Origin: Candidatus Latescibacterota bacterium
Lineage (GTDB): Bacteria > Latescibacterota > UBA2968 > GCA-2709665
Reading direction: 5' to 3'
Assembly: GCA_965222075.1 (NCBI GenBank)
Contig: OZ244937.1
Coordinates: 4,576,001 to 4,640,000 of the forward strand
Length of the DNA: 64,000 bases
The notes below the pieces were generated by a model, which ran no database searches, was not told the origin of the DNA, and was given only the letters and a program-made list of their open reading frames with translations. The first letter of the stretch is position 1; each line of letters starts with the position of its first letter. Positions 1-64,000 of this stretch are shown here, piece after piece. Both the position numbers and the translations under genes were made by a program.

Positions 1-1
1 T

Positions 2-2053
2 TCACTTTTCACATCCAGTATGTCGGTAGAGGTAACACCGGCAAGCGTGGGTATCCGAAAAGGCGTATTCCGGCGGATACTGCCGGTCGCATTCGTCCAT
101 GCGGTCCGGACAGCGGGGGTGAAAATGACAGCCGACCGGGGGGTGGATCGGGGAGGGTACATCGCCGGTGAGCTGGATTTTTTCCACGCCTGTGTCGGGA
201 TCAATCTGAGGGACGGCGGAGAGCAGGGCGCGCGTATAGGGATGTTTGGGGTTGTTGAAGATTTCGTCTTTGGCACCCCATTCCACGATGCGCCCCAGGT
301 ACATGACGGCGACCTCATCCGCAAGGTAGGCCACCACTGAGAGGTCGTGTGTGATGAGCAGGTAGGTCAGGTCCAGGTCCGCCTGGAGCTTTTCCAGGAG
401 GTTGATGATTTGCGCCTGTACCGAGACGTCCAGGGCGCTGGTGAGTTCGTCGCAGACGATGAACTCGGGATCAACGGCCAGGCACCGGGCGATGCCGATG
501 CGCTGCCGCTGGCCCCCGGAGAATTCGTGAGGATAGCGGTGGACCATTTCGGGCGACAGTCCGACCTGTTCCATTAAGATCCGGGCCTTGTCCAGCCGGT
601 CCTTCCGATTTTCACCGATGCCATGCGCTTCCATGCCTTCCATGAGGGTCTCGCCGACCATCATGCGGGGGTTCAGGGAGCTGAAGGGGTCTTGAAAGAC
701 GATCTGGAGTTTCCGCCGGTAGGGTTTGAGGGCCGCGTGGGACAGTGTTGTGAGGTCCACGCCTCCGTATTCGACCGTGCCTCCGGTGGGCCTGAGGAGC
801 TGGATGAGCGCTTTTCCCAGGGTGGTTTTGCCGCATCCGGATTCCCCTACCAGCGCCAGGGTGCGGCCTCTGCGAACCGTGAGATCCACGCTGTCTACCG
901 CGCGGACATATCCGACGGTTCTCTTAAACAGTCCGCGTTTGATGGGGAACCAGAGTCTGACCCCGTGCGCGGCAACCAGGGGAGATGTTTCAGCATTCCG
1001 CTGTGCCCGCGCCCTTTTCGGGGGGGCTTCGCGGACTTCAGCCGGAGACACCGGCCGGCCCATGATCTGTTCGTCGTACAACAGGCAGGCCGCGTGGTGG
1101 CCGTTTTCCCGGGAGATGAGCTGGGGTTCCTGCATTTTGCAGATGTCCATCGTCCGGTGACACCGGTCCGCAAAACGGCAGCCAGGGGGGAACCGGGTGG
1201 CCCCGGGCACACGGCCCTCTATGGTCTGGAGGGCTTCGCCCTGTTTCTGGCGCGTGGGCAGCGATTGGAGCAGTTTAATGGTGTAGGGATGGGCGGGGTC
1301 GTGGAAGAGGGTTTTCCTGTCCGCTTCTTCCACGATTTTGCCGCCGTACATGACCGCGACGCGGTCCGCGTTTTCGGCCACGACGCCCAGGTCGTGGGTG
1401 ATGAGCAGAACGGCGGTTCCGAATTCATCCCGGAGGTCTCTGATCAGGGCCAGGATCTGTTCCTGGATGGTTACGTCTAAGGCGGTTGTGGGTTCGTCCG
1501 CGATGAGGAGGCCCGGGCGGCAGGCGAGGGCCATGGCGATCAGGACGCGCTGTTTCATGCCACCGGAGAGCTGGTGGGGGTATTCTCTGAACCGGAGGGC
1601 GGGTTCGGGGATTTTGACCATGTCCAGCATCCGAATGGTTCTGTCGCGCGCTTCGGCGCTGTCCACGCCCTGGTGCCGTTTTATGACTTCGACGATCTGG
1701 TTGCCCATGGTGAACACCGGGTTGAGGCTGGTCATGGGCTCCTGGAAGATCATGGAGATTTCGTTGCCACGCAGCTTGCGCTTCTCGATTTCGGGGATGC
1801 GGACGATGTCTTTGCCTTTGTATTCGATGGCGCCCCCTGCGATGAAGCCCGCGGGTTTCTGGATGAGCTGGATGGTGGAGAGCGCGGTGACGGTTTTGCC
1901 GCATCCAGACTCTCCCACCAGCGCAAGGATCTCGCCCCGGTGGATGTCAAACGACACGCCGTCCACCGCTTTTGCGATGCCTTCGGCCGTACGGAAATAG
2001 GTCTTGAGGTCTCGCACCCTGAGGAGCACGCCGTTGGAGGTTGTTTGCGCCAT
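2..2053 (-). CDS. Oligopeptide/dipeptide ABC transporter ATP-binding protein, fused OppD+OppF type
   Basis: Two Walker A motifs (GESGCGKT twice), LSGGMKQR/FSGGQRQR signatures, two C-terminal GCxFxxRC oligo_HPY domains. Start trimmed to ATG at 2053 (MAQTTSN) after the upstream stop. Confidence 0.93.
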   Translation of the reverse strand: MAQTTSNGVLLRVRDLKTYFRTAEGIAKAVDGVSFDIHRGEILALVGESGCGKTVTALSTIQLIQKPAGFIAGGAIEYKGKDIVRIPEIEKRKLRGNEISMIFQEPMTSLNPVFTMGNQIVEVIKRHQGVDSAEARDRTIRMLDMVKIPEPALRFREYPHQLSGGMKQRVLIAMALACRPGLLIADEPTTALDVTIQEQILALIRDLRDEFGTAVLLITHDLGVVAENADRVAVMYGGKIVEEADRKTLFHDPAHPYTIKLLQSLPTRQKQGEALQTIEGRVPGATRFPPGCRFADRCHRTMDICKMQEPQLISRENGHHAACLLYDEQIMGRPVSPAEVREAPPKRARAQRNAETSPLVAAHGVRLWFPIKRGLFKRTVGYVRAVDSVDLTVRRGRTLALVGESGCGKTTLGKALIQLLRPTGGTVEYGGVDLTTLSHAALKPYRRKLQIVFQDPFSSLNPRMMVGETLMEGMEAHGIGENRKDRLDKARILMEQVGLSPEMVHRYPHEFSGGQRQRIGIARCLAVDPEFIVCDELTSALDVSVQAQIINLLEKLQADLDLTYLLITHDLSVVAYLADEVAVMYLGRIVEWGAKDEIFNNPKHPYTRALLSAVPQIDPDTGVEKIQLTGDVPSPIHPPVGCHFHPRCPDRMDECDRQYPPEYAFSDTHACRCYLYRHTGCEK

Positions 2054-2060
2054 ATGCCGA

Positions 2061-3482
2061 TTATTCCGTTCGCAGTCTGGGGTCCAGGGCATCCCGGACC
2101 GCGTCGCCGAAGATGTTGGCAGGCAGGACCAGCCCGAACATGAACACAAAGGCCGCAAGCAGGTTCCACCAGACGATAGGATCTCGCGATATTTCCAGGC
2201 GGGCAGCGTTGATCATGTTCCCCCAGCTTTCCATGGAAGGGTCCACGCCGATGCCGACATAGGCTAAGACCGCTTCGGCCAGGACCAGCCCGCTAAAACG
2301 CAGAATCACCGAGATCAGTACGATGTGCATGACATTGGGGAGGATGTGCCGGAACATGATTTTAAGGTGGCTCACGCCGAAGGCTTCCGAGGCCTGAATG
2401 TATTCGTTCTCCCGCACCTTGAGCGTTTCGCCCCGGATCAGGCGGCACAGCCCGGTCCAGCTTCCGATGCCGAGCACGGCGCAAAGCCAGGCCAGCCGGA
2501 TGTCGGAGGCATAGACCGTGTGCATCTGCTGGATTTTTGTGGTGACGATCAACATGGCCGCTGCGATGAGCAGGATGCCTGGAATCGAACTCAGGGTGGT
2601 GTAGATGTACTGGATCAGATCGTCCACCCGGCCTCCGAAATAGCCTGCCATGATCCCGAAGAGGATGGCCACCGGCGTGGCGATAAGCGTTGTCAGTGTG
2701 CCCACAACCAGGCCGACCCGACAGCCTTTGATCGCTCGAAAGAGGACGTCCCGTCCGACCTGGTCTGTACCCAGGAAGTGGTATTTGGCGGAGAGCACTG
2801 CCACGACCGAGACGACCAGCGCGGCGGCCCCCAGAAAGGCACCTGCCTTAAGGCCGGTCCGGAGGGCGGAAGAGAGGGATAGGCTTCCCTCCGGAGCAAC
2901 CCATCCGAGGTGAACATATCCTGCGTATACGCCTGCGGTCAGACCGGCCAGCAGAATGCCGATTCCCAGGCCGGCCAGGATGCCTCTCAGGGTCAGCCCC
3001 AGGATGTCCCGGGTCTTTTCGTCCGGGTTTTGCAGGTGGCTGCCGCCATAGGCTAAGGGCGGGTAATCTCTTATCCGGGAGCCGTCTTTCCGCTCGATCA
3101 GTTCTTTGGTAAACTGCCGGGTTGCGAACGGAGCGGAGAAGGTTTTTTCCGTGCGACCTCTCAGGCCGGTGCAGAAGAGGTCGAGGAGGGAGAGGATTTC
3201 CGCCCGGTAAGCCGGGCACCCGCCCGCCGTTACCTGCGCCTCACCGCCTTCCGCATAGGCCCGCTGCTGAAAATGGACGGAGTCGAGTAGTGCGACCAAG
3301 GTATAGAGCAGCACGATTCCCATGCAGACCATAGGCAGCCGCCTGGATCTGATCTGCCGCCAGGCCGTTTTGTAGTACTCCCGCCTACGGGCAAAGGACA
3401 GAAATCCGATTCCGCTCAGGACGAGCAGGAAGACCAGAATGTCTGTGGTGAGGAAGACGAGTTTGAATTTGCTGAAGGTCAT
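2061..3482 (-). CDS. Peptide ABC transporter permease (OppC/DppC-like) with large N-terminal insertion
   Basis: HFLGTDQVGRD, EYIQASEAFG...RHILPN EAA loop, GDAVRDALDPRLR C-terminus. Confidence 0.92.
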   Translation of the reverse strand: MTFSKFKLVFLTTDILVFLLVLSGIGFLSFARRREYYKTAWRQIRSRRLPMVCMGIVLLYTLVALLDSVHFQQRAYAEGGEAQVTAGGCPAYRAEILSLLDLFCTGLRGRTEKTFSAPFATRQFTKELIERKDGSRIRDYPPLAYGGSHLQNPDEKTRDILGLTLRGILAGLGIGILLAGLTAGVYAGYVHLGWVAPEGSLSLSSALRTGLKAGAFLGAAALVVSVVAVLSAKYHFLGTDQVGRDVLFRAIKGCRVGLVVGTLTTLIATPVAILFGIMAGYFGGRVDDLIQYIYTTLSSIPGILLIAAAMLIVTTKIQQMHTVYASDIRLAWLCAVLGIGSWTGLCRLIRGETLKVRENEYIQASEAFGVSHLKIMFRHILPNVMHIVLISVILRFSGLVLAEAVLAYVGIGVDPSMESWGNMINAARLEISRDPIVWWNLLAAFVFMFGLVLPANIFGDAVRDALDPRLRTE

Positions 3483-3494
3483 GGTTTAAAAAAT

Positions 3495-3562
3495 GTGAAA
3501 CGTCCCCACACATCACCTCCCGGAAGCCGAACCCAGGGTTTTGGGGTAGGGTGGATGGGTCG
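3495..3562 (+). repeat. Dispersed 68-nt non-coding element, copy 1
   Basis: 59/68 identical (hand alignment) to the reverse complement of 13005-13072. Confidence 0.85.
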
Positions 3563-3586
3563 TTTGCGGTTTGCGGTTTCTCGTTT

Positions 3587-4906
3587 TCACTCAAATCGAA
3601 TCCTGGGATCGACCAGGGTGTAGGATATGTCCGTCAGGATCAGGCCCAGGATGTAGAGGCCGGAGCCGAGGAAGACCATGGCCTGGACAATGGTGAAATC
3701 CTGCCGCTGGATCGCCTCCAAGGTAAAACTACCCATGCCGGGAATGGAGAAGAACGATTCCAGGACCAGGCTGCCGATGAAGAGGAACGGGATCATCACG
3801 ACGACTCCCGTCAGGACGGGGATCATCGCGTTTTTGAGCGCGTGCTTGAACAGGACCAGGGATTCGGGCAGTCCTTTGGCGCGGGCGGTGCGGATGTAGT
3901 CCTGGCCGATCTCTTCCAGGAAGATGGTGCGATACCACCGCACGCCCCCTCCTATGCCGCCAAGGATGCCGATGACCACGGGCAGGGCGACGAATTTGGC
4001 CGCGTAGATGCCGGTATCGTAGCCGGACACCGGGACGAGGCGCAGCATTTTGCCAAATAGCCACTGGCCGCCGATGACGTAGAACAGAACCGAAACCGAC
4101 ATCATGACCACGCACGCGAATACGCCCCAGAAGTCGAGGTACGTGCCCCGATAGAAGGCGATGATCATTGCAGCGGTGATGTTGATCAGGATACCGATTA
4201 GAAAGGTGGGCGTCGTGATGGCCAGGCTGGGTCCGATGCGTTTGAGAATTTCGTCTCCGATGTTGCGGCCATCGTCGGACTTGCCAAACTGGAATGTAAG
4301 AAATTTGATCGATTTTTTCCAGAAGACGGTTTCCGTAATCCGGGAGATAAGCGAGAGATTCTCTTTGTAGAAGATGTGCACAACGGCCATCGGCGCGCCT
4401 TCCGACGGGGTTGCGGTGAGGCTCAAGAGGTGGTATTGCCGGTCTGCCTGGAGGCGCTCCAGCTGGAATTGCAGCTCACCGCGTGTGGTGCTGTGCAGAT
4501 CGAACCGCAGGGTTTTCTTATCCCCGAACGACGGAGGGAGCGCCAGGGCGGCGGTCGAGTCGGTGGCGATGGTCAGGTCCAGGGCGCCATCGGCGGGTTT
4601 GGGGATGTCGATTCGGATCGTATAAGCGCCCGCCAGTTGCGCAGGGAGGCTCAGTTCGACGGGCGCGCCGCTGACCTGACGAACGACGACTTCCGACCAG
4701 CCGGTGTTGTAGAAATAGGGTAGATGATAATCGCGCTCACGTTTCCACTTTGCGATCTGCTCTTCGGTCACCCGTTTGACGCCCAGGTGGATGCGTGCCA
4801 TGTCGTCGGGGGTATTGACGAAGAAGAAGAGGATAAAGGTGACGAGGTTGACACCGATCAGGATCGGAATCGCGTAGAGGATCCGGCGTATGATGTAGGT
4901 TGTCAT
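3587..4906 (-). CDS. Peptide ABC transporter permease (OppB/DppB-like) with periplasmic insertion
   Basis: YIIRRIL start, DYIRTARAKGL...KHALKNA EAA loop, DISYTLVDPRIR end. Confidence 0.93.
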   Translation of the reverse strand: MTTYIIRRILYAIPILIGVNLVTFILFFFVNTPDDMARIHLGVKRVTEEQIAKWKRERDYHLPYFYNTGWSEVVVRQVSGAPVELSLPAQLAGAYTIRIDIPKPADGALDLTIATDSTAALALPPSFGDKKTLRFDLHSTTRGELQFQLERLQADRQYHLLSLTATPSEGAPMAVVHIFYKENLSLISRITETVFWKKSIKFLTFQFGKSDDGRNIGDEILKRIGPSLAITTPTFLIGILINITAAMIIAFYRGTYLDFWGVFACVVMMSVSVLFYVIGGQWLFGKMLRLVPVSGYDTGIYAAKFVALPVVIGILGGIGGGVRWYRTIFLEEIGQDYIRTARAKGLPESLVLFKHALKNAMIPVLTGVVVMIPFLFIGSLVLESFFSIPGMGSFTLEAIQRQDFTIVQAMVFLGSGLYILGLILTDISYTLVDPRIRFE

Positions 4907-7110
4907 AGGCCTTCGACTCCTCTTTCACGCTTCCAGACCGCGACGACGGCGGGGACCGCTCCCACGGCCAGAAGGGCGAAGGTCAGGACGACCGGCCACC
5001 AGATGGGTTTGTTCCACTCCCGGCGCCGCTTTTCCCTCAGTTCAGGATCCAGCTTTTTGTATTTGAGGGTGTTCATTCCCATCGTCATCGGTTTGGTATT
5101 GGTATACCATTCGTGGTAGAGGCCGAAGGAGACGGGATGATAGCCCCAGAGCCAAGGCGCATCCTGCCGCGCGATCTCCAGCATCCTGTCGAGAAGCTCC
5201 ATCCGCTCCGGACCGTTTTGCATCGACTCTACCTGCTCGAAGAGGCGGTTGAACTCCGGGTTGTCGTAGTTGTTGTGGTTTGCGCCTCCGTATTTTACCT
5301 GCCCGTTGGGACCATAGAGCAGAAAGAGGAAGTTTTCCGGATCGGGATAGTCCGCGTGCCAGCCCCAGAAAATGATCTGAAAGTTTCCGTTTTTGACTTT
5401 GTCCCGGAAACGGTTGTAGTCAGTTTGGCGGATTTGAAGGTCCACGTTCAACTTGCTGAATTGCTTGCGCAGCCAGTCCAGCCTGGGTTTTGCCGCAGCT
5501 CCGGTCCATGCGGTGTCAAAATAGAGCACCAGAGAGTTGGCGTTCCTGTCCTTTCCGTCCGGATAGCCCGCTTCCGCCAGCAATTTCCTGGCAAATTCAA
5601 TCGATTTGCGAGACGGCCTGTTCTTGACCTCGTCCCATTCATAGACGAATCGGTTGGTCCCGTCCTTTCCGGTCCGGTAGCCGAATATCCCCGGCGGCAG
5701 CAGGTCCTGGGCCGGAAGGCCCCGGCCGTTGAGGAAAATCTGGATCCATTCTTCTATGTCCAGGGCGATGGAGAGGGCCTGCCGGAGTTTTTGCCTGTTT
5801 TCCGTATACCCGCCGACAACATCGTCCAGCATGTTGAAGGCGAAGTAAAATGTGGTCGGGTACGCGGCCCTTGCCAGACGCACTCCCCGCGCCTGCAGCC
5901 TGTCGGACAGTTCCAGTCCTGCCTCATCCATCTGGACCGCCTGGTCGAACACTTCTGTCATGATTCCGGAGGATTCATAATAGCCCTGGAGGAATTTGCT
6001 CCAACGGGGAATCGCCTCTTTCTCCAGCTTGTAGATTGCCTTTTCAATAAACGGGAGCGGCCGGCCGGCGTCTGCCAGGAGGCCGAGTTCACGGTCTTCC
6101 GGTTCTCCATCATCGGGATAGTGTTCCCGGCGGAAGTTGGCGTTTTTGACCATAACGATCTCTTTGTTGGGAAGGAATCGGTCCATTCTGTACGGTCCGG
6201 TTCCCAGCGGGCGGTTGTCGAGGCTCAGGTTTAGCTTGACGAGGGGTGCCTGGGTGAAAAAGCGGTCCGCCTCTCTGGGAAGGGGCGAAAAGAAGGGCAT
6301 GGCCATCCATAAGATAAACTGCGGGTACTTTCGCTTGAGCATGACCTGATAGGTGTGTCTGTCAATGGCGCGCACCCCCTTCAGATCGAAACGATCCAGG
6401 TCCAGCCAGATGGGATTTTCCCGCTCGTCGTTCTCCTGGTTGTAGAGCGCGCCTTTGGCTTTTTTCCGTTCGGAGCGGATGCGAGACAGTTCGCCTCCCA
6501 ACGCCTGGGCGAGTTCATCCAGGCCCAGGATGTACTTGGCCATTGTGCTGAAGATAGGGGATTGGACTCTGGGGTGAGCCAGACGCTTGATCTGGTAGAC
6601 ATAATCGGCCGCCGTCAGTTCCTGCGTTCCCTTTAAAGGGAAGTCACCGATGTCGGTGATTCCCAGCATCTCCCCCTCGGTCAGGTTGTGGTAGGCATAC
6701 TGTCCGGCTTCGGTTCTGGCAAAGCAGGGATGATCCTGGTAGAAGATGGACGGCCTGATGCGCACCGTGTATACCGTCCGGTCGACCTTTTCCGGAGGGG
6801 GATCTCCGGGAAGCGCTTTTCCCTCCTTATCGTAGTAGGTCGGGTGAGGAATCTCTTCTGACGTTAGAGGGATCAGTTCATACGGCCGTTTTAAGTAGTG
6901 GTACTGGAGCGGCGGTTCATAGATTTGCTGGATGAAGTGGTATTCGCCGGATGAATACGATACGGCCGGGTCCAGGTGTTTGGGCGGCTCGGAGAATGTG
7001 CTGTAAAGGTAGTTCTTGCCGGCCTCTTCCCGGCGGTAGGGGTTGTTGGTACACGATGGAGAGGACAGCAGCAGGACCAATAGCCAGATGAGATAAGAGG
7101 CCGATTTCAC
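4903..7110 (-). CDS. ABC transporter substrate-binding protein, family 5 (lipoprotein signal plus C-terminal TM helix)
   Basis: PKHLDPA, GTGPY and GWHADYPDPENFL motifs; lipobox-like SSPSC; hydrophobic C-terminal segment. GTG start at 7110 chosen after the glmL stop. Confidence 0.88.
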   Translation of the reverse strand: MKSASYLIWLLVLLLSSPSCTNNPYRREEAGKNYLYSTFSEPPKHLDPAVSYSSGEYHFIQQIYEPPLQYHYLKRPYELIPLTSEEIPHPTYYDKEGKALPGDPPPEKVDRTVYTVRIRPSIFYQDHPCFARTEAGQYAYHNLTEGEMLGITDIGDFPLKGTQELTAADYVYQIKRLAHPRVQSPIFSTMAKYILGLDELAQALGGELSRIRSERKKAKGALYNQENDERENPIWLDLDRFDLKGVRAIDRHTYQVMLKRKYPQFILWMAMPFFSPLPREADRFFTQAPLVKLNLSLDNRPLGTGPYRMDRFLPNKEIVMVKNANFRREHYPDDGEPEDRELGLLADAGRPLPFIEKAIYKLEKEAIPRWSKFLQGYYESSGIMTEVFDQAVQMDEAGLELSDRLQARGVRLARAAYPTTFYFAFNMLDDVVGGYTENRQKLRQALSIALDIEEWIQIFLNGRGLPAQDLLPPGIFGYRTGKDGTNRFVYEWDEVKNRPSRKSIEFARKLLAEAGYPDGKDRNANSLVLYFDTAWTGAAAKPRLDWLRKQFSKLNVDLQIRQTDYNRFRDKVKNGNFQIIFWGWHADYPDPENFLFLLYGPNGQVKYGGANHNNYDNPEFNRLFEQVESMQNGPERMELLDRMLEIARQDAPWLWGYHPVSFGLYHEWYTNTKPMTMGMNTLKYKKLDPELREKRRREWNKPIWWPVVLTFALLAVGAVPAVVAVWKRERGVEGL

Positions 7111-7112
7111 GG

Positions 7113-8906
7113 TTACGCTCCGTACGGATACAAGTCCAGCGCTCTGTTCCACTCGATCATTCGCTCCACCCGCTCCTCTGTGTCCTCAGGGAAGGCGATG
7201 GGCCGGCCCCGGCCGTCCAGAATCAGGCCCGCCACGCCGCCTTTCACGGTTGTACGCAGTTCCTGTCCCTGTCCTGCGCCCGCATCCCACCGCCGGGCAG
7301 GCTGGAGACTTATTTCGGCATCGGCGCTGTCGGGCAGGGGGAAGAGGCGCAGGTCGCCTACGTTCAGGTCTCCCGATTGGGTCCCGTCGGGCAGGGTGAT
7401 TTCGTAGGTTGTACAGACTTCTCCCGGTTTTCCCTGGCCAACCGGGGCGACGCAGGTTCCAAGGGTGATGAGGCAGTCCCGGTCGAAGACTTCAGCGGCG
7501 GCCTGTTCGTTTACGGTGGAGAGGACGCCGAGGTGGGGCATCATGAAGATGCTGTCCACGGCTAAGCGGGTGACGCCTTCGGGCTGGAAGGCGTCGACGA
7601 GCATGGCGGCGGCCTGCACCCGGCGGGGGGCGTGGGAGAGCACGCCGCCGCTGCCGACGAGCACATCGAGGTCGCGCATTTGAATGAGGCTCTCGCCGGT
7701 TTCGGTCTGGTCGAAGACATCGGAGAGGGTGCGTTCGGTCTGCACGCCTTTCAATCCGACGGCCAGGGCGCAGTGCTGGGCGAAGGCGAGGCGGAGGGCC
7801 TCCCGGGCGATGGCCTGTTCCATCTGGAGTTCCTCCAGAGTCTGGGGGACCGTGGTGGGGCGGATCATTTTGTTTTTGATGCGGTCCCTCAGGTCGGCCT
7901 CGTGGATGCGGAAGGGCACCCAGCGCATGATGGTTTCCAGTCCGGCTTCGGCCAGGACGTTGGAGATGCTGTAGGACATGCCCAGATTGGCGCTGACGGT
8001 CCGGTTGAAGACCTCGTCGAAGACGCTGAAGACATCGGTGGTGGCCCCGCCGATGTCAACGCCGATGAGGTTGATGTTCTGCTGCCGGGCGACGGTTTGC
8101 ATGATAAGCCCGACCGCGCCGGGAGTGGGCATGATGGGAGCGCCGGCCCATTCCATGAGCTTTCGATAGCCGGGTGCCTGCGCCATGACGTGTTCGAGAA
8201 AGAGGTCGTGGATGACCTGCCGCGCCGGGCCCAGGGTTTCCTGTTCGAGCCGGGGGCGGATGTTATCGGTGAGGGTGAGCGCGGTTTTACTTCCCAATAC
8301 CTTTTGAATGCTTTCACGGGCGTCTTTGTTCCCTGCGTAGATCACGGGGAGTTGAAATCCGGTCCCGAACCTGGGCTTGGGGTCGGCGGCGGCGATGAAT
8401 TCAGCGAGTTCGACGACGTGGCTGACCGTTCCCCCGTCGGTTCCACCCGAGAGGAGGACCATGTCGGGCCTCAGGTGGCGGATGCGCTCGATTTTCTGGT
8501 GGGGCTGGCGGCCGTCGTTGGAGGCCAGGACGTCCATGACAATGGCCCCGGCGCCCAGGGCCGCGCGCTGTGCGCTTGCTCCGGTCATGGATTGGACCAC
8601 GCCGGCGACCATCATCTGGAGGCCCCCCCCGGCGCTGCTGGTGGAGATATAGATATCGACGCCGCAGTCGCCCCCGGCGGGGGTGAAGATGCGCTCGCCA
8701 TCCAAGATCTTGCGCCCCGAGAGTTCCTCTACTTCCTGGATAGCGTTGAGCACTCCCCGGGTGACGTCCTCGAAGGGGGCTTCCACGGTGGTAGGGGCCT
8801 CCCCTCGGCAGGTCTGGCGGTAGACGTCTCCGACTTTCTCGATGAGGATGGCCTTGGTGGTGGTGCTGCCGCAGTCGGTGGCGATAACGACGTTCAGGTT
8901 ATCCAT
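7113..8906 (-). CDS. Glutamate mutase L (GlmL/MutL)-family actin-like ATPase, long form
   Basis: DCGSTTTKA, SSAGGGLQM, LLSGGTDGG, MPTPGAV, DIGGATTDVFS and GSGGVLSH motifs. Confidence 0.85.
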   Translation of the reverse strand: MDNLNVVIATDCGSTTTKAILIEKVGDVYRQTCRGEAPTTVEAPFEDVTRGVLNAIQEVEELSGRKILDGERIFTPAGGDCGVDIYISTSSAGGGLQMMVAGVVQSMTGASAQRAALGAGAIVMDVLASNDGRQPHQKIERIRHLRPDMVLLSGGTDGGTVSHVVELAEFIAAADPKPRFGTGFQLPVIYAGNKDARESIQKVLGSKTALTLTDNIRPRLEQETLGPARQVIHDLFLEHVMAQAPGYRKLMEWAGAPIMPTPGAVGLIMQTVARQQNINLIGVDIGGATTDVFSVFDEVFNRTVSANLGMSYSISNVLAEAGLETIMRWVPFRIHEADLRDRIKNKMIRPTTVPQTLEELQMEQAIAREALRLAFAQHCALAVGLKGVQTERTLSDVFDQTETGESLIQMRDLDVLVGSGGVLSHAPRRVQAAAMLVDAFQPEGVTRLAVDSIFMMPHLGVLSTVNEQAAAEVFDRDCLITLGTCVAPVGQGKPGEVCTTYEITLPDGTQSGDLNVGDLRLFPLPDSADAEISLQPARRWDAGAGQGQELRTTVKGGVAGLILDGRGRPIAFPEDTEERVERMIEWNRALDLYPYGA

Positions 8907-9246
8907 TCCGTTCGTTTTCCAGTTCCAGGATTTTGTCGATCATCACCTCGATGCTCCGGCGTTTTTCCAGGAACCGGACAAAGCGCTCGTATTCTGCAGG
9001 TGAAAAGACCAGGGTTAGAAAGGGCGAGAGAAAGGTGAGAAACTGGCTGCCGATGAAGTTGAACGGGCGGCTTGTTTCCAGGATCATCAGTGCGGGCGTG
9101 GCCATGCGCCGCCCGACCACAAATTTCGCCATTTTCGCAGCCAGCGCCTCTTCTTCCGCATCGAACCGGTCTTCTGGAGGATCGACGGCAAAGGCGTGGG
9201 CGCACCAGGTTTTAAGGCGATGGATGGGGGATGTGGGACTGGACAA
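8899..9246 (-). CDS. Conserved hypothetical protein
   Basis: Overlaps both neighbours in operon fashion; protein-like sequence (LILETSRPFNFIGSQ). TTG start at 9246 is uncertain. Confidence 0.6.
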   Translation of the reverse strand: MSSPTSPIHRLKTWCAHAFAVDPPEDRFDAEEEALAAKMAKFVVGRRMATPALMILETSRPFNFIGSQFLTFLSPFLTLVFSPAEYERFVRFLEKRRSIEVMIDKILELENERNG

Positions 9247-9682
9247 ACTGTATGACCTCGTCACGGTTTTCTGCGAACCGAAGGAAGCATCCCCGGAACG
9301 AATCGAGCCGATTGGGCCGGTTGAAGGGGCTGAGGAAGATTCCATCGGGATAGATGCGACGCCTGCGGATCTGTGTCCAGGGGATTTTCCGCCGCATACT
9401 CAGATGAGAAATCTGCACGCCTGACGCATCCAATGCATAGCGTGTAAAAAAGAAGTAGCGAGACAGGGAGGCGGTAAGCAGACCAAAGGTTAGAAAGCCG
9501 TAGCCCCCGCTTTCAAAGCTGAGGGTAACAGCAACCGAGAGCCCCAGAATAATGGTGAAGAGCAGGGTCGATTTTGCCGGTGATTCATCCAGGAGGGGGT
9601 GGGCAGACCAGCGGATTTCCGGTGGACATTTCGCCTGAATATCGTTTTTGGAGAACCTGTCTGATTCGATTTCGATGGCCAC
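9212..9682 (-). CDS. Hypothetical membrane protein (2 TM plus PH-like beta domain)
   Basis: Two hydrophobic segments, then TRYALDASGV...IPWTQI pattern. Confidence 0.6.
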   Translation of the reverse strand: MAIEIESDRFSKNDIQAKCPPEIRWSAHPLLDESPAKSTLLFTIILGLSVAVTLSFESGGYGFLTFGLLTASLSRYFFFTRYALDASGVQISHLSMRRKIPWTQIRRRRIYPDGIFLSPFNRPNRLDSFRGCFLRFAENRDEVIQFVQSHIPHPSP

Positions 9683-9723
9683 CCGTTTTTATCCCCTGGG
9701 ACCCGGTTCGGTGTACGCCAAGG

Positions 9724-10602
9724 TTATGAAATAATCCTGCGGGTAACCCGCAGGTCTTTTTCCCGATCTTTGAAGTTCCAGGCGTCTGTACCGTATTTCT
9801 CGCAGATCAGGCGTTCGGCTTCTGATGCTTCACCCGACGACAGAGGCGCTTCGATGAGGGGGACACCGAGCGTTTCCTGGAATCCGAGGCGGAGCGCACC
9901 GGCGACCTCTTCAAAAGAGATGGGGCAATTCAGGGCCTCCTGCAGGGAGATGGTGTGCCGGTCGAGTTCCCGGCGGAAGCGGGCCTGCAGGGCCTCCTGG
10001 TGTTCGGGAAGCAGGTCGACGATGCGTTTGTGCTCCGGGCCGATGAGGAGGGAGCCGTGCTGGAGCAGCATGTCGCCGAGACGCCGCTGGGCGCTGCCGA
10101 TCAGCTTTTTCCCCTGGAGGGTGACCTCGTATTGCGTGGTGCTCGAAAAACAGGGGGAGGTGAGGTGTTCGCTTCTGGGAGACGGGACGGGCTGCCGGCG
10201 GGGCTCCAGCGCAGCCTCGGCGCCCAGGCGCTGTATTCCCGCCACCAGGCAGGCGCTGATTTTTCGGTAGGCCTCCAGGATCGTGCCCCCCAGCAGGGGA
10301 TTGTTGCCGGGACAGACTACGCTGTAGGTCAGCTCGTTCCAGTGGAGGACGGCCCGTCCCCCACTGGGGCGGCGCACGATGTCGATCCCCTGCGCCCGGC
10401 ACCGGTCGAGGTCGACTTCGCGAGCGACCCGCTGGGCGTAGCCGAAGGAGACGGCAGGGGGCGTCCAACCAAACACCCGGACGGTCGGGAGGGCAACCCC
10501 CCCCTCAACGGCCCGAACCACGGCTTCGTCTACGGCCATATTAAAAAAGGCGTTTCCGAAGTGGGTGTTAAGGAAACGCCACTGATTCGGCTTCTGTTCC
10601 AT
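9724..10602 (-). CDS. Lipoate-protein ligase A / octanoyltransferase LipM family
   Basis: NMAVDEA, RRPSGGRAVLH, KKLIGSAQRR and LQHGSL motifs. Confidence 0.9.
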   Translation of the reverse strand: MEQKPNQWRFLNTHFGNAFFNMAVDEAVVRAVEGGVALPTVRVFGWTPPAVSFGYAQRVAREVDLDRCRAQGIDIVRRPSGGRAVLHWNELTYSVVCPGNNPLLGGTILEAYRKISACLVAGIQRLGAEAALEPRRQPVPSPRSEHLTSPCFSSTTQYEVTLQGKKLIGSAQRRLGDMLLQHGSLLIGPEHKRIVDLLPEHQEALQARFRRELDRHTISLQEALNCPISFEEVAGALRLGFQETLGVPLIEAPLSSGEASEAERLICEKYGTDAWNFKDREKDLRVTRRIIS

Positions 10603-10608
10603 TACCGT

Positions 10609-11361
10609 CTACGAGATCCCCAACTCTTTCAAGGCCTCTTTGGCCGCCATCTGCTGGGCCTCTTTCTTGCTACGTCCTCGCCCAAGCCCCATCCGATCTC
10701 CTCCGATGACCACCTCGACGGTGAAGACCTTGCGGTGGTCCGGCCCTTCCTCCGAATTCACCAGATACCGGGGGTGACCCTGTCCCTCGCTCTGGGTGTG
10801 TTCTAAAAGGAGGCTTTTAAAGTTCAGATATTCTCCATTGGAGATAATTTCTTTGGCATTGAAGAGGAGGGTGCGCTGTATAAACCTTTCCGCCGCCTTC
10901 AGCCCTCCGTCCATATAAATCGCCCCCAGCAAGGCTTCGAATGCATCTCCAATAATGGAGGTCCGGTCCCGGCCTCCGGCAAGGTCCTCTTCGTTGCTTA
11001 AGTAGAGGTAGTCTCCCAGCCCGAGGTCGCGGCCCTTCTGGGCCAATATCACTTTGCTGACCAGCAGCGATTTGATCTGGGTGAGGTCTCCTTCTCTCTT
11101 CTTCTGGAATCTCCGGTAGAGGTTTTCCGTCACGACCAGGTCGAGGACGGCGTCTCCCAGGAACTCCAGGCGCTCGTTGGATTCGATGCTTTCTTCATCG
11201 ATCGTGTAGACATAGGAACGGTGCTTGAGCGCCTGGGTCAGTAGCGCCGGGTCGGAAAAGATGTATCCCAACTTCTCGTGAAGTTCATCCAGCGGTTTTT
11301 CGTCTTCGCTTGCCGTGGTAAGCCAATGCCCGAGCTTATGGAGTGCTTTTCTTAACCGGAT
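10609..11361 (-). CDS. rnc: Ribonuclease III
   Basis: ALKHRSY, NERLEFLGDAVL, DAFEALLGAIY and C-terminal dsRBD. Frame is open upstream of the listed TTG (11271) to an ATC at 11361 preceded by AGGAGG; start uncertain. Confidence 0.95.
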   Translation of the reverse strand: MRLRKALHKLGHWLTTASEDEKPLDELHEKLGYIFSDPALLTQALKHRSYVYTIDEESIESNERLEFLGDAVLDLVVTENLYRRFQKKREGDLTQIKSLLVSKVILAQKGRDLGLGDYLYLSNEEDLAGGRDRTSIIGDAFEALLGAIYMDGGLKAAERFIQRTLLFNAKEIISNGEYLNFKSLLLEHTQSEGQGHPRYLVNSEEGPDHRKVFTVEVVIGGDRMGLGRGRSKKEAQQMAAKEALKELGIS

Positions 11362-11382
11362 GCCTGACTCCTCCTGTCATTT

Positions 11383-12636
11383 CTACGCCCGGTACTTGCG
11401 CATGACAAGGACGGCGTTGTGGCCCCCAAAACCGAAGGAGTTGTTCACGGCCACCTCAACGGGCATTTCCCGGGCCTTGTTGGGCACATAGTCGAGGTCG
11501 CATTCGGGATCGGGGGTTTCGTAATTGATGGTAGGGGGGACCCGGTCCTGGTAGATGGCCAGGATGCTGGCGATTGTCTCGATCGCACCCGAGGCTCCCA
11601 GCAGGTGGCCGGTCATCGACTTAGTGGAACTGACCGCCAGTTTTGCCGCATGCTTTCCAAATACGGTTTTGATGGCTGCGGTTTCGCTTTTGTCGCCAAT
11701 TGGGGTTGAGGTGCCGTGGGCGTTGATGTAGTCGACATCTTCGGGCTGGAGGCCGGCCTGTTTCAAGGCCCTGTGCGTGGCCCGCGCCCCCCCCTCGCCG
11801 CGGGGGGCCATGTCGGCCATGTGATAGGCGTCTCCCGTGTATCCTGCGCCGCCGATTTCCGCATAGATGCGAGCGCCCCGACCCCGTGCGTGTTCCAGTT
11901 CTTCCAGGACCAGCCCCCCCGCGCCCTCACCAAGCACGAAGCCGTCCCGCTGGGCATCGAACGGCCTGCTGGCGCGTTGGGGCTCGTCGTTTTGGGTGGA
12001 GAGCGCCTTCATGGACGCGAAGCCTCCCAGGGACATCGGGCTGACGGCCGCCTCGGCACCGCCAGCGATCATGATGTCGGCCTCATCGTCCCGAATTTCC
12101 CGAAAGGCGTTTCCGATGGCGTGGGCAGCCGAGGAACACGCAGATACGGTCGTGTAGTTGGGGCCTTTTGCGCCCAGTTGGATGGAGACCTGCCCCGAGG
12201 TCATATCGGCGATCATCATTGGAATGAAAAAGGGACTGATCCGGCGCGGCCCTTTCTGCATCAGGGCGGTATGCTGGTCCTCAAAAGTCCAGATCCCCCC
12301 GATGCCCGAGCCGTAGATCACCCCGACCCGATCCGGGTCTTCGGCGGAGAGATCCAGTTTGGCGTCTTCTACGGCCATTTTGGCCGTCACAACGGCGTAC
12401 TGGGTACAGAGGTCGCTTCGACGCGCTTCCCTACGGTCCATGCCGAACCGCTCCGGGTCGAAGCCCTTCAACTCCCCGCCGATTTGGACCCGAAAATCAG
12501 TTGTGTCGAAGCCCTTGATATAGTCGATGCCGCTCTCTCCATTGAGGAGCGCATTCCAATAGGTTTCTGTGGACAGGCCGTTGGGGGCCAGTATCCCCAG
12601 ACCTGTGACTACCACCCGTCGTTTTGCATTGTCCAC
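11383..12636 (-). CDS. fabF: Beta-ketoacyl-ACP synthase II
   Basis: RRVVVTGLG, SACSS (catalytic Cys), NAHGTST, KSMTGHLLGA, NSFGFGGHN. Confidence 0.97.
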   Translation of the reverse strand: MDNAKRRVVVTGLGILAPNGLSTETYWNALLNGESGIDYIKGFDTTDFRVQIGGELKGFDPERFGMDRREARRSDLCTQYAVVTAKMAVEDAKLDLSAEDPDRVGVIYGSGIGGIWTFEDQHTALMQKGPRRISPFFIPMMIADMTSGQVSIQLGAKGPNYTTVSACSSAAHAIGNAFREIRDDEADIMIAGGAEAAVSPMSLGGFASMKALSTQNDEPQRASRPFDAQRDGFVLGEGAGGLVLEELEHARGRGARIYAEIGGAGYTGDAYHMADMAPRGEGGARATHRALKQAGLQPEDVDYINAHGTSTPIGDKSETAAIKTVFGKHAAKLAVSSTKSMTGHLLGASGAIETIASILAIYQDRVPPTINYETPDPECDLDYVPNKAREMPVEVAVNNSFGFGGHNAVLVMRKYRA

Positions 12637-12670
12637 CGGAGATGCCCTCTTATTGGGGGCTCCAGTCCCC

Positions 12671-12913
12671 CTATTCGCCCAGCCGTTTCTTCAAGTAGCC
12701 GATGGCGTCATTGACGGTTTCGAGCTTCTCGGCGTCTTCGTCGGGAATCTCGATGTCGAATTCCTCTTCAAACGCCATCACCAGTTCAACGGTGTCTAAG
12801 GAATCGGCGCCCAGATCGTCGATAAAGTAGGCATCCGGGGTTACGCTATCTGCATCTACACCGAGCTGATCCACAATCAGATCGCTCACTTTCTGCTGAA
12901 TATTCTCGGCCAT
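12671..12913 (-). CDS. acpP: Acyl carrier protein
   Basis: [20 protein letters not shown]. Confidence 0.98.
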
Positions 12914-13004
12914 TTTTTCCTCCTTTAACTGCGGTCAAACGGCAAACGACACACGGCCCTTCTCCACCCCACGCACCACACCCGGCAAACATCAAACGGG
13001 GAAC

Positions 13005-13072
13005 CGACCCATCCACCCTACCCTGAAACCCTGGCTCTGGCTTCGGAGAGGTGATGTGGGGAGACGTTTCAC
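13005..13072 (-). repeat. Dispersed 68-nt non-coding element, copy 2
   Basis: Reverse complement matches 3495-3562 at 59/68 positions. Confidence 0.85.
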
Positions 13073-13083
13073 CTTTCACCTGG

Positions 13084-13830
13084 TTACATGACCATGCCAC
13101 CGTCCACCACCAGGACCTGCCCGGTGATATAGGCCGCATCGTCCGATACCAGAAACGCTACTGCCGCTGCGATGTCCTCCGGCTTGCCCGGAATACCCAG
13201 CGGAATCTGTTCGAGGAGTTTGTCTTTGACGTCTTGAGAAAGGTCCTGGGTCATTTCCGTGGGGATGAATCCGGGGGCAACCACATTGGCCGTGATCCCA
13301 CGGCCCGCCAGCTCCCGGGCAACGGTTTTGGTGAGTCCGATGAGTCCGGACTTCGATGCCGTATAGTTGACCTGGCCGGGGTTGCCCATCAGGCCGGTTA
13401 TCGACGAGATGTTGACGATGCGCCCGGTGCGTGCACGCATCATAGCACGCGTGGCTGCTTTGACGCAGAGAAACGCGCCCTTGAGGTTGATATCCAAGAC
13501 CGCGTCCCAGTCTTCCTCTTTCATCCGCATCAACAGGCCATCGCGGACGATCCCTGCGTTGTTGACCAGGATGTCGATCTTTCCCCAGGCGTCCAGGACC
13601 GTTTTGAAGAGGGCCTCCACATCGGTGGGGGTCGAGACATCGGCCTTAAGCCCGAGCGCGCGGCACCCCATCCTCTCGATCTGCTCGGCCACCGACCTGG
13701 CGGCGTCCAGGCTGCGACTGGCACATACGGCCACATCGGCCCCCTCGGCGGCCAGACGGAGCGCAATGGCCTTGCCGATGCCCCGAGAACCACCGGTGAC
13801 AACGGCTGTTCTGTCTTTTAATACGCCCAT
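13084..13830 (-). CDS. fabG: 3-oxoacyl-ACP reductase
   Basis: TGGSRGIG, NNAG, YTASK, GQVLVVDGGM; fab operon context. Confidence 0.97.
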   Translation of the reverse strand: MGVLKDRTAVVTGGSRGIGKAIALRLAAEGADVAVCASRSLDAARSVAEQIERMGCRALGLKADVSTPTDVEALFKTVLDAWGKIDILVNNAGIVRDGLLMRMKEEDWDAVLDINLKGAFLCVKAATRAMMRARTGRIVNISSITGLMGNPGQVNYTASKSGLIGLTKTVARELAGRGITANVVAPGFIPTEMTQDLSQDVKDKLLEQIPLGIPGKPEDIAAAVAFLVSDDAAYITGQVLVVDGGMVM

Positions 13831-14813
13831 TTCAGGAGAACGCTGCCCCAGGTATATCCGCCTCCTACGCTCGCCAGGAGAATGTTATCTCTCGGTTTGA
13901 TCCGCCCCTGCTCAACGGCCTCGGAGAGCCCGATGGGGATGGTGCCGGAAGTGGTGTTGGCGTATCGGTCAATGTTGATCAGCACCCTGTCTGCGGGCAA
14001 TTTGAGCCGGTTGACACTGGCGTCGATAATCCGCTTGTTGGCCTGATGGGGCACAAAGAGGGCGATGTCTTCTCCCGTAAGCCCGTTGCGTTCCAGGAGC
14101 TTGACGGATACACCTACCAGGCTGGGGACGGCAAACTTGAAGACCTCCCGCCCCTCCTGATAGATATAGTGCATCTTTTTGTCGACGGTTTCGTGGCTGG
14201 CAGGATGGAGACTTCCCCCCCCGGGTTGGCAGAGATGTTTGCCGCCTGAGCCGTCGATGTGGAAGATAAAATCCTGGATGCCCGATCCATCTTCGGCCGG
14301 TTCCAGGAGCACCGCGCCCGCTCCATCTCCAAACAGGACGCAGGTTTCCCGGTCGGTATAGTCGACGACGGCACTCATCTTATCCGCGCCGATGACGACA
14401 ACCCTTTTATGGGCTCCTGTCTCTACAAATTGACTGCCGACCACGAGGGCGTAGAGAAACCCGGAGCAGGCTGCTGAGAGGTCGAATCCCCAGGCATTTT
14501 TGGCACCCACACTGTCCTGTACCAGGCACGCCGTGGCCGGATACATCATATCGGGCGTTATGGTGGCCACAATAATCAGGTCGATGTCTTTGGCATTTAG
14601 CCCCTTCTGTTCAAGCAGGCTTTCCAGGGCCTGGGCGGCCATATAGGAGGTCCCCAGGCCCTTACCGAGGATGCGCCGTTCTCGGATGCCGGTTCGGGTC
14701 TGGATCCATTCGTCTGAGGTATCGACCATTTTTTCCAGGTCTGCATTGGTCAGCCGTTGCTTGGGAAGATAGCGGGATACTCCGGTAATTGAGACAGAAA
14801 AGGTTTTTTTCAT
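13818..14813 (-). CDS. fabH: Beta-ketoacyl-ACP synthase III
   Basis: DTSDEWIQTRTGI, AACSGF, PHQAN, ANT. Confidence 0.96.
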   Translation of the reverse strand: MKKTFSVSITGVSRYLPKQRLTNADLEKMVDTSDEWIQTRTGIRERRILGKGLGTSYMAAQALESLLEQKGLNAKDIDLIIVATITPDMMYPATACLVQDSVGAKNAWGFDLSAACSGFLYALVVGSQFVETGAHKRVVVIGADKMSAVVDYTDRETCVLFGDGAGAVLLEPAEDGSGIQDFIFHIDGSGGKHLCQPGGGSLHPASHETVDKKMHYIYQEGREVFKFAVPSLVGVSVKLLERNGLTGEDIALFVPHQANKRIIDASVNRLKLPADRVLINIDRYANTTSGTIPIGLSEAVEQGRIKPRDNILLASVGGGYTWGSVLLKWAY

Positions 14814-15027
14814 ACATTACCTGGCGTTTGAAAGGCGCTCTGGGACGCCCACCCTGGTTTTGGGCACAAGCCCGTGTTGGAGCAGGCAGAATCGATGTTC
14901 CACAGATAGGCTCGTGGTCATTCTCGCAAGTTCATGTGAAGCTTTCCTGCCTAATTGTCCTTAAGTTGGAAAAAAGTATGTAAACTATAGACTGTGAAAG
15001 CTTCACACATATTTCTGAGAACGACCA

Positions 15028-15210
15028 CTAAACGGCTTCGCCTTCCATGGCCTCCCGGCTGTTGTAATGGCCGCAGTTGATACAGACCCGATGCGGCCGA
15101 CGCGGCTGCCCGCAGTTGGGGCACTCGGCAAAAGCAGGCATCGAGAGTTTCCAGTGCGTTCGCCGTTTACCGGTCCTGGAATGGGAGCTTCTTCGTTTCG
15201 GGTTTGCCAT
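15028..15210 (-). CDS. rpmF: 50S ribosomal protein L32
   Basis: MANPKRR, CPNCG...PHRVCINCGHY; downstream of yceD. Confidence 0.96.
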   Translation of the reverse strand: MANPKRRSSHSRTGKRRTHWKLSMPAFAECPNCGQPRRPHRVCINCGHYNSREAMEGEAV

Positions 15211-15230
15211 GTTGTTCTCCGAATAGATGT

Positions 15231-15275
15231 AGCATGGCGCATAGCGTGAAAAACAAAAACCCTATGCGCTATGCT
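15231..15275. repeat. Short inverted repeat between yceD and rpmF
   Basis: agcatggcgcatag ... ctatgcgctatgct form a 14-bp stem with one G-U pair on the plus strand. Confidence 0.55.
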
Positions 15276-15291
15276 CTGTGCGTTTGACGTT

Positions 15292-15798
15292 TCACGCTTT
15301 CAACGCCCGCAGCGCTTCCCACCGCGGGTCGATGGTTTCGGCTTTACACGTGCACTGTTTGAGGTTCAGGTTTTCTCCGCAGGAAGGACAGAGCCCCGCG
15401 CACGATTCTTTACAAACGGGGCCGATCGGGACCTCGAGGAGAATATAGTCTTTGACCTCTTTTCCCAGATCGATTTTCCCACGTTCGTCATCCAGCCAGA
15501 TGAGCGTCTCGTCCTCATCGCCTCTTAGGGAGGAGGGGCGCCCCTTCTGGAAAATAAATTGGAAGTGAGACGTCAGGCGCAGGTCGAACGGTTCCAGGCA
15601 GCGGACACAGTCTAAGCGGAGGCGGAAGTTTGTATCTCCACTGGTCGAGAGCGAATCGCCCAGCTTAAAGACCGTCATCCGGGTCCTGATGGGGTGTACG
15701 AACCGCAGGTCCGGATCACCGATATGCAGGTCTTCGGGAGCCTCGGCCCATTCGTATTCGTTGGCCCCTTCTTGCAGTTCACGCAGATCGATTTCCAC
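15292..15798 (-). CDS. yceD: DUF177/YceD metal-binding protein
   Basis: CVRCL, CKESCAGLCPSCG, DPRWEAL; upstream of rpmF. Confidence 0.92.
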   Translation of the reverse strand: MEIDLRELQEGANEYEWAEAPEDLHIGDPDLRFVHPIRTRMTVFKLGDSLSTSGDTNFRLRLDCVRCLEPFDLRLTSHFQFIFQKGRPSSLRGDEDETLIWLDDERGKIDLGKEVKDYILLEVPIGPVCKESCAGLCPSCGENLNLKQCTCKAETIDPRWEALRALKA

Positions 15799-15812
15799 TG
15801 TATTCGCACTCC

Positions 15813-16220
15813 TTAGAATTCGCCGAAGAAAAAGGCGGTTTCCACTGCTCCATTCTCGGGCGAGTCGGAGGCGTGTACCGCATTTTCCTGCACGTTGCTC
15901 CCAAACGCCTTTCGGATGGTCTCCTCCGCAGCTTCAGCCGGATTGGTGGCGCCTACGACTTCCCGGAGAAAGCGGACGGCGTCTTCCCGTTCGAGTACCA
16001 TAGGCACCGCCGGGCCGGATGTCATAAAATCGAGCAGATCGTTGTAAAAAGGCCGTTCCCGGTGGACCGCATAAAACGCTGCGGCCTGCGCCCGGGTGAG
16101 CCTCATCATCTGCATCTCGACGACTTTAAACCCTTTGTTTTCAACCTGTTTGATAATTTCACCGATAACGTTTCGAGAAACGGCATCCGGTTTGATAATC
16201 ATTAACGTACGTTCTGCCAT
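15813..16220 (-). CDS. ndk: Nucleoside diphosphate kinase
   Basis: ERTLMIIKPDAV, GATNP, NAVHASDS. Confidence 0.97.
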   Translation of the reverse strand: MAERTLMIIKPDAVSRNVIGEIIKQVENKGFKVVEMQMMRLTRAQAAAFYAVHRERPFYNDLLDFMTSGPAVPMVLEREDAVRFLREVVGATNPAEAAEETIRKAFGSNVQENAVHASDSPENGAVETAFFFGEF

Positions 16221-16290
16221 TTATCCGACCCGGGAAGCAAAAAGATGCAAATGATCAACAGGATGTTGGGCTGTCAGCCTGAAGATGAAA

Positions 16291-16319
16291 AAAATAGAAT
16301 TTCTCAGGGAATTTGTCAA
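16291..16319 (-). promoter_or_regulatory. Putative sigma70 promoter of the ndk-fab operon
   Basis: Minus strand TTGACA (16319-16314), 17 nt, TATTTT (16296-16291). Confidence 0.55.
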
Positions 16320-16370
16320 TACCATTTTTCGACGTCCGTCGCCCCGGGGGAGCCCGTTTTAAGAAAACGG

Positions 16371-16399
16371 TTGACAGGAAGGCGGCCTCACCGTTTAAT
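16371..16399 (+). promoter_or_regulatory. Putative sigma70 promoter of the ether-lipid operon
   Basis: TTGACA (16371-16376), 17 nt, TTTAAT (16394-16399). Confidence 0.55.
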
Positions 16400-16520
16400 T
16401 ATATAGGCTTCGGCTTTGAAAATGTCAACAAAATTATGGAAAAGCAGGCAACGGTCAGCAAAAGTCAAAAAGCCGACGGCCGGCTGTCTGATTAAACTTC
16501 TCTTTCTTTTTCAGGTTCCA

Positions 16521-18119
16521 ATGAATTCCATTTCTCACTTCTTAGACGGCAAGGTCCTGCTTGTCACAGGATCGACCGGATTTGTAGCGAAGGGACTGGT
16601 GGAGAAGCTTCTGCGGTGTGTCCCTGATATACAACGGATTTATCTGCTGGTTCGACCCAGACGTCAGTCGAGCGGGACACCCGTTTCGGCGGAGCAGCGG
16701 TTGGCACGGGAGGTGTTCCCCAGCCGTGCTTTTGAGAAGCTGCGGAAACAGCGGGGACCGGCGTTCGACAGCGTCATCCGGCAGAAGGTTGTGGCTGTGG
16801 CCTATGATCTGGCAGTGGATCGGCTGGGCATCGATCCGGAGGTCTATGCGCGGCTTACCCAAGAGGTAGACATTGTGATCAGCGTTGCGGGCACTGTGGT
16901 TTTTGACGAGCGCCTCGACCTCGCCCTGGAAGTGAATACCCTCGGCCCCCAACGGCTGCTTGAGTTTGCAAAGGCCTGCCCAGATGCCATTTTCCTCCAC
17001 GTGTCGACCGCGTACGTCAACGGGCAGCTGACAGGGCGGATTCCCGAAGTGGTGCTCCCGCCGGATCGTACCATTGCAGAACTGATGGGTAATGGTCGGG
17101 CGTGTGTGTACGATCTGGATGCTGAGATTGCGTCAATCCGGCAGCTCACCCGGCAGGTGGAGGAGACGTCACAGCGCTCGGAGCTCCAGGACCGGTTCCA
17201 CCGAATGCTGGAGAAGCAGGACAGGGGCAAACGGGTTACGGCGTATAGGCGGACGCACCAGCTTGAGGCCCTGCGTATCCGGTGGATTAAGAAGCGGCTG
17301 GTGGAGGAGGGTATGGTCAGGGCGCGGCAGCTGGGCTGGCACGACTGTTACACCCTGACGAAGGCTATGGGCGAACAGGTGATCGTCAAGACCCGGGGGG
17401 ATTTGCCCACGGCCATTGTCCGGCCTTCGATTATCGAAAGCAGCCTGCTGGATCCCGAACCGGGGTGGCTGGAGGATTTGAAGGTGGCCGATCCGCTGAT
17501 CTCCTACTACAGCAAGGGGCGGCTGTCCGATTTTCCCGCGAATCCCGATGTTGTGGTCGATGTGATTCCCGTGGACTTTGTGGTCAATGCGATTATTGCG
17601 GCTCTTCCGAGGGTGCGGGAGGAGAAGGAGATCAAAGTTTACCAGGTGGCCACCGGGTCTGAGAACCCGATGCGACTGGGGGAGATGTTTGAGCTGGTTT
17701 ACGACTATTTTAAGCGGAACCCCATGCAGGATAAAGCCGGACGGCCCATTGAAGTGCACCAGTGGAATTTCCCCAGCCGGGAGACGTTTCGACGCAACTG
17801 CCGCTTAAAATACAAACTTCCCCTTCATACGCTGGGCTGGTTGATGGACCACATCCCACTGTCTTCGCGGTGGAGGCGAAAGGTCTCGATGCTGGAAGCG
17901 ACATTTGACCGGATATTCGCCCTGAGCGAGATTTACAGTTCCTATACCCACCTGAATTGCGAGTTCGAGACGGAGAATACCCGCCGGCTTTATGAAGAAC
18001 TAAATCCTGAAGACCAGGAGATCTTTAACTTCGACGTGACCCGAATCGAATGGCAGGACTACATCCAGAACATCCACATCCCGGGGTTACAGCGCCACGT
18101 GTTGAAAACCCACACTTGA
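16521..18119 (+). CDS. Fatty acyl-CoA/ACP reductase (FAR, alcohol-forming; NAD_binding_4 plus Sterile domain)
   Basis: TGSTGFVAK..VEKLLR, HVSTAYVNG, GWHDCYTLTKAMGEQ (YxxxK), IVRPSII..PEPGW, DVIPVDFVVNA, FNFDVTRIEWQDY..HIPGL. ATG at 16521. Confidence 0.92.
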   Translation: MNSISHFLDGKVLLVTGSTGFVAKGLVEKLLRCVPDIQRIYLLVRPRRQSSGTPVSAEQRLAREVFPSRAFEKLRKQRGPAFDSVIRQKVVAVAYDLAVDRLGIDPEVYARLTQEVDIVISVAGTVVFDERLDLALEVNTLGPQRLLEFAKACPDAIFLHVSTAYVNGQLTGRIPEVVLPPDRTIAELMGNGRACVYDLDAEIASIRQLTRQVEETSQRSELQDRFHRMLEKQDRGKRVTAYRRTHQLEALRIRWIKKRLVEEGMVRARQLGWHDCYTLTKAMGEQVIVKTRGDLPTAIVRPSIIESSLLDPEPGWLEDLKVADPLISYYSKGRLSDFPANPDVVVDVIPVDFVVNAIIAALPRVREEKEIKVYQVATGSENPMRLGEMFELVYDYFKRNPMQDKAGRPIEVHQWNFPSRETFRRNCRLKYKLPLHTLGWLMDHIPLSSRWRRKVSMLEATFDRIFALSEIYSSYTHLNCEFETENTRRLYEELNPEDQEIFNFDVTRIEWQDYIQNIHIPGLQRHVLKTHT

Positions 18120-18201
18120 AACTGAGATTTGAGCGCTTGCAGGATCCCATGGGGCTGAAGCGTGGGAGATGTGGGTTTTTTTGTTTTTCAGGAACGTTTT
18201 G

Positions 18202-20190
18202 ATGGACCGTCGCTATTCTGGCTCCACACCTCTGCTTGACCTGCATATCAACGAACTGATCAACGATTCGGATCAGATGCTGGTTATCTACGACCAGATG
18301 GCGCAGGAGATTATTGAGTTGGGACGCCCAGAGGGGTATTTTGAGAGCTGGGACACCGAGGCGCTGAGGTGGCCGCAAAGCCGGACCGAGGCCGGACCGA
18401 TTGACCTGGAGGGTCTGCAGGCGCGGGTGGGGTTGGTGGATGCCTTTTACCAGGGTGTTCCCAGGCTTCGGGACGAGCGGTTGGCCGAGGCTTACGAGCA
18501 GTTCAGCCGTCTGGCAGCCGCCTACCAGAAAGGGAACCGGATCTACCGGCAGGTCAAGGCGCAGTTCACCGCGCGGGGCGCCGGGACAGAGCAAGATTTT
18601 CTCCAGCTTTATCAGACCCTCTACATCGAGGCGCTGGCAAAGGGGGACCTCTTTGCCCCGGATGTGGGGGAGGCGGCCCTGGCGCAGGCGAGGGTCTCCC
18701 GGGTACCTCTTTCACACGCACAGGTCGTGGCCGAGGCCCTCTCGACGGTTGTCTTAGACGACGATCTCAGGTGGGAGGTTCTCTATTCCTGTACGGTGGA
18801 CGGGGTCACGGTCGAGGCCTCTCTGCGCGATCTGCTTCGGGATGTGGCCCAGCGGACTTTAGACCACATTGCGGCCGGCGAACTTTTAGCGACCCGTTAC
18901 AATACGTACAACAACCTGGGCTGGTTCGGTAGTTCGGTCTGGAAGGTCGTTGTGGGTGCCGAGTTGTTGTTGCATCGGCTCGCCGCCCGGCCCAATGGAG
19001 ATGCGGGGGAACAGGAGGCCGTCCGGTCGGATATCCGGCTTGCGCAGGGCATGCTGATCGCGTTTTTCCAGGCCCACCGCGAAGACCCTGCCCGGTTGAA
19101 GCCAGAGAAGTACTGGTACGGACAGGATTACAGCTATTTGACCCGGGATATGATCGACCTGGGGGTTCGGCTGGTGGGCCGCGTCAACCGGCTGGTTCGG
19201 GATGCGAACCGCTTTGGTGGGGAGGGTGGATTGGAGGCGCTTGCGCTGCCCCCCCTCTTAGCCGGGGAGGCCCGCGGGCGGTTTGTGGAATATCCCCAAG
19301 TTGGCAGACGGGCAACACTCTCTCCCGGGCAGCGGGCGTTCAGGCTCGGACGCTGGGCGCTGGCCTCCTGGAAGACAGGCCGGCGCAGGGTGCGGTTGGC
19401 CAGATCGGTGCTGGAAGAGGATCGTCGGTTGGAGCGGGCGTGGCAGGAGTGGCTGAGGTGGGCCGAGGCCACGCTTCGAATTTTTGACATTCAGGTCAAG
19501 ATCTGTATCGATCCCCAGTTTTTCCGGATTGCCAGAGAGCTGGATCTGGACAGTGGAAAGCGGAAGGTCCTTTTTTTGCCGGCCCACCAGAGTCTGCTGG
19601 ACCATCCGATTATGTATCACGTGCTGGGCTCCTCCGAACTGATGGCTGCGATGGGCTGGGAAAAGCCGAGGCCCTGCGTGCTTCTGGGTCGCACCGGGCT
19701 GTCCAGGGCGGGCGTGAGGATCGGCCCCTGGGACTTTACGATGTTTGGCGTCTCTTCGGAGACCTTCGACTGGATGCTGGAAGAGGTGGATGGTTATGTG
19801 ACGCGCGAACGCGTCGGTGGGACAGGCTCTACGGCCATGAGGGTTGTGGCGGCGCTGGGAAAACGCCCGGGCATCATCTATCCTATGGGGACAACGCCCG
19901 CTTTCGGCATCCAACTCTTTCCACTCCAGCATGGTATGTTCGCCCAGCTGCCCCATGATGTGGTCATTGTGCCCATCGTTTTTCGAGGCGCCCACTCCCT
20001 CTGGCCCAAGTGTCCCAAGGGGAATCTGAACATCAATCCGGGCGTGGTCGAGGCCGTGGTTGCTCCCCCGATGCTGGGTGAGACCACGCTGCTGCCGAAG
20101 CGGCGGCGGCTGCGGATTCAGCTGGAGGCCGCAAATCTCTTTCAGGCGGTTCACATTTCTACGCTGTTGAATCCCGAGCCTTCGGGGTAA
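18202..20190 (+). CDS. Glycerolipid acyltransferase (PlsC/LPLAT domain at C-terminus) with unknown N-terminal domain; candidate DHAP acyltransferase
   Basis: LFLPAHQSLLD (HX4D), IIYPMGT (block III-like), IVPIVFRG (block IV); lies between FAR and AGPS. Confidence 0.75.
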   Translation: MDRRYSGSTPLLDLHINELINDSDQMLVIYDQMAQEIIELGRPEGYFESWDTEALRWPQSRTEAGPIDLEGLQARVGLVDAFYQGVPRLRDERLAEAYEQFSRLAAAYQKGNRIYRQVKAQFTARGAGTEQDFLQLYQTLYIEALAKGDLFAPDVGEAALAQARVSRVPLSHAQVVAEALSTVVLDDDLRWEVLYSCTVDGVTVEASLRDLLRDVAQRTLDHIAAGELLATRYNTYNNLGWFGSSVWKVVVGAELLLHRLAARPNGDAGEQEAVRSDIRLAQGMLIAFFQAHREDPARLKPEKYWYGQDYSYLTRDMIDLGVRLVGRVNRLVRDANRFGGEGGLEALALPPLLAGEARGRFVEYPQVGRRATLSPGQRAFRLGRWALASWKTGRRRVRLARSVLEEDRRLERAWQEWLRWAEATLRIFDIQVKICIDPQFFRIARELDLDSGKRKVLFLPAHQSLLDHPIMYHVLGSSELMAAMGWEKPRPCVLLGRTGLSRAGVRIGPWDFTMFGVSSETFDWMLEEVDGYVTRERVGGTGSTAMRVVAALGKRPGIIYPMGTTPAFGIQLFPLQHGMFAQLPHDVVIVPIVFRGAHSLWPKCPKGNLNINPGVVEAVVAPPMLGETTLLPKRRRLRIQLEAANLFQAVHISTLLNPEPSG

Positions 20191-20296
20191 AACAGGGGCC
20201 AGGGGTCGGGTATCAGGAGTCAGTAAAGGCAAACACCGATGAACGGACGGAGGTCCATCCGGAGGGGATGATGGTTGATATCAGGGGAAATTTATC

Positions 20297-22156
20297 ATGG
20301 TAGAAGCAATAGCTTTGGCGATTGTTGTGGTAGCAGTTTTTGCAATATACCTGGTGAAGCGGCGGCGTTCCTATCGGGACTTAGACGCTTTTTACGACCT
20401 TTCTGAAGGAGAGCGATTTGCCCACAAATGGGGGTATACGGATACCCGGTTTGAGTTTGAGGACCCCAGGACCGTTAAGGTCACCGGGAGCAGATATCCA
20501 ATATCGGGTTACCGGATGCCGTATCTGGTTTCCTTCTTAGAGGATACGCTCGATATCTCTGTCCATCCGGACGATATGAATGTGGAGGTGGAAGACCAGG
20601 AGGTGCCCGAACCGAATACCAACGGTGGGTTTCTGGCTTCTGTTCAGGCCAAATTCAAAGCGGACCAATATTCACTCGATGCAAAGGAGCGCCTGATTCA
20701 CAGCCACGGACAGTTGAGCGTGGACGAAATTTATCGGGTGCTGTATTCGTCATCGCTGAAACGGATAGTCGATCTGGTCTTTTATCCTGAGGGAGAAGAT
20801 GATGTCAGGGCGGTTATCGAACTGGCGAACGAGCACAATGTGTGCTTAGTGCCCTATGGAGGCGGGACGAACGTAAGCGGCGCGCTGGCCTGTCCGGTTG
20901 GAGAACAGCGGATGATTGTGTCGGTGGATTTGAGGCGCATGAACCGAATTCTGTGGGTTGATAAGGAGAATTATCTGGCCTGCGCTGAAGCGGGCATCCT
21001 GGGCAAGCAGCTGGAGGTGGGGCTTGAGGCAAAGGGGTACACGTCGGGGCACGATCCGGACAGTGTTGAGCTTTCGACTCTGGGGGGATGGATTGCGACC
21101 AACGCCAGCGGGATGAAAAAGAACAGATACGGCAATATCGAAGAGATCGTGCTTGAGGCCACGCTGGTTACTCCTACGGGGGAGATTGAAACGAAGCATG
21201 TAACGCCGAGGAATTCAACCGGCATCCAGCCCAGGTCTTTTCTGTTCGGCAGCGAGGGCAATTTTGGCATTATTACCAAGGCGGTGATCAAGATCCATCT
21301 CCTGCCGGAGGCGCGCAAATACGGGTCGCTTGTGTTCCCCTCTTTTGAGAAGGGCGTCGGCTTCTTAAAGGCATTGCGTCAGACGGGCGGGTTGCCCGCA
21401 AGTATCCGTCTGGGGAGCAATAAGGAGCTTCGATTCGCGCAGGCTTTAAAACAGGAACCGACATTTTTGAAGAGGACTAAAGAGAAGGTGCAGGCATTCT
21501 TTATGCAGAAGATCCTGAGCTTCGATCCGATGCAGATGGTCGTCTGCACCATTGTGATGGAGGGTTCAAAGGAGGAGGTGCGCCAGCAGGATAAGACGAT
21601 CTTCAGTCTGGCTAAAAAGCACGGCGGCATGAGCGCCGGCGCGAGCATCGGAAAACGGGGGTATGCGCTGACGTTCGGGATTGCTTATATTCGGGACTTC
21701 GTCAACGAGCTTCAGATCCTCGGGGAGACGTTTGAGACGTCGGTGCCGTGGGATAAGATCCACCAGGTGTGCCAGGCCGTGCAGGAAGAATTAGATGAAC
21801 AGGCGGTAAGGTATCACATACCGGGCAAGCCTTATCTCCAGTACCGTGTTCCGCAGACTTACCACACAGGGGTTTGCATTTATTTTACGATGGGTTTTTG
21901 TGGGAAAGGGCTGGAAAGACCGGATGAGGTTTTTCACAATATCGAGCGGCGCCTGCGGCAGGTTATTCTCGACAACGGCGGCTCTTTGTCCCACCACCAC
22001 GGCGTAGGCAAGATCCGGCAAGGCTTCCTGCCCCAGGTTCAGACTGAAAACACCATCCATGTTTTGCGTCAGACTAAAAAGGCGATGGATCCCAACAACA
22101 TCTTTGGAATCAGAAACGGCGTTTTTAATGCGTTCCCTGATGATTTATTAATGTAA
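20297..22156 (+). CDS. Alkyl-dihydroxyacetonephosphate synthase (AGPS/ADAS), FAD-linked
   Basis: WGYTD, PYGGGTNV, MNRILWVD, GHDPDSVELSTLGGW, ASGMKKNRYGNIE, GSEGNFGIIT, IAYIRD, FETSVPWD, CIYF, GGSLSHHHGVGK, all AGPS-type motifs; N-terminal TM helix. Confidence 0.93.
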   Translation: MVEAIALAIVVVAVFAIYLVKRRRSYRDLDAFYDLSEGERFAHKWGYTDTRFEFEDPRTVKVTGSRYPISGYRMPYLVSFLEDTLDISVHPDDMNVEVEDQEVPEPNTNGGFLASVQAKFKADQYSLDAKERLIHSHGQLSVDEIYRVLYSSSLKRIVDLVFYPEGEDDVRAVIELANEHNVCLVPYGGGTNVSGALACPVGEQRMIVSVDLRRMNRILWVDKENYLACAEAGILGKQLEVGLEAKGYTSGHDPDSVELSTLGGWIATNASGMKKNRYGNIEEIVLEATLVTPTGEIETKHVTPRNSTGIQPRSFLFGSEGNFGIITKAVIKIHLLPEARKYGSLVFPSFEKGVGFLKALRQTGGLPASIRLGSNKELRFAQALKQEPTFLKRTKEKVQAFFMQKILSFDPMQMVVCTIVMEGSKEEVRQQDKTIFSLAKKHGGMSAGASIGKRGYALTFGIAYIRDFVNELQILGETFETSVPWDKIHQVCQAVQEELDEQAVRYHIPGKPYLQYRVPQTYHTGVCIYFTMGFCGKGLERPDEVFHNIERRLRQVILDNGGSLSHHHGVGKIRQGFLPQVQTENTIHVLRQTKKAMDPNNIFGIRNGVFNAFPDDLLM

Positions 22157-22168
22157 GTAGGCCATAAA

Positions 22169-22975
22169 ATGCCTCAAGAAAAGACAGTGATCATAACAGG
22201 GGCTTCTTCGGGGCTTGGTGCATCGCTGGCCCTGGAATTCGCCAAGGCCGGAGCGAATCTTGGGCTGTTTGCGCTGGACGAGGAAGGGCTGATGGAAACC
22301 GCAGGTAAGTGTCGGGAGCGCGAGGCCCGCGTTCTTACGGCTGCCGGAGATGTGGGAAGGCCAGAAGACTGTGAACAGCTGGTTGAAGATACGGTTTCCC
22401 AATTTGGGGGGGTGGACTACCTGATTGCCTGCGCCGGTGTGAGTATGTGGGCGAAATTCGAAGAGATTGAGGACGTATCCATATTCCGCAAGCTTATGGA
22501 GACAAATTACCTTGGCATTGTCAACTGCGTATATTACGCCCTTCCGCATTTGAAGGTGCGCAGCGGGATGATTGTGGCCATCTCCTCGATCCAGGGCAAG
22601 ATAGGCGTTCCGTTCCATACAGGTTATGTCGCCTCTAAGCACGCTGTGCAGGGTTTTTTCGAGTCTCTGCGAGCCGAGCTCAGCGGGAGCGGCGTGAATG
22701 TCCTGACCGTATTGCCCCACTGGTTGAGGGGGACCAATTTGCGGAAGAGCGCTTTTGGGAAAGATGGGAGCTCTATGGGAGCGTCGGAGAAAGAACACAG
22801 CAAGGAGTCCATCTCTCTTGAGGAATGCTGTCAGGCCATCCTCAAAGCAATCGAAAAGAGGAAAAGGGAGTTGGTCATTCCTTCAAAGCTCAAGGTCCTT
22901 CCGTGGTTAAATCTGATCAATCCCAAGATTGTAGCGTTTTTCGTTAAGGGGGCGATGGAACAGCAGGACAGGTAG
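22169..22975 (+). CDS. SDR oxidoreductase, DHRS7B/PexRAP-like; candidate acyl/alkyl-DHAP reductase
   Basis: ITGASSGLG, METNYLG, IVAISSIQGK, YVASKHA..FFESLRAEL. Confidence 0.8.
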   Translation: MPQEKTVIITGASSGLGASLALEFAKAGANLGLFALDEEGLMETAGKCREREARVLTAAGDVGRPEDCEQLVEDTVSQFGGVDYLIACAGVSMWAKFEEIEDVSIFRKLMETNYLGIVNCVYYALPHLKVRSGMIVAISSIQGKIGVPFHTGYVASKHAVQGFFESLRAELSGSGVNVLTVLPHWLRGTNLRKSAFGKDGSSMGASEKEHSKESISLEECCQAILKAIEKRKRELVIPSKLKVLPWLNLINPKIVAFFVKGAMEQQDR

Positions 22976-23003
22976 AGCGTCGCCGCATGCATAGGGTCCC
23001 CCC

Positions 23004-25063
<2,060 letters not shown>

Positions 25064-25264
25064 AAAAGCAGGAATTGGGGTTCAGGGAAAAGCAACCACG
25101 GATGAACACAGAAAACCCCTGGTTCTCCTGGGTTTGCTATGTCTTTGCACACCGTTTTACCACACTTGTGATCTCAAGGGCAGCAGGCGTCGGGGGCCTG
25201 CACCGAGGGTACCCGGGGCACAGCGTTTGGGACTTCCACAGGGCCAGATTTCAAAAATTTTCGG

Positions 25265-26197
25265 TTACCGTCTCTTCGCACCGATGCTTTCCAGGGTTTG
25301 TTTGGACATTTTGCAGACCATCGTGTACGCGGGGTCGTAGATGTTGCCGATGTCGTATTCGACGGCCTGACCCATCAGAATGTGAATGGTTCGAGCGTCC
25401 AGGCCATAGTCGTCCCGCAGGAAGCGGATCATCTCGGTGGTGGCGTGTTGTGTGGCCTGGTCCAGGGGGCGGGCGTTGCCGACGGCCATGATGTGGGTTT
25501 CATTTATGGCTCGAGGCCAGTGGATATTTTTGCCTTTGATGAGGCGCAGGGTGAAGGTCACGTCGAAGGAGATTTCGATGCCGGTCCCGACGATTTCGCC
25601 GTCGCCCTGAACGGCATGGCCGTCGCCGAGCTGGAAGAGGCCGCCCTCTACGAAGACCGAAAAATAGACGGTAACACCCTGGACGAATTCCTTATAATCC
25701 ATGTTGCCGCCATGGGTATCGGAGGTGGCGGTGGAGATGGCCTGGCCTCGAGGCGGCGCCACGCCGAAGCAGCCGACCATGGGGCGAAGCGGGATTTTGA
25801 GGTTGCCTATGGGAAGATCGTCGAAGCCGATGGGCGTGGCGGTGTTGTTTTCAAAGTCGATTTCCCATTCCAGGCGGTTGCGGTTGTCGTTGAATTCGGG
25901 GGTGTAGCCGAAGTCCAGCACGTTGGGAGCGATTACACCGGATGTGAAGCCGGTCTTGCGGTTGGGTGCCAAGCTGTCAAAGGTCACGGCCAGGGTGTCA
26001 CCCGGTTCGGCACCTTCAAGATAAAAAGGGCCGGTCTGGGGATTGCCGCCTTCGGTGACCGGTTCATTGGTGGCGTCTTTCCCACCGGCATCCACGGTCG
26101 TAGTGGTAATCGTGTCGCCGCTGGCAACATGCAGTACGGGTTCGTGGGCACCGATGGCGGTGTGGTAGGTCTTGGGCGTGAATTGATGGTGGGCCAT
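25265..26197 (-). CDS. Acetamidase/formamidase family protein
   Basis: NPQTGPFYLEGAEPGD, HGGNMD, GDGHAVQGDGEI. ATG at 26197 with AAGGAG RBS. Confidence 0.92.
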   Translation of the reverse strand: MAHHQFTPKTYHTAIGAHEPVLHVASGDTITTTTVDAGGKDATNEPVTEGGNPQTGPFYLEGAEPGDTLAVTFDSLAPNRKTGFTSGVIAPNVLDFGYTPEFNDNRNRLEWEIDFENNTATPIGFDDLPIGNLKIPLRPMVGCFGVAPPRGQAISTATSDTHGGNMDYKEFVQGVTVYFSVFVEGGLFQLGDGHAVQGDGEIVGTGIEISFDVTFTLRLIKGKNIHWPRAINETHIMAVGNARPLDQATQHATTEMIRFLRDDYGLDARTIHILMGQAVEYDIGNIYDPAYTMVCKMSKQTLESIGAKRR

Positions 26198-26300
26198 AGG
26201 GGCTCCTTTTGTAAGGAAAAAGGAAAAAAGGTGACAGATGTGAGGGGGCAAAGGTAAAAATTGTCCAGGTTGTTTTTTCTGCCTTTTGCCCTTTGCCCTT

Positions 26301-27224
26301 TCACTTCTTGCAGGAGATCATGGTGATTGCTTCGGGAGCCTCCCAGGCGGTTTCCCAGGTCTGGCCGCGGTTGTCGCTGCAGTAGAGGGTTTTGTCCGAG
26401 ACGGCCCAGGCGCGGCCGTTGGAGGAAAAGGCGATGTGGAAGGTGTCGATGTTGCCCCGGGTGGTTTCGGGGAAGCCACCGGTGACGTGGGACCAGGTCA
26501 GGCCGGCGTCCTGGGTGCGGAAGAGGCGGCCCTCCGCGTTGCCTCCGGGGCCGTCGCTGACGGTTGCCAGGAGGCAGTCCCGGTCCTGGGGGTGGACGGC
26601 GATTGCACGGCCGTAGAGGACGGAGAAGCCGTTGGCGCGGTGCCCCCAGGTCTGCCCGCGGTCACCGCTGATGTACACGGCGCGGGCGGTGTTGGCGTAG
26701 ACACGCTCGTCCGTTTGGGGGGAGGTGGCCACCTGGTGGACGTCTTTGTTCAGGTGGGGTGTGACCGGCTCCCAGGACGCGCCCCGGTCTGGAGAACGCA
26801 TGATGCTGCCTACGTGGATGTCGGCATAGACCCAGCCGTCTGCGGTGTCGGCGAAGCTGCGCAGCGCGGCCGGACCGCCCCAGGGGGTGTACCACTCGTC
26901 TCGGCATTCGAGCTGATCGAAGGCTTCGACGCGCTCGACGGTGTCGCCCGAGAGCCGGTAGAGGTGAGGGCCCTCGGTGCCGATGAGGAGGAGGTCGCCG
27001 CTCAGGATGAGAAGGGATTCGATGGGGTCGGCAATGCCGGTGGAGACGGTGCGCGACCCGTCTTCGGTGAGGAGGACGATGTCTCCTCCACGGAGGGCGA
27101 CAGCGCTGCAAGACGGGCCTTCCGCCACACGTTCCACGCGCTCTCCCCTGCACTTTGGAAGCGGCGCGTCCTGGACGCCGCCGCCGTTTAAGGTATAGAC
27201 CTTCGTCTTTGTGGCGATTAGCAT
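26301..27224 (-). CDS. BNR/Asp-box beta-propeller protein (WD40/YVTN-like)
   Basis: Repeated SxDxGxxW motifs (SPDRGASW, SGDRGQTW, TQDAGLTW, SDNRGQTW). Confidence 0.85.
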   Translation of the reverse strand: MLIATKTKVYTLNGGGVQDAPLPKCRGERVERVAEGPSCSAVALRGGDIVLLTEDGSRTVSTGIADPIESLLILSGDLLLIGTEGPHLYRLSGDTVERVEAFDQLECRDEWYTPWGGPAALRSFADTADGWVYADIHVGSIMRSPDRGASWEPVTPHLNKDVHQVATSPQTDERVYANTARAVYISGDRGQTWGHRANGFSVLYGRAIAVHPQDRDCLLATVSDGPGGNAEGRLFRTQDAGLTWSHVTGGFPETTRGNIDTFHIAFSSNGRAWAVSDKTLYCSDNRGQTWETAWEAPEAITMISCKK

Positions 27225-27384
27225 GGCGGTTCTCCTTCATGTATGCTGACCACACGGCCTGAGGTTCAGATCGGTTTATCTGTAATTTAATGGATCGAGA
27301 CCTTTCTGTAAATACAAAAGATGCCTGCTGCACACCGCGCCCGGTCGGTTTCGCCGGGATGTTTTTTTGCCCTCAGATAAGTGC

Positions 27385-27413
27385 TTGACAGCGGGATCGG
27401 AGCAGCCTATCCT
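27385..27413 (+). promoter_or_regulatory. Putative sigma70 promoter upstream of the beta-CASP nuclease
   Basis: TTGACA, 17 nt, TATCCT. Confidence 0.55.
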
Positions 27414-27423
27414 ATATCGTGGC

Positions 27424-27559
27424 CAGATGAGGGACGACGAACGATGGACAGCAGACGCGTTTCAGGTTCCAGGTTGGCACTTTTGATCTCCATTTTCCTG
27501 GCTTTTTCAACCTGGAACTGAATTTTCTCTGTGGTCTGTGGTCCGTCGTCCCTCATCTG
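27424..27559 (+). other. Long imperfect RNA hairpin (about 50-bp stem) in the putative 5' leader
   Basis: cagatgagggacgacg pairs with cgtcgtccctcatctg; ttcaggttccaggttg pairs with caacctggaactgaa; intervening arms pair with G-U. Confidence 0.75.
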
Positions 27560-27636
27560 CGCTTCGAGAAACCGAAAAGGTATTTCTATACGGTCCTTGA
27601 ATCGCTGGAACAGGCGACGGCCGGTAGAGGGAGAAG

Positions 27637-30183
27637 ATGAAGCTTTATTTTCTGGGAGGCGCCGACGAGGTCGGCGCGTCGTGCACGCTGGTTGAGATCG
27701 AGGGGCGCCGCATCCTGGTGGATGCAGGCATCCGGATGGGGGCCGCGCCCGGGGCGCACCTGCCCAATTTCTCGGTGTTAGACGAGGTGGGCTCGCCCGA
27801 GGAGGTGCTTTTAACCCACGCGCATACGGACCACACCGGGGCGCTGCCGGTGCTGGTTCCCGGGCTGCCTGCGGGGGTGCGCATCCGGTGTACGCCGCCC
27901 ACGCAGGCGATTACACGGGTGCTGCTGACCGATGCGGTCAAGATTATGGAGCAGCGAGGGGAGGGAGACGGGGAGTTGCCGCTTTATCCGCCCGAAGCAG
28001 TCGATGTGAGCCTGGGTCGGATGGCCTACGTGCCCTTTCTGTCCACGGTGCCCATTTGCGACGGGGCGCTGAAGGCGACCTGGATTCCGGCCGGGCACAT
28101 CCTGGGGGCGGCGTCGATTTATATCGAGGGGCGGCGGGAGAGCCTGCTGATGACGGGGGATGTGTCGGTGGCCAACCAGCAGACGATTTCGGGGATGGCC
28201 GTGCCCCAGTGCCGTCCGGATGTGGTGGTGATGGAGTCGACCTACGGAAACCGGCAGCACGCAGACCGGGCGCAGCAGGAGACGGCATTGGCCCTGCGGG
28301 TGGCCGAGGCGATCCAGGCCGGGGGCAAGGTGCTGATCCCCGCCTTTGCCGTGGGCCGCGCACAGGAGGTGATCCTGGTTCTGTCCCGGGCGATGCGGAG
28401 GGGGCATGTGCCCGCCTTCCCGGTGTTTGTAGATGGCATGGTCCGGTCGGTGAATGCGGTTTACACGGCTTTTCCTGAGGATCTGGCCCCGCCGCTGCGC
28501 CGCCGGGTGTTGAAAGGGGAGGATGCGTTTTATTCGGAGTCTGTTTCGGCAGTGGCGGTTCCGGCAGATCGAGAGCAGGTACTGGAGGGCCCGCCCTGCT
28601 GTATTGTGGCGAGTTCGGGGATGCTGATTGGAGGGGCGTCGAGTTTTTACGCACAGCGGCTGGTGGGGGGTGCAGAAAACTTGATCGCGATTACAGGGTA
28701 TCAGGATGAGGAGTCGCCGGGACGGGCGTTGCTGGCGCTGGCTCAGGCGCCGGAGGGGGCGGGGAGGGCGCTGACGCTGAACGGGCAGCGGGTGGGGGTG
28801 GCATGCCAGGTGGAGACCTATTCCCTGTCTGCGCATGCAGACAGCGGAGAGCTGGCCTCGCTGGTGAGGCGGCTCTCGCCCCGGTCGGTTTACTTAGTGC
28901 ATGGGGACGGGGACGCGCGGGCTGCGCTGGCGTCGGTCCTGGACCTGCACCTGCCCGAGGGGGTGCACCTGCCGGAGAACGGCGGGGTTTACACGGTGGA
29001 GGAGGCGGTGTCGAGACAGAAGCGGCGCTACGGCCGCCTGGTGTCTGTGCAGGGGATTTCGGGAGGGCGGACGGCCGATGCGGAGGCGTTGGACGAGGTG
29101 CGGGCCTACCTGCTGGAGACGGGGATGAAAGGCGCGCTGCGGGCGCAGGAACTGGCCGAGATCTGGCACGGGACGGAGGGGGTGGGACCGGCCGAGGCGG
29201 AGGGCTTCAAGGCACTTTTGGACGAACCGCAGACGGCGTTTGTTGCAGACCATCGCCGGCCCTATCTCTATCACGTCGCTGAGGAAACGACGGAGGAGGC
29301 GGGCCTGATGGAGATGAACGAGGCCCGGGTGCGGATTCAGGGGGCTTTTCCGCCCGAGGCGGGGCTTTTCAAGTGCAGCGCGTATGTCGAAGAGGGGGTC
29401 TACGAACTGGCGTTTCACTTTCCGGATGTGATCGAGGCGCAGTACGGGGAGCAGATCCGGGCGCTGGAGGCAGAGACGGGGTGGACTCTCCGGTTGCGGG
29501 AGACGGCCCACCAGGGGCGGCTGTTTGAAGAGGCCCTGGCGGCCGTGCCGGAAGGGACTACACCGTTGAGGGCGCCGGCGCTCCGGCTGGAGAAGCGCGA
29601 GGTGGCGGTGGCGGTGGTGGTATCAGAGGCCTTAGGAGCGGACTGGGAAGGGCTGGCCGAGGCGGCCGGGCAGCGCTTTTGCGAGACGACGGGGTACAGG
29701 CTCCGGCTGGTCCAGCCGGGTGAGAAAGGGCCTCCACCCCCTGCCGAGGCCCCGGACGAAGCGTGGGAGATCAACCGCGCGTATGCAGAGATCCGGGGGG
29801 CTTTTCAAGGGGGACAGCACACGCCCTATAGGATCGGTCTCAAGTCGGACGCCGGAGGGTCGTATATCGAGACGGCGTTTATCTCGCCGGCGGTGGGGGG
29901 GCGCTACCGGGACCTGCTGGAGCGGCTGTCGGCGCGGATCGGGTGGTCGATCCGGGTGCGGGAGTCGGCCAACCAGGAGCAACTTGCGCAGGAGGCGCGG
30001 CGGATCACGTCGGAGGCGTGCACGGTGCGGTGCGCACCGAGGTTTTTCGCGGGCGAAGGGCGCGTGGTGATGCCGGTGGTACAGGCGCCCGATGAGGCAG
30101 AGCAGGAGACGCTTCGGGAGGCGTTTCGGGAAGCGACGGGGTTTGAGATCGAGTGGGAGGAGGCAAAGAGAGGCCGGGGGTAA
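27637..30183 (+). CDS. MBL-fold beta-CASP ribonuclease (CPSF73/TTHA0252-like) with long repetitive C-terminal extension
   Basis: GGADEVGASC, THAHTDH, AGHILG, TGD, ESTYG, PAFAVGRAQE, SSGML, SAHAD, VHGD. Confidence 0.9.
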   Translation: MKLYFLGGADEVGASCTLVEIEGRRILVDAGIRMGAAPGAHLPNFSVLDEVGSPEEVLLTHAHTDHTGALPVLVPGLPAGVRIRCTPPTQAITRVLLTDAVKIMEQRGEGDGELPLYPPEAVDVSLGRMAYVPFLSTVPICDGALKATWIPAGHILGAASIYIEGRRESLLMTGDVSVANQQTISGMAVPQCRPDVVVMESTYGNRQHADRAQQETALALRVAEAIQAGGKVLIPAFAVGRAQEVILVLSRAMRRGHVPAFPVFVDGMVRSVNAVYTAFPEDLAPPLRRRVLKGEDAFYSESVSAVAVPADREQVLEGPPCCIVASSGMLIGGASSFYAQRLVGGAENLIAITGYQDEESPGRALLALAQAPEGAGRALTLNGQRVGVACQVETYSLSAHADSGELASLVRRLSPRSVYLVHGDGDARAALASVLDLHLPEGVHLPENGGVYTVEEAVSRQKRRYGRLVSVQGISGGRTADAEALDEVRAYLLETGMKGALRAQELAEIWHGTEGVGPAEAEGFKALLDEPQTAFVADHRRPYLYHVAEETTEEAGLMEMNEARVRIQGAFPPEAGLFKCSAYVEEGVYELAFHFPDVIEAQYGEQIRALEAETGWTLRLRETAHQGRLFEEALAAVPEGTTPLRAPALRLEKREVAVAVVVSEALGADWEGLAEAAGQRFCETTGYRLRLVQPGEKGPPPPAEAPDEAWEINRAYAEIRGAFQGGQHTPYRIGLKSDAGGSYIETAFISPAVGGRYRDLLERLSARIGWSIRVRESANQEQLAQEARRITSEACTVRCAPRFFAGEGRVVMPVVQAPDEAEQETLREAFREATGFEIEWEEAKRGRG

Positions 30184-30338
30184 AATTTCGTCATTTGGTC
30201 CTGTAGAAGGCCTGCACGCTGTGCTCAGGGTACGATCGTTGCAGGCCCTTGACGCATGGTGCCCCTGAGATGGCGATTGTGGTCGACCACCCTCTCAAGG
30301 CCGTCAAGGTTGAATAAAAGGGTTTAAACGGGGCGATT

Positions 30339-31556
30339 ATGACCAGCGTAAACGACCGTGAGTACAGCCCCAAGGCTCGGCCTGTGGTCGGGGTTTGTAT
30401 CGATGGGAGCGACCAGGCCTACCTGAGTGCTGCAGCAGAGGGGATGCCCAACCTGCAGGCGATCTGTAAGAAGGGGCACCACGGGCTGGTTCATACGGTT
30501 ATTCCTTCGTTTACCAACCCAAACAATATCGCGATTGTCACCGGTACCACACCGGATGTGAACGGTATTCCGGGAAATTTTTACTATGACGCAGAGGCGG
30601 ATGAGGAAGTGATGATGAATGACCCGAAATACCTCCTTACGCCCACCATTCTTGAGGCCTTCAGCACGGCGGGCCGGTCTGTGGCTGCGGTGACGACGAA
30701 GGACAAGCTGCGTCGCTTTCTGGCCAAGGGGCTACGGGGCATCTGTTTTTCGGTGGAGCGGGCCTACGAAACAACGGTCGAGGAGCACGGGATCGAGGGG
30801 GTCCGGGACCTGATCGGGCGTGAGAATCCCGGAATCTACGATCCGGAGGCGAGTGTGTACTGCCTTGAGGCCGGCGTCCGGCTGCTGCAACAGTACCCGA
30901 TTGACCTGATGTACCTGTCCACCACGGATTATGTGCAGCATAAATACGCGCCGGGAAGCCCGGAGGCCAACCGATTCTACGCCCGCCTGGATTTCTTTCT
31001 GGGCGAACTGGATGCCCAGGATGTGATTCTGGGCGTCACGGCCGACCACGGCATGAATGCCAAGGTCAAACCGGACGGGACACCCAGGGTAGAGTTTATC
31101 GAAACGCGGCTGAAAGCGGAGGGTGTTGCGGACGTTCGAGTGATTCTGCCGATCACCGATCCGTACGTGGTGCACCACGGGGCGCTGGGTTCTTACGCCA
31201 CGATCTACGCCAACGCAGACCATGCCGCCTGCGCTGAAGAGATCCTCAAGGCGGTGCCGGGAGTTGAGATGGTGCTCACCCGTGAAGAGGCGGTGTCGCG
31301 TTTTTCTCTTCCGGGTGAACGCATTGGGGATCTGGTGGTCCTGGGCGACCGGGATACGGTTCTGGGACGCACGCCGGAATGGCACGATCTGTCGGTCGTT
31401 GAATCGGGCCTGCGGTCGCACGGCGGGTTGCACGAAGGCGTCGTTCCGATGGTCCTGAACCGGCCGCTGAAGCCGGAATACGCCGAGCGCCTAACTTCCG
31501 GCAGGGCGAGGAATTTCGATCTGTTTGATTTCCTGTGTAACGGGACGAAGGATTAA
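30339..31556 (+). CDS. phnA: Phosphonoacetate hydrolase
   Basis: VCIDG, PSFTNPNN, YLSTTDYVQHK, TADHGM, LPITDPYVVHHGALGS, LRSHGG. Confidence 0.92.
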   Translation: MTSVNDREYSPKARPVVGVCIDGSDQAYLSAAAEGMPNLQAICKKGHHGLVHTVIPSFTNPNNIAIVTGTTPDVNGIPGNFYYDAEADEEVMMNDPKYLLTPTILEAFSTAGRSVAAVTTKDKLRRFLAKGLRGICFSVERAYETTVEEHGIEGVRDLIGRENPGIYDPEASVYCLEAGVRLLQQYPIDLMYLSTTDYVQHKYAPGSPEANRFYARLDFFLGELDAQDVILGVTADHGMNAKVKPDGTPRVEFIETRLKAEGVADVRVILPITDPYVVHHGALGSYATIYANADHAACAEEILKAVPGVEMVLTREEAVSRFSLPGERIGDLVVLGDRDTVLGRTPEWHDLSVVESGLRSHGGLHEGVVPMVLNRPLKPEYAERLTSGRARNFDLFDFLCNGTKD

Positions 31557-31622
31557 GCGGGCTCTCACCCCCGTGACCTACCAGGGTGAGGGCATTTTAC
31601 CAACAAGATAGAGGGGACGGTT

Positions 31623-32612
31623 ATGCGAAAGAGGATTCTGCTGTCGCGCACGTTTCGGAACCTGGAACTGAATTCGGATCCGCGACGAGAAGGACTGGCG
31701 GCGCTGGGAAAGCTGGCGGCGCTGGAGGGATACGAAGACGAACTGACCGGAGAGGATGCGGAAGGGGTGATTGCCGTGATCGCCAGTTCATCACTGATTC
31801 ATCCAGGCTTCTACGAGGAGGGGAAGGACCTGCGGATTATCTCCCGGTGGGGTGTAGGATACGAGAAGGTTAACCTTGACGTGGCGACGCAGCACGGGGT
31901 GATGGTGACGGTTGCCCCGGAACACATGGAGACGGTGGCGGAGTATACGATTGCGCAGTGGATGGCCACGCTCAAGCGGGTGTATACCCTCAACCGCGCC
32001 TCCCACAGCGGGGATTTTTCCATTATCCAGACCTACGAGGCAAAGGGGTCTACGCTCGGCCTCTACGGGTTTGGCAGGATCGGACAGGCCGTGGGCGCGC
32101 GGGCGAAGCCGCTCTTAGGCGACGAAGGGCGTCTGCTGGTCTACGATATTCGGCCCGATGTCCAGGAGTTGGCGGAGCGGTTTGGGGCCGAGGCCGTGGA
32201 CGATCCAATGGTGCTCTTCGAGGAGAGCGACGCCGTTTCTCTGCACGTGGCAGGGGACGATACCATCGTCACCTACGACCGTCTGTGCGCTATGAAGCCC
32301 CACGCGTCGCTGATCAACCCTTCGCGTGGAAATCTCGTGGACGACCAGGCGGCCAACCGGGCCATCCGGGAAGACCGGCTCTGCTACTATGTGGTGGACG
32401 ATCCGGTGAACGGCCCCAGAGAGATCCACAAGGGTCACCCCCGCATCATTTGCACGAACCACAACGCCGGGATCACGAATGCGTCTACCAACCGTCTCGA
32501 CCGCCGGACGTTCGGGCAGGTGACTGATGCGATCGAGGGCCGGGAGCCCGCGCACATGCTCAACCGGGAGGTGCTGGAGCATCCGAGGGTGAAAGGCTTT
32601 TTGAAGGGGTGA
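31623..32612 (+). CDS. D-isomer-specific 2-hydroxyacid dehydrogenase (divergent)
   Basis: SRWGVGYEKV, LGLYGFGRIG, VSLHV, INPSRG, TNHNAG. Confidence 0.85.
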   Translation: MRKRILLSRTFRNLELNSDPRREGLAALGKLAALEGYEDELTGEDAEGVIAVIASSSLIHPGFYEEGKDLRIISRWGVGYEKVNLDVATQHGVMVTVAPEHMETVAEYTIAQWMATLKRVYTLNRASHSGDFSIIQTYEAKGSTLGLYGFGRIGQAVGARAKPLLGDEGRLLVYDIRPDVQELAERFGAEAVDDPMVLFEESDAVSLHVAGDDTIVTYDRLCAMKPHASLINPSRGNLVDDQAANRAIREDRLCYYVVDDPVNGPREIHKGHPRIICTNHNAGITNASTNRLDRRTFGQVTDAIEGREPAHMLNREVLEHPRVKGFLKG

Positions 32613-32769
32613 GGGTAGGGGCGATGCTTGTGATCGCCCCTCTGGTCAATCATGGAGATAGAGGATGAGCCTTTCAGAGACAGAACAGAAGTATCGGATG
32701 CCGCCGGAGGAGATTGCAAAATCTTGTTCTCTCTTGAAGGATTCGCTTCAACATCTGGAGGTTTTTTGT

Positions 32770-33828
32770 ATGGATGTGCAGATCGATCGTTCCCACTTAC
32801 TCTGTCTTCTTGAAAGGTTTCTGCTGGCCCATGCGCCCCCGGGAGCCGAAGGGGAAGTGGACGCTATTGTGCTGGATACTGTTCGACCTTATGCCGATGC
32901 TGTCTGGCAGGATGCGGCTGACAGCATTGTGATTCACATCCGGGGGCAGGCCGACAGCGCGCCGATCGCCGTGACGGCTCATAAGGACGAGATTGCACTG
33001 ATTGTCAAGCGGATCGAAGAGGACGGGCGGCTTCGGGTGCGTCCATTAGGCGGGCTTCACCCCTGGGCGACCGGCGAAGGGGCCGTCGAGATCCTGGGCG
33101 ATGGGAAACTGGTTCCAGGTGTTCTTTCGGTGGGGACCAAACATGTGTCCGACGAGAGTCCGGCCGGCCGTGTGAAACAGGGGAAACCGCTTAGCTGGGA
33201 GACCATGTGGGTTGAGACCAAATGCTCCCCCGAAGCCCTGCTGGAGATGGGGGTGCACATCGGGAGCAAGGTTGTGATTGCACGGTCTCGTAAGTCACCG
33301 CTTATGATGGGTGACTATATCTGCGGCCACAACTTAGACTGCCGCGCATGTCTGGCGGTTTTGGTGGAAGTGGCCAAACAGCTCAAGGATCACCCACCGC
33401 CTCAAGATGTGTACTTAGTTGCGAGTTCGGAAGAGGAGGTGGGGGCGCAGGGGGCGGTCTATTCGGTGGGGCGGCTCCCTGCCGAGACGGTGATTGCGAT
33501 GGAGATTGGGCCCGTAGCGGAGGAGTACCAGACCCGGAATAACGGCGATCCAATTCTTCTGTATGGCGATGGTACTGGGATCTACCACGAGAAGATTCTG
33601 CGCCGGCTGGAAGATCTGGCAGGCCGCCTGGGGTTTGGGGTACAGCCTGCGGTGGTGACGTCGTTTGGCAGCGATGCGAGCATTGCCAAGAAGGCGGGCG
33701 CGGCAGCCCGGTCTGCCTGTATCTGTTTTCCGGGGGAAAATACGCACGGCTACGAAATCAGTTGTATTGACGGTATTCTCAATTCCGTCCGACTGCTTCT
33801 GGCCTATCTCCAGAATCCAGTGGTCTAA
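32770..33828 (+). CDS. M42 family metallopeptidase
   Basis: PPGAE, TAHKDEI, NLDCR, SEEEVG, SFGSDA, NTHGYE. ATG at 32770 with GGAGG RBS. Confidence 0.88.
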   Translation: MDVQIDRSHLLCLLERFLLAHAPPGAEGEVDAIVLDTVRPYADAVWQDAADSIVIHIRGQADSAPIAVTAHKDEIALIVKRIEEDGRLRVRPLGGLHPWATGEGAVEILGDGKLVPGVLSVGTKHVSDESPAGRVKQGKPLSWETMWVETKCSPEALLEMGVHIGSKVVIARSRKSPLMMGDYICGHNLDCRACLAVLVEVAKQLKDHPPPQDVYLVASSEEEVGAQGAVYSVGRLPAETVIAMEIGPVAEEYQTRNNGDPILLYGDGTGIYHEKILRRLEDLAGRLGFGVQPAVVTSFGSDASIAKKAGAAARSACICFPGENTHGYEISCIDGILNSVRLLLAYLQNPVV

Positions 33829-33849
33829 CCGATCTTTGTGGGAGTGGAC

Positions 33850-34596
33850 ATGCTCATTGTCAATCCTAAAGGGCATTACCATTTTTTGATGGGGATCGAT
33901 CCCTATTCAAGCGGCGCCATCGCCGATGCGGGTTATGAGGTTGTGCACGCGACCCTGAAACGGTCCGTGCCCTGGCGTGATGGGTTTGAGGCGATTGACG
34001 CGCATCTGCATGGGATGGGGCAGGACCGCTATGCCCTCTGCGGGGTGGAGCTGCGCTCGCCCGCTTCGTATACGATGGCGGGGTTCATCGCGTTTAACCG
34101 GGAGTATTGCGATTTGCTGAAGGCGTGGGATCTCTACGTTGGAGATTTGAACCCTGTGGCACGTACCAATGTGGCGCCGTTTTACGACCCGCCCGAGCAG
34201 CCGGCGCTGCACGGGTTTTCTTACACGGTTCCTGCGTCCGAACCTCCCAGGACGCTGGTTATTGCCGGGGCCGGAGAGCTGCGGTCGAGGGAATTGGCAG
34301 AGGAGGGGATCATTCGACGGAGAGAGACGGATGCAGATGCGATGGCGGAGAAGGCGGCCTATGTAATGGAGGTGATGGAGAAGCGTCTGAGCGGGCTGGG
34401 CGGGACGTGGGAGATGATCACGATGGTGGATATCTATACCGTGCATCCCATAGACGGGCAGGTTGAGGAGATTGTTCTGAGCGGGATGGGGGCTGCCCGG
34501 CGGCACGGGGTGCGCCGGTATTACGCCCGTCCTCCGGTGGTGGATTTAGAATACGAGATGGATATGCGGGGTGTAAGACAGGAGATTGTGATCTGA
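33850..34596 (+). CDS. CnbZ-like (2-amino-5-chloromuconate deaminase / RidA-fold) protein
   Basis: GIDPYSSG, ELRSP, NPVARTNVAP, AGAGE, RPPVVDLEYEMD motifs recalled for this family. Confidence 0.7.
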   Translation: MLIVNPKGHYHFLMGIDPYSSGAIADAGYEVVHATLKRSVPWRDGFEAIDAHLHGMGQDRYALCGVELRSPASYTMAGFIAFNREYCDLLKAWDLYVGDLNPVARTNVAPFYDPPEQPALHGFSYTVPASEPPRTLVIAGAGELRSRELAEEGIIRRRETDADAMAEKAAYVMEVMEKRLSGLGGTWEMITMVDIYTVHPIDGQVEEIVLSGMGAARRHGVRRYYARPPVVDLEYEMDMRGVRQEIVI

Positions 34597-34769
34597 TGGC
34601 CGATTCACCCCATGATCGCCGCGAATTTTTCCGGGAGTTTCTAAGGCGTTACGTGGTTGCCTCTGCAGACATTGTGGTAGATCGCCTGGAATAGGGTCCA
34701 GGGGCAGGAAAACAAAGGCTGGGGACGCCAAATGGCATCAGTCCGTCGGGTCAGCGCTTAAGCGTTCGA

Positions 34770-35010
34770 AGAGGGCAAGGCGGGACCGGATATAGTCTCC
34801 GGGCGGGGGGGGGCTTTACGAGATCCGGGCGCAGGTACATCACCACTCCCGTTTCGTGTTCTCCGGGTGTTCGGCGCTGGCGCCAACAGGCAAGGTCGGG
34901 AGCATGTACCAGCCGAATTCCTCGGCAATGCCCCGGGCGAGATATTCCACACTCAGGCAAGGAAGGTGAGGGCCGTGCTGCTCAACCGCTCCGATTCCGA
35001 TTATGGCTCC
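34770..35010 (-). pseudogene. Creatininase-family amidohydrolase remnant (internal deletion and frameshift)
   Basis: GIGAVEQHGPHLP...LPTLPVGASAEH in one frame joined directly to GEHETGVVMYLRPDLV in another. Boundaries approximate. Confidence 0.75.
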
Positions 35011-35012
35011 TT

Positions 35013-37799
35013 TTATTTCGCATTCCTCCGATTTTGTTTTATTGATTTTCCCTGCACACTGGCGGAGACATTGCCCGATGCTGCGAGGCGCCACTGCCCC
35101 GACTGGTCAGGCCGCAGAAGCGCGGAGCCGGCGATTTTGAACTGCGCTTTGCCTTTGACGCCCCAGTTGGGGAAGTATTCCAATTTTACCAGATCGGTCC
35201 GGACGGTCATGCCCGGTTCATCGTTTGAATGAATCCAGGTTTGGCCGTTTTTTGTTTCGACTTCCTTGATCTGGAAGCCCTGGACGAGCAGGCCCCCCAA
35301 GTTGAGAATGAGCGTTCGCCCGTTCAGCGCACCGCCGACGGGCAGGCCGGTGCGGGTGATGAAGGCGTCGGAGGGGTCTCCCGCTTCGATGCGTTCGGTT
35401 TTGTGGATCACGCCGCTGTGGGAGACCTCACCCTTGATTTCGGTTTCTCCGGCTTTGAGCCGGTCGCCGTCGATCAGGTAGGTCCAGTTGTGGCTGCCTT
35501 CCGCGATGTGTGCGAACCGGCCGCGGATTTCGATCCTGCCGTCGGACGTTTTCCAGGGGGTTCTGGCGCCGTCGTCGGCAGTGGAGATGACCGTGTCCAC
35601 CCGGTCGGGCAGTGTGACGCGGATGGACACGGTCTCACCGCCAGAAGGCTCAAGGGGGACAAGCTCGACGTTCTGGACGAGCGGGACGTCCCCGTAGGGG
35701 TGATGGACGGCGGCAAAGAGGCTTTCGCCGTCCGACTGGCGTACGGCAATGAAGGGCGCCGTGCCCGTGCGGCGCATGGCGGGCGCATCGCCGGAGATGA
35801 TTTCGACGCCTGCCTGGGGCAGGAAGAACGTCTTGAGCGCTGCGGAGCTGTCTTCGAGGGTAAAGACGACGGTCCAGTCCCGGTCGGTTTGGACGCTTTT
35901 CAGGTTGGCGATGTACTTGTGCAGGGTGCCCTCACGGCTGTTTTGGATCGGGAGCGAGAACTCGGCCGTGTGCGGGAAGTCCAGGTTGGCATGAAGCATG
36001 TAGTCGTGGATTTTCCCACCCTTGACCCTGAAGATGTCCACGATGTAGACGTCCCTGTCGCTAATTTTCACCAGGGCGATGGTACGGCGGTATTGCTCCA
36101 GTTTTACCAGGGATCCGTAGGCGCGTTCACCATCTGCCTCCACGACCTGGACCATGTCGAAGTCGGTGTTGAACAGCCGGAGCTTGCCGTCGTTCATGAC
36201 GTTGCCATGCCCGGCCCAGCGCCAGCGCCAGTCCGGGATGCCCGCGACGACATCTTCGGGCTGTTTCTCGCGTTTAGGGGTATGCGAGCCTCTCCGGCTG
36301 GTCTGGTCTTTCTCATCTACGACCACCGTGACATGTCCGGCAGTCATGGTGTGCCACTCTCGCGTTGTGTTTTCGACGTCCCCCTTCCGGTAGCGGGTCT
36401 CCGAGATCAGCTCTTTTCCCTTGGCGAAGAGGATGAGGTTCAGGCAGTCGTAGTGTTCGTGCCCGTGCGTGCCGCCAAAGTGCAGCGAAGCCTGGGCCAT
36501 GTCGTCCTCTCCCTTTCCCGTGCCGAGAATGGCGTGGCCCGTGCATCCAAAGAGGTAGGATCTGGCCTCTTTCAGGGGCGGCGTCCACCACACGGGCTGG
36601 GGAAAGGTCGTGTCATGGATGACCTGGCAGATCCGGTTTGGCTGCTGCACGGCGTTCAGGACGTGGTCGGCGCGTTGAAACGGGCGTTTTAGGATTTCGT
36701 TCAGGTCCAGGTTGTCGAACCGAACGCCGTCGCGTTCACTTCTAAATCCCTCGGGGTCCGAATAGCCCTGGAGGTGTGTGCTGACCACCCCCTTGAGGCC
36801 GTGGTGGGCCTGCTTGTGGTACGAGGGCGTGCCCTCATGCCACCACCCGTCGGCGTAGAACTGGGTTTTATACATGTCCCGGATCCACTTCACGCAGGTA
36901 TGCACCCAGTCGGGCCGGCCCAGGACTTTTGCGAAGGGCAGGATGCCGCGCATCTGGGTGGGGTCCATATTGCCTAGTACCGGGCCGTACCCAAACTGGA
37001 GTTCGACCTGGCTGCGCAGGAGGACTTGGATTGATTCGAGTTTGCCCATTTCCTGCATGGCATCCGTGTTGTAGATCAGGTCATAGGCCTCCAGAAGGGG
37101 CATGCCGAGGAGGATGTCCTGGTAGATCCAGACGCCCCAGACGCCCGCCAGGTCCCACTGGGTGCGGAGGGAAATTTCGCTCTGGGGATAGCGGGCCCGT
37201 TTTTCCCAGGGACCGTAATGCGGGCTGTAGATCGGCCAGCTGGGGATCTGTTCGGCGAGTCGGGCGAGGAGGAGGGCCGATTTGCGCGCGTAATTTTCTT
37301 CTTTTGTGAGGTAAAAAAGCAGCGCAAAGTAATGGCAGGCGTCGCGCATCAGGATGTTCTGTTCGTCCTCACCGCCCCGGTCGGAGATTCGGGAGCGGAG
37401 GTCCTCGTTGGAGGCATTCTGGAGATCGCCTAACGCGGCCTTACAGGCGGCGACGGATAGGTCACGGTAGGTCGTGTTGTGCGTGCTCTCCCACAGCCCG
37501 ATGGCTCCTCGAACGGCGTTGTGGTAGTCGTGGCCGTAGGGAAAATCCTTCACTCCCTTCTGATAGCGCTCGCGCAATGCGGCCCGGTCCAGGCCCTGGA
37601 TGAATTCGACCCGTTTTCTCAGGTCCTTCTCATTATCTTTGAAGTCCGTGACCGGGTGGTTGACCGGCCAGTCCTGTGCTGACGCCGAGGCGCACAGGAG
37701 GGCTGCGATGGCACATGCCGTAGAGAGGATCGGGATTAGGCTGATGAGGTTTTCCACAGGTGTGTGTTCCTCTGGATTGTGTGAAATATGCCGTTCCAC
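35013..37799 (-). CDS. Heparinase II/III family (polysaccharide lyase-like) protein, secreted
   Basis: Signal-like N-terminus; DGWWHEGTPSYH, HGHEHYDCLNLILFAKG, TAGHVTVVVD, YIVDIFRV. Start uncertain. Confidence 0.8.
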   Translation of the reverse strand: MERHISHNPEEHTPVENLISLIPILSTACAIAALLCASASAQDWPVNHPVTDFKDNEKDLRKRVEFIQGLDRAALRERYQKGVKDFPYGHDYHNAVRGAIGLWESTHNTTYRDLSVAACKAALGDLQNASNEDLRSRISDRGGEDEQNILMRDACHYFALLFYLTKEENYARKSALLLARLAEQIPSWPIYSPHYGPWEKRARYPQSEISLRTQWDLAGVWGVWIYQDILLGMPLLEAYDLIYNTDAMQEMGKLESIQVLLRSQVELQFGYGPVLGNMDPTQMRGILPFAKVLGRPDWVHTCVKWIRDMYKTQFYADGWWHEGTPSYHKQAHHGLKGVVSTHLQGYSDPEGFRSERDGVRFDNLDLNEILKRPFQRADHVLNAVQQPNRICQVIHDTTFPQPVWWTPPLKEARSYLFGCTGHAILGTGKGEDDMAQASLHFGGTHGHEHYDCLNLILFAKGKELISETRYRKGDVENTTREWHTMTAGHVTVVVDEKDQTSRRGSHTPKREKQPEDVVAGIPDWRWRWAGHGNVMNDGKLRLFNTDFDMVQVVEADGERAYGSLVKLEQYRRTIALVKISDRDVYIVDIFRVKGGKIHDYMLHANLDFPHTAEFSLPIQNSREGTLHKYIANLKSVQTDRDWTVVFTLEDSSAALKTFFLPQAGVEIISGDAPAMRRTGTAPFIAVRQSDGESLFAAVHHPYGDVPLVQNVELVPLEPSGGETVSIRVTLPDRVDTVISTADDGARTPWKTSDGRIEIRGRFAHIAEGSHNWTYLIDGDRLKAGETEIKGEVSHSGVIHKTERIEAGDPSDAFITRTGLPVGGALNGRTLILNLGGLLVQGFQIKEVETKNGQTWIHSNDEPGMTVRTDLVKLEYFPNWGVKGKAQFKIAGSALLRPDQSGQWRLAASGNVSASVQGKSIKQNRRNAK

Positions 37800-37888
37800 T
37801 TCGTTATGTCACATTGTTCGAAGCCGTTTGGGGTACAGGTCGGCTTCGTACCGGCTTCTGGTCTTGCGAGTGGATTTTATATCTATTT

Positions 37889-38857
37889 TTACGGAATCAA
37901 GAGCACTTTGCCCGCGGTTTTCCGGCCTTCTATGAGGCGGTGGGCTTCGGCGGCGGCGGGGAGGGGGAGGGTGCGGTCGATGCGGAGTTTGAGCTGGCCC
38001 GACTGGACCCACCCGAGCACGTCCCCGGCGCGCTGGAGCAGCTCATCGCGGGCGGCGGTGTAGTCCTTGAGGGTGGGCCGGGTGAGGTAGAGGGAACCTT
38101 TGGCGTTCAGGACGCCGGGATCAAAGGGGGGTACCGGGCCGCTGGATTGTCCGAAGAGGACAAGAAGGCCCCGCGGCCTGAGACAATTGAGGCCCTTTTC
38201 AAAGGTGGTCCTGGCCACGGAATCGTAGACGACGTCTACCCCCCGCCCGTGGGTGAGGCGCTTCACTTCAGCTTCGAAGTCCTGTTCGGTGTAGCGGATG
38301 ATTTCATCTGCGCCGGCGTCTCTGGCAAGCCGGGATTTCTCGTCTGTGGAGACGGTGCCAAAGACCCGGGCGCCACACGCTTTGGCCATCTGGACCAGGA
38401 GGAGGCCTACGCCGCCCGCAGCGGCGTGGATGAGGGCGGTGTCGCCACGTTTGAGCGGGTAGGTGCCGTGGGCCAAGTAGTGGGCGGTCATGCCCTGGAG
38501 CATGGCAGCGGCTCCGGTTTGGGTGTCTACCCCTTCGGGGAGTTTTACAAGCCGGGCCTCGGGGGCCGCCACGTATTCGGCGTAGGAGGCGGGTACGCCG
38601 CTGTAAGCCACCCGGTCATCCACCTGGAGATATTTCACATCGGCGCCCACGGTCTTAACCGTGCCGGCTGCTTCCAGGCCCGGAATAAATGGGAGGTCGA
38701 GGGGATACAGGCCGGTGCGGTGGTAGGTGTCGATGTAGTTGAGACCGATGGCTTCGATTTTGACCAGGACTTCGCCCGCACCGGGTTGAGGGTCGGGGAC
38801 CTCTTCGTAGTGGAGTACCTCGGGGCCACCCGCTTGGGAGACACGAACCGCTTTCAT
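37889..38857 (-). CDS. qor: NADPH:quinone oxidoreductase (zeta-crystallin/MDR family)
   Basis: GGPEVL, AIGLNYID, HAAAGGVG, DVVYDSV, KGSLYLTRP. ATG at 38857. Confidence 0.93.
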   Translation of the reverse strand: MKAVRVSQAGGPEVLHYEEVPDPQPGAGEVLVKIEAIGLNYIDTYHRTGLYPLDLPFIPGLEAAGTVKTVGADVKYLQVDDRVAYSGVPASYAEYVAAPEARLVKLPEGVDTQTGAAAMLQGMTAHYLAHGTYPLKRGDTALIHAAAGGVGLLLVQMAKACGARVFGTVSTDEKSRLARDAGADEIIRYTEQDFEAEVKRLTHGRGVDVVYDSVARTTFEKGLNCLRPRGLLVLFGQSSGPVPPFDPGVLNAKGSLYLTRPTLKDYTAARDELLQRAGDVLGWVQSGQLKLRIDRTLPLPAAAEAHRLIEGRKTAGKVLLIP

Positions 38858-38891
38858 GGTGTTGTCCTCCGTAAAAGAATGGGGTTTCGGA

Positions 38892-41066
38892 TCAAAATGT
38901 CCCCGAGATCCCCAGAGAGAGCCGCCTGGGGGGACCCAGGTTGCGTTCGACGGTTGTATAGTTATATTCGAGGGCATTGTGGACTTTTAAGGTCAGATCG
39001 ACCGCGCCGAGGGCACAGGCCGCCGAGAGGTCGACCAGGTAGGTGGAGATGAGGTCCCGGGTGCCTTCTGGAAAGAGCCCCGATGCGCGTTGAATGCGGC
39101 TGCGGTAGGTGAGCCGGCCCTCCAGTATCAGTTTGCCGAAGGTTGTCCGCAGGCTTCCGGCCGCAAGGTGCTGCGGGCGATAGGGCAGGGGCGCGCTGCC
39201 GGAGGGGAGGTCTTCAGTAGCGTCCAAGAGGGTGTAGTTGCCCTCAAACCCAAGGTGGCGCCAGGAGGCCTGGGCGCTGGCTTCCAGGCCGGCGATCCGT
39301 CCTTTTGAGACGTTTCGGAAGCTGATCACTCCGGCGGCGTCGGGCCGGGCTTCGATCAGGTCTTTATAGCGGCTCCAGAAAGCGGCGAGGTCGAGGTGGA
39401 GCCAGGTGGCAAATCGGCGGTCCAGGCCGATTTCATAGGAGAGGCTTCGCTCTGCAACGAGATCGGGGTTGGGCACGATGGGGACGCCCGAGAAGACGGC
39501 GTTGGTGTAGATTTCGGCGATGGAAGGGCCGCGGAACCCCCATCCCAGCGCGCTCCGCAGCGACGTGTGCTCCCAGGGCCGGTAAGAGAGGCCGAATTTG
39601 GGGCTGATGCGGCGCTCTGCAGGGCGACCATCGGTTCGGTAGCGGTCGTACCGTGCGCCGGTCGACAGGGTCAGCCGGTCTGTGGCCTCAAGTTCGGCCT
39701 GGGCGTAGGCCGCCAGGTTGAGGCCGGTGTGGTTGCCAAAGAGGTTGTCAGAAGAGGAGGTGCGGTCTGCGATCCATTCCACACCCGAGGTGATCGAGAG
39801 GGGGTCGGACGGCTGGAGGTCGACCTGGAGTTCCTGGCCGAATTTGTAGGCTTCAGACGAGGTTCGCCCTTCCACTTGGTTATCGAAGTCGGTCCGGTAG
39901 ACAAAGGTCTTGATCCGATAGCCCATCCGGGGGCTGAACAACCGGTAGAAGGCGAGGTTGAGGTTGAGTTTCCGGGAGACGGTCTTGTCATTCTGGCTTT
40001 GCAGGGGGACCTCTAAGGGTTCGTTTCGGTCCTTCCACTGGATGAAGACCCCATGATCGTCGAACGCCCAGTTGAGGGTTGCGGTGAGGGTTGCGGAGGA
40101 TGCGAATTCATACCGGAATTTTCCAAACGCACTGTAGCGTTTATACCAATCGTTTTCCCGGTAGCCGTTGGTCCATTTTTGACCCAGACCCAGCACAAGC
40201 CCTCCCCGCCCCACCTGCCGGCTGTGGCTGATGTCGATGCCTTCAAAGTAGCGCCGACCGGAGGCCCAGTGCCAATCGGGATAGATCGGGTTGCTGTAAA
40301 GACCCGTCAGGACGCGAAATTTTGTTTCGGGCTGAGGCGAGGGGTGCCGGGTGATGACGTTGATGATCCCCCCCAGCGCGCCGGTGCCGTAGAGGGCCGA
40401 TCCCGCCCCTTTGATGATTTCCACACGGGCGATCTGGTCCATGGGGATGGCGTCCCATTTGATTTCGCCGTTGTCAGCGGAGAGGGCCGGAAACCCGTCG
40501 ATGAGGAGGAGCACCCGGCTGCCAACGCCCCGGGAGAATCCGCTGGCCCCCCGGATGTTGACCTGTCCACTGACCATGTTTACACCGGGGAGGTAGTCTA
40601 AGGACTCTTTCAGCGAGACGGAGTTGTGCGTCTGGAGGTCCTGGGCGTCGATTAAGGCCACGCTGGTGGGCGTATCGACAATATTTCTGGGACGTTTGCT
40701 GGCGGAGATTACGAGCGCCGGCATTTCGATTACGGTTGGGACCAGCCGGACCTCTATGTGGACCGTATCTCCAGGCGCCACGGTCACGTCTTTGCGCAGG
40801 GCCGGTGTGTAGCCGACCATCGAAATGGAAAGGTCGTACACGCCTGCCGGCAGTCCGGTCAGGCGGAAGTTTCCATCCGGGTCGGTTATCGCACCAAGCC
40901 CGGTGCCCAGAAGGACGACGTTGGCCCCGGGGAGCGGCTCTGCGGCCTCAGCGTCCGTTATCCGGCCTGCCAGGGTTCCGGTCTGTCCTGCGTGCAGGCT
41001 TGAGACCGGCAGACAGAGGAGGCAGAAAGCCAGTACAGATGTTGCGTTCGGGCAGATTTGCCCCAC
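38892..41066 (-). CDS. TonB-dependent receptor with carboxypeptidase-regulatory-like N-terminal domain
   Basis: EPLPGANV, plug motifs VLLLIDG and RVEIIKGAGSALYG, NPDLVAE, C-terminal Phe. Start about GTG at 41066, uncertain. Confidence 0.9.
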   Translation of the reverse strand: MGQICPNATSVLAFCLLCLPVSSLHAGQTGTLAGRITDAEAAEPLPGANVVLLGTGLGAITDPDGNFRLTGLPAGVYDLSISMVGYTPALRKDVTVAPGDTVHIEVRLVPTVIEMPALVISASKRPRNIVDTPTSVALIDAQDLQTHNSVSLKESLDYLPGVNMVSGQVNIRGASGFSRGVGSRVLLLIDGFPALSADNGEIKWDAIPMDQIARVEIIKGAGSALYGTGALGGIINVITRHPSPQPETKFRVLTGLYSNPIYPDWHWASGRRYFEGIDISHSRQVGRGGLVLGLGQKWTNGYRENDWYKRYSAFGKFRYEFASSATLTATLNWAFDDHGVFIQWKDRNEPLEVPLQSQNDKTVSRKLNLNLAFYRLFSPRMGYRIKTFVYRTDFDNQVEGRTSSEAYKFGQELQVDLQPSDPLSITSGVEWIADRTSSSDNLFGNHTGLNLAAYAQAELEATDRLTLSTGARYDRYRTDGRPAERRISPKFGLSYRPWEHTSLRSALGWGFRGPSIAEIYTNAVFSGVPIVPNPDLVAERSLSYEIGLDRRFATWLHLDLAAFWSRYKDLIEARPDAAGVISFRNVSKGRIAGLEASAQASWRHLGFEGNYTLLDATEDLPSGSAPLPYRPQHLAAGSLRTTFGKLILEGRLTYRSRIQRASGLFPEGTRDLISTYLVDLSAACALGAVDLTLKVHNALEYNYTTVERNLGPPRRLSLGISGTF

Positions 41067-41511
41067 GCACCAAGTCCAGATGGGTTTGAATATTGATGTT
41101 TTTGGTGGTTTCACCCAGGCGAACCTCCACCGGGGTTGGCAGCGAGTCGTTTCCAACGTGGTAGCACCCCAGGAGGGAGTCGAAGTTCCAGAACCCCTCT
41201 TTGGGACGCCAGGCCACAACGATCCATTCGTAGGTCCCGGGTTCTTCCAGAGGGACGAAGTATTCGTAGCGGGACGCACCGATGGTTACGGTGGTGTCCC
41301 AGCCGGCGATGTTAAAGAAGTCGGCCAGCGCCTGAGGGCGTTTCTGGTAGACGGCAACGGCCACGTCCGCAGTTTCCGGGGGCCAGACGCCGTTGAAGAA
41401 CAGAGTGCCCTTGATTCCGGTGCCATCGGGAGGCCCTACATCAAGCCCGTGGTTGATGTCGCAGCTCCAAAAGAGGAGGAGCACGGCAGGAATATAAATA
41501 AATTTTCGCAT
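40948..41511 (-). CDS. Hypothetical lipoprotein upstream of the TonB receptor
   Basis: MRK...LLLFWSC lipoprotein signal; 3' end overlaps the receptor start. Confidence 0.75.
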   Translation of the reverse strand: MRKFIYIPAVLLLFWSCDINHGLDVGPPDGTGIKGTLFFNGVWPPETADVAVAVYQKRPQALADFFNIAGWDTTVTIGASRYEYFVPLEEPGTYEWIVVAWRPKEGFWNFDSLLGCYHVGNDSLPTPVEVRLGETTKNINIQTHLDLVRGANLPERNICTGFLPPLSAGLKPARRTDRNPGRPDNGR

Positions 41512-41694
41512 GGGTCAATGCATAAGAATCAGGTTCCGCTTGACTTTAGAGGTCCGTAGGAATTATTTTATTACAGCAGGCCTAAGCGAATCATGAATAT
41601 CGAACACGGAATGATGCGTGGTGAAGGAAGGCACCCTTTTACGTTTTTCTTCGACATACGATTTTTCAGATGTCGAACAAGGAGGTCTACAGAT

Positions 41695-42774
41695 ATGCCG
41701 ACGCTGGCCCTCCATTCTGTGCACGAAGCAGCCTGCGCTGTTTTTGTTCAGGTCGGAGGTTGGGAAGTTCCCGGATATTATGGCGATGTCGCATCGGAAT
41801 ATCGCGCCGTTCGAGAGGCGGCTGGAATTGCGGATCGCAGCGCTCGGGGCAAGCTGCGTGTCATCGGTTCGGACCGGGTTCGATTTTTGCACAACATGCT
41901 GAGCAATACGGTGGAGGGTCTGGGGGAAGGGGAGGGCAATTATGCCACTCTGACCAATCCCAAGGGACAGACGCTGACAGATGTCTGGGTGCACCACCGG
42001 GGGGAGACTTTTGTGCTGGAGACGGAACCCGGTTTTCAGGAAAAACTGTACACTTCGCTCGACCGGTATCTGATTGCCGACGATGTCGAGATGCAGGACA
42101 TCACCGAATCCCTGGCGATCCTGGGGATTTGGGGCCCCCGGGCGGGGGAGCTGGTTTCTGAGACCTTTGGCGGTGTTCCCACAGATCTGCCTGAATACCA
42201 TACGGTTATCCGTTCTTTTAACGGGACGGAGGTTACGGTTGTGTCCCGTGCCTTTGCAGGGGAGTCGGGCTACGACCTCTGGGTGGCCGTTAAAGGGGCC
42301 GAGGCCCTGTGGAGAGCCTTAGAAAAGAGGGGAGGACGCCCGGTCGGTTTTGAGGCTTTAGAGGTTCTGCGCGTTGAGGCGGGCATCCCCCGCTATGGGG
42401 TGGATGTTGACGAGCGGGCGGTCCCCTTAGAGGCGGGGCTCTATTCTGCGGTCAATTTTGAAAAGGGCTGTTTTATCGGCCAGGAGGTGATTGCCAAGAT
42501 GCACAACCTGGGCAAGCCCAGGCGGTATCTGGTTGGCCTGTGCGTTGAGGCCGATACGCCCCCTGCCGAGGGCACGCCCGTTTGGACGGATGGTAAAGAG
42601 ATCGGGCATATCACCAGCGGCCTCCGCTCGCTGGCGCTGGACCGGGTTGTTGCGCTTGCGTCGGTGCGTCGGGGGTTCCAGGAGCCGGGCCAGGTCGTTT
42701 TCACAGAGGGCGGCGTCCAGGCAGAGGTGGTCGCCCTGCCCTTTTACAAAGCGGTGCCGGCCAAGTTAGAATAA
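41695..42774 (+). CDS. Folate-binding YgfZ/GcvT-family protein
   Basis: LRVEAGIP and KGCFIGQE (YgfZ signature); AGGAGG RBS before ATG at 41695. Confidence 0.9.
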   Translation: MPTLALHSVHEAACAVFVQVGGWEVPGYYGDVASEYRAVREAAGIADRSARGKLRVIGSDRVRFLHNMLSNTVEGLGEGEGNYATLTNPKGQTLTDVWVHHRGETFVLETEPGFQEKLYTSLDRYLIADDVEMQDITESLAILGIWGPRAGELVSETFGGVPTDLPEYHTVIRSFNGTEVTVVSRAFAGESGYDLWVAVKGAEALWRALEKRGGRPVGFEALEVLRVEAGIPRYGVDVDERAVPLEAGLYSAVNFEKGCFIGQEVIAKMHNLGKPRRYLVGLCVEADTPPAEGTPVWTDGKEIGHITSGLRSLALDRVVALASVRRGFQEPGQVVFTEGGVQAEVVALPFYKAVPAKLE

Positions 42775-42904
42775 AGGTCTCTCCAGACCCTGTCAAGCCC
42801 TTTCACCTTAATAAGACCGAAAAACCCCATCCGGGTTCCCACTGTGTGGGATTTTACCTTGACTTTGGCGGATAAATGATGAAACTATGATCGGGCAGGT
42901 CCTT

Positions 42905-43264
42905 ATGGAAAACGACGTTCTGCGGCTGAGAAATATGGCCTTTTACGCCTATCACGGGCTGTTCCCCGAAGAAGAGAAACTGGGACAGCGGTTTGAAGTG
43001 GATGTGGAGATCTACGGGAACTTTCGGGGATATGCCCACAACAGCGGCGAAGGGGCTGTAAACTATCCGGAGGTCTATGCCGCTGTGGAAGAGGTGGTGA
43101 CCGGGGAGCGTTTCGGGCTGGTGGAGTCCTTGGCCGACCGGATCGCCCAAGTTGTGCAGGCGCGTTTTGGGCTGGCGCAGATCGTGGTTCGGGTGCGTAA
43201 ACCAAACCCTCCGGTTTCCGGACATTTTGACGGCGTCGAAGCTGAGGTTCGACGGGGGGGTTAG
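42905..43264 (+). CDS. folB: Dihydroneopterin aldolase
   Basis: FYAYHG..EE..GQRFEVD, VNY, LVESLA, VRKP. Confidence 0.93.
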   Translation: MENDVLRLRNMAFYAYHGLFPEEEKLGQRFEVDVEIYGNFRGYAHNSGEGAVNYPEVYAAVEEVVTGERFGLVESLADRIAQVVQARFGLAQIVVRVRKPNPPVSGHFDGVEAEVRRGG

Positions 43265-43265
43265 G

Positions 43266-43778
43266 GTGGCGACAGCGTATATCGGCATGGGGACGAACCT
43301 GGGAGACCGGGTAGAGACTTTCTGCCGGGCCGCGGCCGTTCTGGGGGAGCGTCCGGAGCTTCACCTGCGGGCGGCCTCCTGGGTGTATGAAACCGCTCCG
43401 GTTGGTATCACCGATCAGCCGGCCTTTCTGAATGCGGTTCTTCAAATCGAAACGGATTTGTCTGCCCGGGCGCTGTTGGACCTTCTGCTGGCGGTCGAAG
43501 GGGAGTTTGGGCGGGTTCGAAGGGAAAGATGGGGGCCGCGCACGCTGGACCTGGATATCCTGCTTTACGGTTGTGCTGTGATTCGGGAGGAGGGGCTTGA
43601 GGTTCCCCATCCCTGCGTGCACGAGCGGGCGTTTGTGCTGATCCCGTTGTGCGACCTCACCCCGGAAGGCTGCCATCCGGTGCTGAAGCAGACGTTTCGC
43701 ACGCTCGCCCGGGCGGTTGGCACAGCGCAGGCGGTCCGACGGGTGGAGGGCCTTGCTCTCCTGTCCGCTTGTCCATAG
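43266..43778 (+). CDS. folK: 2-amino-4-hydroxy-6-hydroxymethyldihydropteridine diphosphokinase
   Basis: GTNLGDR, YETAP, FLNAV, RWGPRTLDLDIL, ERAFVLIPL. Confidence 0.95.
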   Translation: MATAYIGMGTNLGDRVETFCRAAAVLGERPELHLRAASWVYETAPVGITDQPAFLNAVLQIETDLSARALLDLLLAVEGEFGRVRRERWGPRTLDLDILLYGCAVIREEGLEVPHPCVHERAFVLIPLCDLTPEGCHPVLKQTFRTLARAVGTAQAVRRVEGLALLSACP

Positions 43779-43789
43779 AGGGGGTGTTG

Positions 43790-44437
43790 GTGGCCGTCAG
43801 ATATATTGCCATTGAAGGGGTCCCCGGGGTGGGTAAAACCGACCTTGCCCGTCTTTTGGGAGAGCGCCTGAACGCCCGGCTGGTGCTGGAAGACGCCCAG
43901 GAAAATCCCTTTTTGCCCCTGTTTTACGAGGAGCCGGAGCACTACGGGTTCCAGACGCAGGCGTTTTTTCTGCTGAGCCGGTACCGACAGCAGCAGGATC
44001 TCCATCAGATCGATCTGTTTCAGTCGGTGGTTGTAAGCAATTATCTCTTCGCCCGGGACGGGATTTACGCCCACGTGGTCCTGAACGATGAGGAGATGTC
44101 GCTCTACGAACGGCTGGCCGAGAGCCTTCAGGAGAAGGCGTCCAAACCGGACCTGGTTCTCTACCTTCAGGATTCGGCCGCGCATCTGATCCAGCAGATT
44201 CGAAGACAGGGACCGGAGTACGAGCGGCTGATGACCGAAGATTATCTGGCACGTCTGATTGAGGCCTACAACCATTTCTTTTTTCATTATGCCGAAACCC
44301 CCCTGCTGGTGGCCAATGTTTCGCAGGTCGATTTTGTGAACCGTCCGAAGGACTTAGAGGCGTTGTTGCGGCAGATCTCGTCTCCGCCAGCGGGTACACG
44401 CTATTACAGACCTATGTACGCAGGAGCACAGCCATGA
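43790..44437 (+). CDS. Deoxynucleoside kinase
   Basis: YIAIEGVPGVGKT, NPFLPLFY, PDLVLYLQ; folK-dNK-panB synteny. Confidence 0.9.
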   Translation: MAVRYIAIEGVPGVGKTDLARLLGERLNARLVLEDAQENPFLPLFYEEPEHYGFQTQAFFLLSRYRQQQDLHQIDLFQSVVVSNYLFARDGIYAHVVLNDEEMSLYERLAESLQEKASKPDLVLYLQDSAAHLIQQIRRQGPEYERLMTEDYLARLIEAYNHFFFHYAETPLLVANVSQVDFVNRPKDLEALLRQISSPPAGTRYYRPMYAGAQP

Positions 44438-45210
44438 AGACGGCTGAAGACATCCGGGCCACGAAGGGCCAGTCGAAGATTGCAATGTTGACGGTCTACG
44501 ATTATCCAACGGCGTGCGCGCTGGACCGCTGCGGCCTTGATATTCTCTTTGTAGGCGATACGCTGGGGGAGGTGGAACTGGGGTTTGAGCGGACGTCCAA
44601 GGTGACGATGGAAATGATGCTCCATCATTTAGGCGCGGTCCGGCGCGGGGTCAAGGAGACGCATCTGCTGGCCGATTTGCCCTACGGGAGCTATGCAGCG
44701 CCCGAGCAGGCCCTGGAGAATGCCCGGCAGTTGCTGGAGGCCGGTGCCAACAGTGTGAAACTGGAAGGCCCTCGCTACGATGTGGTGGAATATCTGGTTG
44801 CGCATGGGGTGGATGTGATGGGGCATGTGGGCCTTTTGCCTCAAACGGCCCAAAGGTATGTCCGGCAGGGGACCAGGAAGTCTTCTGCCGCGCGGGTCGA
44901 ATCGGAGGCCGTCGGGCTGGCCCGCGCAGGCTGCTATGCCGTGGTGCTGGAATACGTCCCGACCGAACTGGCGCAGCGGATTACGCCCGCGATTCCAGCG
45001 CCCACGGTCGGAATCGGCGCGGGCCCCCACTGCGACGGTCAGGTTTTGGTCATTACCGATATGCTGGGCCTTTTCCCCCGGGTACCGTCCTATGTGAGGA
45101 AGTATGCCCACCTGTATGAAGCGATTGTCCAAGCCGGTGAGGCCTTCCGCGATGAGGTCAAGGAGGGACTTTTTCCCTCTGGTGGGTCCGAGGAGGCGGT
45201 GAAGTCGTAA
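44434..45210 (+). CDS. panB: 3-methyl-2-oxobutanoate hydroxymethyltransferase
   Basis: MLTVYD, VGDTLG, VKLEG, GHVGLLPQ, GIGAG..CDGQVLV. Confidence 0.95.
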   Translation: MKTAEDIRATKGQSKIAMLTVYDYPTACALDRCGLDILFVGDTLGEVELGFERTSKVTMEMMLHHLGAVRRGVKETHLLADLPYGSYAAPEQALENARQLLEAGANSVKLEGPRYDVVEYLVAHGVDVMGHVGLLPQTAQRYVRQGTRKSSAARVESEAVGLARAGCYAVVLEYVPTELAQRITPAIPAPTVGIGAGPHCDGQVLVITDMLGLFPRVPSYVRKYAHLYEAIVQAGEAFRDEVKEGLFPSGGSEEAVKS

Positions 45211-46064
45211 TGGGCGATCTGAAGGTGATTCAAACCGTTGCGGACATGCACCGGACCGCCGATGAGATGCGGGACTCGGGTTTGAGGATCGGCCTTTTGC
45301 CGACGATGGGATACCTCCACGGTGGGCATTTAAGCCTGATCCGTCAGGCGCGGCGGGCCTCGGACCGGGTGGTGGTCAGTATTTTTGTGAATCCGATGCA
45401 GTTTGGACCTCAGGAGGATTATGCCACCTATCCCTTTGACTTTGAACGAGATGTAAAGCTAATCCAGGAGATGGGAGGCGATCTGGTTTACGCGCCTTCT
45501 GCAAAGGAGATGTACCCGGAGGGGTATGCCACGTATGTGGCGGTTGAGCGGCTTACCCAGCACCTTTGCGGGTCGACCCGGCCGGGTCATTTTCGTGGGG
45601 TGACCACGGTGGTGACCAAGCTGTTTGCGGCGGTCAAGCCCCATGTCGCGGTGTTCGGGCAGAAGGACGCGCAGCAGGCGAGGGTGATCCGGCGGATGGT
45701 GCGGGATTTGAACTTAGATGTGGAAATCCGGGTTGCGCCAACAGTGCGGGAGGCAGACGGGCTGGCCAGGAGCTCTCGAAATGTGTACCTGAGCCCGGAA
45801 GAGCGGCGTGAAGCGCCGGTGCTCTACCAGGCCCTGCAGGAGGCCAAATCCTTAGTGGCGCAGGGCGAGCGGAGGGCCGCGGTCGTGGTAGAGGCGATGC
45901 GGCAGAGGATCGCTGCCCGCCCGCACGCGCGGATCGATTATGTTTCTGTGGTCAACGCTGAGGATCTAAGGCCGGTAGAGGCGCTTTCGGGAGCGGTCCT
46001 GTTTGCCCTGGCGGTGCGGTTTGGAGAGGCCCGGCTGATCGACAATTTTCAGGTTTCATTATAG
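45210..46064 (+). CDS. panC: Pantoate--beta-alanine ligase
   Basis: PTMGYLHGGH, SIFVNPMQF, RPGHFRGV, FGQKD, SSRN, RLIDN. Confidence 0.96.
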   Translation: MGDLKVIQTVADMHRTADEMRDSGLRIGLLPTMGYLHGGHLSLIRQARRASDRVVVSIFVNPMQFGPQEDYATYPFDFERDVKLIQEMGGDLVYAPSAKEMYPEGYATYVAVERLTQHLCGSTRPGHFRGVTTVVTKLFAAVKPHVAVFGQKDAQQARVIRRMVRDLNLDVEIRVAPTVREADGLARSSRNVYLSPEERREAPVLYQALQEAKSLVAQGERRAAVVVEAMRQRIAARPHARIDYVSVVNAEDLRPVEALSGAVLFALAVRFGEARLIDNFQVSL

Positions 46065-46111
46065 GCTCTAAGTATAAGTTTTTGTTATCAGTAAGAATAA
46101 GGAGAAAAGAC

Positions 46112-46140
46112 TTGACGTTGACGTAAGAGTTCGTTATATT
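46112..46140 (+). promoter_or_regulatory. Putative sigma70 promoter of sodA-prx-iscA
   Basis: TTGACG, 17 nt, TATATT in an AT-rich intergenic region. Confidence 0.5.
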
Positions 46141-46212
46141 TTTTTTGTATTTATCCGTTTGTATTTCTTATGATTTTGTCCTCTGTTCATCTTCATATAA
46201 GGAGAGTATCAA

Positions 46213-46824
46213 ATGGCCCACGAACTCCCTGATTTGCCGTACGCTCACGACGCTTTGGAGCCTCATATCGATGCCCGGACGATGGAGATTCATCACGGCA
46301 AGCATCACAACGCCTATGTGACCAACCTCAACGCTGCGCTTGATGGACACCCCGATTTGCAGGCCAAGAGCATCGAAGATTTAATCACCGATCTGGACAG
46401 CGTTCCCGAAGATATCCGGACGGCCGTCCGGAACAACGGTGGAGGGCACGCCAACCACAGTCTCTTCTGGACCGTTATGCGTCCGGCGGGCGGCCCGGGG
46501 CCTTCTGACGCGCTTATGGATGCCATAAATTCGGCCTTCGGAAGCGGTGAAGCCTGCAAAGAGAAGTTTGTGACTGCTGCGACCACCCGGTTCGGCAGCG
46601 GGTGGGCCTGGCTGGTTGTGAAGGACGGAAAGTTAGATGTTCTCAGCACGCCCAACCAGGACAATCCCCAGATGACGGGGGACGGAACGCCCATTCTGGG
46701 CTTAGATGTTTGGGAGCATGCATATTATCTGAACTATCAGAACAGGCGGCCTGACTACATTGAGGCCTGGGAGAACGTGATCAACTGGGACGAGGTGACA
46801 AGGCGCTTTGAAGCTGCAAAGTAA
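46213..46824 (+). CDS. sodA: Superoxide dismutase [Mn/Fe]
   Basis: [15 protein letters not shown] (Mn-type), [16 protein letters not shown]. Confidence 0.96.
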
Positions 46825-46872
46825 GGCGTTTAAACTGGAGTATTGAACCCTGTAGAAGAGAGGATATGGTGA

Positions 46873-47352
46873 ATGGGGCTCAATGTTGGTGATCAGGCAT
46901 CCGATTTTACCCTCAAGCAGAAGGTGGGCGAGGAACTGGAAGATGTGAGCTTAAGCGGTTATCGGGGGAAAAAGAACGTGGTGCTGCTGTTTTTCCCCCT
47001 GGCTTATACCTCGGTCTGTACCGATGAGATGTGCTCGGTGAGCGGGGGGCTGGCCGAGTATGAAAGCTTAGATGCTCAGGTTCTGGGCATCAGCGTCGAT
47101 AGTCCCTTTTCGCAGGAAGCCTGGGCAAAGGAGAACGAGATTACGATCCCCCTGCTGAGCGATTTTAACAAAGAGGTAAGCGCGAGCTACGGGGCGCAGT
47201 ACGAGGACCTTCTGGGGTTCAGGGGCGTGGCCAAGCGTTCGGCATTTGTAGTGGATAAGGAGGGCATCATCCGCTATGTGTCCGTATCAGACGATCCCAC
47301 GGTTCTCCCCGATTTCGAGGCGATCAAGGCTTGTCTGGGGTCGCTCAATTGA
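46873..47352 (+). CDS. Peroxiredoxin (AhpE/AhpC-TSA family)
   Basis: FFPLAYTSVCT (PxxxTxxC), GISVDS, LLSDF, RSAFVVD. Confidence 0.9.
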   Translation: MGLNVGDQASDFTLKQKVGEELEDVSLSGYRGKKNVVLLFFPLAYTSVCTDEMCSVSGGLAEYESLDAQVLGISVDSPFSQEAWAKENEITIPLLSDFNKEVSASYGAQYEDLLGFRGVAKRSAFVVDKEGIIRYVSVSDDPTVLPDFEAIKACLGSLN

Positions 47353-47404
47353 TCTGGATGGAGGAAATCCCTTTTGTAAACGTACGATAAGGAGGTTGAT
47401 TTGA

Positions 47405-47728
47405 ATGGTCACACTCACGGAGTCCGCTGTCGGTAAGATCAAAGAGCTCTTGGGGCGTGAGGGGCGTTCGGATTACGGCCTTCGTATGAAGGTGGTGGGG
47501 GGCGGATGCTCGGGCTTGCAGTACCAAATGGGCTTTGAAGAGGCGTCTGGTGAGGACGACGATACGGTTGAAAGCGGCGGCGTGAAGGTCTTCATCGATA
47601 TGAAGAGCGCCCTCTACCTTGCAGGATCCGAGCTGGACTACGATGACGGGCTGATGGGATCGGGCTTTCAGGTGAAGAACCCCAATGCCACCAATCAGTG
47701 TGGTTGCGGGGAGTCTTTCGGCGTATAG
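47405..47728 (+). CDS. A-type Fe-S carrier protein (IscA/ErpA)
   Basis: GGGCSG, NPNA..CGCGESF. Confidence 0.95.
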   Translation: MVTLTESAVGKIKELLGREGRSDYGLRMKVVGGGCSGLQYQMGFEEASGEDDDTVESGGVKVFIDMKSALYLAGSELDYDDGLMGSGFQVKNPNATNQCGCGESFGV

Positions 47729-47789
47729 ATAATGGGCGGATTGATTTATTTTTTGCCCGGTCTGGCGTTTCCTGCCCTCTGAATTCTGG

Positions 47790-47820
47790 AAGGGAGGGGT
47801 CTGTAAAGGCTCCTCCCTTT
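47790..47820 (+). terminator. Hairpin downstream of iscA, possible terminator
   Basis: aagggaggggtc-tgtaaa-ggctcctccctt stem-loop; short U tract. Confidence 0.45.
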
Positions 47821-48037
47821 CGAGCAGTTTTGGGGGGTTGCTCAAGGTGGGTTTTGGGGATATGATTTTTCTGCTTTTAAGATCGTTGTTGCCGACTCTC
47901 AGGCGGCGTGCAACGATTGGGTTTCGTTTTTTTCTGGAATTCATCTCCGGATTCTTTCCCCGGGATCTGGAGGCGACGATGCTTTGCTGGGCTGCGGGGG
48001 GGTGGGTGGGGCGAAATATTAACCTGGACCTTAAGAC

Positions 48038-48095
48038 TGGATACAGGAGGCTCCAATGTTACTGGATTGGATACAGGAGGCTCCAACGGTACTGG
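48038..48095 (+). repeat. 28-nt tandem duplication (30-nt period) over the rny RBS/start
   Basis: TGGATACAGGAGGCTCCAATGTTACTGG versus TGGATACAGGAGGCTCCAACGGTACTGG. Confidence 0.9.
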
Positions 48096-49891
48096 CACCC
48101 TATTCAATGTGGTTTGCAGCTGCCGGTGCCTTCCTCCTCTTTGGACTTGGATGGTTTTTATGCGCCCGGGTCAAGGCTCGGAAGATCTGGGAAATCGAAC
48201 AACAGACCGAGCGGCGGATATCGAAACTGGTTGAGAAGGCGGATCGAGAGCGGAAGGCCGCATTCTTGGAAGAAAAAAACAAGTGGTATGATTCCAAGGC
48301 AAAATTCGAGCGGGAATTCGATCAGAAAAGGCGGGACCTGAATCGGTTGGGCGAGGAGTTAGAGGAGAAGGAGAGCGGGCTTGGGGAGCAGGTGGAGTCC
48401 AATCGGCAGCGCGAGAAGGCGTTGAATCGGTCGGAGCGGGAGGTGCGGCAGCGCGAGGGCCGTCTGGAGCAGCAGGGCCGGGAACTGGACCGGGTGCTTG
48501 CCGAACAACGCGCCCGGCTGGAACGCATTTCCAACATGAATATCGAGCATGCCAAAGAGATGCTTCTGGAGAATCTGCGATCTGAGCTTCAGCATACCGC
48601 CACTGCCATTGGGATGGACGTCATTGAGCAGGCGAAGGAGCGGGCCGAACGGGAATCCAAGCATATTATCGCACAGGCCATTGAGCGCTGTTCAACAGAT
48701 CAGACGGTGCAGTCTTCTATCTCGGTGGTTGCCCTTCCCGATGACGATATCAAGGGGCGGATTGTTGGAAAAGAAGGGCGTAACATCATCGCATTTGAAG
48801 CGGCCACGGGGGTCAAGGTGATTGTCAACGACACCCCGGAAGCGGTTGTCCTGTCGAGTTTTGATCCGGTGAAGCGGGATGTCGCCCGGCTGGCCATGGA
48901 GGAACTGGTCAAAGAAGGCCGGATTAATCCAAGCCGGGTTGAAGAGGTCGTGGCCGACTGTGAGCAGCGGGTTGAGTCCCTCATTGAGGAGGAGGGGCGG
49001 CAGGCGGTCAAAGAAGTGGGCATTGAGGATATGCACCCAGAGATTGTCAAGCTCCTGGGCCGTCTGAAGTATCGCACCAGTTATGGGCAGAGCCAGCTTG
49101 GACACTCCAAGGAGGTCGCCTTTTTGGCGGGCGCAATGGCTGCGGAGTTGCGGTTGAACGAGCGCCTTGCTCGGCGGGCCGGGCTGTTGCACGATATCGG
49201 CAAGGCGATTGTCGGGGTGGACCAGGAGGTGGAAGGCACGCACACCGATATCGGAGTGGAGTTGGTGCGAAGGTGTGGAGAGGCTCCCGAGGTAGAGAAT
49301 TCGATTCTCTACCAGCATGGAGATGCCGAAGCGACGACGCCGATTTCATTCCTGGTTAAGGCAGCCGATGCGATCTCTTCATCTCGTCCCGGCGCCCGTC
49401 GGGACGATGTGGAAGGATACATCAGGCGGGTTCGGGACTTAGAAGAGATTGCTCAGTCCTTCGAGGGGGTCAGGGATGCCTATGCGATCAACGCTGGCCG
49501 AGAAGTACGGGTGATGGTTAATGCCGGCCGGGTGGACGACGAGAAGGCGAAGACGCTTTCTTTTGAGATTGCCCAGCGCATCCGCGAGGAAATGACCTAT
49601 CCCGGGCAGATTCAGGTTACCGTTATTCGACACACCATTGCAACAGAGTGGACCGGCCGGTCCGGTAAACGCCGGAAGAGCAGGTCCAGAGGCCGAAGAG
49701 GGAGATCCTCGTATGAAAAGAGTAGGTCACGAAATGACGCTGACCGAAAAAATGTACCTTCCGGCAATCACAAAGGGGCTGTCGTTGACCTTCAAGCATC
49801 TGCTCGGCAAGAAGATCACGATGCAGTACCCCGAAGAAAAGTGGGAGAAACCGGAGGGATACCGCGGGCTACACAAGCTAACGAAGGATGA
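48056..49891 (+). CDS. rny: Ribonuclease Y with Arg/Ser-rich C-terminal extension
   Basis: N-terminal TM, coiled coil, KH motif KGRIVGKEGRNI, YRTSYGQ, HD motif LLHDIGK, AADAISSSRPGARR, YPGQIQVTVIR. Confidence 0.95.
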   Translation: MLLDWIQEAPTVLAPYSMWFAAAGAFLLFGLGWFLCARVKARKIWEIEQQTERRISKLVEKADRERKAAFLEEKNKWYDSKAKFEREFDQKRRDLNRLGEELEEKESGLGEQVESNRQREKALNRSEREVRQREGRLEQQGRELDRVLAEQRARLERISNMNIEHAKEMLLENLRSELQHTATAIGMDVIEQAKERAERESKHIIAQAIERCSTDQTVQSSISVVALPDDDIKGRIVGKEGRNIIAFEAATGVKVIVNDTPEAVVLSSFDPVKRDVARLAMEELVKEGRINPSRVEEVVADCEQRVESLIEEEGRQAVKEVGIEDMHPEIVKLLGRLKYRTSYGQSQLGHSKEVAFLAGAMAAELRLNERLARRAGLLHDIGKAIVGVDQEVEGTHTDIGVELVRRCGEAPEVENSILYQHGDAEATTPISFLVKAADAISSSRPGARRDDVEGYIRRVRDLEEIAQSFEGVRDAYAINAGREVRVMVNAGRVDDEKAKTLSFEIAQRIREEMTYPGQIQVTVIRHTIATEWTGRSGKRRKSRSRGRRGRSSYEKSRSRNDADRKNVPSGNHKGAVVDLQASARQEDHDAVPRRKVGETGGIPRATQANEG

Positions 49892-50210
49892 TCAGGGACG
49901 TCCCAAATGCGTGGCCTGCTATATGTGTGAGACGGCCTGCCCTGCAGAATGCATTACCATTGAGGCCTCTGAAGCCCCCTGGCCCGACCGTGAGAAGTAC
50001 CCGAAGCGGTTCGAAATAGACATGCTCCGGTGCATTTTCTGTGGCATGTGTGTGGAGGCCTGTCCAGAAGACGCCATTGTGATGACCGAACGGTCGGAAC
50101 TGGCAGCGGAGAACCGGGCGGATCTGATTTATACCAAGGAGATGCTGCTGGCTGTTGAAGACCGTGTGACCCTGACGCCCACGCGGAAACCGCTTGAAGA
50201 TGCCCATTGA
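49713..50210 (+). CDS. nuoI: NuoI-like 2[4Fe-4S] ferredoxin subunit (orphan)
   Basis: ITMQYPEE, YRGLH, CVACYMCETACP, IDMLRCIFCGMCVEACP, LIYTKE. Confidence 0.9.
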   Translation: MKRVGHEMTLTEKMYLPAITKGLSLTFKHLLGKKITMQYPEEKWEKPEGYRGLHKLTKDDQGRPKCVACYMCETACPAECITIEASEAPWPDREKYPKRFEIDMLRCIFCGMCVEACPEDAIVMTERSELAAENRADLIYTKEMLLAVEDRVTLTPTRKPLEDAH

Positions 50211-50239
50211 GTTCCCCAAAAAGGGCGGGGAGCAGCGTG

Positions 50240-50620
50240 ATGCCCGACGCGTATACCGAGATTGTCCTGGATCATTTTAAAAATCCTCGAAATGTCGGTA
50301 TGCTGCAGGACCCCGACGCCTTGGGCAGAGTTGAAAATCCTGCATCCGGGGCTTCGATCGTGCTCTACCTTCAGATCGTGGACGAGGTGGTTTCCCAGGC
50401 CACCTTTCAAACCCAGGGCTGTACCGCGACAATTGCCGCCAGTTCTATGCTAACAGAGATGGCGGTGGGCCGGAAGGTGGAGGAGGCAGAGGCAATTTCC
50501 CGGGTGGAGATAGAAGAGGCTCTGGGCGGGTTGCCACCCACGCGAAGGCATGCGGCTGCTCTGGCTGAAGATGCCGTCCGGGCTGCGGTTGTGGACTACC
50601 GGTTGCGGGTTCAAAGCTGA
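50240..50620 (+). CDS. IscU/NifU-N family scaffold-like protein (degenerate ligands)
   Basis: YTEIVLDHFKNPRNVG, FQTQGC..TIAASSMLTE, EALGGLP. Confidence 0.85.
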   Translation: MPDAYTEIVLDHFKNPRNVGMLQDPDALGRVENPASGASIVLYLQIVDEVVSQATFQTQGCTATIAASSMLTEMAVGRKVEEAEAISRVEIEEALGGLPPTRRHAAALAEDAVRAAVVDYRLRVQS

Positions 50621-50646
50621 TCTATTGGCGCAACGAAGTTAGGATA

Positions 50647-50678
50647 GGAGGGTAGGGCACGCCTGTGTCCTGCCCTCC
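50647..50678. terminator. 14-bp GC-rich hairpin between iscU and queG
   Basis: ggagggtagggcac-gcct-gtgtcctgccctcc; no U tract, so it may be a stability or pause hairpin. Confidence 0.45.
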
Positions 50679-50714
50679 TGTGGTTAAGTTGGTTCATACC
50701 AGAGATATCGGGCA

Positions 50715-51857
50715 ATGGCCAAAGTGGATGCTGCGAGAACGTTCCTGACCACGCAAATCAAGGCGCGGGCACATGAACTCGGGTTCGACCCGGTAGGCGT
50801 GGCTCCGGCAGAGCCCCCCGAACACTGGGCGTTTTACCTGGACTGGGTGGAGCGGGGGTACGCCGGAGAAATGGGGTATCTGGGCCGAAATCTGGAGAGG
50901 CGAGCCGATCCGCGAACCGTGGTGCCAGGCGCGAAATCGGTGCTGTGTGTGGGAATGAACTACGAGCCCAGGGAGGTCCCGCCGCCTGTTGATGACAGAC
51001 CCCGGGGGAGGGTTTCCCGGTACGCCCGGGGAGACGATTATCACGATGTGATGGTGGGAAGGCTCACCCGTCTGCTGGAGGAGATCCAGGCGCTGGCGCC
51101 TTCTGCTGCGGGGCGAGTCTACGTGGATACGGGGCCGGTGCTGGAGCGGGATTTCGCCGCGCGGGCAGGGATTGGGTGGTTTGGAAAGCACACCAATCTG
51201 ATTCACAAGGAGAAAGGATCCTGGTTTTTCTTAGGAGAGATTATTCTCACCCTGGACTTAGACTGCGATGCCCCGGTGATGGACCATTGCGGAACCTGCA
51301 CCCTGTGTATGGAGGCCTGCCCGACGGATGCGATCCCAGAACCATATGTGCTGGATTCAACGCGGTGTATTTCGTATCTTACCATCGAATTAAGAGGGGC
51401 CATTCCCAGGGAGCACCGGGTGGAGGTGGGGGACTGGATCTTCGGGTGTGATATCTGCCAGGAAGTCTGTCCGTGGAACCAGAAACAGGCCCGCCCGACG
51501 GACGAACCGGAGTTTCAGGCCCGGGAGGGTCTGGCATCGCCCGATCTGGCGGAGGTGTTGGGGCTGGATCAGGCCGCCTTCAGCCGACAGTTTAAGGGCA
51601 GCCCCATCAAGCGGGCGAAGCGCCGGGGCCTGCTGCGGAATGCTGCCGTAGCGCTGGGGAACACAGGGGGGGTGAAGGATGTTCGGGTGCTGGCAAAGTC
51701 GCTGCGCGATCCGGAGCCCTTGGTGAGGGGGCATGCGGCGTGGGCGCTGGGACAGATCGGGGGCCGTGAGGCGAAGAGGGTCCTGCAGGAGATGCTGCTG
51801 CAAGAACCCGATGATGAGGTCTGCAGGGAGATTCAGGTGGCGCTAGAGACGCTTTGA
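50715..51857 (+). CDS. queG: Epoxyqueuosine reductase
   Basis: SRYARGDDYH, VDTGPVLER, GSWFFLG, CGTCTLCMEACPT, RCISYLTIE, GCDICQEVCPWN; HEAT-repeat tail. Confidence 0.96.
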   Translation: MAKVDAARTFLTTQIKARAHELGFDPVGVAPAEPPEHWAFYLDWVERGYAGEMGYLGRNLERRADPRTVVPGAKSVLCVGMNYEPREVPPPVDDRPRGRVSRYARGDDYHDVMVGRLTRLLEEIQALAPSAAGRVYVDTGPVLERDFAARAGIGWFGKHTNLIHKEKGSWFFLGEIILTLDLDCDAPVMDHCGTCTLCMEACPTDAIPEPYVLDSTRCISYLTIELRGAIPREHRVEVGDWIFGCDICQEVCPWNQKQARPTDEPEFQAREGLASPDLAEVLGLDQAAFSRQFKGSPIKRAKRRGLLRNAAVALGNTGGVKDVRVLAKSLRDPEPLVRGHAAWALGQIGGREAKRVLQEMLLQEPDDEVCREIQVALETL

Positions 51858-51906
51858 AGAAGGTGTGCGGACAGGCACTGAGGGAAGACAACCAGAGGGA
51901 TATATT

Positions 51907-53304
51907 GTGGCTGAGGTCGAACTTTTAGAGATTGAACAGAGAGACCGGTGCGTTCCTGAGACGGCCGCCGAACAGGCCGTGGGCCGGCAGGTTTTTGTTG
52001 AGACGTATGGCTGCCAGATGAATCTATCGGATTCTGAGTTGATGATGGGGGCGCTGCAGCAGTCGGGATACCGACCCGCCCCCCGGCTTGAAGACGCCGA
52101 TGTGGTGCTTCTGAATACCTGTGCCATACGGGAACACGCACAGGAACGGGTGGTGGGCCGGCTGGCCCAGTTGAGTCGGCTTAAGATCAAACGGCCCGAT
52201 CTGGTCTTGGGGGTCTGCGGTTGTATGGCCAAACACCTTGCGAAAAACCTCTTAGACCGTGCGCCCTATGTGGACTTAGTGGCCGGGCCCGATTCCTACC
52301 GGCGCCTGTCGGAGCTGATCGCAGAGGTTTCCGGAGAACCGGCGCTGGACGTGAGGCTGGACCGGGACGAGGATTATCTGGGACTGGATCCGGTGCGGAA
52401 GGGGGGGACAAACGCCTGGGTGACGATTATGCGGGGGTGCGACAAGTTCTGTACCTTCTGTATTGTCCCCTACGTGCGCGGTCGGGAGCGGGGCGTGGCG
52501 GCGGCGGAGGTCGTGCGGCAGGTGGAGGGTGCGGCGGCGGAGGGATTTCAGGAGGTGACGCTGCTGGGCCAGACGGTGAATTCGTACTCCGACGCGCGGC
52601 ACGATTTTGCCGATCTGCTGCGGATGGTCGCCCGCGTGGACGGGATCCGGCGCATCCGGTTCACTTCGCCCCATCCGAGCGATTTTTCGGAGAAGGTCAT
52701 TGAGGCGATGGCGGCGGAGGAGAAGGTCTGCCGGTTTATCCACCTGCCGGTGCAGTCGGGGTCGGATGCGGTGCTGAAGGCGATGAAGCGGACCTATACG
52801 GTACGCGAATACCTGGACTTGGTGGACCGGCTGAGGGACGCGATGCCGGGGGTGTGCCTTTCGACGGATGTGATCGTGGGATTCCCGGGGGAAACGGAGG
52901 CGGATTTTGAGGCTACGCTCGCGTTGATGCGAACGGTGCGCTACGATTCGGCGTTTATGTTCAAGTATTCCCCCCGGAAGGGGACGGTGGCCTATCGGGA
53001 AATGCCGGATACGGTGTCCGAAACGGAGAAGGGGCGCCGGCTGGAAGCGGTGATCGCCTTACAGAACCGGATTTCCGAGGAGGTCAACCGGACCTACATC
53101 GGGCAGACACTGGAGGTGCTGGTGGAAGGGGATGCTCGGAAGGGCGCCGGGCAGGCTGCGGGGAAATCTGACGGGTTTAAGACCGTGGTGTTCCCCCGGA
53201 AAGGGGTTCGGGACAATACGTTTGTGGATGTGAAAATTACCGGCTCGACATCGCGTACGCTGGTGGGGGTTCTCACAGATGCGTCCACCGGGGAATGTCC
53301 ATGA
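51907..53304 (+). CDS. miaB: tRNA-2-methylthio-N6-dimethylallyladenosine synthase
   Basis: [47 protein letters not shown]; TRAM domain. Confidence 0.96.
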
Positions 53305-54194
53305 TGTTTGAGATCGAAAACCAGAATCCGAAGCCCGGCCGTCGGCTACCGGACTGGTTTCGGGTGCCTGCGCCCGGGAACAAAGGCTACCGGAAACTGA
53401 AGCGGATGGTGGAGGATCTGGACCTGCACACGGTCTGCGAGAGCGCGCTGTGCCCCAATATCGGGGAGTGCTGGGGGGCAGGTACGGCCACGTTTATGAT
53501 TTTGGGGAATATCTGCACGCGAAGCTGCGGGTTTTGTGCGATTCAGACCGGGCGTCCCCAGGGCCTGGACCTGGAGGAGCCGGGGCGGGTAGCCGAGGCC
53601 GTGCAGTACCTGGGCCTCCAGCATGCGGTGGTGACGTCGGTCAACCGGGACGAACTCCCTGATGGGGGGGCTGCGATTTTTGCGGAGACCATCCGGGAGA
53701 TCCACCGGCTCTGTCCAGAGACGAGCGTGGAGGTGCTGGTTCCCGACTTTCAGGGCAACTGGGAGGCCCTGGGGGTGGTGATGGCGGCGGGGCCGGAAAC
53801 CCTGAACCACAACCTGGAGACGGTGCCGAGGCTCTACCGAATGATGCGTCCCCAGGCCAAGTACGCGCAGTCTCTGGAGCTGTTGCGGAGGACCAAGGAG
53901 ATGCGGCCCGATATTCTGACCAAGTCCGGCATTATGGTCGGCGCTGGGGAGACGCTGGAGGAGTTGCATCAGACGATCCGGGATATCGCTGTTCAGGGGA
54001 CAAATATTCTGACGGTGGGACAGTACCTCCAGCCCTCTCCCAGACATGTGCCTATTATGCGATTTTACCATCCGGATGAGTTTGTGGAATTGAAGCGGTT
54101 TGCCTGCGGTTTGGGGTTTCGGCACGTGGAATCGGGGCCTCTTGTGCGGAGTTCCTACCATGCGGCGGAGCAGGTCGAGAGGATTGAAGATTGA
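53295..54194 (+). CDS. lipA: Lipoyl synthase
   Basis: [46 protein letters not shown]. Confidence 0.97.
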
Positions 54195-54197
54195 ATA

Positions 54198-54620
54198 TTG
54201 CCAAGATTGCATATTGAAAAACCCTCAATTGTCAATTACAGGGGAAGGTGGACCGTGTTTGGCCTGAAGGGATGGAGAGAAAAAAAGGAGGTTGAAGATA
54301 AACGGGTCGAGGATGGGTTCGTCCGCGTGGCATCGGTTGCGGAGGTGCCTCCAGGCATGGGGAAGGTGGTGGTGATGAGGGGACGGGAGGTTGCCCTGTT
54401 TAATACGGCCGGCCGGTTTCATGCCATCGACAATATCTGTCCGCACAGTTATCGTCCCATCGGCACACTGGGGTTCGACGGGAAGCTGGTGACCTGCCTC
54501 TGGCACGGTTTGACATTCAACGTAGAGACCGGTGAGTGTCCCGAAGCGCCCCATTATCGGGTGCAGCATTACCGGGTGTGGGTGGAAGACGAAGATATTT
54601 TTCTGGTGCCGCCGGAGTAA
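54198..54620 (+). CDS. Rieske [2Fe-2S] ferredoxin
   Basis: AIDNICPH...VTCLWHG..F..ETG. Start uncertain (probably a later GTG). Confidence 0.88.
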   Translation: MPRLHIEKPSIVNYRGRWTVFGLKGWREKKEVEDKRVEDGFVRVASVAEVPPGMGKVVVMRGREVALFNTAGRFHAIDNICPHSYRPIGTLGFDGKLVTCLWHGLTFNVETGECPEAPHYRVQHYRVWVEDEDIFLVPPE

Positions 54621-54655
54621 ACGGACAGATTCACCGGTGGGCCTGAGCTTTTATG

Positions 54656-54684
54656 TTGACTTCAATTCGCAACTTGAATAAATT
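54656..54684 (+). promoter_or_regulatory. Putative sigma70 promoter with inverted repeat in the spacer
   Basis: TTGACT, 17 nt, TAAATT; TTCAA-N8-TTGAA dyad at 54661-54678. Confidence 0.45.
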
Positions 54685-54833
54685 GCCCTCAATATAGAGG
54701 ATCGGATGGCGTAGTTCAGCATGTGGAAAGCAAGGCGTTTCGCTGTGATGATGGAGACTGGAACTGTCTCAGGGGTGAAGACAACCAACGACTGCCTTCT
54801 CAATGCCGGTGGTTTCAGACCTGGAGGGTGAAA

Positions 54834-56234
54834 ATGAAAACCGATCACGTTGTTTGGGGGGGTGTTCTCCTGGTTATCATCGGGTGGTTGGGAGGGAGTC
54901 CGGCCGTTTACGGCCAGGGTAGTCAGGCCGTATCCCAGGCTCCAGCCGGGTATAGGGACATGCCTATGGTGAGCAGCGGGGGGCTTCAATTTTTTGTTGA
55001 TACGGCCGGCTTCCGGGGGCCGAAAGGCTATACGCGAGAGGAGGTCTATATCCTGATTGATGCCAAACAGCTCCAGTTTATTCCTGAAAAAAACTACCAA
55101 ATCGCGCAAATAGACCTGACGGTTACGTTGGCCGATTCGAGCGGTCGAACCGTTGAAAAAGAGACGTGGACCCGCAACGTTTCGGTTCGGGGTCTAAAGG
55201 ATATCCAGGGGGCGTTTGTGCCCTTCAGGGATGTTGCCCGGTTTGACCTTCCGCCGGGCGAGTATCGAATGGTGTGCACGATCGAGGATTTATATGGGGA
55301 CAAGCAGGGAACGTGTGAAGGCGTATTGAAGGTTCCTGATTTTGAGGGGGAATCGCTGGTGGCCAGCGATATTCTGTTCGCAACAAAGCTGGAACAGACC
55401 GACAGTGAGGGACGGTTTGTCAAGTATGGATGGAATGTGGTGCCCAATACAACCCGTCGCTATTTTGCCGGCAACCCCCTGCGGTTCTATTTTGAGATTT
55501 ATAACCTTGCAATCCATTCCGACAGACCGGGCAACTCCTTTGTTCTGGGTTACAGTTTAAGGGATTCCTCAGGAACACCTCTCAGAACGTATCCCACCAA
55601 GCGGGTGATCAAATCCGGAAAGAGTATTGTGAAGATGGATACGCTGGATACCGAGGGGCTGGAGGGGGGACCCTACTATTTTCAAGTGGATGCCTTCGAC
55701 CGGAGCAGCCGGGAACACATCCGCAAGCATCGGATGGTTTTTATGGCGGCTCAACAACGGCCGCAGGAGCTGACTCAGGAGCAGAAGGATCAGCTCCGGT
55801 TCTATAAGGATGTCCGCTATATTGCTTCGAAGAACGAGCTTGATACCTATAAGAAACTGGAAACTCAGGAAGATAGTCTACGGTTTGTAAGGGTGTTCTG
55901 GAAGAAGCTGGACCCGACGCCGGAGACCCCGTTCAACGAGCGGGCGGCTGAACACATGCAGCGGATGCGCTACACGGAGAACAATTTTTCAGGAGGGCAT
56001 AAAAAGCGGGGATCGGATACGGACAAGGGGCGGATCTATATCAAATATGGACCACCCGACGATATTGAGCGCAATATCGGCGTTGGGCAGAAGCCGTACG
56101 AGGTCTGGTACTATGAGCGGCAGGGTCGTTGGGAGTTTATCTTCCGGGATCGCCGGGGGGTGGGCACTTACGTCCTGGTACACTCCACGTATCCCGGAGA
56201 GATTTACAATCCGGGCTGGCAGGATGAGTTGTAA
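54834..56234 (+). CDS. GWxTD domain-containing protein
   Basis: Signal peptide; FWKKLDPTPETPFNE, GSDTDKGRIYIKYGPPD, PYEVWYY, FIFRD. Confidence 0.88.
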   Translation: MKTDHVVWGGVLLVIIGWLGGSPAVYGQGSQAVSQAPAGYRDMPMVSSGGLQFFVDTAGFRGPKGYTREEVYILIDAKQLQFIPEKNYQIAQIDLTVTLADSSGRTVEKETWTRNVSVRGLKDIQGAFVPFRDVARFDLPPGEYRMVCTIEDLYGDKQGTCEGVLKVPDFEGESLVASDILFATKLEQTDSEGRFVKYGWNVVPNTTRRYFAGNPLRFYFEIYNLAIHSDRPGNSFVLGYSLRDSSGTPLRTYPTKRVIKSGKSIVKMDTLDTEGLEGGPYYFQVDAFDRSSREHIRKHRMVFMAAQQRPQELTQEQKDQLRFYKDVRYIASKNELDTYKKLETQEDSLRFVRVFWKKLDPTPETPFNERAAEHMQRMRYTENNFSGGHKKRGSDTDKGRIYIKYGPPDDIERNIGVGQKPYEVWYYERQGRWEFIFRDRRGVGTYVLVHSTYPGEIYNPGWQDEL

Positions 56235-56357
56235 GACAGGGGCAGGGATCGGGGGTCAGGTCCCCCGCCCTTCCTATCCGAAAGATTCAAACCGTCGAAG
56301 TGAATGTCTTATTGGGTATGAGCGTTACGCGCTATCATTCGAGGTATAAAGAGGATT

Positions 56358-59300
56358 ATGGCAGATCCGCGATTTCTTCAGGGTGAAGGGACGGGAATTT
56401 TTACTGGCAATGAACTGATTGTCAAGGGCGGTCTGGAGCATTGTATGGGGCTCTTGACCGGGTATCCGGGGTCTCCAGTGGCAGAGGTGTTCGATGCGGC
56501 CGAACGTACCCGGGATCTGATGGTTGACAAGGGTATTATGGTTCAGATTGCCAACAACGAGGCCTTAAGCGCCGCCCGGTTGAACGGCTCCCAGATGGAA
56601 TCGATTCGGGCGATGGCGGTGATGAAGAGTGTAGGGGTGCATGTGGCCTCCGACGGTCTGGCCCTTGGAAATATGGCGGGGACGGCGCCTGGAGGGGCGG
56701 TGGTGGCTGTTTTTGGAGACGATACCTGGTCTGAGGGAACGCAGGTGCCGGCGGATTCCCGGTTTATTGCCAAGCACCTCTACATGCCGGTTGTAGAACC
56801 GAGTACCTTCCAGGAGATCAAGGACTGGATCGGGATTGCGTTTGAGCTTTCGGAAAAGACCCGGCTGTATATCGCCTATCTTGTGACGTCCAACCAGGTT
56901 GATGGCGGGGGGACGGTGACGGTGCAGCCCAACCGTTACCCCGAGCTTACGGTCAACACGCCGGTGACGATCGACAGCCGGTCGATTCCGGTGGACGACC
57001 GGGTGATCATTCCGCCCACCACGGCGGCGAAAGAGGAAGAAGTCCTGTACAAGCGGTTCCCGGAGTTGCTTGAACACGCCCGGGACTACGGTTTGAATAA
57101 AATTCTCTACCCGCCGGCGTCCGGAAAAAAACAAATCGGGTTTGTGACCAGCAGCCTGGCCTACTGTTATTTAGAGCATGTTCTGACCCTGGTGGGGCTG
57201 GAGGAGACGATTCCGATTCTCAAGTTCGGCGTGACTCATCCGGTAGACCGGGAGATTCTGCGGACGTTTGTAGGGCAGGTGGACGAGATTTACGTGGTGG
57301 AGGAGAAACGGGGGTTCTTAGAAGAGCAGGTAACGGTCGCCCTACAGGACTTTTACCAGGATGGGGAGATCGGGCCGTTCCGGATCTGGGGCAAGCGGTT
57401 TCCGAATATGTGGCCGGGGTTTCCGGCGAGCAAGGGGATGAACCCTTCTATTATGCTGCGTATTCTGGCGCCTTTGCTCAAATCGCTGGATGATCCCACC
57501 GTGCCGGTAGATCGAGAACGGATCGACCGGGAGGTGGCGCTTATTGAGGCGACGGAAGGCTACGATTTGAGGGCCGCGGCTCGAACGCCTTCGTTCTGTC
57601 CGGGCTGCCCGCACCGGGATTCGGCCAGCGTGCTGAACCGGATGATCGACAATTTTAACAGTGCAGATTACATGCAGGAGCACCACAAGACAGCTCCTGT
57701 GGATCTGGTGTTTCACGGGGATATCGGATGTTATTCCCTTTTGAAGTACAAACCGTTCGACCGGTTGATGCACAATCTGTCCGGGATGGGGCTGGGTGGA
57801 GGCACCGGGGCTGGGATTGACCCCTTTATCACCAATAAGCAGGTGGTATTTATGGGGGATTCGACCTTTTTTCACAGCGGGATGGTGGCCATTTCGGACT
57901 CGATCAAACATAACCAGGATATTACCTATGTGATTTTAGACAACAAGACGACGGCGATGACCGGACACCAGCCGACGCCGGGGGTGGATATCGATATTAT
58001 GGGGCGGCCGACGTTTGCCCAGAATATTGAACAAATTGTCCGCGGGATGGCCGCTACGGAGGGAAAGGAGCGGGTCTTTGTTGTCCAGATGAACCCGGCA
58101 GAGCGTGAAGACTATCGGAAGACGCTGGAAGCGGTCCTGTTGAAGGGTGGCGTGAAGGTTGTTATCGCGGATAAGGAATGCGGGATTACCTATCACCGCC
58201 GGATGAAGGTTGAACAGCGCCAAATTGTCAAGGAGAAAGGATTTCTTCCGAAAGAGGATCATATCAATATTACCCCCGAGGTGTGCGAGTATTGTTTGGA
58301 GTGCACAAGGGCGACCGGCTGCAGCGGGCTGGCGGTGGAAGAGACGCTCCACGGCCCGAAGATCGCCACGGACCTTTCGCTATGCGTGGCGGACGGCGCC
58401 TGCACCAAGGTGACGGTTGCCAATGACGATAAGACCTGTCCGTCGTTTGAGAAGGTGAGTATTATCCGCACGCGGCCATTGGAAACACAAACGGAGACGA
58501 TTGACCTGTCGGATCTGCCCGAACCCGAAGTCCAGGATTTCGATTCGACATGGTATGCTTATATCGCCGGGGTTGGCGGCATGGGCATCAATACGATTTC
58601 TGCGATTCTCTCGGTCGCCGGAGCAAAACAGGGGTATACGGTCCGGTTTACCAATAAGAAGGGGCTGGCCATCCGGAACGGGGCGGTTTATTCGCATGTG
58701 AGTTTTACAAAAGGCGATCGGGTGATTTCACAGTTGATCCCGTATGGACACGCCGATCTTCTTCTGGGGCTGGATATCTTAGAGGCGGTGCGCGGGCTGG
58801 ATCCCCAGGGGTACGGACGGGTTGCCAGCCCGGAACATACGACCGCCGTGGTGGAGACCGGGAAGCGGCACACGATTCAGACCCTGACCGGGGAAGACGA
58901 TTTTGACCCGGCGGAACTGGTGGCGCAGCTTAAGAAGTATACCAGGCCGGAGACGTATTTCGGGATGGATCTGGGCGAGATTTCCGAGCGGTTTTTGGGA
59001 AACAAGATTTACGCCAACAGCATTCTGCTGGGCGTGGCCTACCAGCGAGGCGCGCTTCCGCTGGACCTTGGTCATATCCACTGGGCGATGAAGCAGAATA
59101 TCGGGAAGGACCTGGAACCGAATCTGAAGGCTTTTGATCTTGGACGAAAGATCGCGCTTTCTCCAGGGGTTGTTGAGAAGCAGAAAGAGGAGGTGACCTA
59201 CAAAAGTCTATCGGAGGACAAGGCCGGTATCTTAGAACGGTCCAGGGGCAAGAAGGTAAGCGAGGCCTATCGGGAGATTGCGACACGGGTGGAGGAGATG

Positions 59301-59969
59301 GATCTGGACGAGGAAGCGAAGGTGCAGTTTGCGCTTGGGGTTTACGATTTGATTCAGTGGGGTGGGGTGGATTACGCGCGTTCCTACGGCGAACGGGTAC
59401 AGAGGGTTTACGAGCTGGACAGTGCGGACTATGGTTGTGAGGCCACCGGAGAGGTCATCCGGTATCTGGCCAGGGTGATGGCCTATAAAGATGAGATCTA
59501 TGTGGCGCACCTGCTGACGAGTGAGGAGAAGCGCCGCCGGGATTACGAACGCTACATGATCGATCCAAAACGAGGGGACCGGATTTCTTATATTCATTTG
59601 ACCCGTCCGCATTTCAAGCCTTTCGGGATTGATTTTATGTTCGATCTGAAGTCCCGGGACTGGATGCTGAAGGTGATGAGGCGGATGGTGGTTTTGAGAA
59701 AGCTGTTCCCCGCCTGGCACAGGGAAGAGAAGGAGTACAGGGACTGGTATACCGACCTTGTGGACCGCTTCGACTACGACTGTGAAGAGAGATACCGGGC
59801 CTACGTGCGTGTTTTTCAGCTGCCGGAGGAGGTTCGGGGGTACCGGGAGGTGATCTGGCCCAAGATGCGGGCTGCCTACCAGATGGCGGAATTCCTGCTG
59901 GATGGGGAGGGGGAACCGCCTGCGATTGATACCTACCTGTCGATCGAGCCGGTTGCCGAGCAGGCATGA
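56358..59969 (+). CDS. Indolepyruvate:ferredoxin oxidoreductase family, fused alpha+beta (plus DUF6537-like tail)
   Basis: TGYPGSP, RTPSFCPGCPHR, GDIGCY, MGDSTFFHSG, LDNKTTAMTGHQ, AGVGGMG, GLAIRNGAVYSH. Confidence 0.9.
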   Translation: MADPRFLQGEGTGIFTGNELIVKGGLEHCMGLLTGYPGSPVAEVFDAAERTRDLMVDKGIMVQIANNEALSAARLNGSQMESIRAMAVMKSVGVHVASDGLALGNMAGTAPGGAVVAVFGDDTWSEGTQVPADSRFIAKHLYMPVVEPSTFQEIKDWIGIAFELSEKTRLYIAYLVTSNQVDGGGTVTVQPNRYPELTVNTPVTIDSRSIPVDDRVIIPPTTAAKEEEVLYKRFPELLEHARDYGLNKILYPPASGKKQIGFVTSSLAYCYLEHVLTLVGLEETIPILKFGVTHPVDREILRTFVGQVDEIYVVEEKRGFLEEQVTVALQDFYQDGEIGPFRIWGKRFPNMWPGFPASKGMNPSIMLRILAPLLKSLDDPTVPVDRERIDREVALIEATEGYDLRAAARTPSFCPGCPHRDSASVLNRMIDNFNSADYMQEHHKTAPVDLVFHGDIGCYSLLKYKPFDRLMHNLSGMGLGGGTGAGIDPFITNKQVVFMGDSTFFHSGMVAISDSIKHNQDITYVILDNKTTAMTGHQPTPGVDIDIMGRPTFAQNIEQIVRGMAATEGKERVFVVQMNPAEREDYRKTLEAVLLKGGVKVVIADKECGITYHRRMKVEQRQIVKEKGFLPKEDHINITPEVCEYCLECTRATGCSGLAVEETLHGPKIATDLSLCVADGACTKVTVANDDKTCPSFEKVSIIRTRPLETQTETIDLSDLPEPEVQDFDSTWYAYIAGVGGMGINTISAILSVAGAKQGYTVRFTNKKGLAIRNGAVYSHVSFTKGDRVISQLIPYGHADLLLGLDILEAVRGLDPQGYGRVASPEHTTAVVETGKRHTIQTLTGEDDFDPAELVAQLKKYTRPETYFGMDLGEISERFLGNKIYANSILLGVAYQRGALPLDLGHIHWAMKQNIGKDLEPNLKAFDLGRKIALSPGVVEKQKEEVTYKSLSEDKAGILERSRGKKVSEAYREIATRVEEMDLDEEAKVQFALGVYDLIQWGGVDYARSYGERVQRVYELDSADYGCEATGEVIRYLARVMAYKDEIYVAHLLTSEEKRRRDYERYMIDPKRGDRISYIHLTRPHFKPFGIDFMFDLKSRDWMLKVMRRMVVLRKLFPAWHREEKEYRDWYTDLVDRFDYDCEERYRAYVRVFQLPEEVRGYREVIWPKMRAAYQMAEFLLDGEGEPPAIDTYLSIEPVAEQA

Positions 59970-60040
59970 GAATACAGCGATCGATGATCGGTGGGTCGTT
60001 TATGCGGGGTTTTGCCTCGCATTTTTTATTTGGAGGGCAT

Positions 60041-61084
60041 ATGCTCAAGGTCGGCGTGGTGGGGCTCAGGCGCGGCAGGGGGCTGTTTCGGGTGTTTCAC
60101 AACCACCGGAATACGCAGGTGACCGCGGTATGTGATCTGGCGGTGGGCCGGGCCGAGGAGGTGGCCGCGGAATTCGAAATTCCGGAGGTTTATTCGGATT
60201 TTGAGGCGTTTCTGAGATCCGGGCTGGATGTGGTGGTGGTGGCCACGCCGGCGCCCCTGCACGCGGACCAGTCGGTTCGGGCGATGGAGGCGGGTGCCCA
60301 TGTGCTCAGCGAGGTGCCGGCGGCGTGGAGCCTGGAGGGGTGCGTGAGGATCGTGGAAACCGCCGAATGGACGGGGCGTGTTTATATGATGGCCGAGAAT
60401 ATGAATTTTTACCATTATATTCAGGAGTGGAAGGGCAGGGTGCAGGCAGGAGAGATCGGAGAGGTTTTCTATGCCGAGGCGGAATATATCCACGACTGTC
60501 GGAAGCTTATGCGGGATGCGCAGGGGGGCCTGACCTGGCGGGCGGGGATGCCTCCGATTTATTACTGCACACACAGCCTGGGGCCGGTGCTGGATATTCT
60601 GGAGGACCGGTGTATCTGGGCCGTGGGGATGGCGACGGGCACCCATACCGAGCCGGACCTGGGTTCGATTGATATGGAGGTAGGGCTGTTTCGAACGGCC
60701 AAGGGGCGGGTGATCAAGATTCTGTGCGGGTTTACGGTGACCCGGAAGCCGGCATTACACTGGCAGGTTTTTTACGGGACGGAGGGGACACTGGAGAACC
60801 GCAGGACGCCGTGGGAGGAGGCGAAGGTATACCGGGCCGGGGATGAGAAGATGGGACCGGTCCGGGCGGAGGCTTCAGATCCGGACGCCCCGCCAGAGGC
60901 GACTGCCGGGGGGCACGGGACTTCGGAGTACTACATGGTGGACGGGTTCATCCGGGCGGTGCTGGGAGGCACGCCGCCGATCGATGTGTATCGCTCGATG
61001 GATTACTCTGCGCCGGGGCTTTGCGCGCATCTGTCCGCCCAGCGGGGCGGAGAACCGGTCGAGGTTCCCGATTTCCGATCGTGA
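60041..61084 (+). CDS. Gfo/Idh/MocA family oxidoreductase
   Basis: KVGVVGL, VVATPAPLHA, HVLSEVP, YMMAEN, AEYIHD, YCTHSLGP, GGHGTS. Confidence 0.9.
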   Translation: MLKVGVVGLRRGRGLFRVFHNHRNTQVTAVCDLAVGRAEEVAAEFEIPEVYSDFEAFLRSGLDVVVVATPAPLHADQSVRAMEAGAHVLSEVPAAWSLEGCVRIVETAEWTGRVYMMAENMNFYHYIQEWKGRVQAGEIGEVFYAEAEYIHDCRKLMRDAQGGLTWRAGMPPIYYCTHSLGPVLDILEDRCIWAVGMATGTHTEPDLGSIDMEVGLFRTAKGRVIKILCGFTVTRKPALHWQVFYGTEGTLENRRTPWEEAKVYRAGDEKMGPVRAEASDPDAPPEATAGGHGTSEYYMVDGFIRAVLGGTPPIDVYRSMDYSAPGLCAHLSAQRGGEPVEVPDFRS

Positions 61085-61120
61085 GGAGGCTAAGCGATTC
61101 GGCATCACTCCTGTCCTGCC

Positions 61121-61160
61121 AGACGTCGGCTTCCGACCCATCGGACTGGCGTCTTTTTTT
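61121..61160 (+). terminator. Rho-independent terminator
   Basis: agacgtcggcttccga-ccca-tcggactggcgtct followed by a T run. Confidence 0.75.
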
Positions 61161-61368
61161 GTCTGGATTTCTGCTTGACCCCCCGTTTTAAATGCATTAC
61201 CTTCCTGGAGGGGCGTGAAGGTCTGCTGTGAGATTTTCTTGAATCCCGTCACCCGTTGATTATATTCGCCGTTTTGAAACGCAGAGTGGTCGTATACAAT
61301 CGCACGGTCTCTGGACAGATTTCAGGAGATATCGTGTCGGCATATATTCTCAAAAAGGAGGGACTACA

Positions 61369-62517
61369 TTGGCTGCTAAACGATGGGAGACACACAACCC
61401 TTCCGGAAAAAGACGTGTGGTCGTTACAAAAGTCCTGCCCGGGGACCGCTGGCTGAAGATTCTGACCAAGGCGGGCTGCAGGGTTGAAATTTGTACGTCC
61501 ACGGATATCTTAAATATTGGCGAGATTAAAGCGGCTATCGGGAAACAGTGCGACGGGGTGGTGGGGCAGCTGACGGAGAACTGGGGCAAGACGCTCTTTT
61601 CGGCGCTGAAGGCCGCAGGCGGCACCGCGTACAGCAACTATGCGGTCGGTTTCAACAATGTGGATGTTGGCACCGCCACCGAGCTTGGGATCCCCGTGGG
61701 GAATACGCCGGGGGTGCTGACGGATACCACAGCGGAGATGGCGGTCTCGCTCACGGTCTCGGCCGCACGGCGCGTGGTGGAGGCGGATGCGTTTATGCGC
61801 GGGGGCAAGTACAAAGGCTGGTTGCCCACCCTGTTCCTCGGGGAGTTGATGAGACGGAAGACGGTTGGGGTTATCGGCGCGGGACGAATCGGTTACGCCT
61901 ACGGCAGGATGATGGTCGAAGGGTTCAAGATGAACCTGATTTACTATGATATCTTCCAGAACAAGGCACTTGAAAAGTTTATTCGAGAATATGGTGAATT
62001 TTTGAAGTCTCAGGGTGAAGATCCGGTGAGCTGCACTCGGGCCGAAACCCCGGAAGAGGTGCTCCAGAGGGCGGATGTGGTGAGCCTGCACCCCGTGCTG
62101 GATGAGAAAACGCACCACCTGATTAACACCAAACGCCTTCGGTTGATGAAGAAGAATGCGATTCTGGTGAATGCGAGCCGGGGGCCGGTGATCGATGAGA
62201 AGGCCTTGGTTGCCCACTGTGAGAAGAACCCGGACTTCAAGGTGGGGCTGGACGTGTTCGAGGATGAGCCCAAGATGAAGCCGGGGCTGAATAAGCTGAA
62301 TAACGTGGTGATTGTGCCTCACATCGCTTCGGCGACCGACTGGACGCGGGAGGGGATGGCGATCCTGGCCGCCAGCAATGTGGCCGGGATTTTGAGGGGC
62401 TATCCAATTTGGCCGGATCCCAACAGTGTGCTTCCGTTCTTAGAGAGAAATCCGCCCAAAGCGGCCCCGAGCATCGTGAATGCCAAGGAGTTGAAGCTGG
62501 AGACGCTCGAGGCATAG
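61369..62517 (+). CDS. Hydroxypyruvate reductase / glycerate dehydrogenase, plant HPR1-type
   Basis: CDGVVGQLTENWG, AVGFNNVDV, VGNTPGVLT, GVIGAGRIG, MMVEGFKMNLIYYD, GLDVFEDEP, VPHIASA, WTREGMA. TTG start with AGGAGG RBS. Confidence 0.92.
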   Translation: MAAKRWETHNPSGKRRVVVTKVLPGDRWLKILTKAGCRVEICTSTDILNIGEIKAAIGKQCDGVVGQLTENWGKTLFSALKAAGGTAYSNYAVGFNNVDVGTATELGIPVGNTPGVLTDTTAEMAVSLTVSAARRVVEADAFMRGGKYKGWLPTLFLGELMRRKTVGVIGAGRIGYAYGRMMVEGFKMNLIYYDIFQNKALEKFIREYGEFLKSQGEDPVSCTRAETPEEVLQRADVVSLHPVLDEKTHHLINTKRLRLMKKNAILVNASRGPVIDEKALVAHCEKNPDFKVGLDVFEDEPKMKPGLNKLNNVVIVPHIASATDWTREGMAILAASNVAGILRGYPIWPDPNSVLPFLERNPPKAAPSIVNAKELKLETLEA

Positions 62518-62543
62518 GTTTCCGACTGTGGTAGAAGAGATCA

Positions 62544-62584
62544 AGGCGGGCGGGCTGCTTCTGGCGGTCGGCCCGTCTCTTTTT
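62544..62584 (+). terminator. Probable Rho-independent terminator
   Basis: GC-rich imperfect stem ggcgggcgggctgc...gcggtcggcccgtc followed by tcttttt. Confidence 0.55.
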
Positions 62585-62604
62585 GTCAGTGTGCATGGGA
62601 CTGT

Positions 62605-63600
62605 ATGCTTGAGGGGTTGAAGGTGGTTGAGTCTGTGCTAAATCGCGTCCTTTCGGTTGCGCCGATGATGGACTGGACGGATCGTCACGAGCGTTATTTC
62701 CTACGGTTGTTTTCCCGGCATATCCTCCTGTACACAGAGATGATCACGACCGGCGCCATTTTACACGGGGACCGGGAGCGGCTGCTGGGGTACGATGCCC
62801 GGGAACACCCTCTGGCGCTGCAGGTTGGGGGGAGCGATCCCGAAGCCTTAGCCGAGTGTGCGAGAATCGGCCAGGATTACGGGTACGATGAGGTGAATTT
62901 AAACTTAGGCTGCCCCAGCGACCGCGTGCAGACGGGGCGCTTCGGGGCCTGTTTGATGGCCGAACCCGACTTAGTTGCCCGCTGTGTTGACGCGATGCGC
63001 CGGGCCGTTGAGGTTCCAGTTACGGTGAAGACGCGTATTGGTATTGACGACCGGGACTCTTATGGCGAACTCACGCATTTTGTGCAGACGGTTGCAAGTG
63101 CGGGGTGCGAGGTTTTTGTTGTGCATGCGCGAAAGGCGTGGCTGAAGGGGCTGAGCCCCAAAGAGAACCGGGAGGTTCCGCCGCTTCGATACGATATGGT
63201 CTATCGGCTCAAGCAGGATTTTCCGGATCTGGAGATTGTGGTCAACGGGGGGATCCAGACGCAGGATCAGATCCGGGAGCACCTCGATGTGGTGGACGGG
63301 GTGATGATCGGGCGTGCGGCCTATCAGAATCCCTACTTTCTGGCTTCGATGGATCAGGCGTTTTACGGGGAGAAGCGCCCCATCCCAATGCAGCACGAGA
63401 TTCTGGAGCGGTTCATTTCCTACGTTGAGACGCAGCTGGAACAGGGTGTGAGGCTCGGCCAGATGACGCGCCATATTCTGGGATTGTTCCAGGGCGTGCC
63501 CGGCGCAAGGGCATGGCGGCGCCACCTGAGCGAACAGGTCCACAGGGCGGGCGCCGGCGTCGAGGTGATCCAGAAGGCGGCGCAGCAGGTGGATGCGTAA
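62605..63600 (+). CDS. dusA: tRNA-dihydrouridine(20/20a) synthase
   Basis: SVAPMMDWTDRH, NLNLGCPSDRVQ, VHARKAWLKGLSPKENR, GVMIGRAAY. Confidence 0.96.
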   Translation: MLEGLKVVESVLNRVLSVAPMMDWTDRHERYFLRLFSRHILLYTEMITTGAILHGDRERLLGYDAREHPLALQVGGSDPEALAECARIGQDYGYDEVNLNLGCPSDRVQTGRFGACLMAEPDLVARCVDAMRRAVEVPVTVKTRIGIDDRDSYGELTHFVQTVASAGCEVFVVHARKAWLKGLSPKENREVPPLRYDMVYRLKQDFPDLEIVVNGGIQTQDQIREHLDVVDGVMIGRAAYQNPYFLASMDQAFYGEKRPIPMQHEILERFISYVETQLEQGVRLGQMTRHILGLFQGVPGARAWRRHLSEQVHRAGAGVEVIQKAAQQVDA

Positions 63601-63605
63601 CCGGG

Positions 63606-64000
63606 TTATGCGAGTTTCTCACACGCGGCGACCAGGTCGGATGAGGATACGGTATAGCCGATATTGAGCTCCGTGTCGATCACGGCGGCCCGGGAAAGCA
63701 GGAGGTCTTCGGCGGTGTCCGCGACTTCGATTGCCGAGGTGCAGTCCCGGATGAGGATGATCCCGTAGCCCCGGTTATTCATAGCCCGCGTGCCGTAGTC
63801 CCGGAAGGGGACGCACATGTTGGCGGCAAAACCGACGTAGAAGAGGTGGAGGATCTTCCGGTGGCTCAGCAGCCGGTGGAGCTGGTCTCCGTTGACGATC
63901 ACAAAGTCGCCGTCCTGGGGTTCGACCTCGGGGATGATGCGGCGGTTTTCGATGATGTCCTCAAAGACCTGATCTTTGGGCTCTTTCGGACGCGTCCACT
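63606..64000 (-). CDS. Isochorismatase/cysteine hydrolase family protein (5' end beyond window)
   Basis: LFYVGFAANMCV..RDYG, RGYGIILIRDCT; frame open to the window edge. Confidence 0.75.
   Translation of the reverse strand, partial: WTRPKEPKDQVFEDIIENRRIIPEVEPQDGDFVIVNGDQLHRLLSHRKILHLFYVGFAANMCVPFRDYGTRAMNNRGYGIILIRDCTSAIEVADTAEDLLLSRAAVIDTELNIGYTVSSSDLVAACEKLA

Follow-up and report, generated by a model that had tools for sequence, protein, structure and literature searches.

Within the analysed window, a 64,000-nt stretch of a single Latescibacterota contig, a gene encoding an alkyl-dihydroxyacetonephosphate synthase (AGPS) was found as the third of four genes in the order FAR-X673-AGPS-SDR, separated by intergenic gaps of 49, 106 and 12 nt. 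The coordinates of the genes, of the aligned catalytic codons and of a putative N-terminal membrane anchor are listed in Table 1. The likely start of FAR is the ATG at 16521, which lies within a longer TTG-started ORF (16416..18119), the database relatives of X673 begin at its residue M12 (18202), and the SDR gene starts 13 nt past the AGPS stop.

Table 1. Features of the AGPS locus, with positions in the window
Feature	Position	Strand	Evidence
Fatty acyl-CoA reductase (FAR), first operon gene	16521..18119	+	Pfam, match to 7eoz
X673, uncharacterised "hypothetical" protein, 662-673 aa	18169..20190	+	AF2/structure match to PlsC/GPAT; no Pfam/NCBIfam match at default
Alkyl-dihydroxyacetonephosphate synthase (AGPS), 619 aa	20297..22156	+	Pfam, phmmer against PDB, 44-sequence alignment, AF2 overlay
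Putative N-terminal signal anchor of AGPS, residues 1-24 (MVE, 17 uncharged hydrophobic residues, KRRR)	20297..20368	+	Hydropathy, AF2, orthologue conservation
Arg371 codon, aligned with guinea-pig Arg419	21407..21409	+	4bby alignment, invariance; PDB 4bc7 title names Arg419His mutant
Tyr529 codon (CIYF), aligned with catalytic Tyr578	21881..21883	+	4bby alignment, invariance; PDB 4bca title names Tyr578Phe mutant
His566-His567-His568 codons, aligned with His615-617	21992..22000	+	4bby alignment, invariance
Classical short-chain dehydrogenase/reductase (SDR)	22169..22975	+	Pfam adh_short, NCBIfam NF004825

The AGPS ORF is uninterrupted and its product begins with MVEAIALAIVVVAVFAIYLVKRRR. The Pfam domains FAD_binding_4 (4.4e-38) and FAD-oxidase_C (1.5e-34) were detected, and the phmmer search against PDB sequences returned guinea-pig AGPS (4bby, E 1.7e-147, with residues 44-607 of the query aligned to 95-656 of the chain) and, at E 1.2e-89, the Dictyostelium enzyme (2uuu), while the next family, the D-lactate/glycolate dehydrogenases, reached only ~1e-22, its match opening near query residue 158. 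The non-AGPS matches start at query 146-168, as against query 44 for 4bby, and the N-terminal domain specific to AGPS, which extends from the WGY block to around residue 150 and has no counterpart in the D-lactate/glycolate dehydrogenases, is present. The three sequence blocks on which the initial annotation had based its comparison with animal AGPS were all located in the ORF (WGYTDTRF, residues 45-52; TGSRYPISG, 63-71; MNRILWVDKEN, 215-225), with W45 and G46 invariant in an alignment of 44 sequences. Against 4bby, Y529 in the CIYF motif pairs with Tyr578, H566-H568 with His615-617 and R371 with Arg419, and all five residues are invariant in 44/44 aligned sequences; for the roles of Tyr578, the His615-617 loop and Arg419, we take those assigned in the structural work on guinea-pig AGPS. 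The AF2 model (pLDDT 90.1) was superposed on 4bby_C with TMt 0.95 and an rmsd of 1.5 Å over 569 columns at 42% identity, and on Dictyostelium 2uuu with TMt 0.88; the identity to mammalian AGPS is 41-42%. Domain content, the match to 4bby and the fold overlay all agree, and, judged from its sequence, the ORF is a bona fide AGPS (EC 2.5.1.26; VAO/PCMH flavoprotein superfamily), the match being far above chance. The original reading of the gene as an AGPS, with its likeness to the animal enzyme along the whole catalytic length and its catalytic Tyr and His triplet, is thereby upheld, and acyl-for-alkyl exchange on acyl-DHAP is predicted for the enzyme.

The flanking reductases were assigned to families. 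FAR carries NAD_binding_4 (4.3e-64) and a C-terminal Sterile domain (3.3e-18), which is the eukaryote-type FAR layout, and matches the solved fatty acyl-CoA reductase 7eoz at E 4.2e-93. The SDR matches Pfam adh_short (8.4e-47) and NCBIfam NF004825 (294 bits, cut-off 215), and its best solved relatives are 11beta-HSD1 structures (~5e-26). In addition, a natural fusion protein of 998 aa (P0531) joins AGPS (51-632) to an SDR (743-973) sharing 35% identity with the operon SDR (E 6e-41). The SDR is proposed to act as an alkyl/acyl-DHAP reductase. The lipid products are probably alkyl rather than vinyl ethers; a search for PF10520 (CarF/PEDS1 desaturase) gave no match in the genome itself and none in the control genomes either, so that absence of the desaturase is not shown by it.

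The arrangement is conserved. The order FAR-X673-AGPS-SDR was observed in 18 of 23 related loci, with FAR immediately 5' of X673 likewise in 18, and AGPS is accompanied by SDR in 22, the SDR lying 3' of AGPS, either adjoining or within about 1.5 kb. Among 168 genomes of the phylum, 124 have AGPS and 132 have X673; 123 have both, 9 have X673 alone, 1 has AGPS alone and 35 have neither, counts that are not independent since genomes of one phylum are kin. Both genes are near-universal in families f1, f2 and f4, while the ten other families (39 genomes) gave one AGPS match and two X673 matches. As a point against the proposed operon pathway, AGPS and X673 are separated by megabases in f4 genomes such as G128. 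No X673 turned up in the Poribacteria and Gammaproteobacteria genomes that contain loci L003 and L004, both of which carry this AGPS, although the completeness of these assemblies is not given and absence is thus not shown. In RNA libraries (four sponge metatranscriptome runs from one study), contigs with at least 99% identity cover parts of all four genes, with DNA carry-over possible; the 5' end of AGPS (20108-21003) is uncovered, so the contigs are uninformative on its start codon. Scans of 15800-23400 gave 6 sigma-70 promoter sites (3.5±2.4 in shuffles) and 8 terminator sites (8.4±2.8 in shuffles), neither count being above the shuffles, and the transcript ends are therefore not defined by the scan.

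The second gene, X673, encodes a protein whose relatives are "hypothetical" in almost all annotations and invisible to Pfam. No Pfam or NCBIfam match was obtained at default thresholds, and the score against PF01553 was 13.3 bits (cut-off 23; E 0.072; residues 464-605), which is below the gathering score and leaves X673 a divergent outlier that belongs to the family by structure and motifs only. Against PDB sequences, phmmer and a 42-sequence profile returned nothing meaningful, the best hit being a pentapeptide-repeat protein at E 1.4. The AF2 model (pLDDT 87.9, pTM 0.91) comprises an all-helical N-terminal domain (~1-370) and a PlsC/GPAT-fold acyltransferase domain (~374-657). PlsC (5kym) was the top Foldseek match (E 2.4e-4, TMt 0.61), the top matches being of the same family, and VIA-align gave Z 17.5 for PlsC (rmsd 2.9, 221/232 residues), 13.1 for GPAT1 and 11.7 for squash GPAT. 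The HX4D motif is intact, with H462 in 42/42 sequences and, at position 467, Asp in 36 sequences and Glu in the other 6; R497 is kept in 41/42, and Y560, T564 and P591 in 42/42. X673 thus shares with PlsC/GPAT (LPLAT) enzymes (5kym, 8e50, 1iuq) the fold of ~374-657 and the HX4D, Arg and (Y/F)PxGT blocks, but differs from them in its 12-15% identity, its score below the Pfam threshold, its large unmatched helical N-terminal domain and a genomic context that links it to AGPS, not to general phospholipid synthesis. On the evidence of the model, X673 is a member of the PlsC/GPAT-fold acyltransferases, though a very divergent one.

X673 is proposed to be the acyltransferase that forms acyl-DHAP, the DHAP acceptor being suggested by the operon and by the co-occurrence with AGPS; since the nearest solved structure, that of PlsC, belongs to an enzyme that acylates the sn-2 position, DHAP as the substrate of X673 is a guess from context. 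The protein could instead be an ether-specific PlsC that acylates the sn-2 position of 1-alkyl-glycerol-3-phosphate, with acyl-DHAP supplied by another enzyme, as its best structural match, the LPA acyltransferase PlsC, and its feature neighbours in the Atlas, which are lysophospholipid acyltransferase clusters, would suggest. However, three canonical PF01553 acyltransferases are already encoded elsewhere in the genome, the sn-1 GPAT-type enzymes are strong structural matches too, and AGPS requires acyl-DHAP, which the ordinary bacterial PlsB/PlsX-PlsY/PlsC routes are not known to produce. The acyltransferase beside or fused to FAR in M. xanthus and eukaryotes is also of the GNPAT type, according to the published passages on these systems. 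An sn-2 role is considered rather unlikely, and acylation of DHAP is the reading followed below.

The relationship of this AGPS to the eukaryotic enzyme was addressed with a careful maximum-likelihood tree of 61 rows, which span every clade of a 93-row quick tree together with named Myxococcota-clade sequences; of the 149 representatives, the 69 that were partial or of low coverage are not in the tree, nor are most of the 80 of nearly full length. The clade of the AGPS under study is monophyletic (100/100) and nested with sequences from Neomarinimicrobiota and Gammaproteobacteria MAGs. It falls in an enclosing clade of 46 rows (100/100) that holds all named bacterial rows (many rows being unnamed) and the diatom fusion proteins, apart from the PTS2-type eukaryotic AGPS of Pharyngomonas, Lagenidium, Chromera, Eimeria and Diaphorina. 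The identity to the three full-length named eukaryotes is 48/43/42% for named Myxococcota AGPS against 42/39/38% for the AGPS encoded in the window, and in comparisons with Pharyngomonas, Lagenidium and Chromera the former score 573/499/450 bits, the latter 477/411/388.

The suggestion of the initial annotation that this enzyme may be informative about the origin of the eukaryotic one was consequently not borne out, with the clade outside the PTS2-type eukaryotes and Myxococcota AGPS closer to them. That the Latescibacterota type is the closest bacterial kin of eukaryotic AGPS, or its donor lineage, is very unlikely. In favour of such kinship are its very strong resemblance to animal AGPS over the full length and the separate FAR and acyltransferase genes, an arrangement that published passages also report for Holozoa, but the tree position and the higher identities and bit scores of the Myxococcota type oppose it. 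Moreover, a published analysis, in its passages on the subject, treats AGPS as phylogenetically uninformative and argues a myxobacterial origin from FAR-GNPAT, and a sequence comparison of X673 with GNPAT-type domains brought out no link outside the HX4D block: its 42-sequence profile, searched through 149 AGPS-family representatives, among them FAR-AT-AGPS fusions but no named GNPAT, gave one 43-residue match around HX4D, with E 1.8e-4 in that small set.

Eukaryotic AGPS is imported through a PTS2 leader, a nonapeptide of the R/K-L-x5-H/Q-L type, and binds peripherally to the peroxisomal membrane. PTS2-like leaders are seen at this position in Pharyngomonas (RLQVTLGHV, P0249) and Lagenidium (RMRSVVSHL, P0274), whereas no such nonapeptide was found in the N-terminus of the Latescibacterota AGPS, which has a hydrophobic helix followed by a basic cluster instead. 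The 19-residue Kyte-Doolittle window at residue 2 reaches 2.81, and AGPS is the only one of the four operon proteins with an uncharged membrane-like segment, the 2.25 window of FAR containing two Asp. In the AF2 model, residues 2-27 form a free helix (pLDDT 87-88), which is followed by a low-confidence or disordered hinge at about 25-28. With the helix defined as an uncharged run of 17-25 residues with a 17-residue Kyte-Doolittle mean of at least 1.9 ahead of the WGY motif, it was present in 100 of the 120 closest homologues, and it is encoded in frame behind a start codon in all 23 genome loci (L001-L023). The helix is missing from the other 20 homologues, among them P0082, which has a truncated N-terminus; the enzyme thus does not depend on the anchor.

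The topology was judged from hydropathy and from the positive-inside rule (von Heijne). Ahead of the helix, Lys or Arg occurs in 0/100 helix-bearing homologues; within 12 residues past it, at least one is found in 99/100 and at least two in 86/100. The lack of K/R before the helix and its presence after fit a signal anchor of N-out/C-in orientation, with the enzyme in the cytoplasm, better than a signal peptide that is cleaved off, and this charge pattern across orthologues favours a cytoplasm-facing, tethered AGPS. A membrane anchor in place of the eukaryotic leader and a catalytic domain facing the cytoplasm, both put forward in the initial annotation, are accordingly features that the homologues favour as well.

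Cleavage of the helix as a Sec/Tat signal peptide, with a periplasmic AGPS, is highly improbable. Some orthologues do have signal-peptidase-like small residues past the helix (e.g., "...AKRARAED" and "...RRAFASK"), but a Lys/Arg n-region is absent in all 100 helix-bearing homologues, no twin-arginine motif precedes the helix, the uncharged run of 17-25 residues exceeds the hydrophobic cores typical of signal peptides, which are shorter, and the basic cluster comes after the helix; the substrates (acyl-DHAP and the acyl-CoA/ACP-derived alcohol) and the NAD(P)H-linked partners are also cytoplasmic, and the partner enzymes of the operon have no export signal. It can hardly be, either, that the helix is untranslated and the protein starts at a downstream GTG (codon 20, 20354), soluble like the 590-aa homologues: GTG does occur at codons 11 and 20, and 20/120 homologues begin without a helix just ahead of the YDLSEGER block, but GGGGA sits 8-12 nt 5' of the ATG at 20297, GTG 20354 has no upstream purine-rich stretch, the frame is open through the start codon and the hydrophobic run in 23/23 loci, and in these loci the helix sequence diverges while its hydrophobicity and trailing K/R are kept, indicating a translated and selected segment.

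Taken together, the gene probably supplies the AGPS reaction of an ether-lipid operon of four genes (FAR, X673, AGPS and SDR) in a sponge-associated Latescibacterota bacterium, with AGPS tethered by a non-cleaved anchor. Family membership, fold, catalytic residues, the conserved helix with its charge pattern, gene order and co-occurrence are observed, whereas all enzymatic activities, the substrates of X673 and SDR, the membrane orientation and the resulting lipid are those we infer. In the proposed pathway, FAR would reduce acyl-CoA or acyl-ACP to fatty alcohol and X673 would acylate DHAP to 1-acyl-DHAP. AGPS, with FAD and Tyr529, His566-568 and Arg371, would then exchange the acyl group for the alcohol to give 1-O-alkyl-DHAP, the keto group of which would be reduced by the SDR to give 1-O-alkyl-sn-glycerol-3-phosphate. 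General phospholipid enzymes would act next, the three canonical PF01553 acyltransferases being encoded elsewhere. Residues 1-24 of AGPS would serve as an N-out/C-in signal anchor which, with a linker of about 20 residues, may keep the catalytic domain on the inner membrane's cytoplasmic side, the site of both lipid substrates. A further-reaching reading, in which X673 founds a new family of DHAP acyltransferases and forms, together with FAR, anchored AGPS and SDR, a complete, self-contained and oxygen-independent bacterial route to 1-O-alkyl-glycerolipids, is put forward tentatively, as somewhat short of probable.

Non-isoprenoid alkyl glycerol ethers of bacteria serve as environmental biomarkers and abound in sponges, yet which organisms make them, and by which pathways, is poorly established. 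The locus offers a compact set of four genes with which the AGPS route of an uncultured phylum can be tested, and gives the widespread "hypothetical" family X673 a probable role. It also suggests that AGPS is targeted to membranes by a built-in signal anchor in bacteria, as against peroxisomal import in eukaryotes, and it leaves the current view of the origin of eukaryotic AGPS as it is. If the further-reaching reading is true, a whole class of Latescibacterota, with relatives in Gemmatimonadota, Handelsmanbacteria and others, would be unrecognised makers of the monoalkyl glycerol ethers of sponges and sediments, and the AGPS anchor would be where the pathway nucleates at the membrane.

AGPS homologues of Latescibacterota are already known (2025, 2026). 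In passages of two homology screens (PMC11868695; bioRxiv 10.64898/2026.06.23.733905), agps homologues are reported from Latescibacterota, Poribacteria, Marinisomatota and other MAGs. The Black Sea study gives Agps matches in 67/92 Latescibacterota MAGs (PMC11868695), compared with 124/168 genomes here, and the sponge-symbiont preprint gives agps and "standalone elbD" matches in Latescibacterota MAGs (bioRxiv 10.64898/2026.06.23.733905). These passages present the same genes as the present locus, as BLAST matches only; operon structure, acyltransferase partner and anchor are not described in them, and the word "transmembrane" has 0 occurrences in the sponge preprint. A literature search on bacterial AGPS with a transmembrane segment returned host-cell and ferroptosis papers only. 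In the passages of the literature that bear on it, the anchor, the split operon and the divergent acyltransferase were thus not found described.

From the WGY block onward, the Latescibacterota enzyme shares its domain organisation with mammalian AGPS (4bby, 4bca, 4bc7) up to the C-terminus, and it has the equivalents of Tyr578, His615-617 and Arg419. Unlike the mammalian enzyme, it is bacterial and operon-encoded, and lacks the PTS2 presequence and about 94 N-terminal residues, in place of which it has the 24-residue hydrophobic helix and KRRR.

As a precedent in M. xanthus, passages of the published account describe an operon of MXAN_1676 (AGPS), MXAN_1675 (FAR+GNPAT, "FARAT") and MXAN_1674 (NAD-dependent enzyme), and deletion of MXAN_1676 blocked ether-lipid production by that pathway (PMC13012113). 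The M. xanthus AGPS is ~42% identical to the human one according to part of the preprint of PMC13012113, the same as the value for Latescibacterota and mammalian AGPS. The clustering of AGPS, FAR, acyltransferase and NAD(P) reductase is common to both systems as far as these passages describe it, but in Latescibacterota FAR is encoded apart from the acyltransferase, the gene order differs, the acyltransferase appears to belong to a different, Pfam-invisible family with a helical N-domain of ~370 aa, and the reductase is a classical SDR in place of an epimerase/dehydratase-family protein. The two AGPS clades are 47% identical, and the anchor of the Latescibacterota type is absent from the three named Myxococcota homologues and present in only 12/120 proteins of the Myxococcota clade.

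Finally, the FAR-acyltransferase-AGPS fusions of diatoms (Thalassiosira profunda P0255; Chaetoceros cluster P0266) physically link the same three activities, but do so in a single eukaryotic polypeptide of 2,200-2,700 aa, with an AT domain of the ordinary PTHRS..D type and in a separate clade of the tree.

The AGPS (alkyl-dihydroxyacetonephosphate synthase; N-terminus MVEAIALAIVVVAVFAIYLVKRRR) is an ordinary member of its family apart from two more unusual features: a predicted signal anchor shared across its clade, and a partner acyltransferase whose family is unannotated. Pfam assigned FAD_binding_4 and FAD-oxidase_C domains. In a search against the sequences of solved structures, guinea-pig AGPS (4bby) was the top match (E 1.7e-147, query 44-607 against chain 95-656), followed by Dictyostelium AGPS (2uuu, 1.2e-89), and the next family, D-lactate/glycolate dehydrogenases, was 120 orders of magnitude weaker and aligned only from the FAD domain onward. 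Tyr529 (in CIYF), His566-568 and Arg371 align to Tyr578, His615-617 and Arg419 of the guinea-pig enzyme, and all five were invariant across a 44-homologue alignment with identity down to 37%. The roles of these residues are presumably those assigned in the guinea-pig structure work; Tyr578Phe and Arg419His mutants are named in titles of its PDB entries. The AlphaFold2 model (pLDDT 90.1, pTM 0.87) superposed on 4bby_C with a target-normalised TM-score of 0.95 (rmsd 1.5 Å over 569 columns, 42% identity) and on Dictyostelium AGPS with a TM-score of 0.88 (29% identity). The animal-like blocks, catalytic Tyr and His triplet described in the initial annotation were thus confirmed, and the structural overlay it had proposed agreed with both known enzymes.

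AGPS residues 2-20 had a Kyte-Doolittle 19-residue mean of 2.81, the maximum over all four operon proteins, and the sole other segment above 2 was an Asp-containing core strand of the fatty acyl-CoA reductase (FAR). AlphaFold placed a helix at residues 2-27 (pLDDT 87-88) and a hinge at 25-28 with pLDDT <50, so in the model the helix is not packed on the enzyme body. Among the best 120 database matches (63-95% identical to this AGPS), a 17-25-residue hydrophobic run with no charged residues preceded the WGY block in 100, ending on average 23.5 residues ahead of WGY. None of these 100 had Lys or Arg ahead of the run; within 12 residues after it, at least one was found in 99 and at least two in 86. 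The 20 helix-less homologues start right before the conserved YDxSEGER block; P0082, which belongs to these 20, has a truncated N-terminus. A start codon with an in-frame helix was present at all 23 related loci with AGPS of this type (Latescibacterota, one Poribacteria, one Gammaproteobacteria MAG and one unclassified), where the helix sequence varies and hydrophobicity and trailing basic residues are retained. In the neighbouring Myxococcota-containing AGPS clade, such a helix was found in only 12 of 120 proteins, and in none of the three named as Myxococcota/Myxococcales.

By the positive-inside rule, the absent basic n-region, long hydrophobic core and C-terminal basic cluster suggest an N-out/C-in signal anchor, which would leave the catalytic domain in the cytoplasm. 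The same pattern does not fit a Sec or Tat signal peptide. Of the cytoplasm-facing, membrane-tethered AGPS initially proposed, the helix and its basic cluster hold as conserved features, and the cytoplasm-facing topology is a prediction from the charge pattern.

Features of the operon and its surroundings, with the extent of RNA-library contigs
Feature	Position	Strand	Description	RNA-library contig cover
Conserved housekeeping block	9724..16220	-	upstream of operon, divergent: lipoate-protein ligase, RNase III (rnc), fabF, fabG, fabH, yceD, nucleoside-diphosphate-kinase-like ORF (ndk)	
FAR	16521..18119	+	operon gene 1; NAD_binding_4 and 'Sterile' C-domain; solved reductase 7eoz, 4.2e-93	16624-17859
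X673	18169..20190	+	operon gene 2; 662-673 aa; no Pfam or NCBIfam family	18303-19975
AGPS	20297..22156	+	operon gene 3; 619 aa	21100-21973
Classical SDR	22169..22975	+	operon gene 4; NF004825, 294 bits; nearest solved relatives 11beta-HSD1	22179-23000
bioD, bioA			downstream of operon	
RNase J-like gene	27637..30183	+	848-aa metallo-beta-lactamase / beta-CASP / RMMBL protein	

The four operon genes are co-directional, with intergenic gaps of 49, 106 and 12 nt, in a single-contig genome of 5.36 Mb; among named relatives, the closest is a Candidatus Latescibacterota MAG (95% protein identity). The divergent block contains fab genes, so the operon directly adjoins a fatty-acid synthesis cluster. 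The order FAR, X673 (an uncharacterised protein), AGPS and SDR (short-chain dehydrogenase/reductase) was observed at 18 of the 23 loci, and an SDR downstream of AGPS, adjacent or within ~1.5 kb, at 22; the Gammaproteobacteria sequence stops just past AGPS. A functional link between AGPS and SDR is supported by a natural fusion of the two in P0531 (998 aa, Myxococcota-type clade; SDR at 743-973, 35% identical to the operon SDR, E 6e-41); this protein was called on one metagenome (Logan) contig and may be a merged call. Another homologue, P0040 (1060 aa), joins a Latescibacterota-type AGPS (67% identical over 1-612) to an aminotransferase-type region (PF00155, PF01212, PF01053) and may be a fused gene call. 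Public runs containing this stretch include sponge metagenomes and metatranscriptomes. Contigs from four sponge metatranscriptome runs of one study (at least 99% identity) cover parts of all four operon genes and leave the 5' end of AGPS uncovered; they may reflect expression or DNA carry-over. Farther downstream, the RNase J-like gene lies in the most GC-rich part of the window (0.673 at 28-30 kb); its Pfam domains stop near residue 435, and the long C-terminal extension beyond them matches no Pfam family.

Nearly all of the 174 database relatives of X673 are labelled hypothetical. For its AlphaFold2 model (42 homologues, pLDDT 87.9, pTM 0.91), the best solved matches in Foldseek were PlsC (5kym), 7zkq_T (from a complex I assembly intermediate; presumably tafazzin), squash GPAT, human GPAT1 and PatA. 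In an exhaustive VIA-align search, model residues 374-657 matched PlsC with Z 17.5 (221/232 residues, rmsd 2.9 Å), followed by GPAT1 (Z 13.1), 7zkq_T (Z 12.4) and squash GPAT (Z 11.7); residues 1 to ~370 form a helical domain with generic helical-bundle matches only (Z at most 9.8), which are common for helical models. In the HX4D motif (numbering from M12), H462 was present in 42/42 homologues and position 467 was Asp in 36 and Glu in 6; R497 was conserved in 41/42, and Y560-P-x-G-T564 and P591 in 42/42. In a language-model atlas, 28 of 30 neighbours belonged to PF01553 clusters. Taken together, the structure matches, conserved blocks and atlas neighbours identify the modelled X673 as a very divergent LPLAT-fold acyltransferase. 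The database entry begins at M12 and lacks the first 11 codons of the ORF (18169..18201, MWVFLFFRNVL); the true start is probably 18202.

The X673 profile gave a single local match, 43 residues around HX4D within the AT (acyltransferase) section of one FAR-AT-AGPS fusion, so that a diverged GNPAT and an independent recruit both stand as possible origins. Three ordinary PF01553 acyltransferases are encoded elsewhere in the genome, which argues for X673 as an additional enzyme linked to the AGPS pathway and hence favours a putative DHAP acyltransferase; to our knowledge, DHAP acylation is absent from ordinary bacterial phospholipid synthesis. A serious competing reading, though in our view a rather unlikely one, is an ether-specific sn-2 acyltransferase.

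Across 168 genomes of the phylum (AGPS at E <=1e-100, X673 profile at E <=1e-30; totals include this genome, family counts leave it out), AGPS was found in 124 (families f1 21/21, f2 29/31, f3 1/3, f4 71/76, others 1/39) and X673 in 132 (f1 21/21, f2 31/31, f3 3/3, f4 74/76, others 2/39). Both were present in 123, X673 only in 9, AGPS only in 1 and neither in 35, a pattern among kin genomes rather than a statistic. AGPS and X673 lie far apart in many f4 genomes (e.g., at 0.99 and 5.19 Mb in G128), so it is in f1/f2 that this class-wide gene pair is arranged as an operon. Five other genomes were reached via the loci; three contained X673, and the search gave no match to it in the Poribacteria (L003) and Gammaproteobacteria (L004) assemblies. 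A second, divergent AGPS, 45-47% identical to this one, occurs in a few Latescibacterota genomes (G038:C96, G151:C4, G094:C428); in G038 it (7959-9662) directly follows an X673 homologue (5851-7818), so X673 pairs with another AGPS clade too.

At 50% clustering, the entire Latescibacterota-type clade fell into one representative, with the next relatives 51-46% identical. Named representatives were bacterial (Gammaproteobacteria MAG P0242, Neomarinimicrobiota P0244, Pigmentibacter P0340), eukaryotic (Pharyngomonas P0249, Lagenidium P0274, Chromera P0285, Eimeria P0296, partial Diaphorina P0322) and diatom (Thalassiosira and Chaetoceros, FAR-AT-AGPS fusions of 2,200-2,700 aa); named members of the P0245 clade were Myxococcota, 'Deltaproteobacteria', Sericytochromatia, Leptospirales and Gemmatimonadota. 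In an unrooted ML tree (61 rows, 573 columns, LG+C20+F+G4 PMSF, ultrafast bootstrap and SH-aLRT), the clade of this AGPS with homologue P0241 was supported at 100/100, and its sister was the Neomarinimicrobiota / Gammaproteobacteria-MAG group (92/87). A 46-row clade (100/100) took in all named bacterial rows along with unnamed rows and the diatom fusions; the PTS2-type eukaryotic rows lay outside it, and a Dictyostelium-like/Pigmentibacter clade on the far side of the tree. In BLASTP, Pharyngomonas, Lagenidium and Chromera matched the named Myxococcota protein P0482 better (48/43/42% identity, 573/499/450 bits) than they did this AGPS (42/39/38%, 477/411/388 bits), so the strong likeness of this AGPS to animal AGPS, judged from these comparisons, is that of a slowly evolving enzyme and not of special kinship. 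The suggestion that it is informative about the origin of the eukaryotic enzyme was accordingly not upheld, and the tree called for in the initial annotation placed it among bacterial rows, apart from the PTS2-type eukaryotes.

Long single-chain proteins (1,300-2,700 aa) in which a FAR domain and an HX4D acyltransferase are joined to a C-terminal AGPS (P0255, P0263, P0265, P0266, P0270, P0272, P0276, P0282, P0284, P0287, P0291 and others; two named as diatoms, Thalassiosira profunda and the Chaetoceros debilis cluster) formed their own 100/100 clade beside the bacterial AGPS clades, not with PTS2-type eukaryotic AGPS. The available text of PMC13012113 describes FAR-GNPAT fusions and no triple fusion that includes AGPS. 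In the available text of the same pathway-origin study (10.1101/2025.10.10.681575; PNAS version PMC13012113), AGPS sequences are considered to lack sufficient phylogenetic signal, and a myxobacterial origin of the pathway is argued from FAR-GNPAT and PEDS1.

AGPS in Latescibacterota is already in print: Agps homologues were reported in 67/92 MAGs (PMC11868695), and sponge-symbiont members with agps and 'standalone elbD' matches were described, the phylum being termed newly linked to ether lipids (10.64898/2026.06.23.733905). Full-text searches of the accessible main texts returned neither an N-terminal membrane anchor in bacterial AGPS nor a split FAR / X673 / AGPS / SDR operon or X673 itself; 'transmembrane' has 0 occurrences in the available text of 10.1101/2025.10.10.681575, PMC13012113 and 10.64898/2026.06.23.733905.

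FAR, X673, AGPS and SDR would provide four steps of an alkyl ether lipid route, with X673 proposed for DHAP acylation. We know of no oxygen requirement in any of these steps, and CarF/PEDS1 was not detected in this genome by a search run without a positive control, which together make an alkyl rather than a vinyl ether lipid the likely product. The four genes lie in a compact operon suited to heterologous testing. PTS2-like nonapeptides were observed in eukaryotic AGPS representatives (RLQVTLGHV in Pharyngomonas, RMRSVVSHL in Lagenidium), consistent with the initial claim that the anchor stands in place of a peroxisomal targeting leader. Where the eukaryotic enzymes have a PTS2-like nonapeptide, this AGPS has a hydrophobic helix instead.
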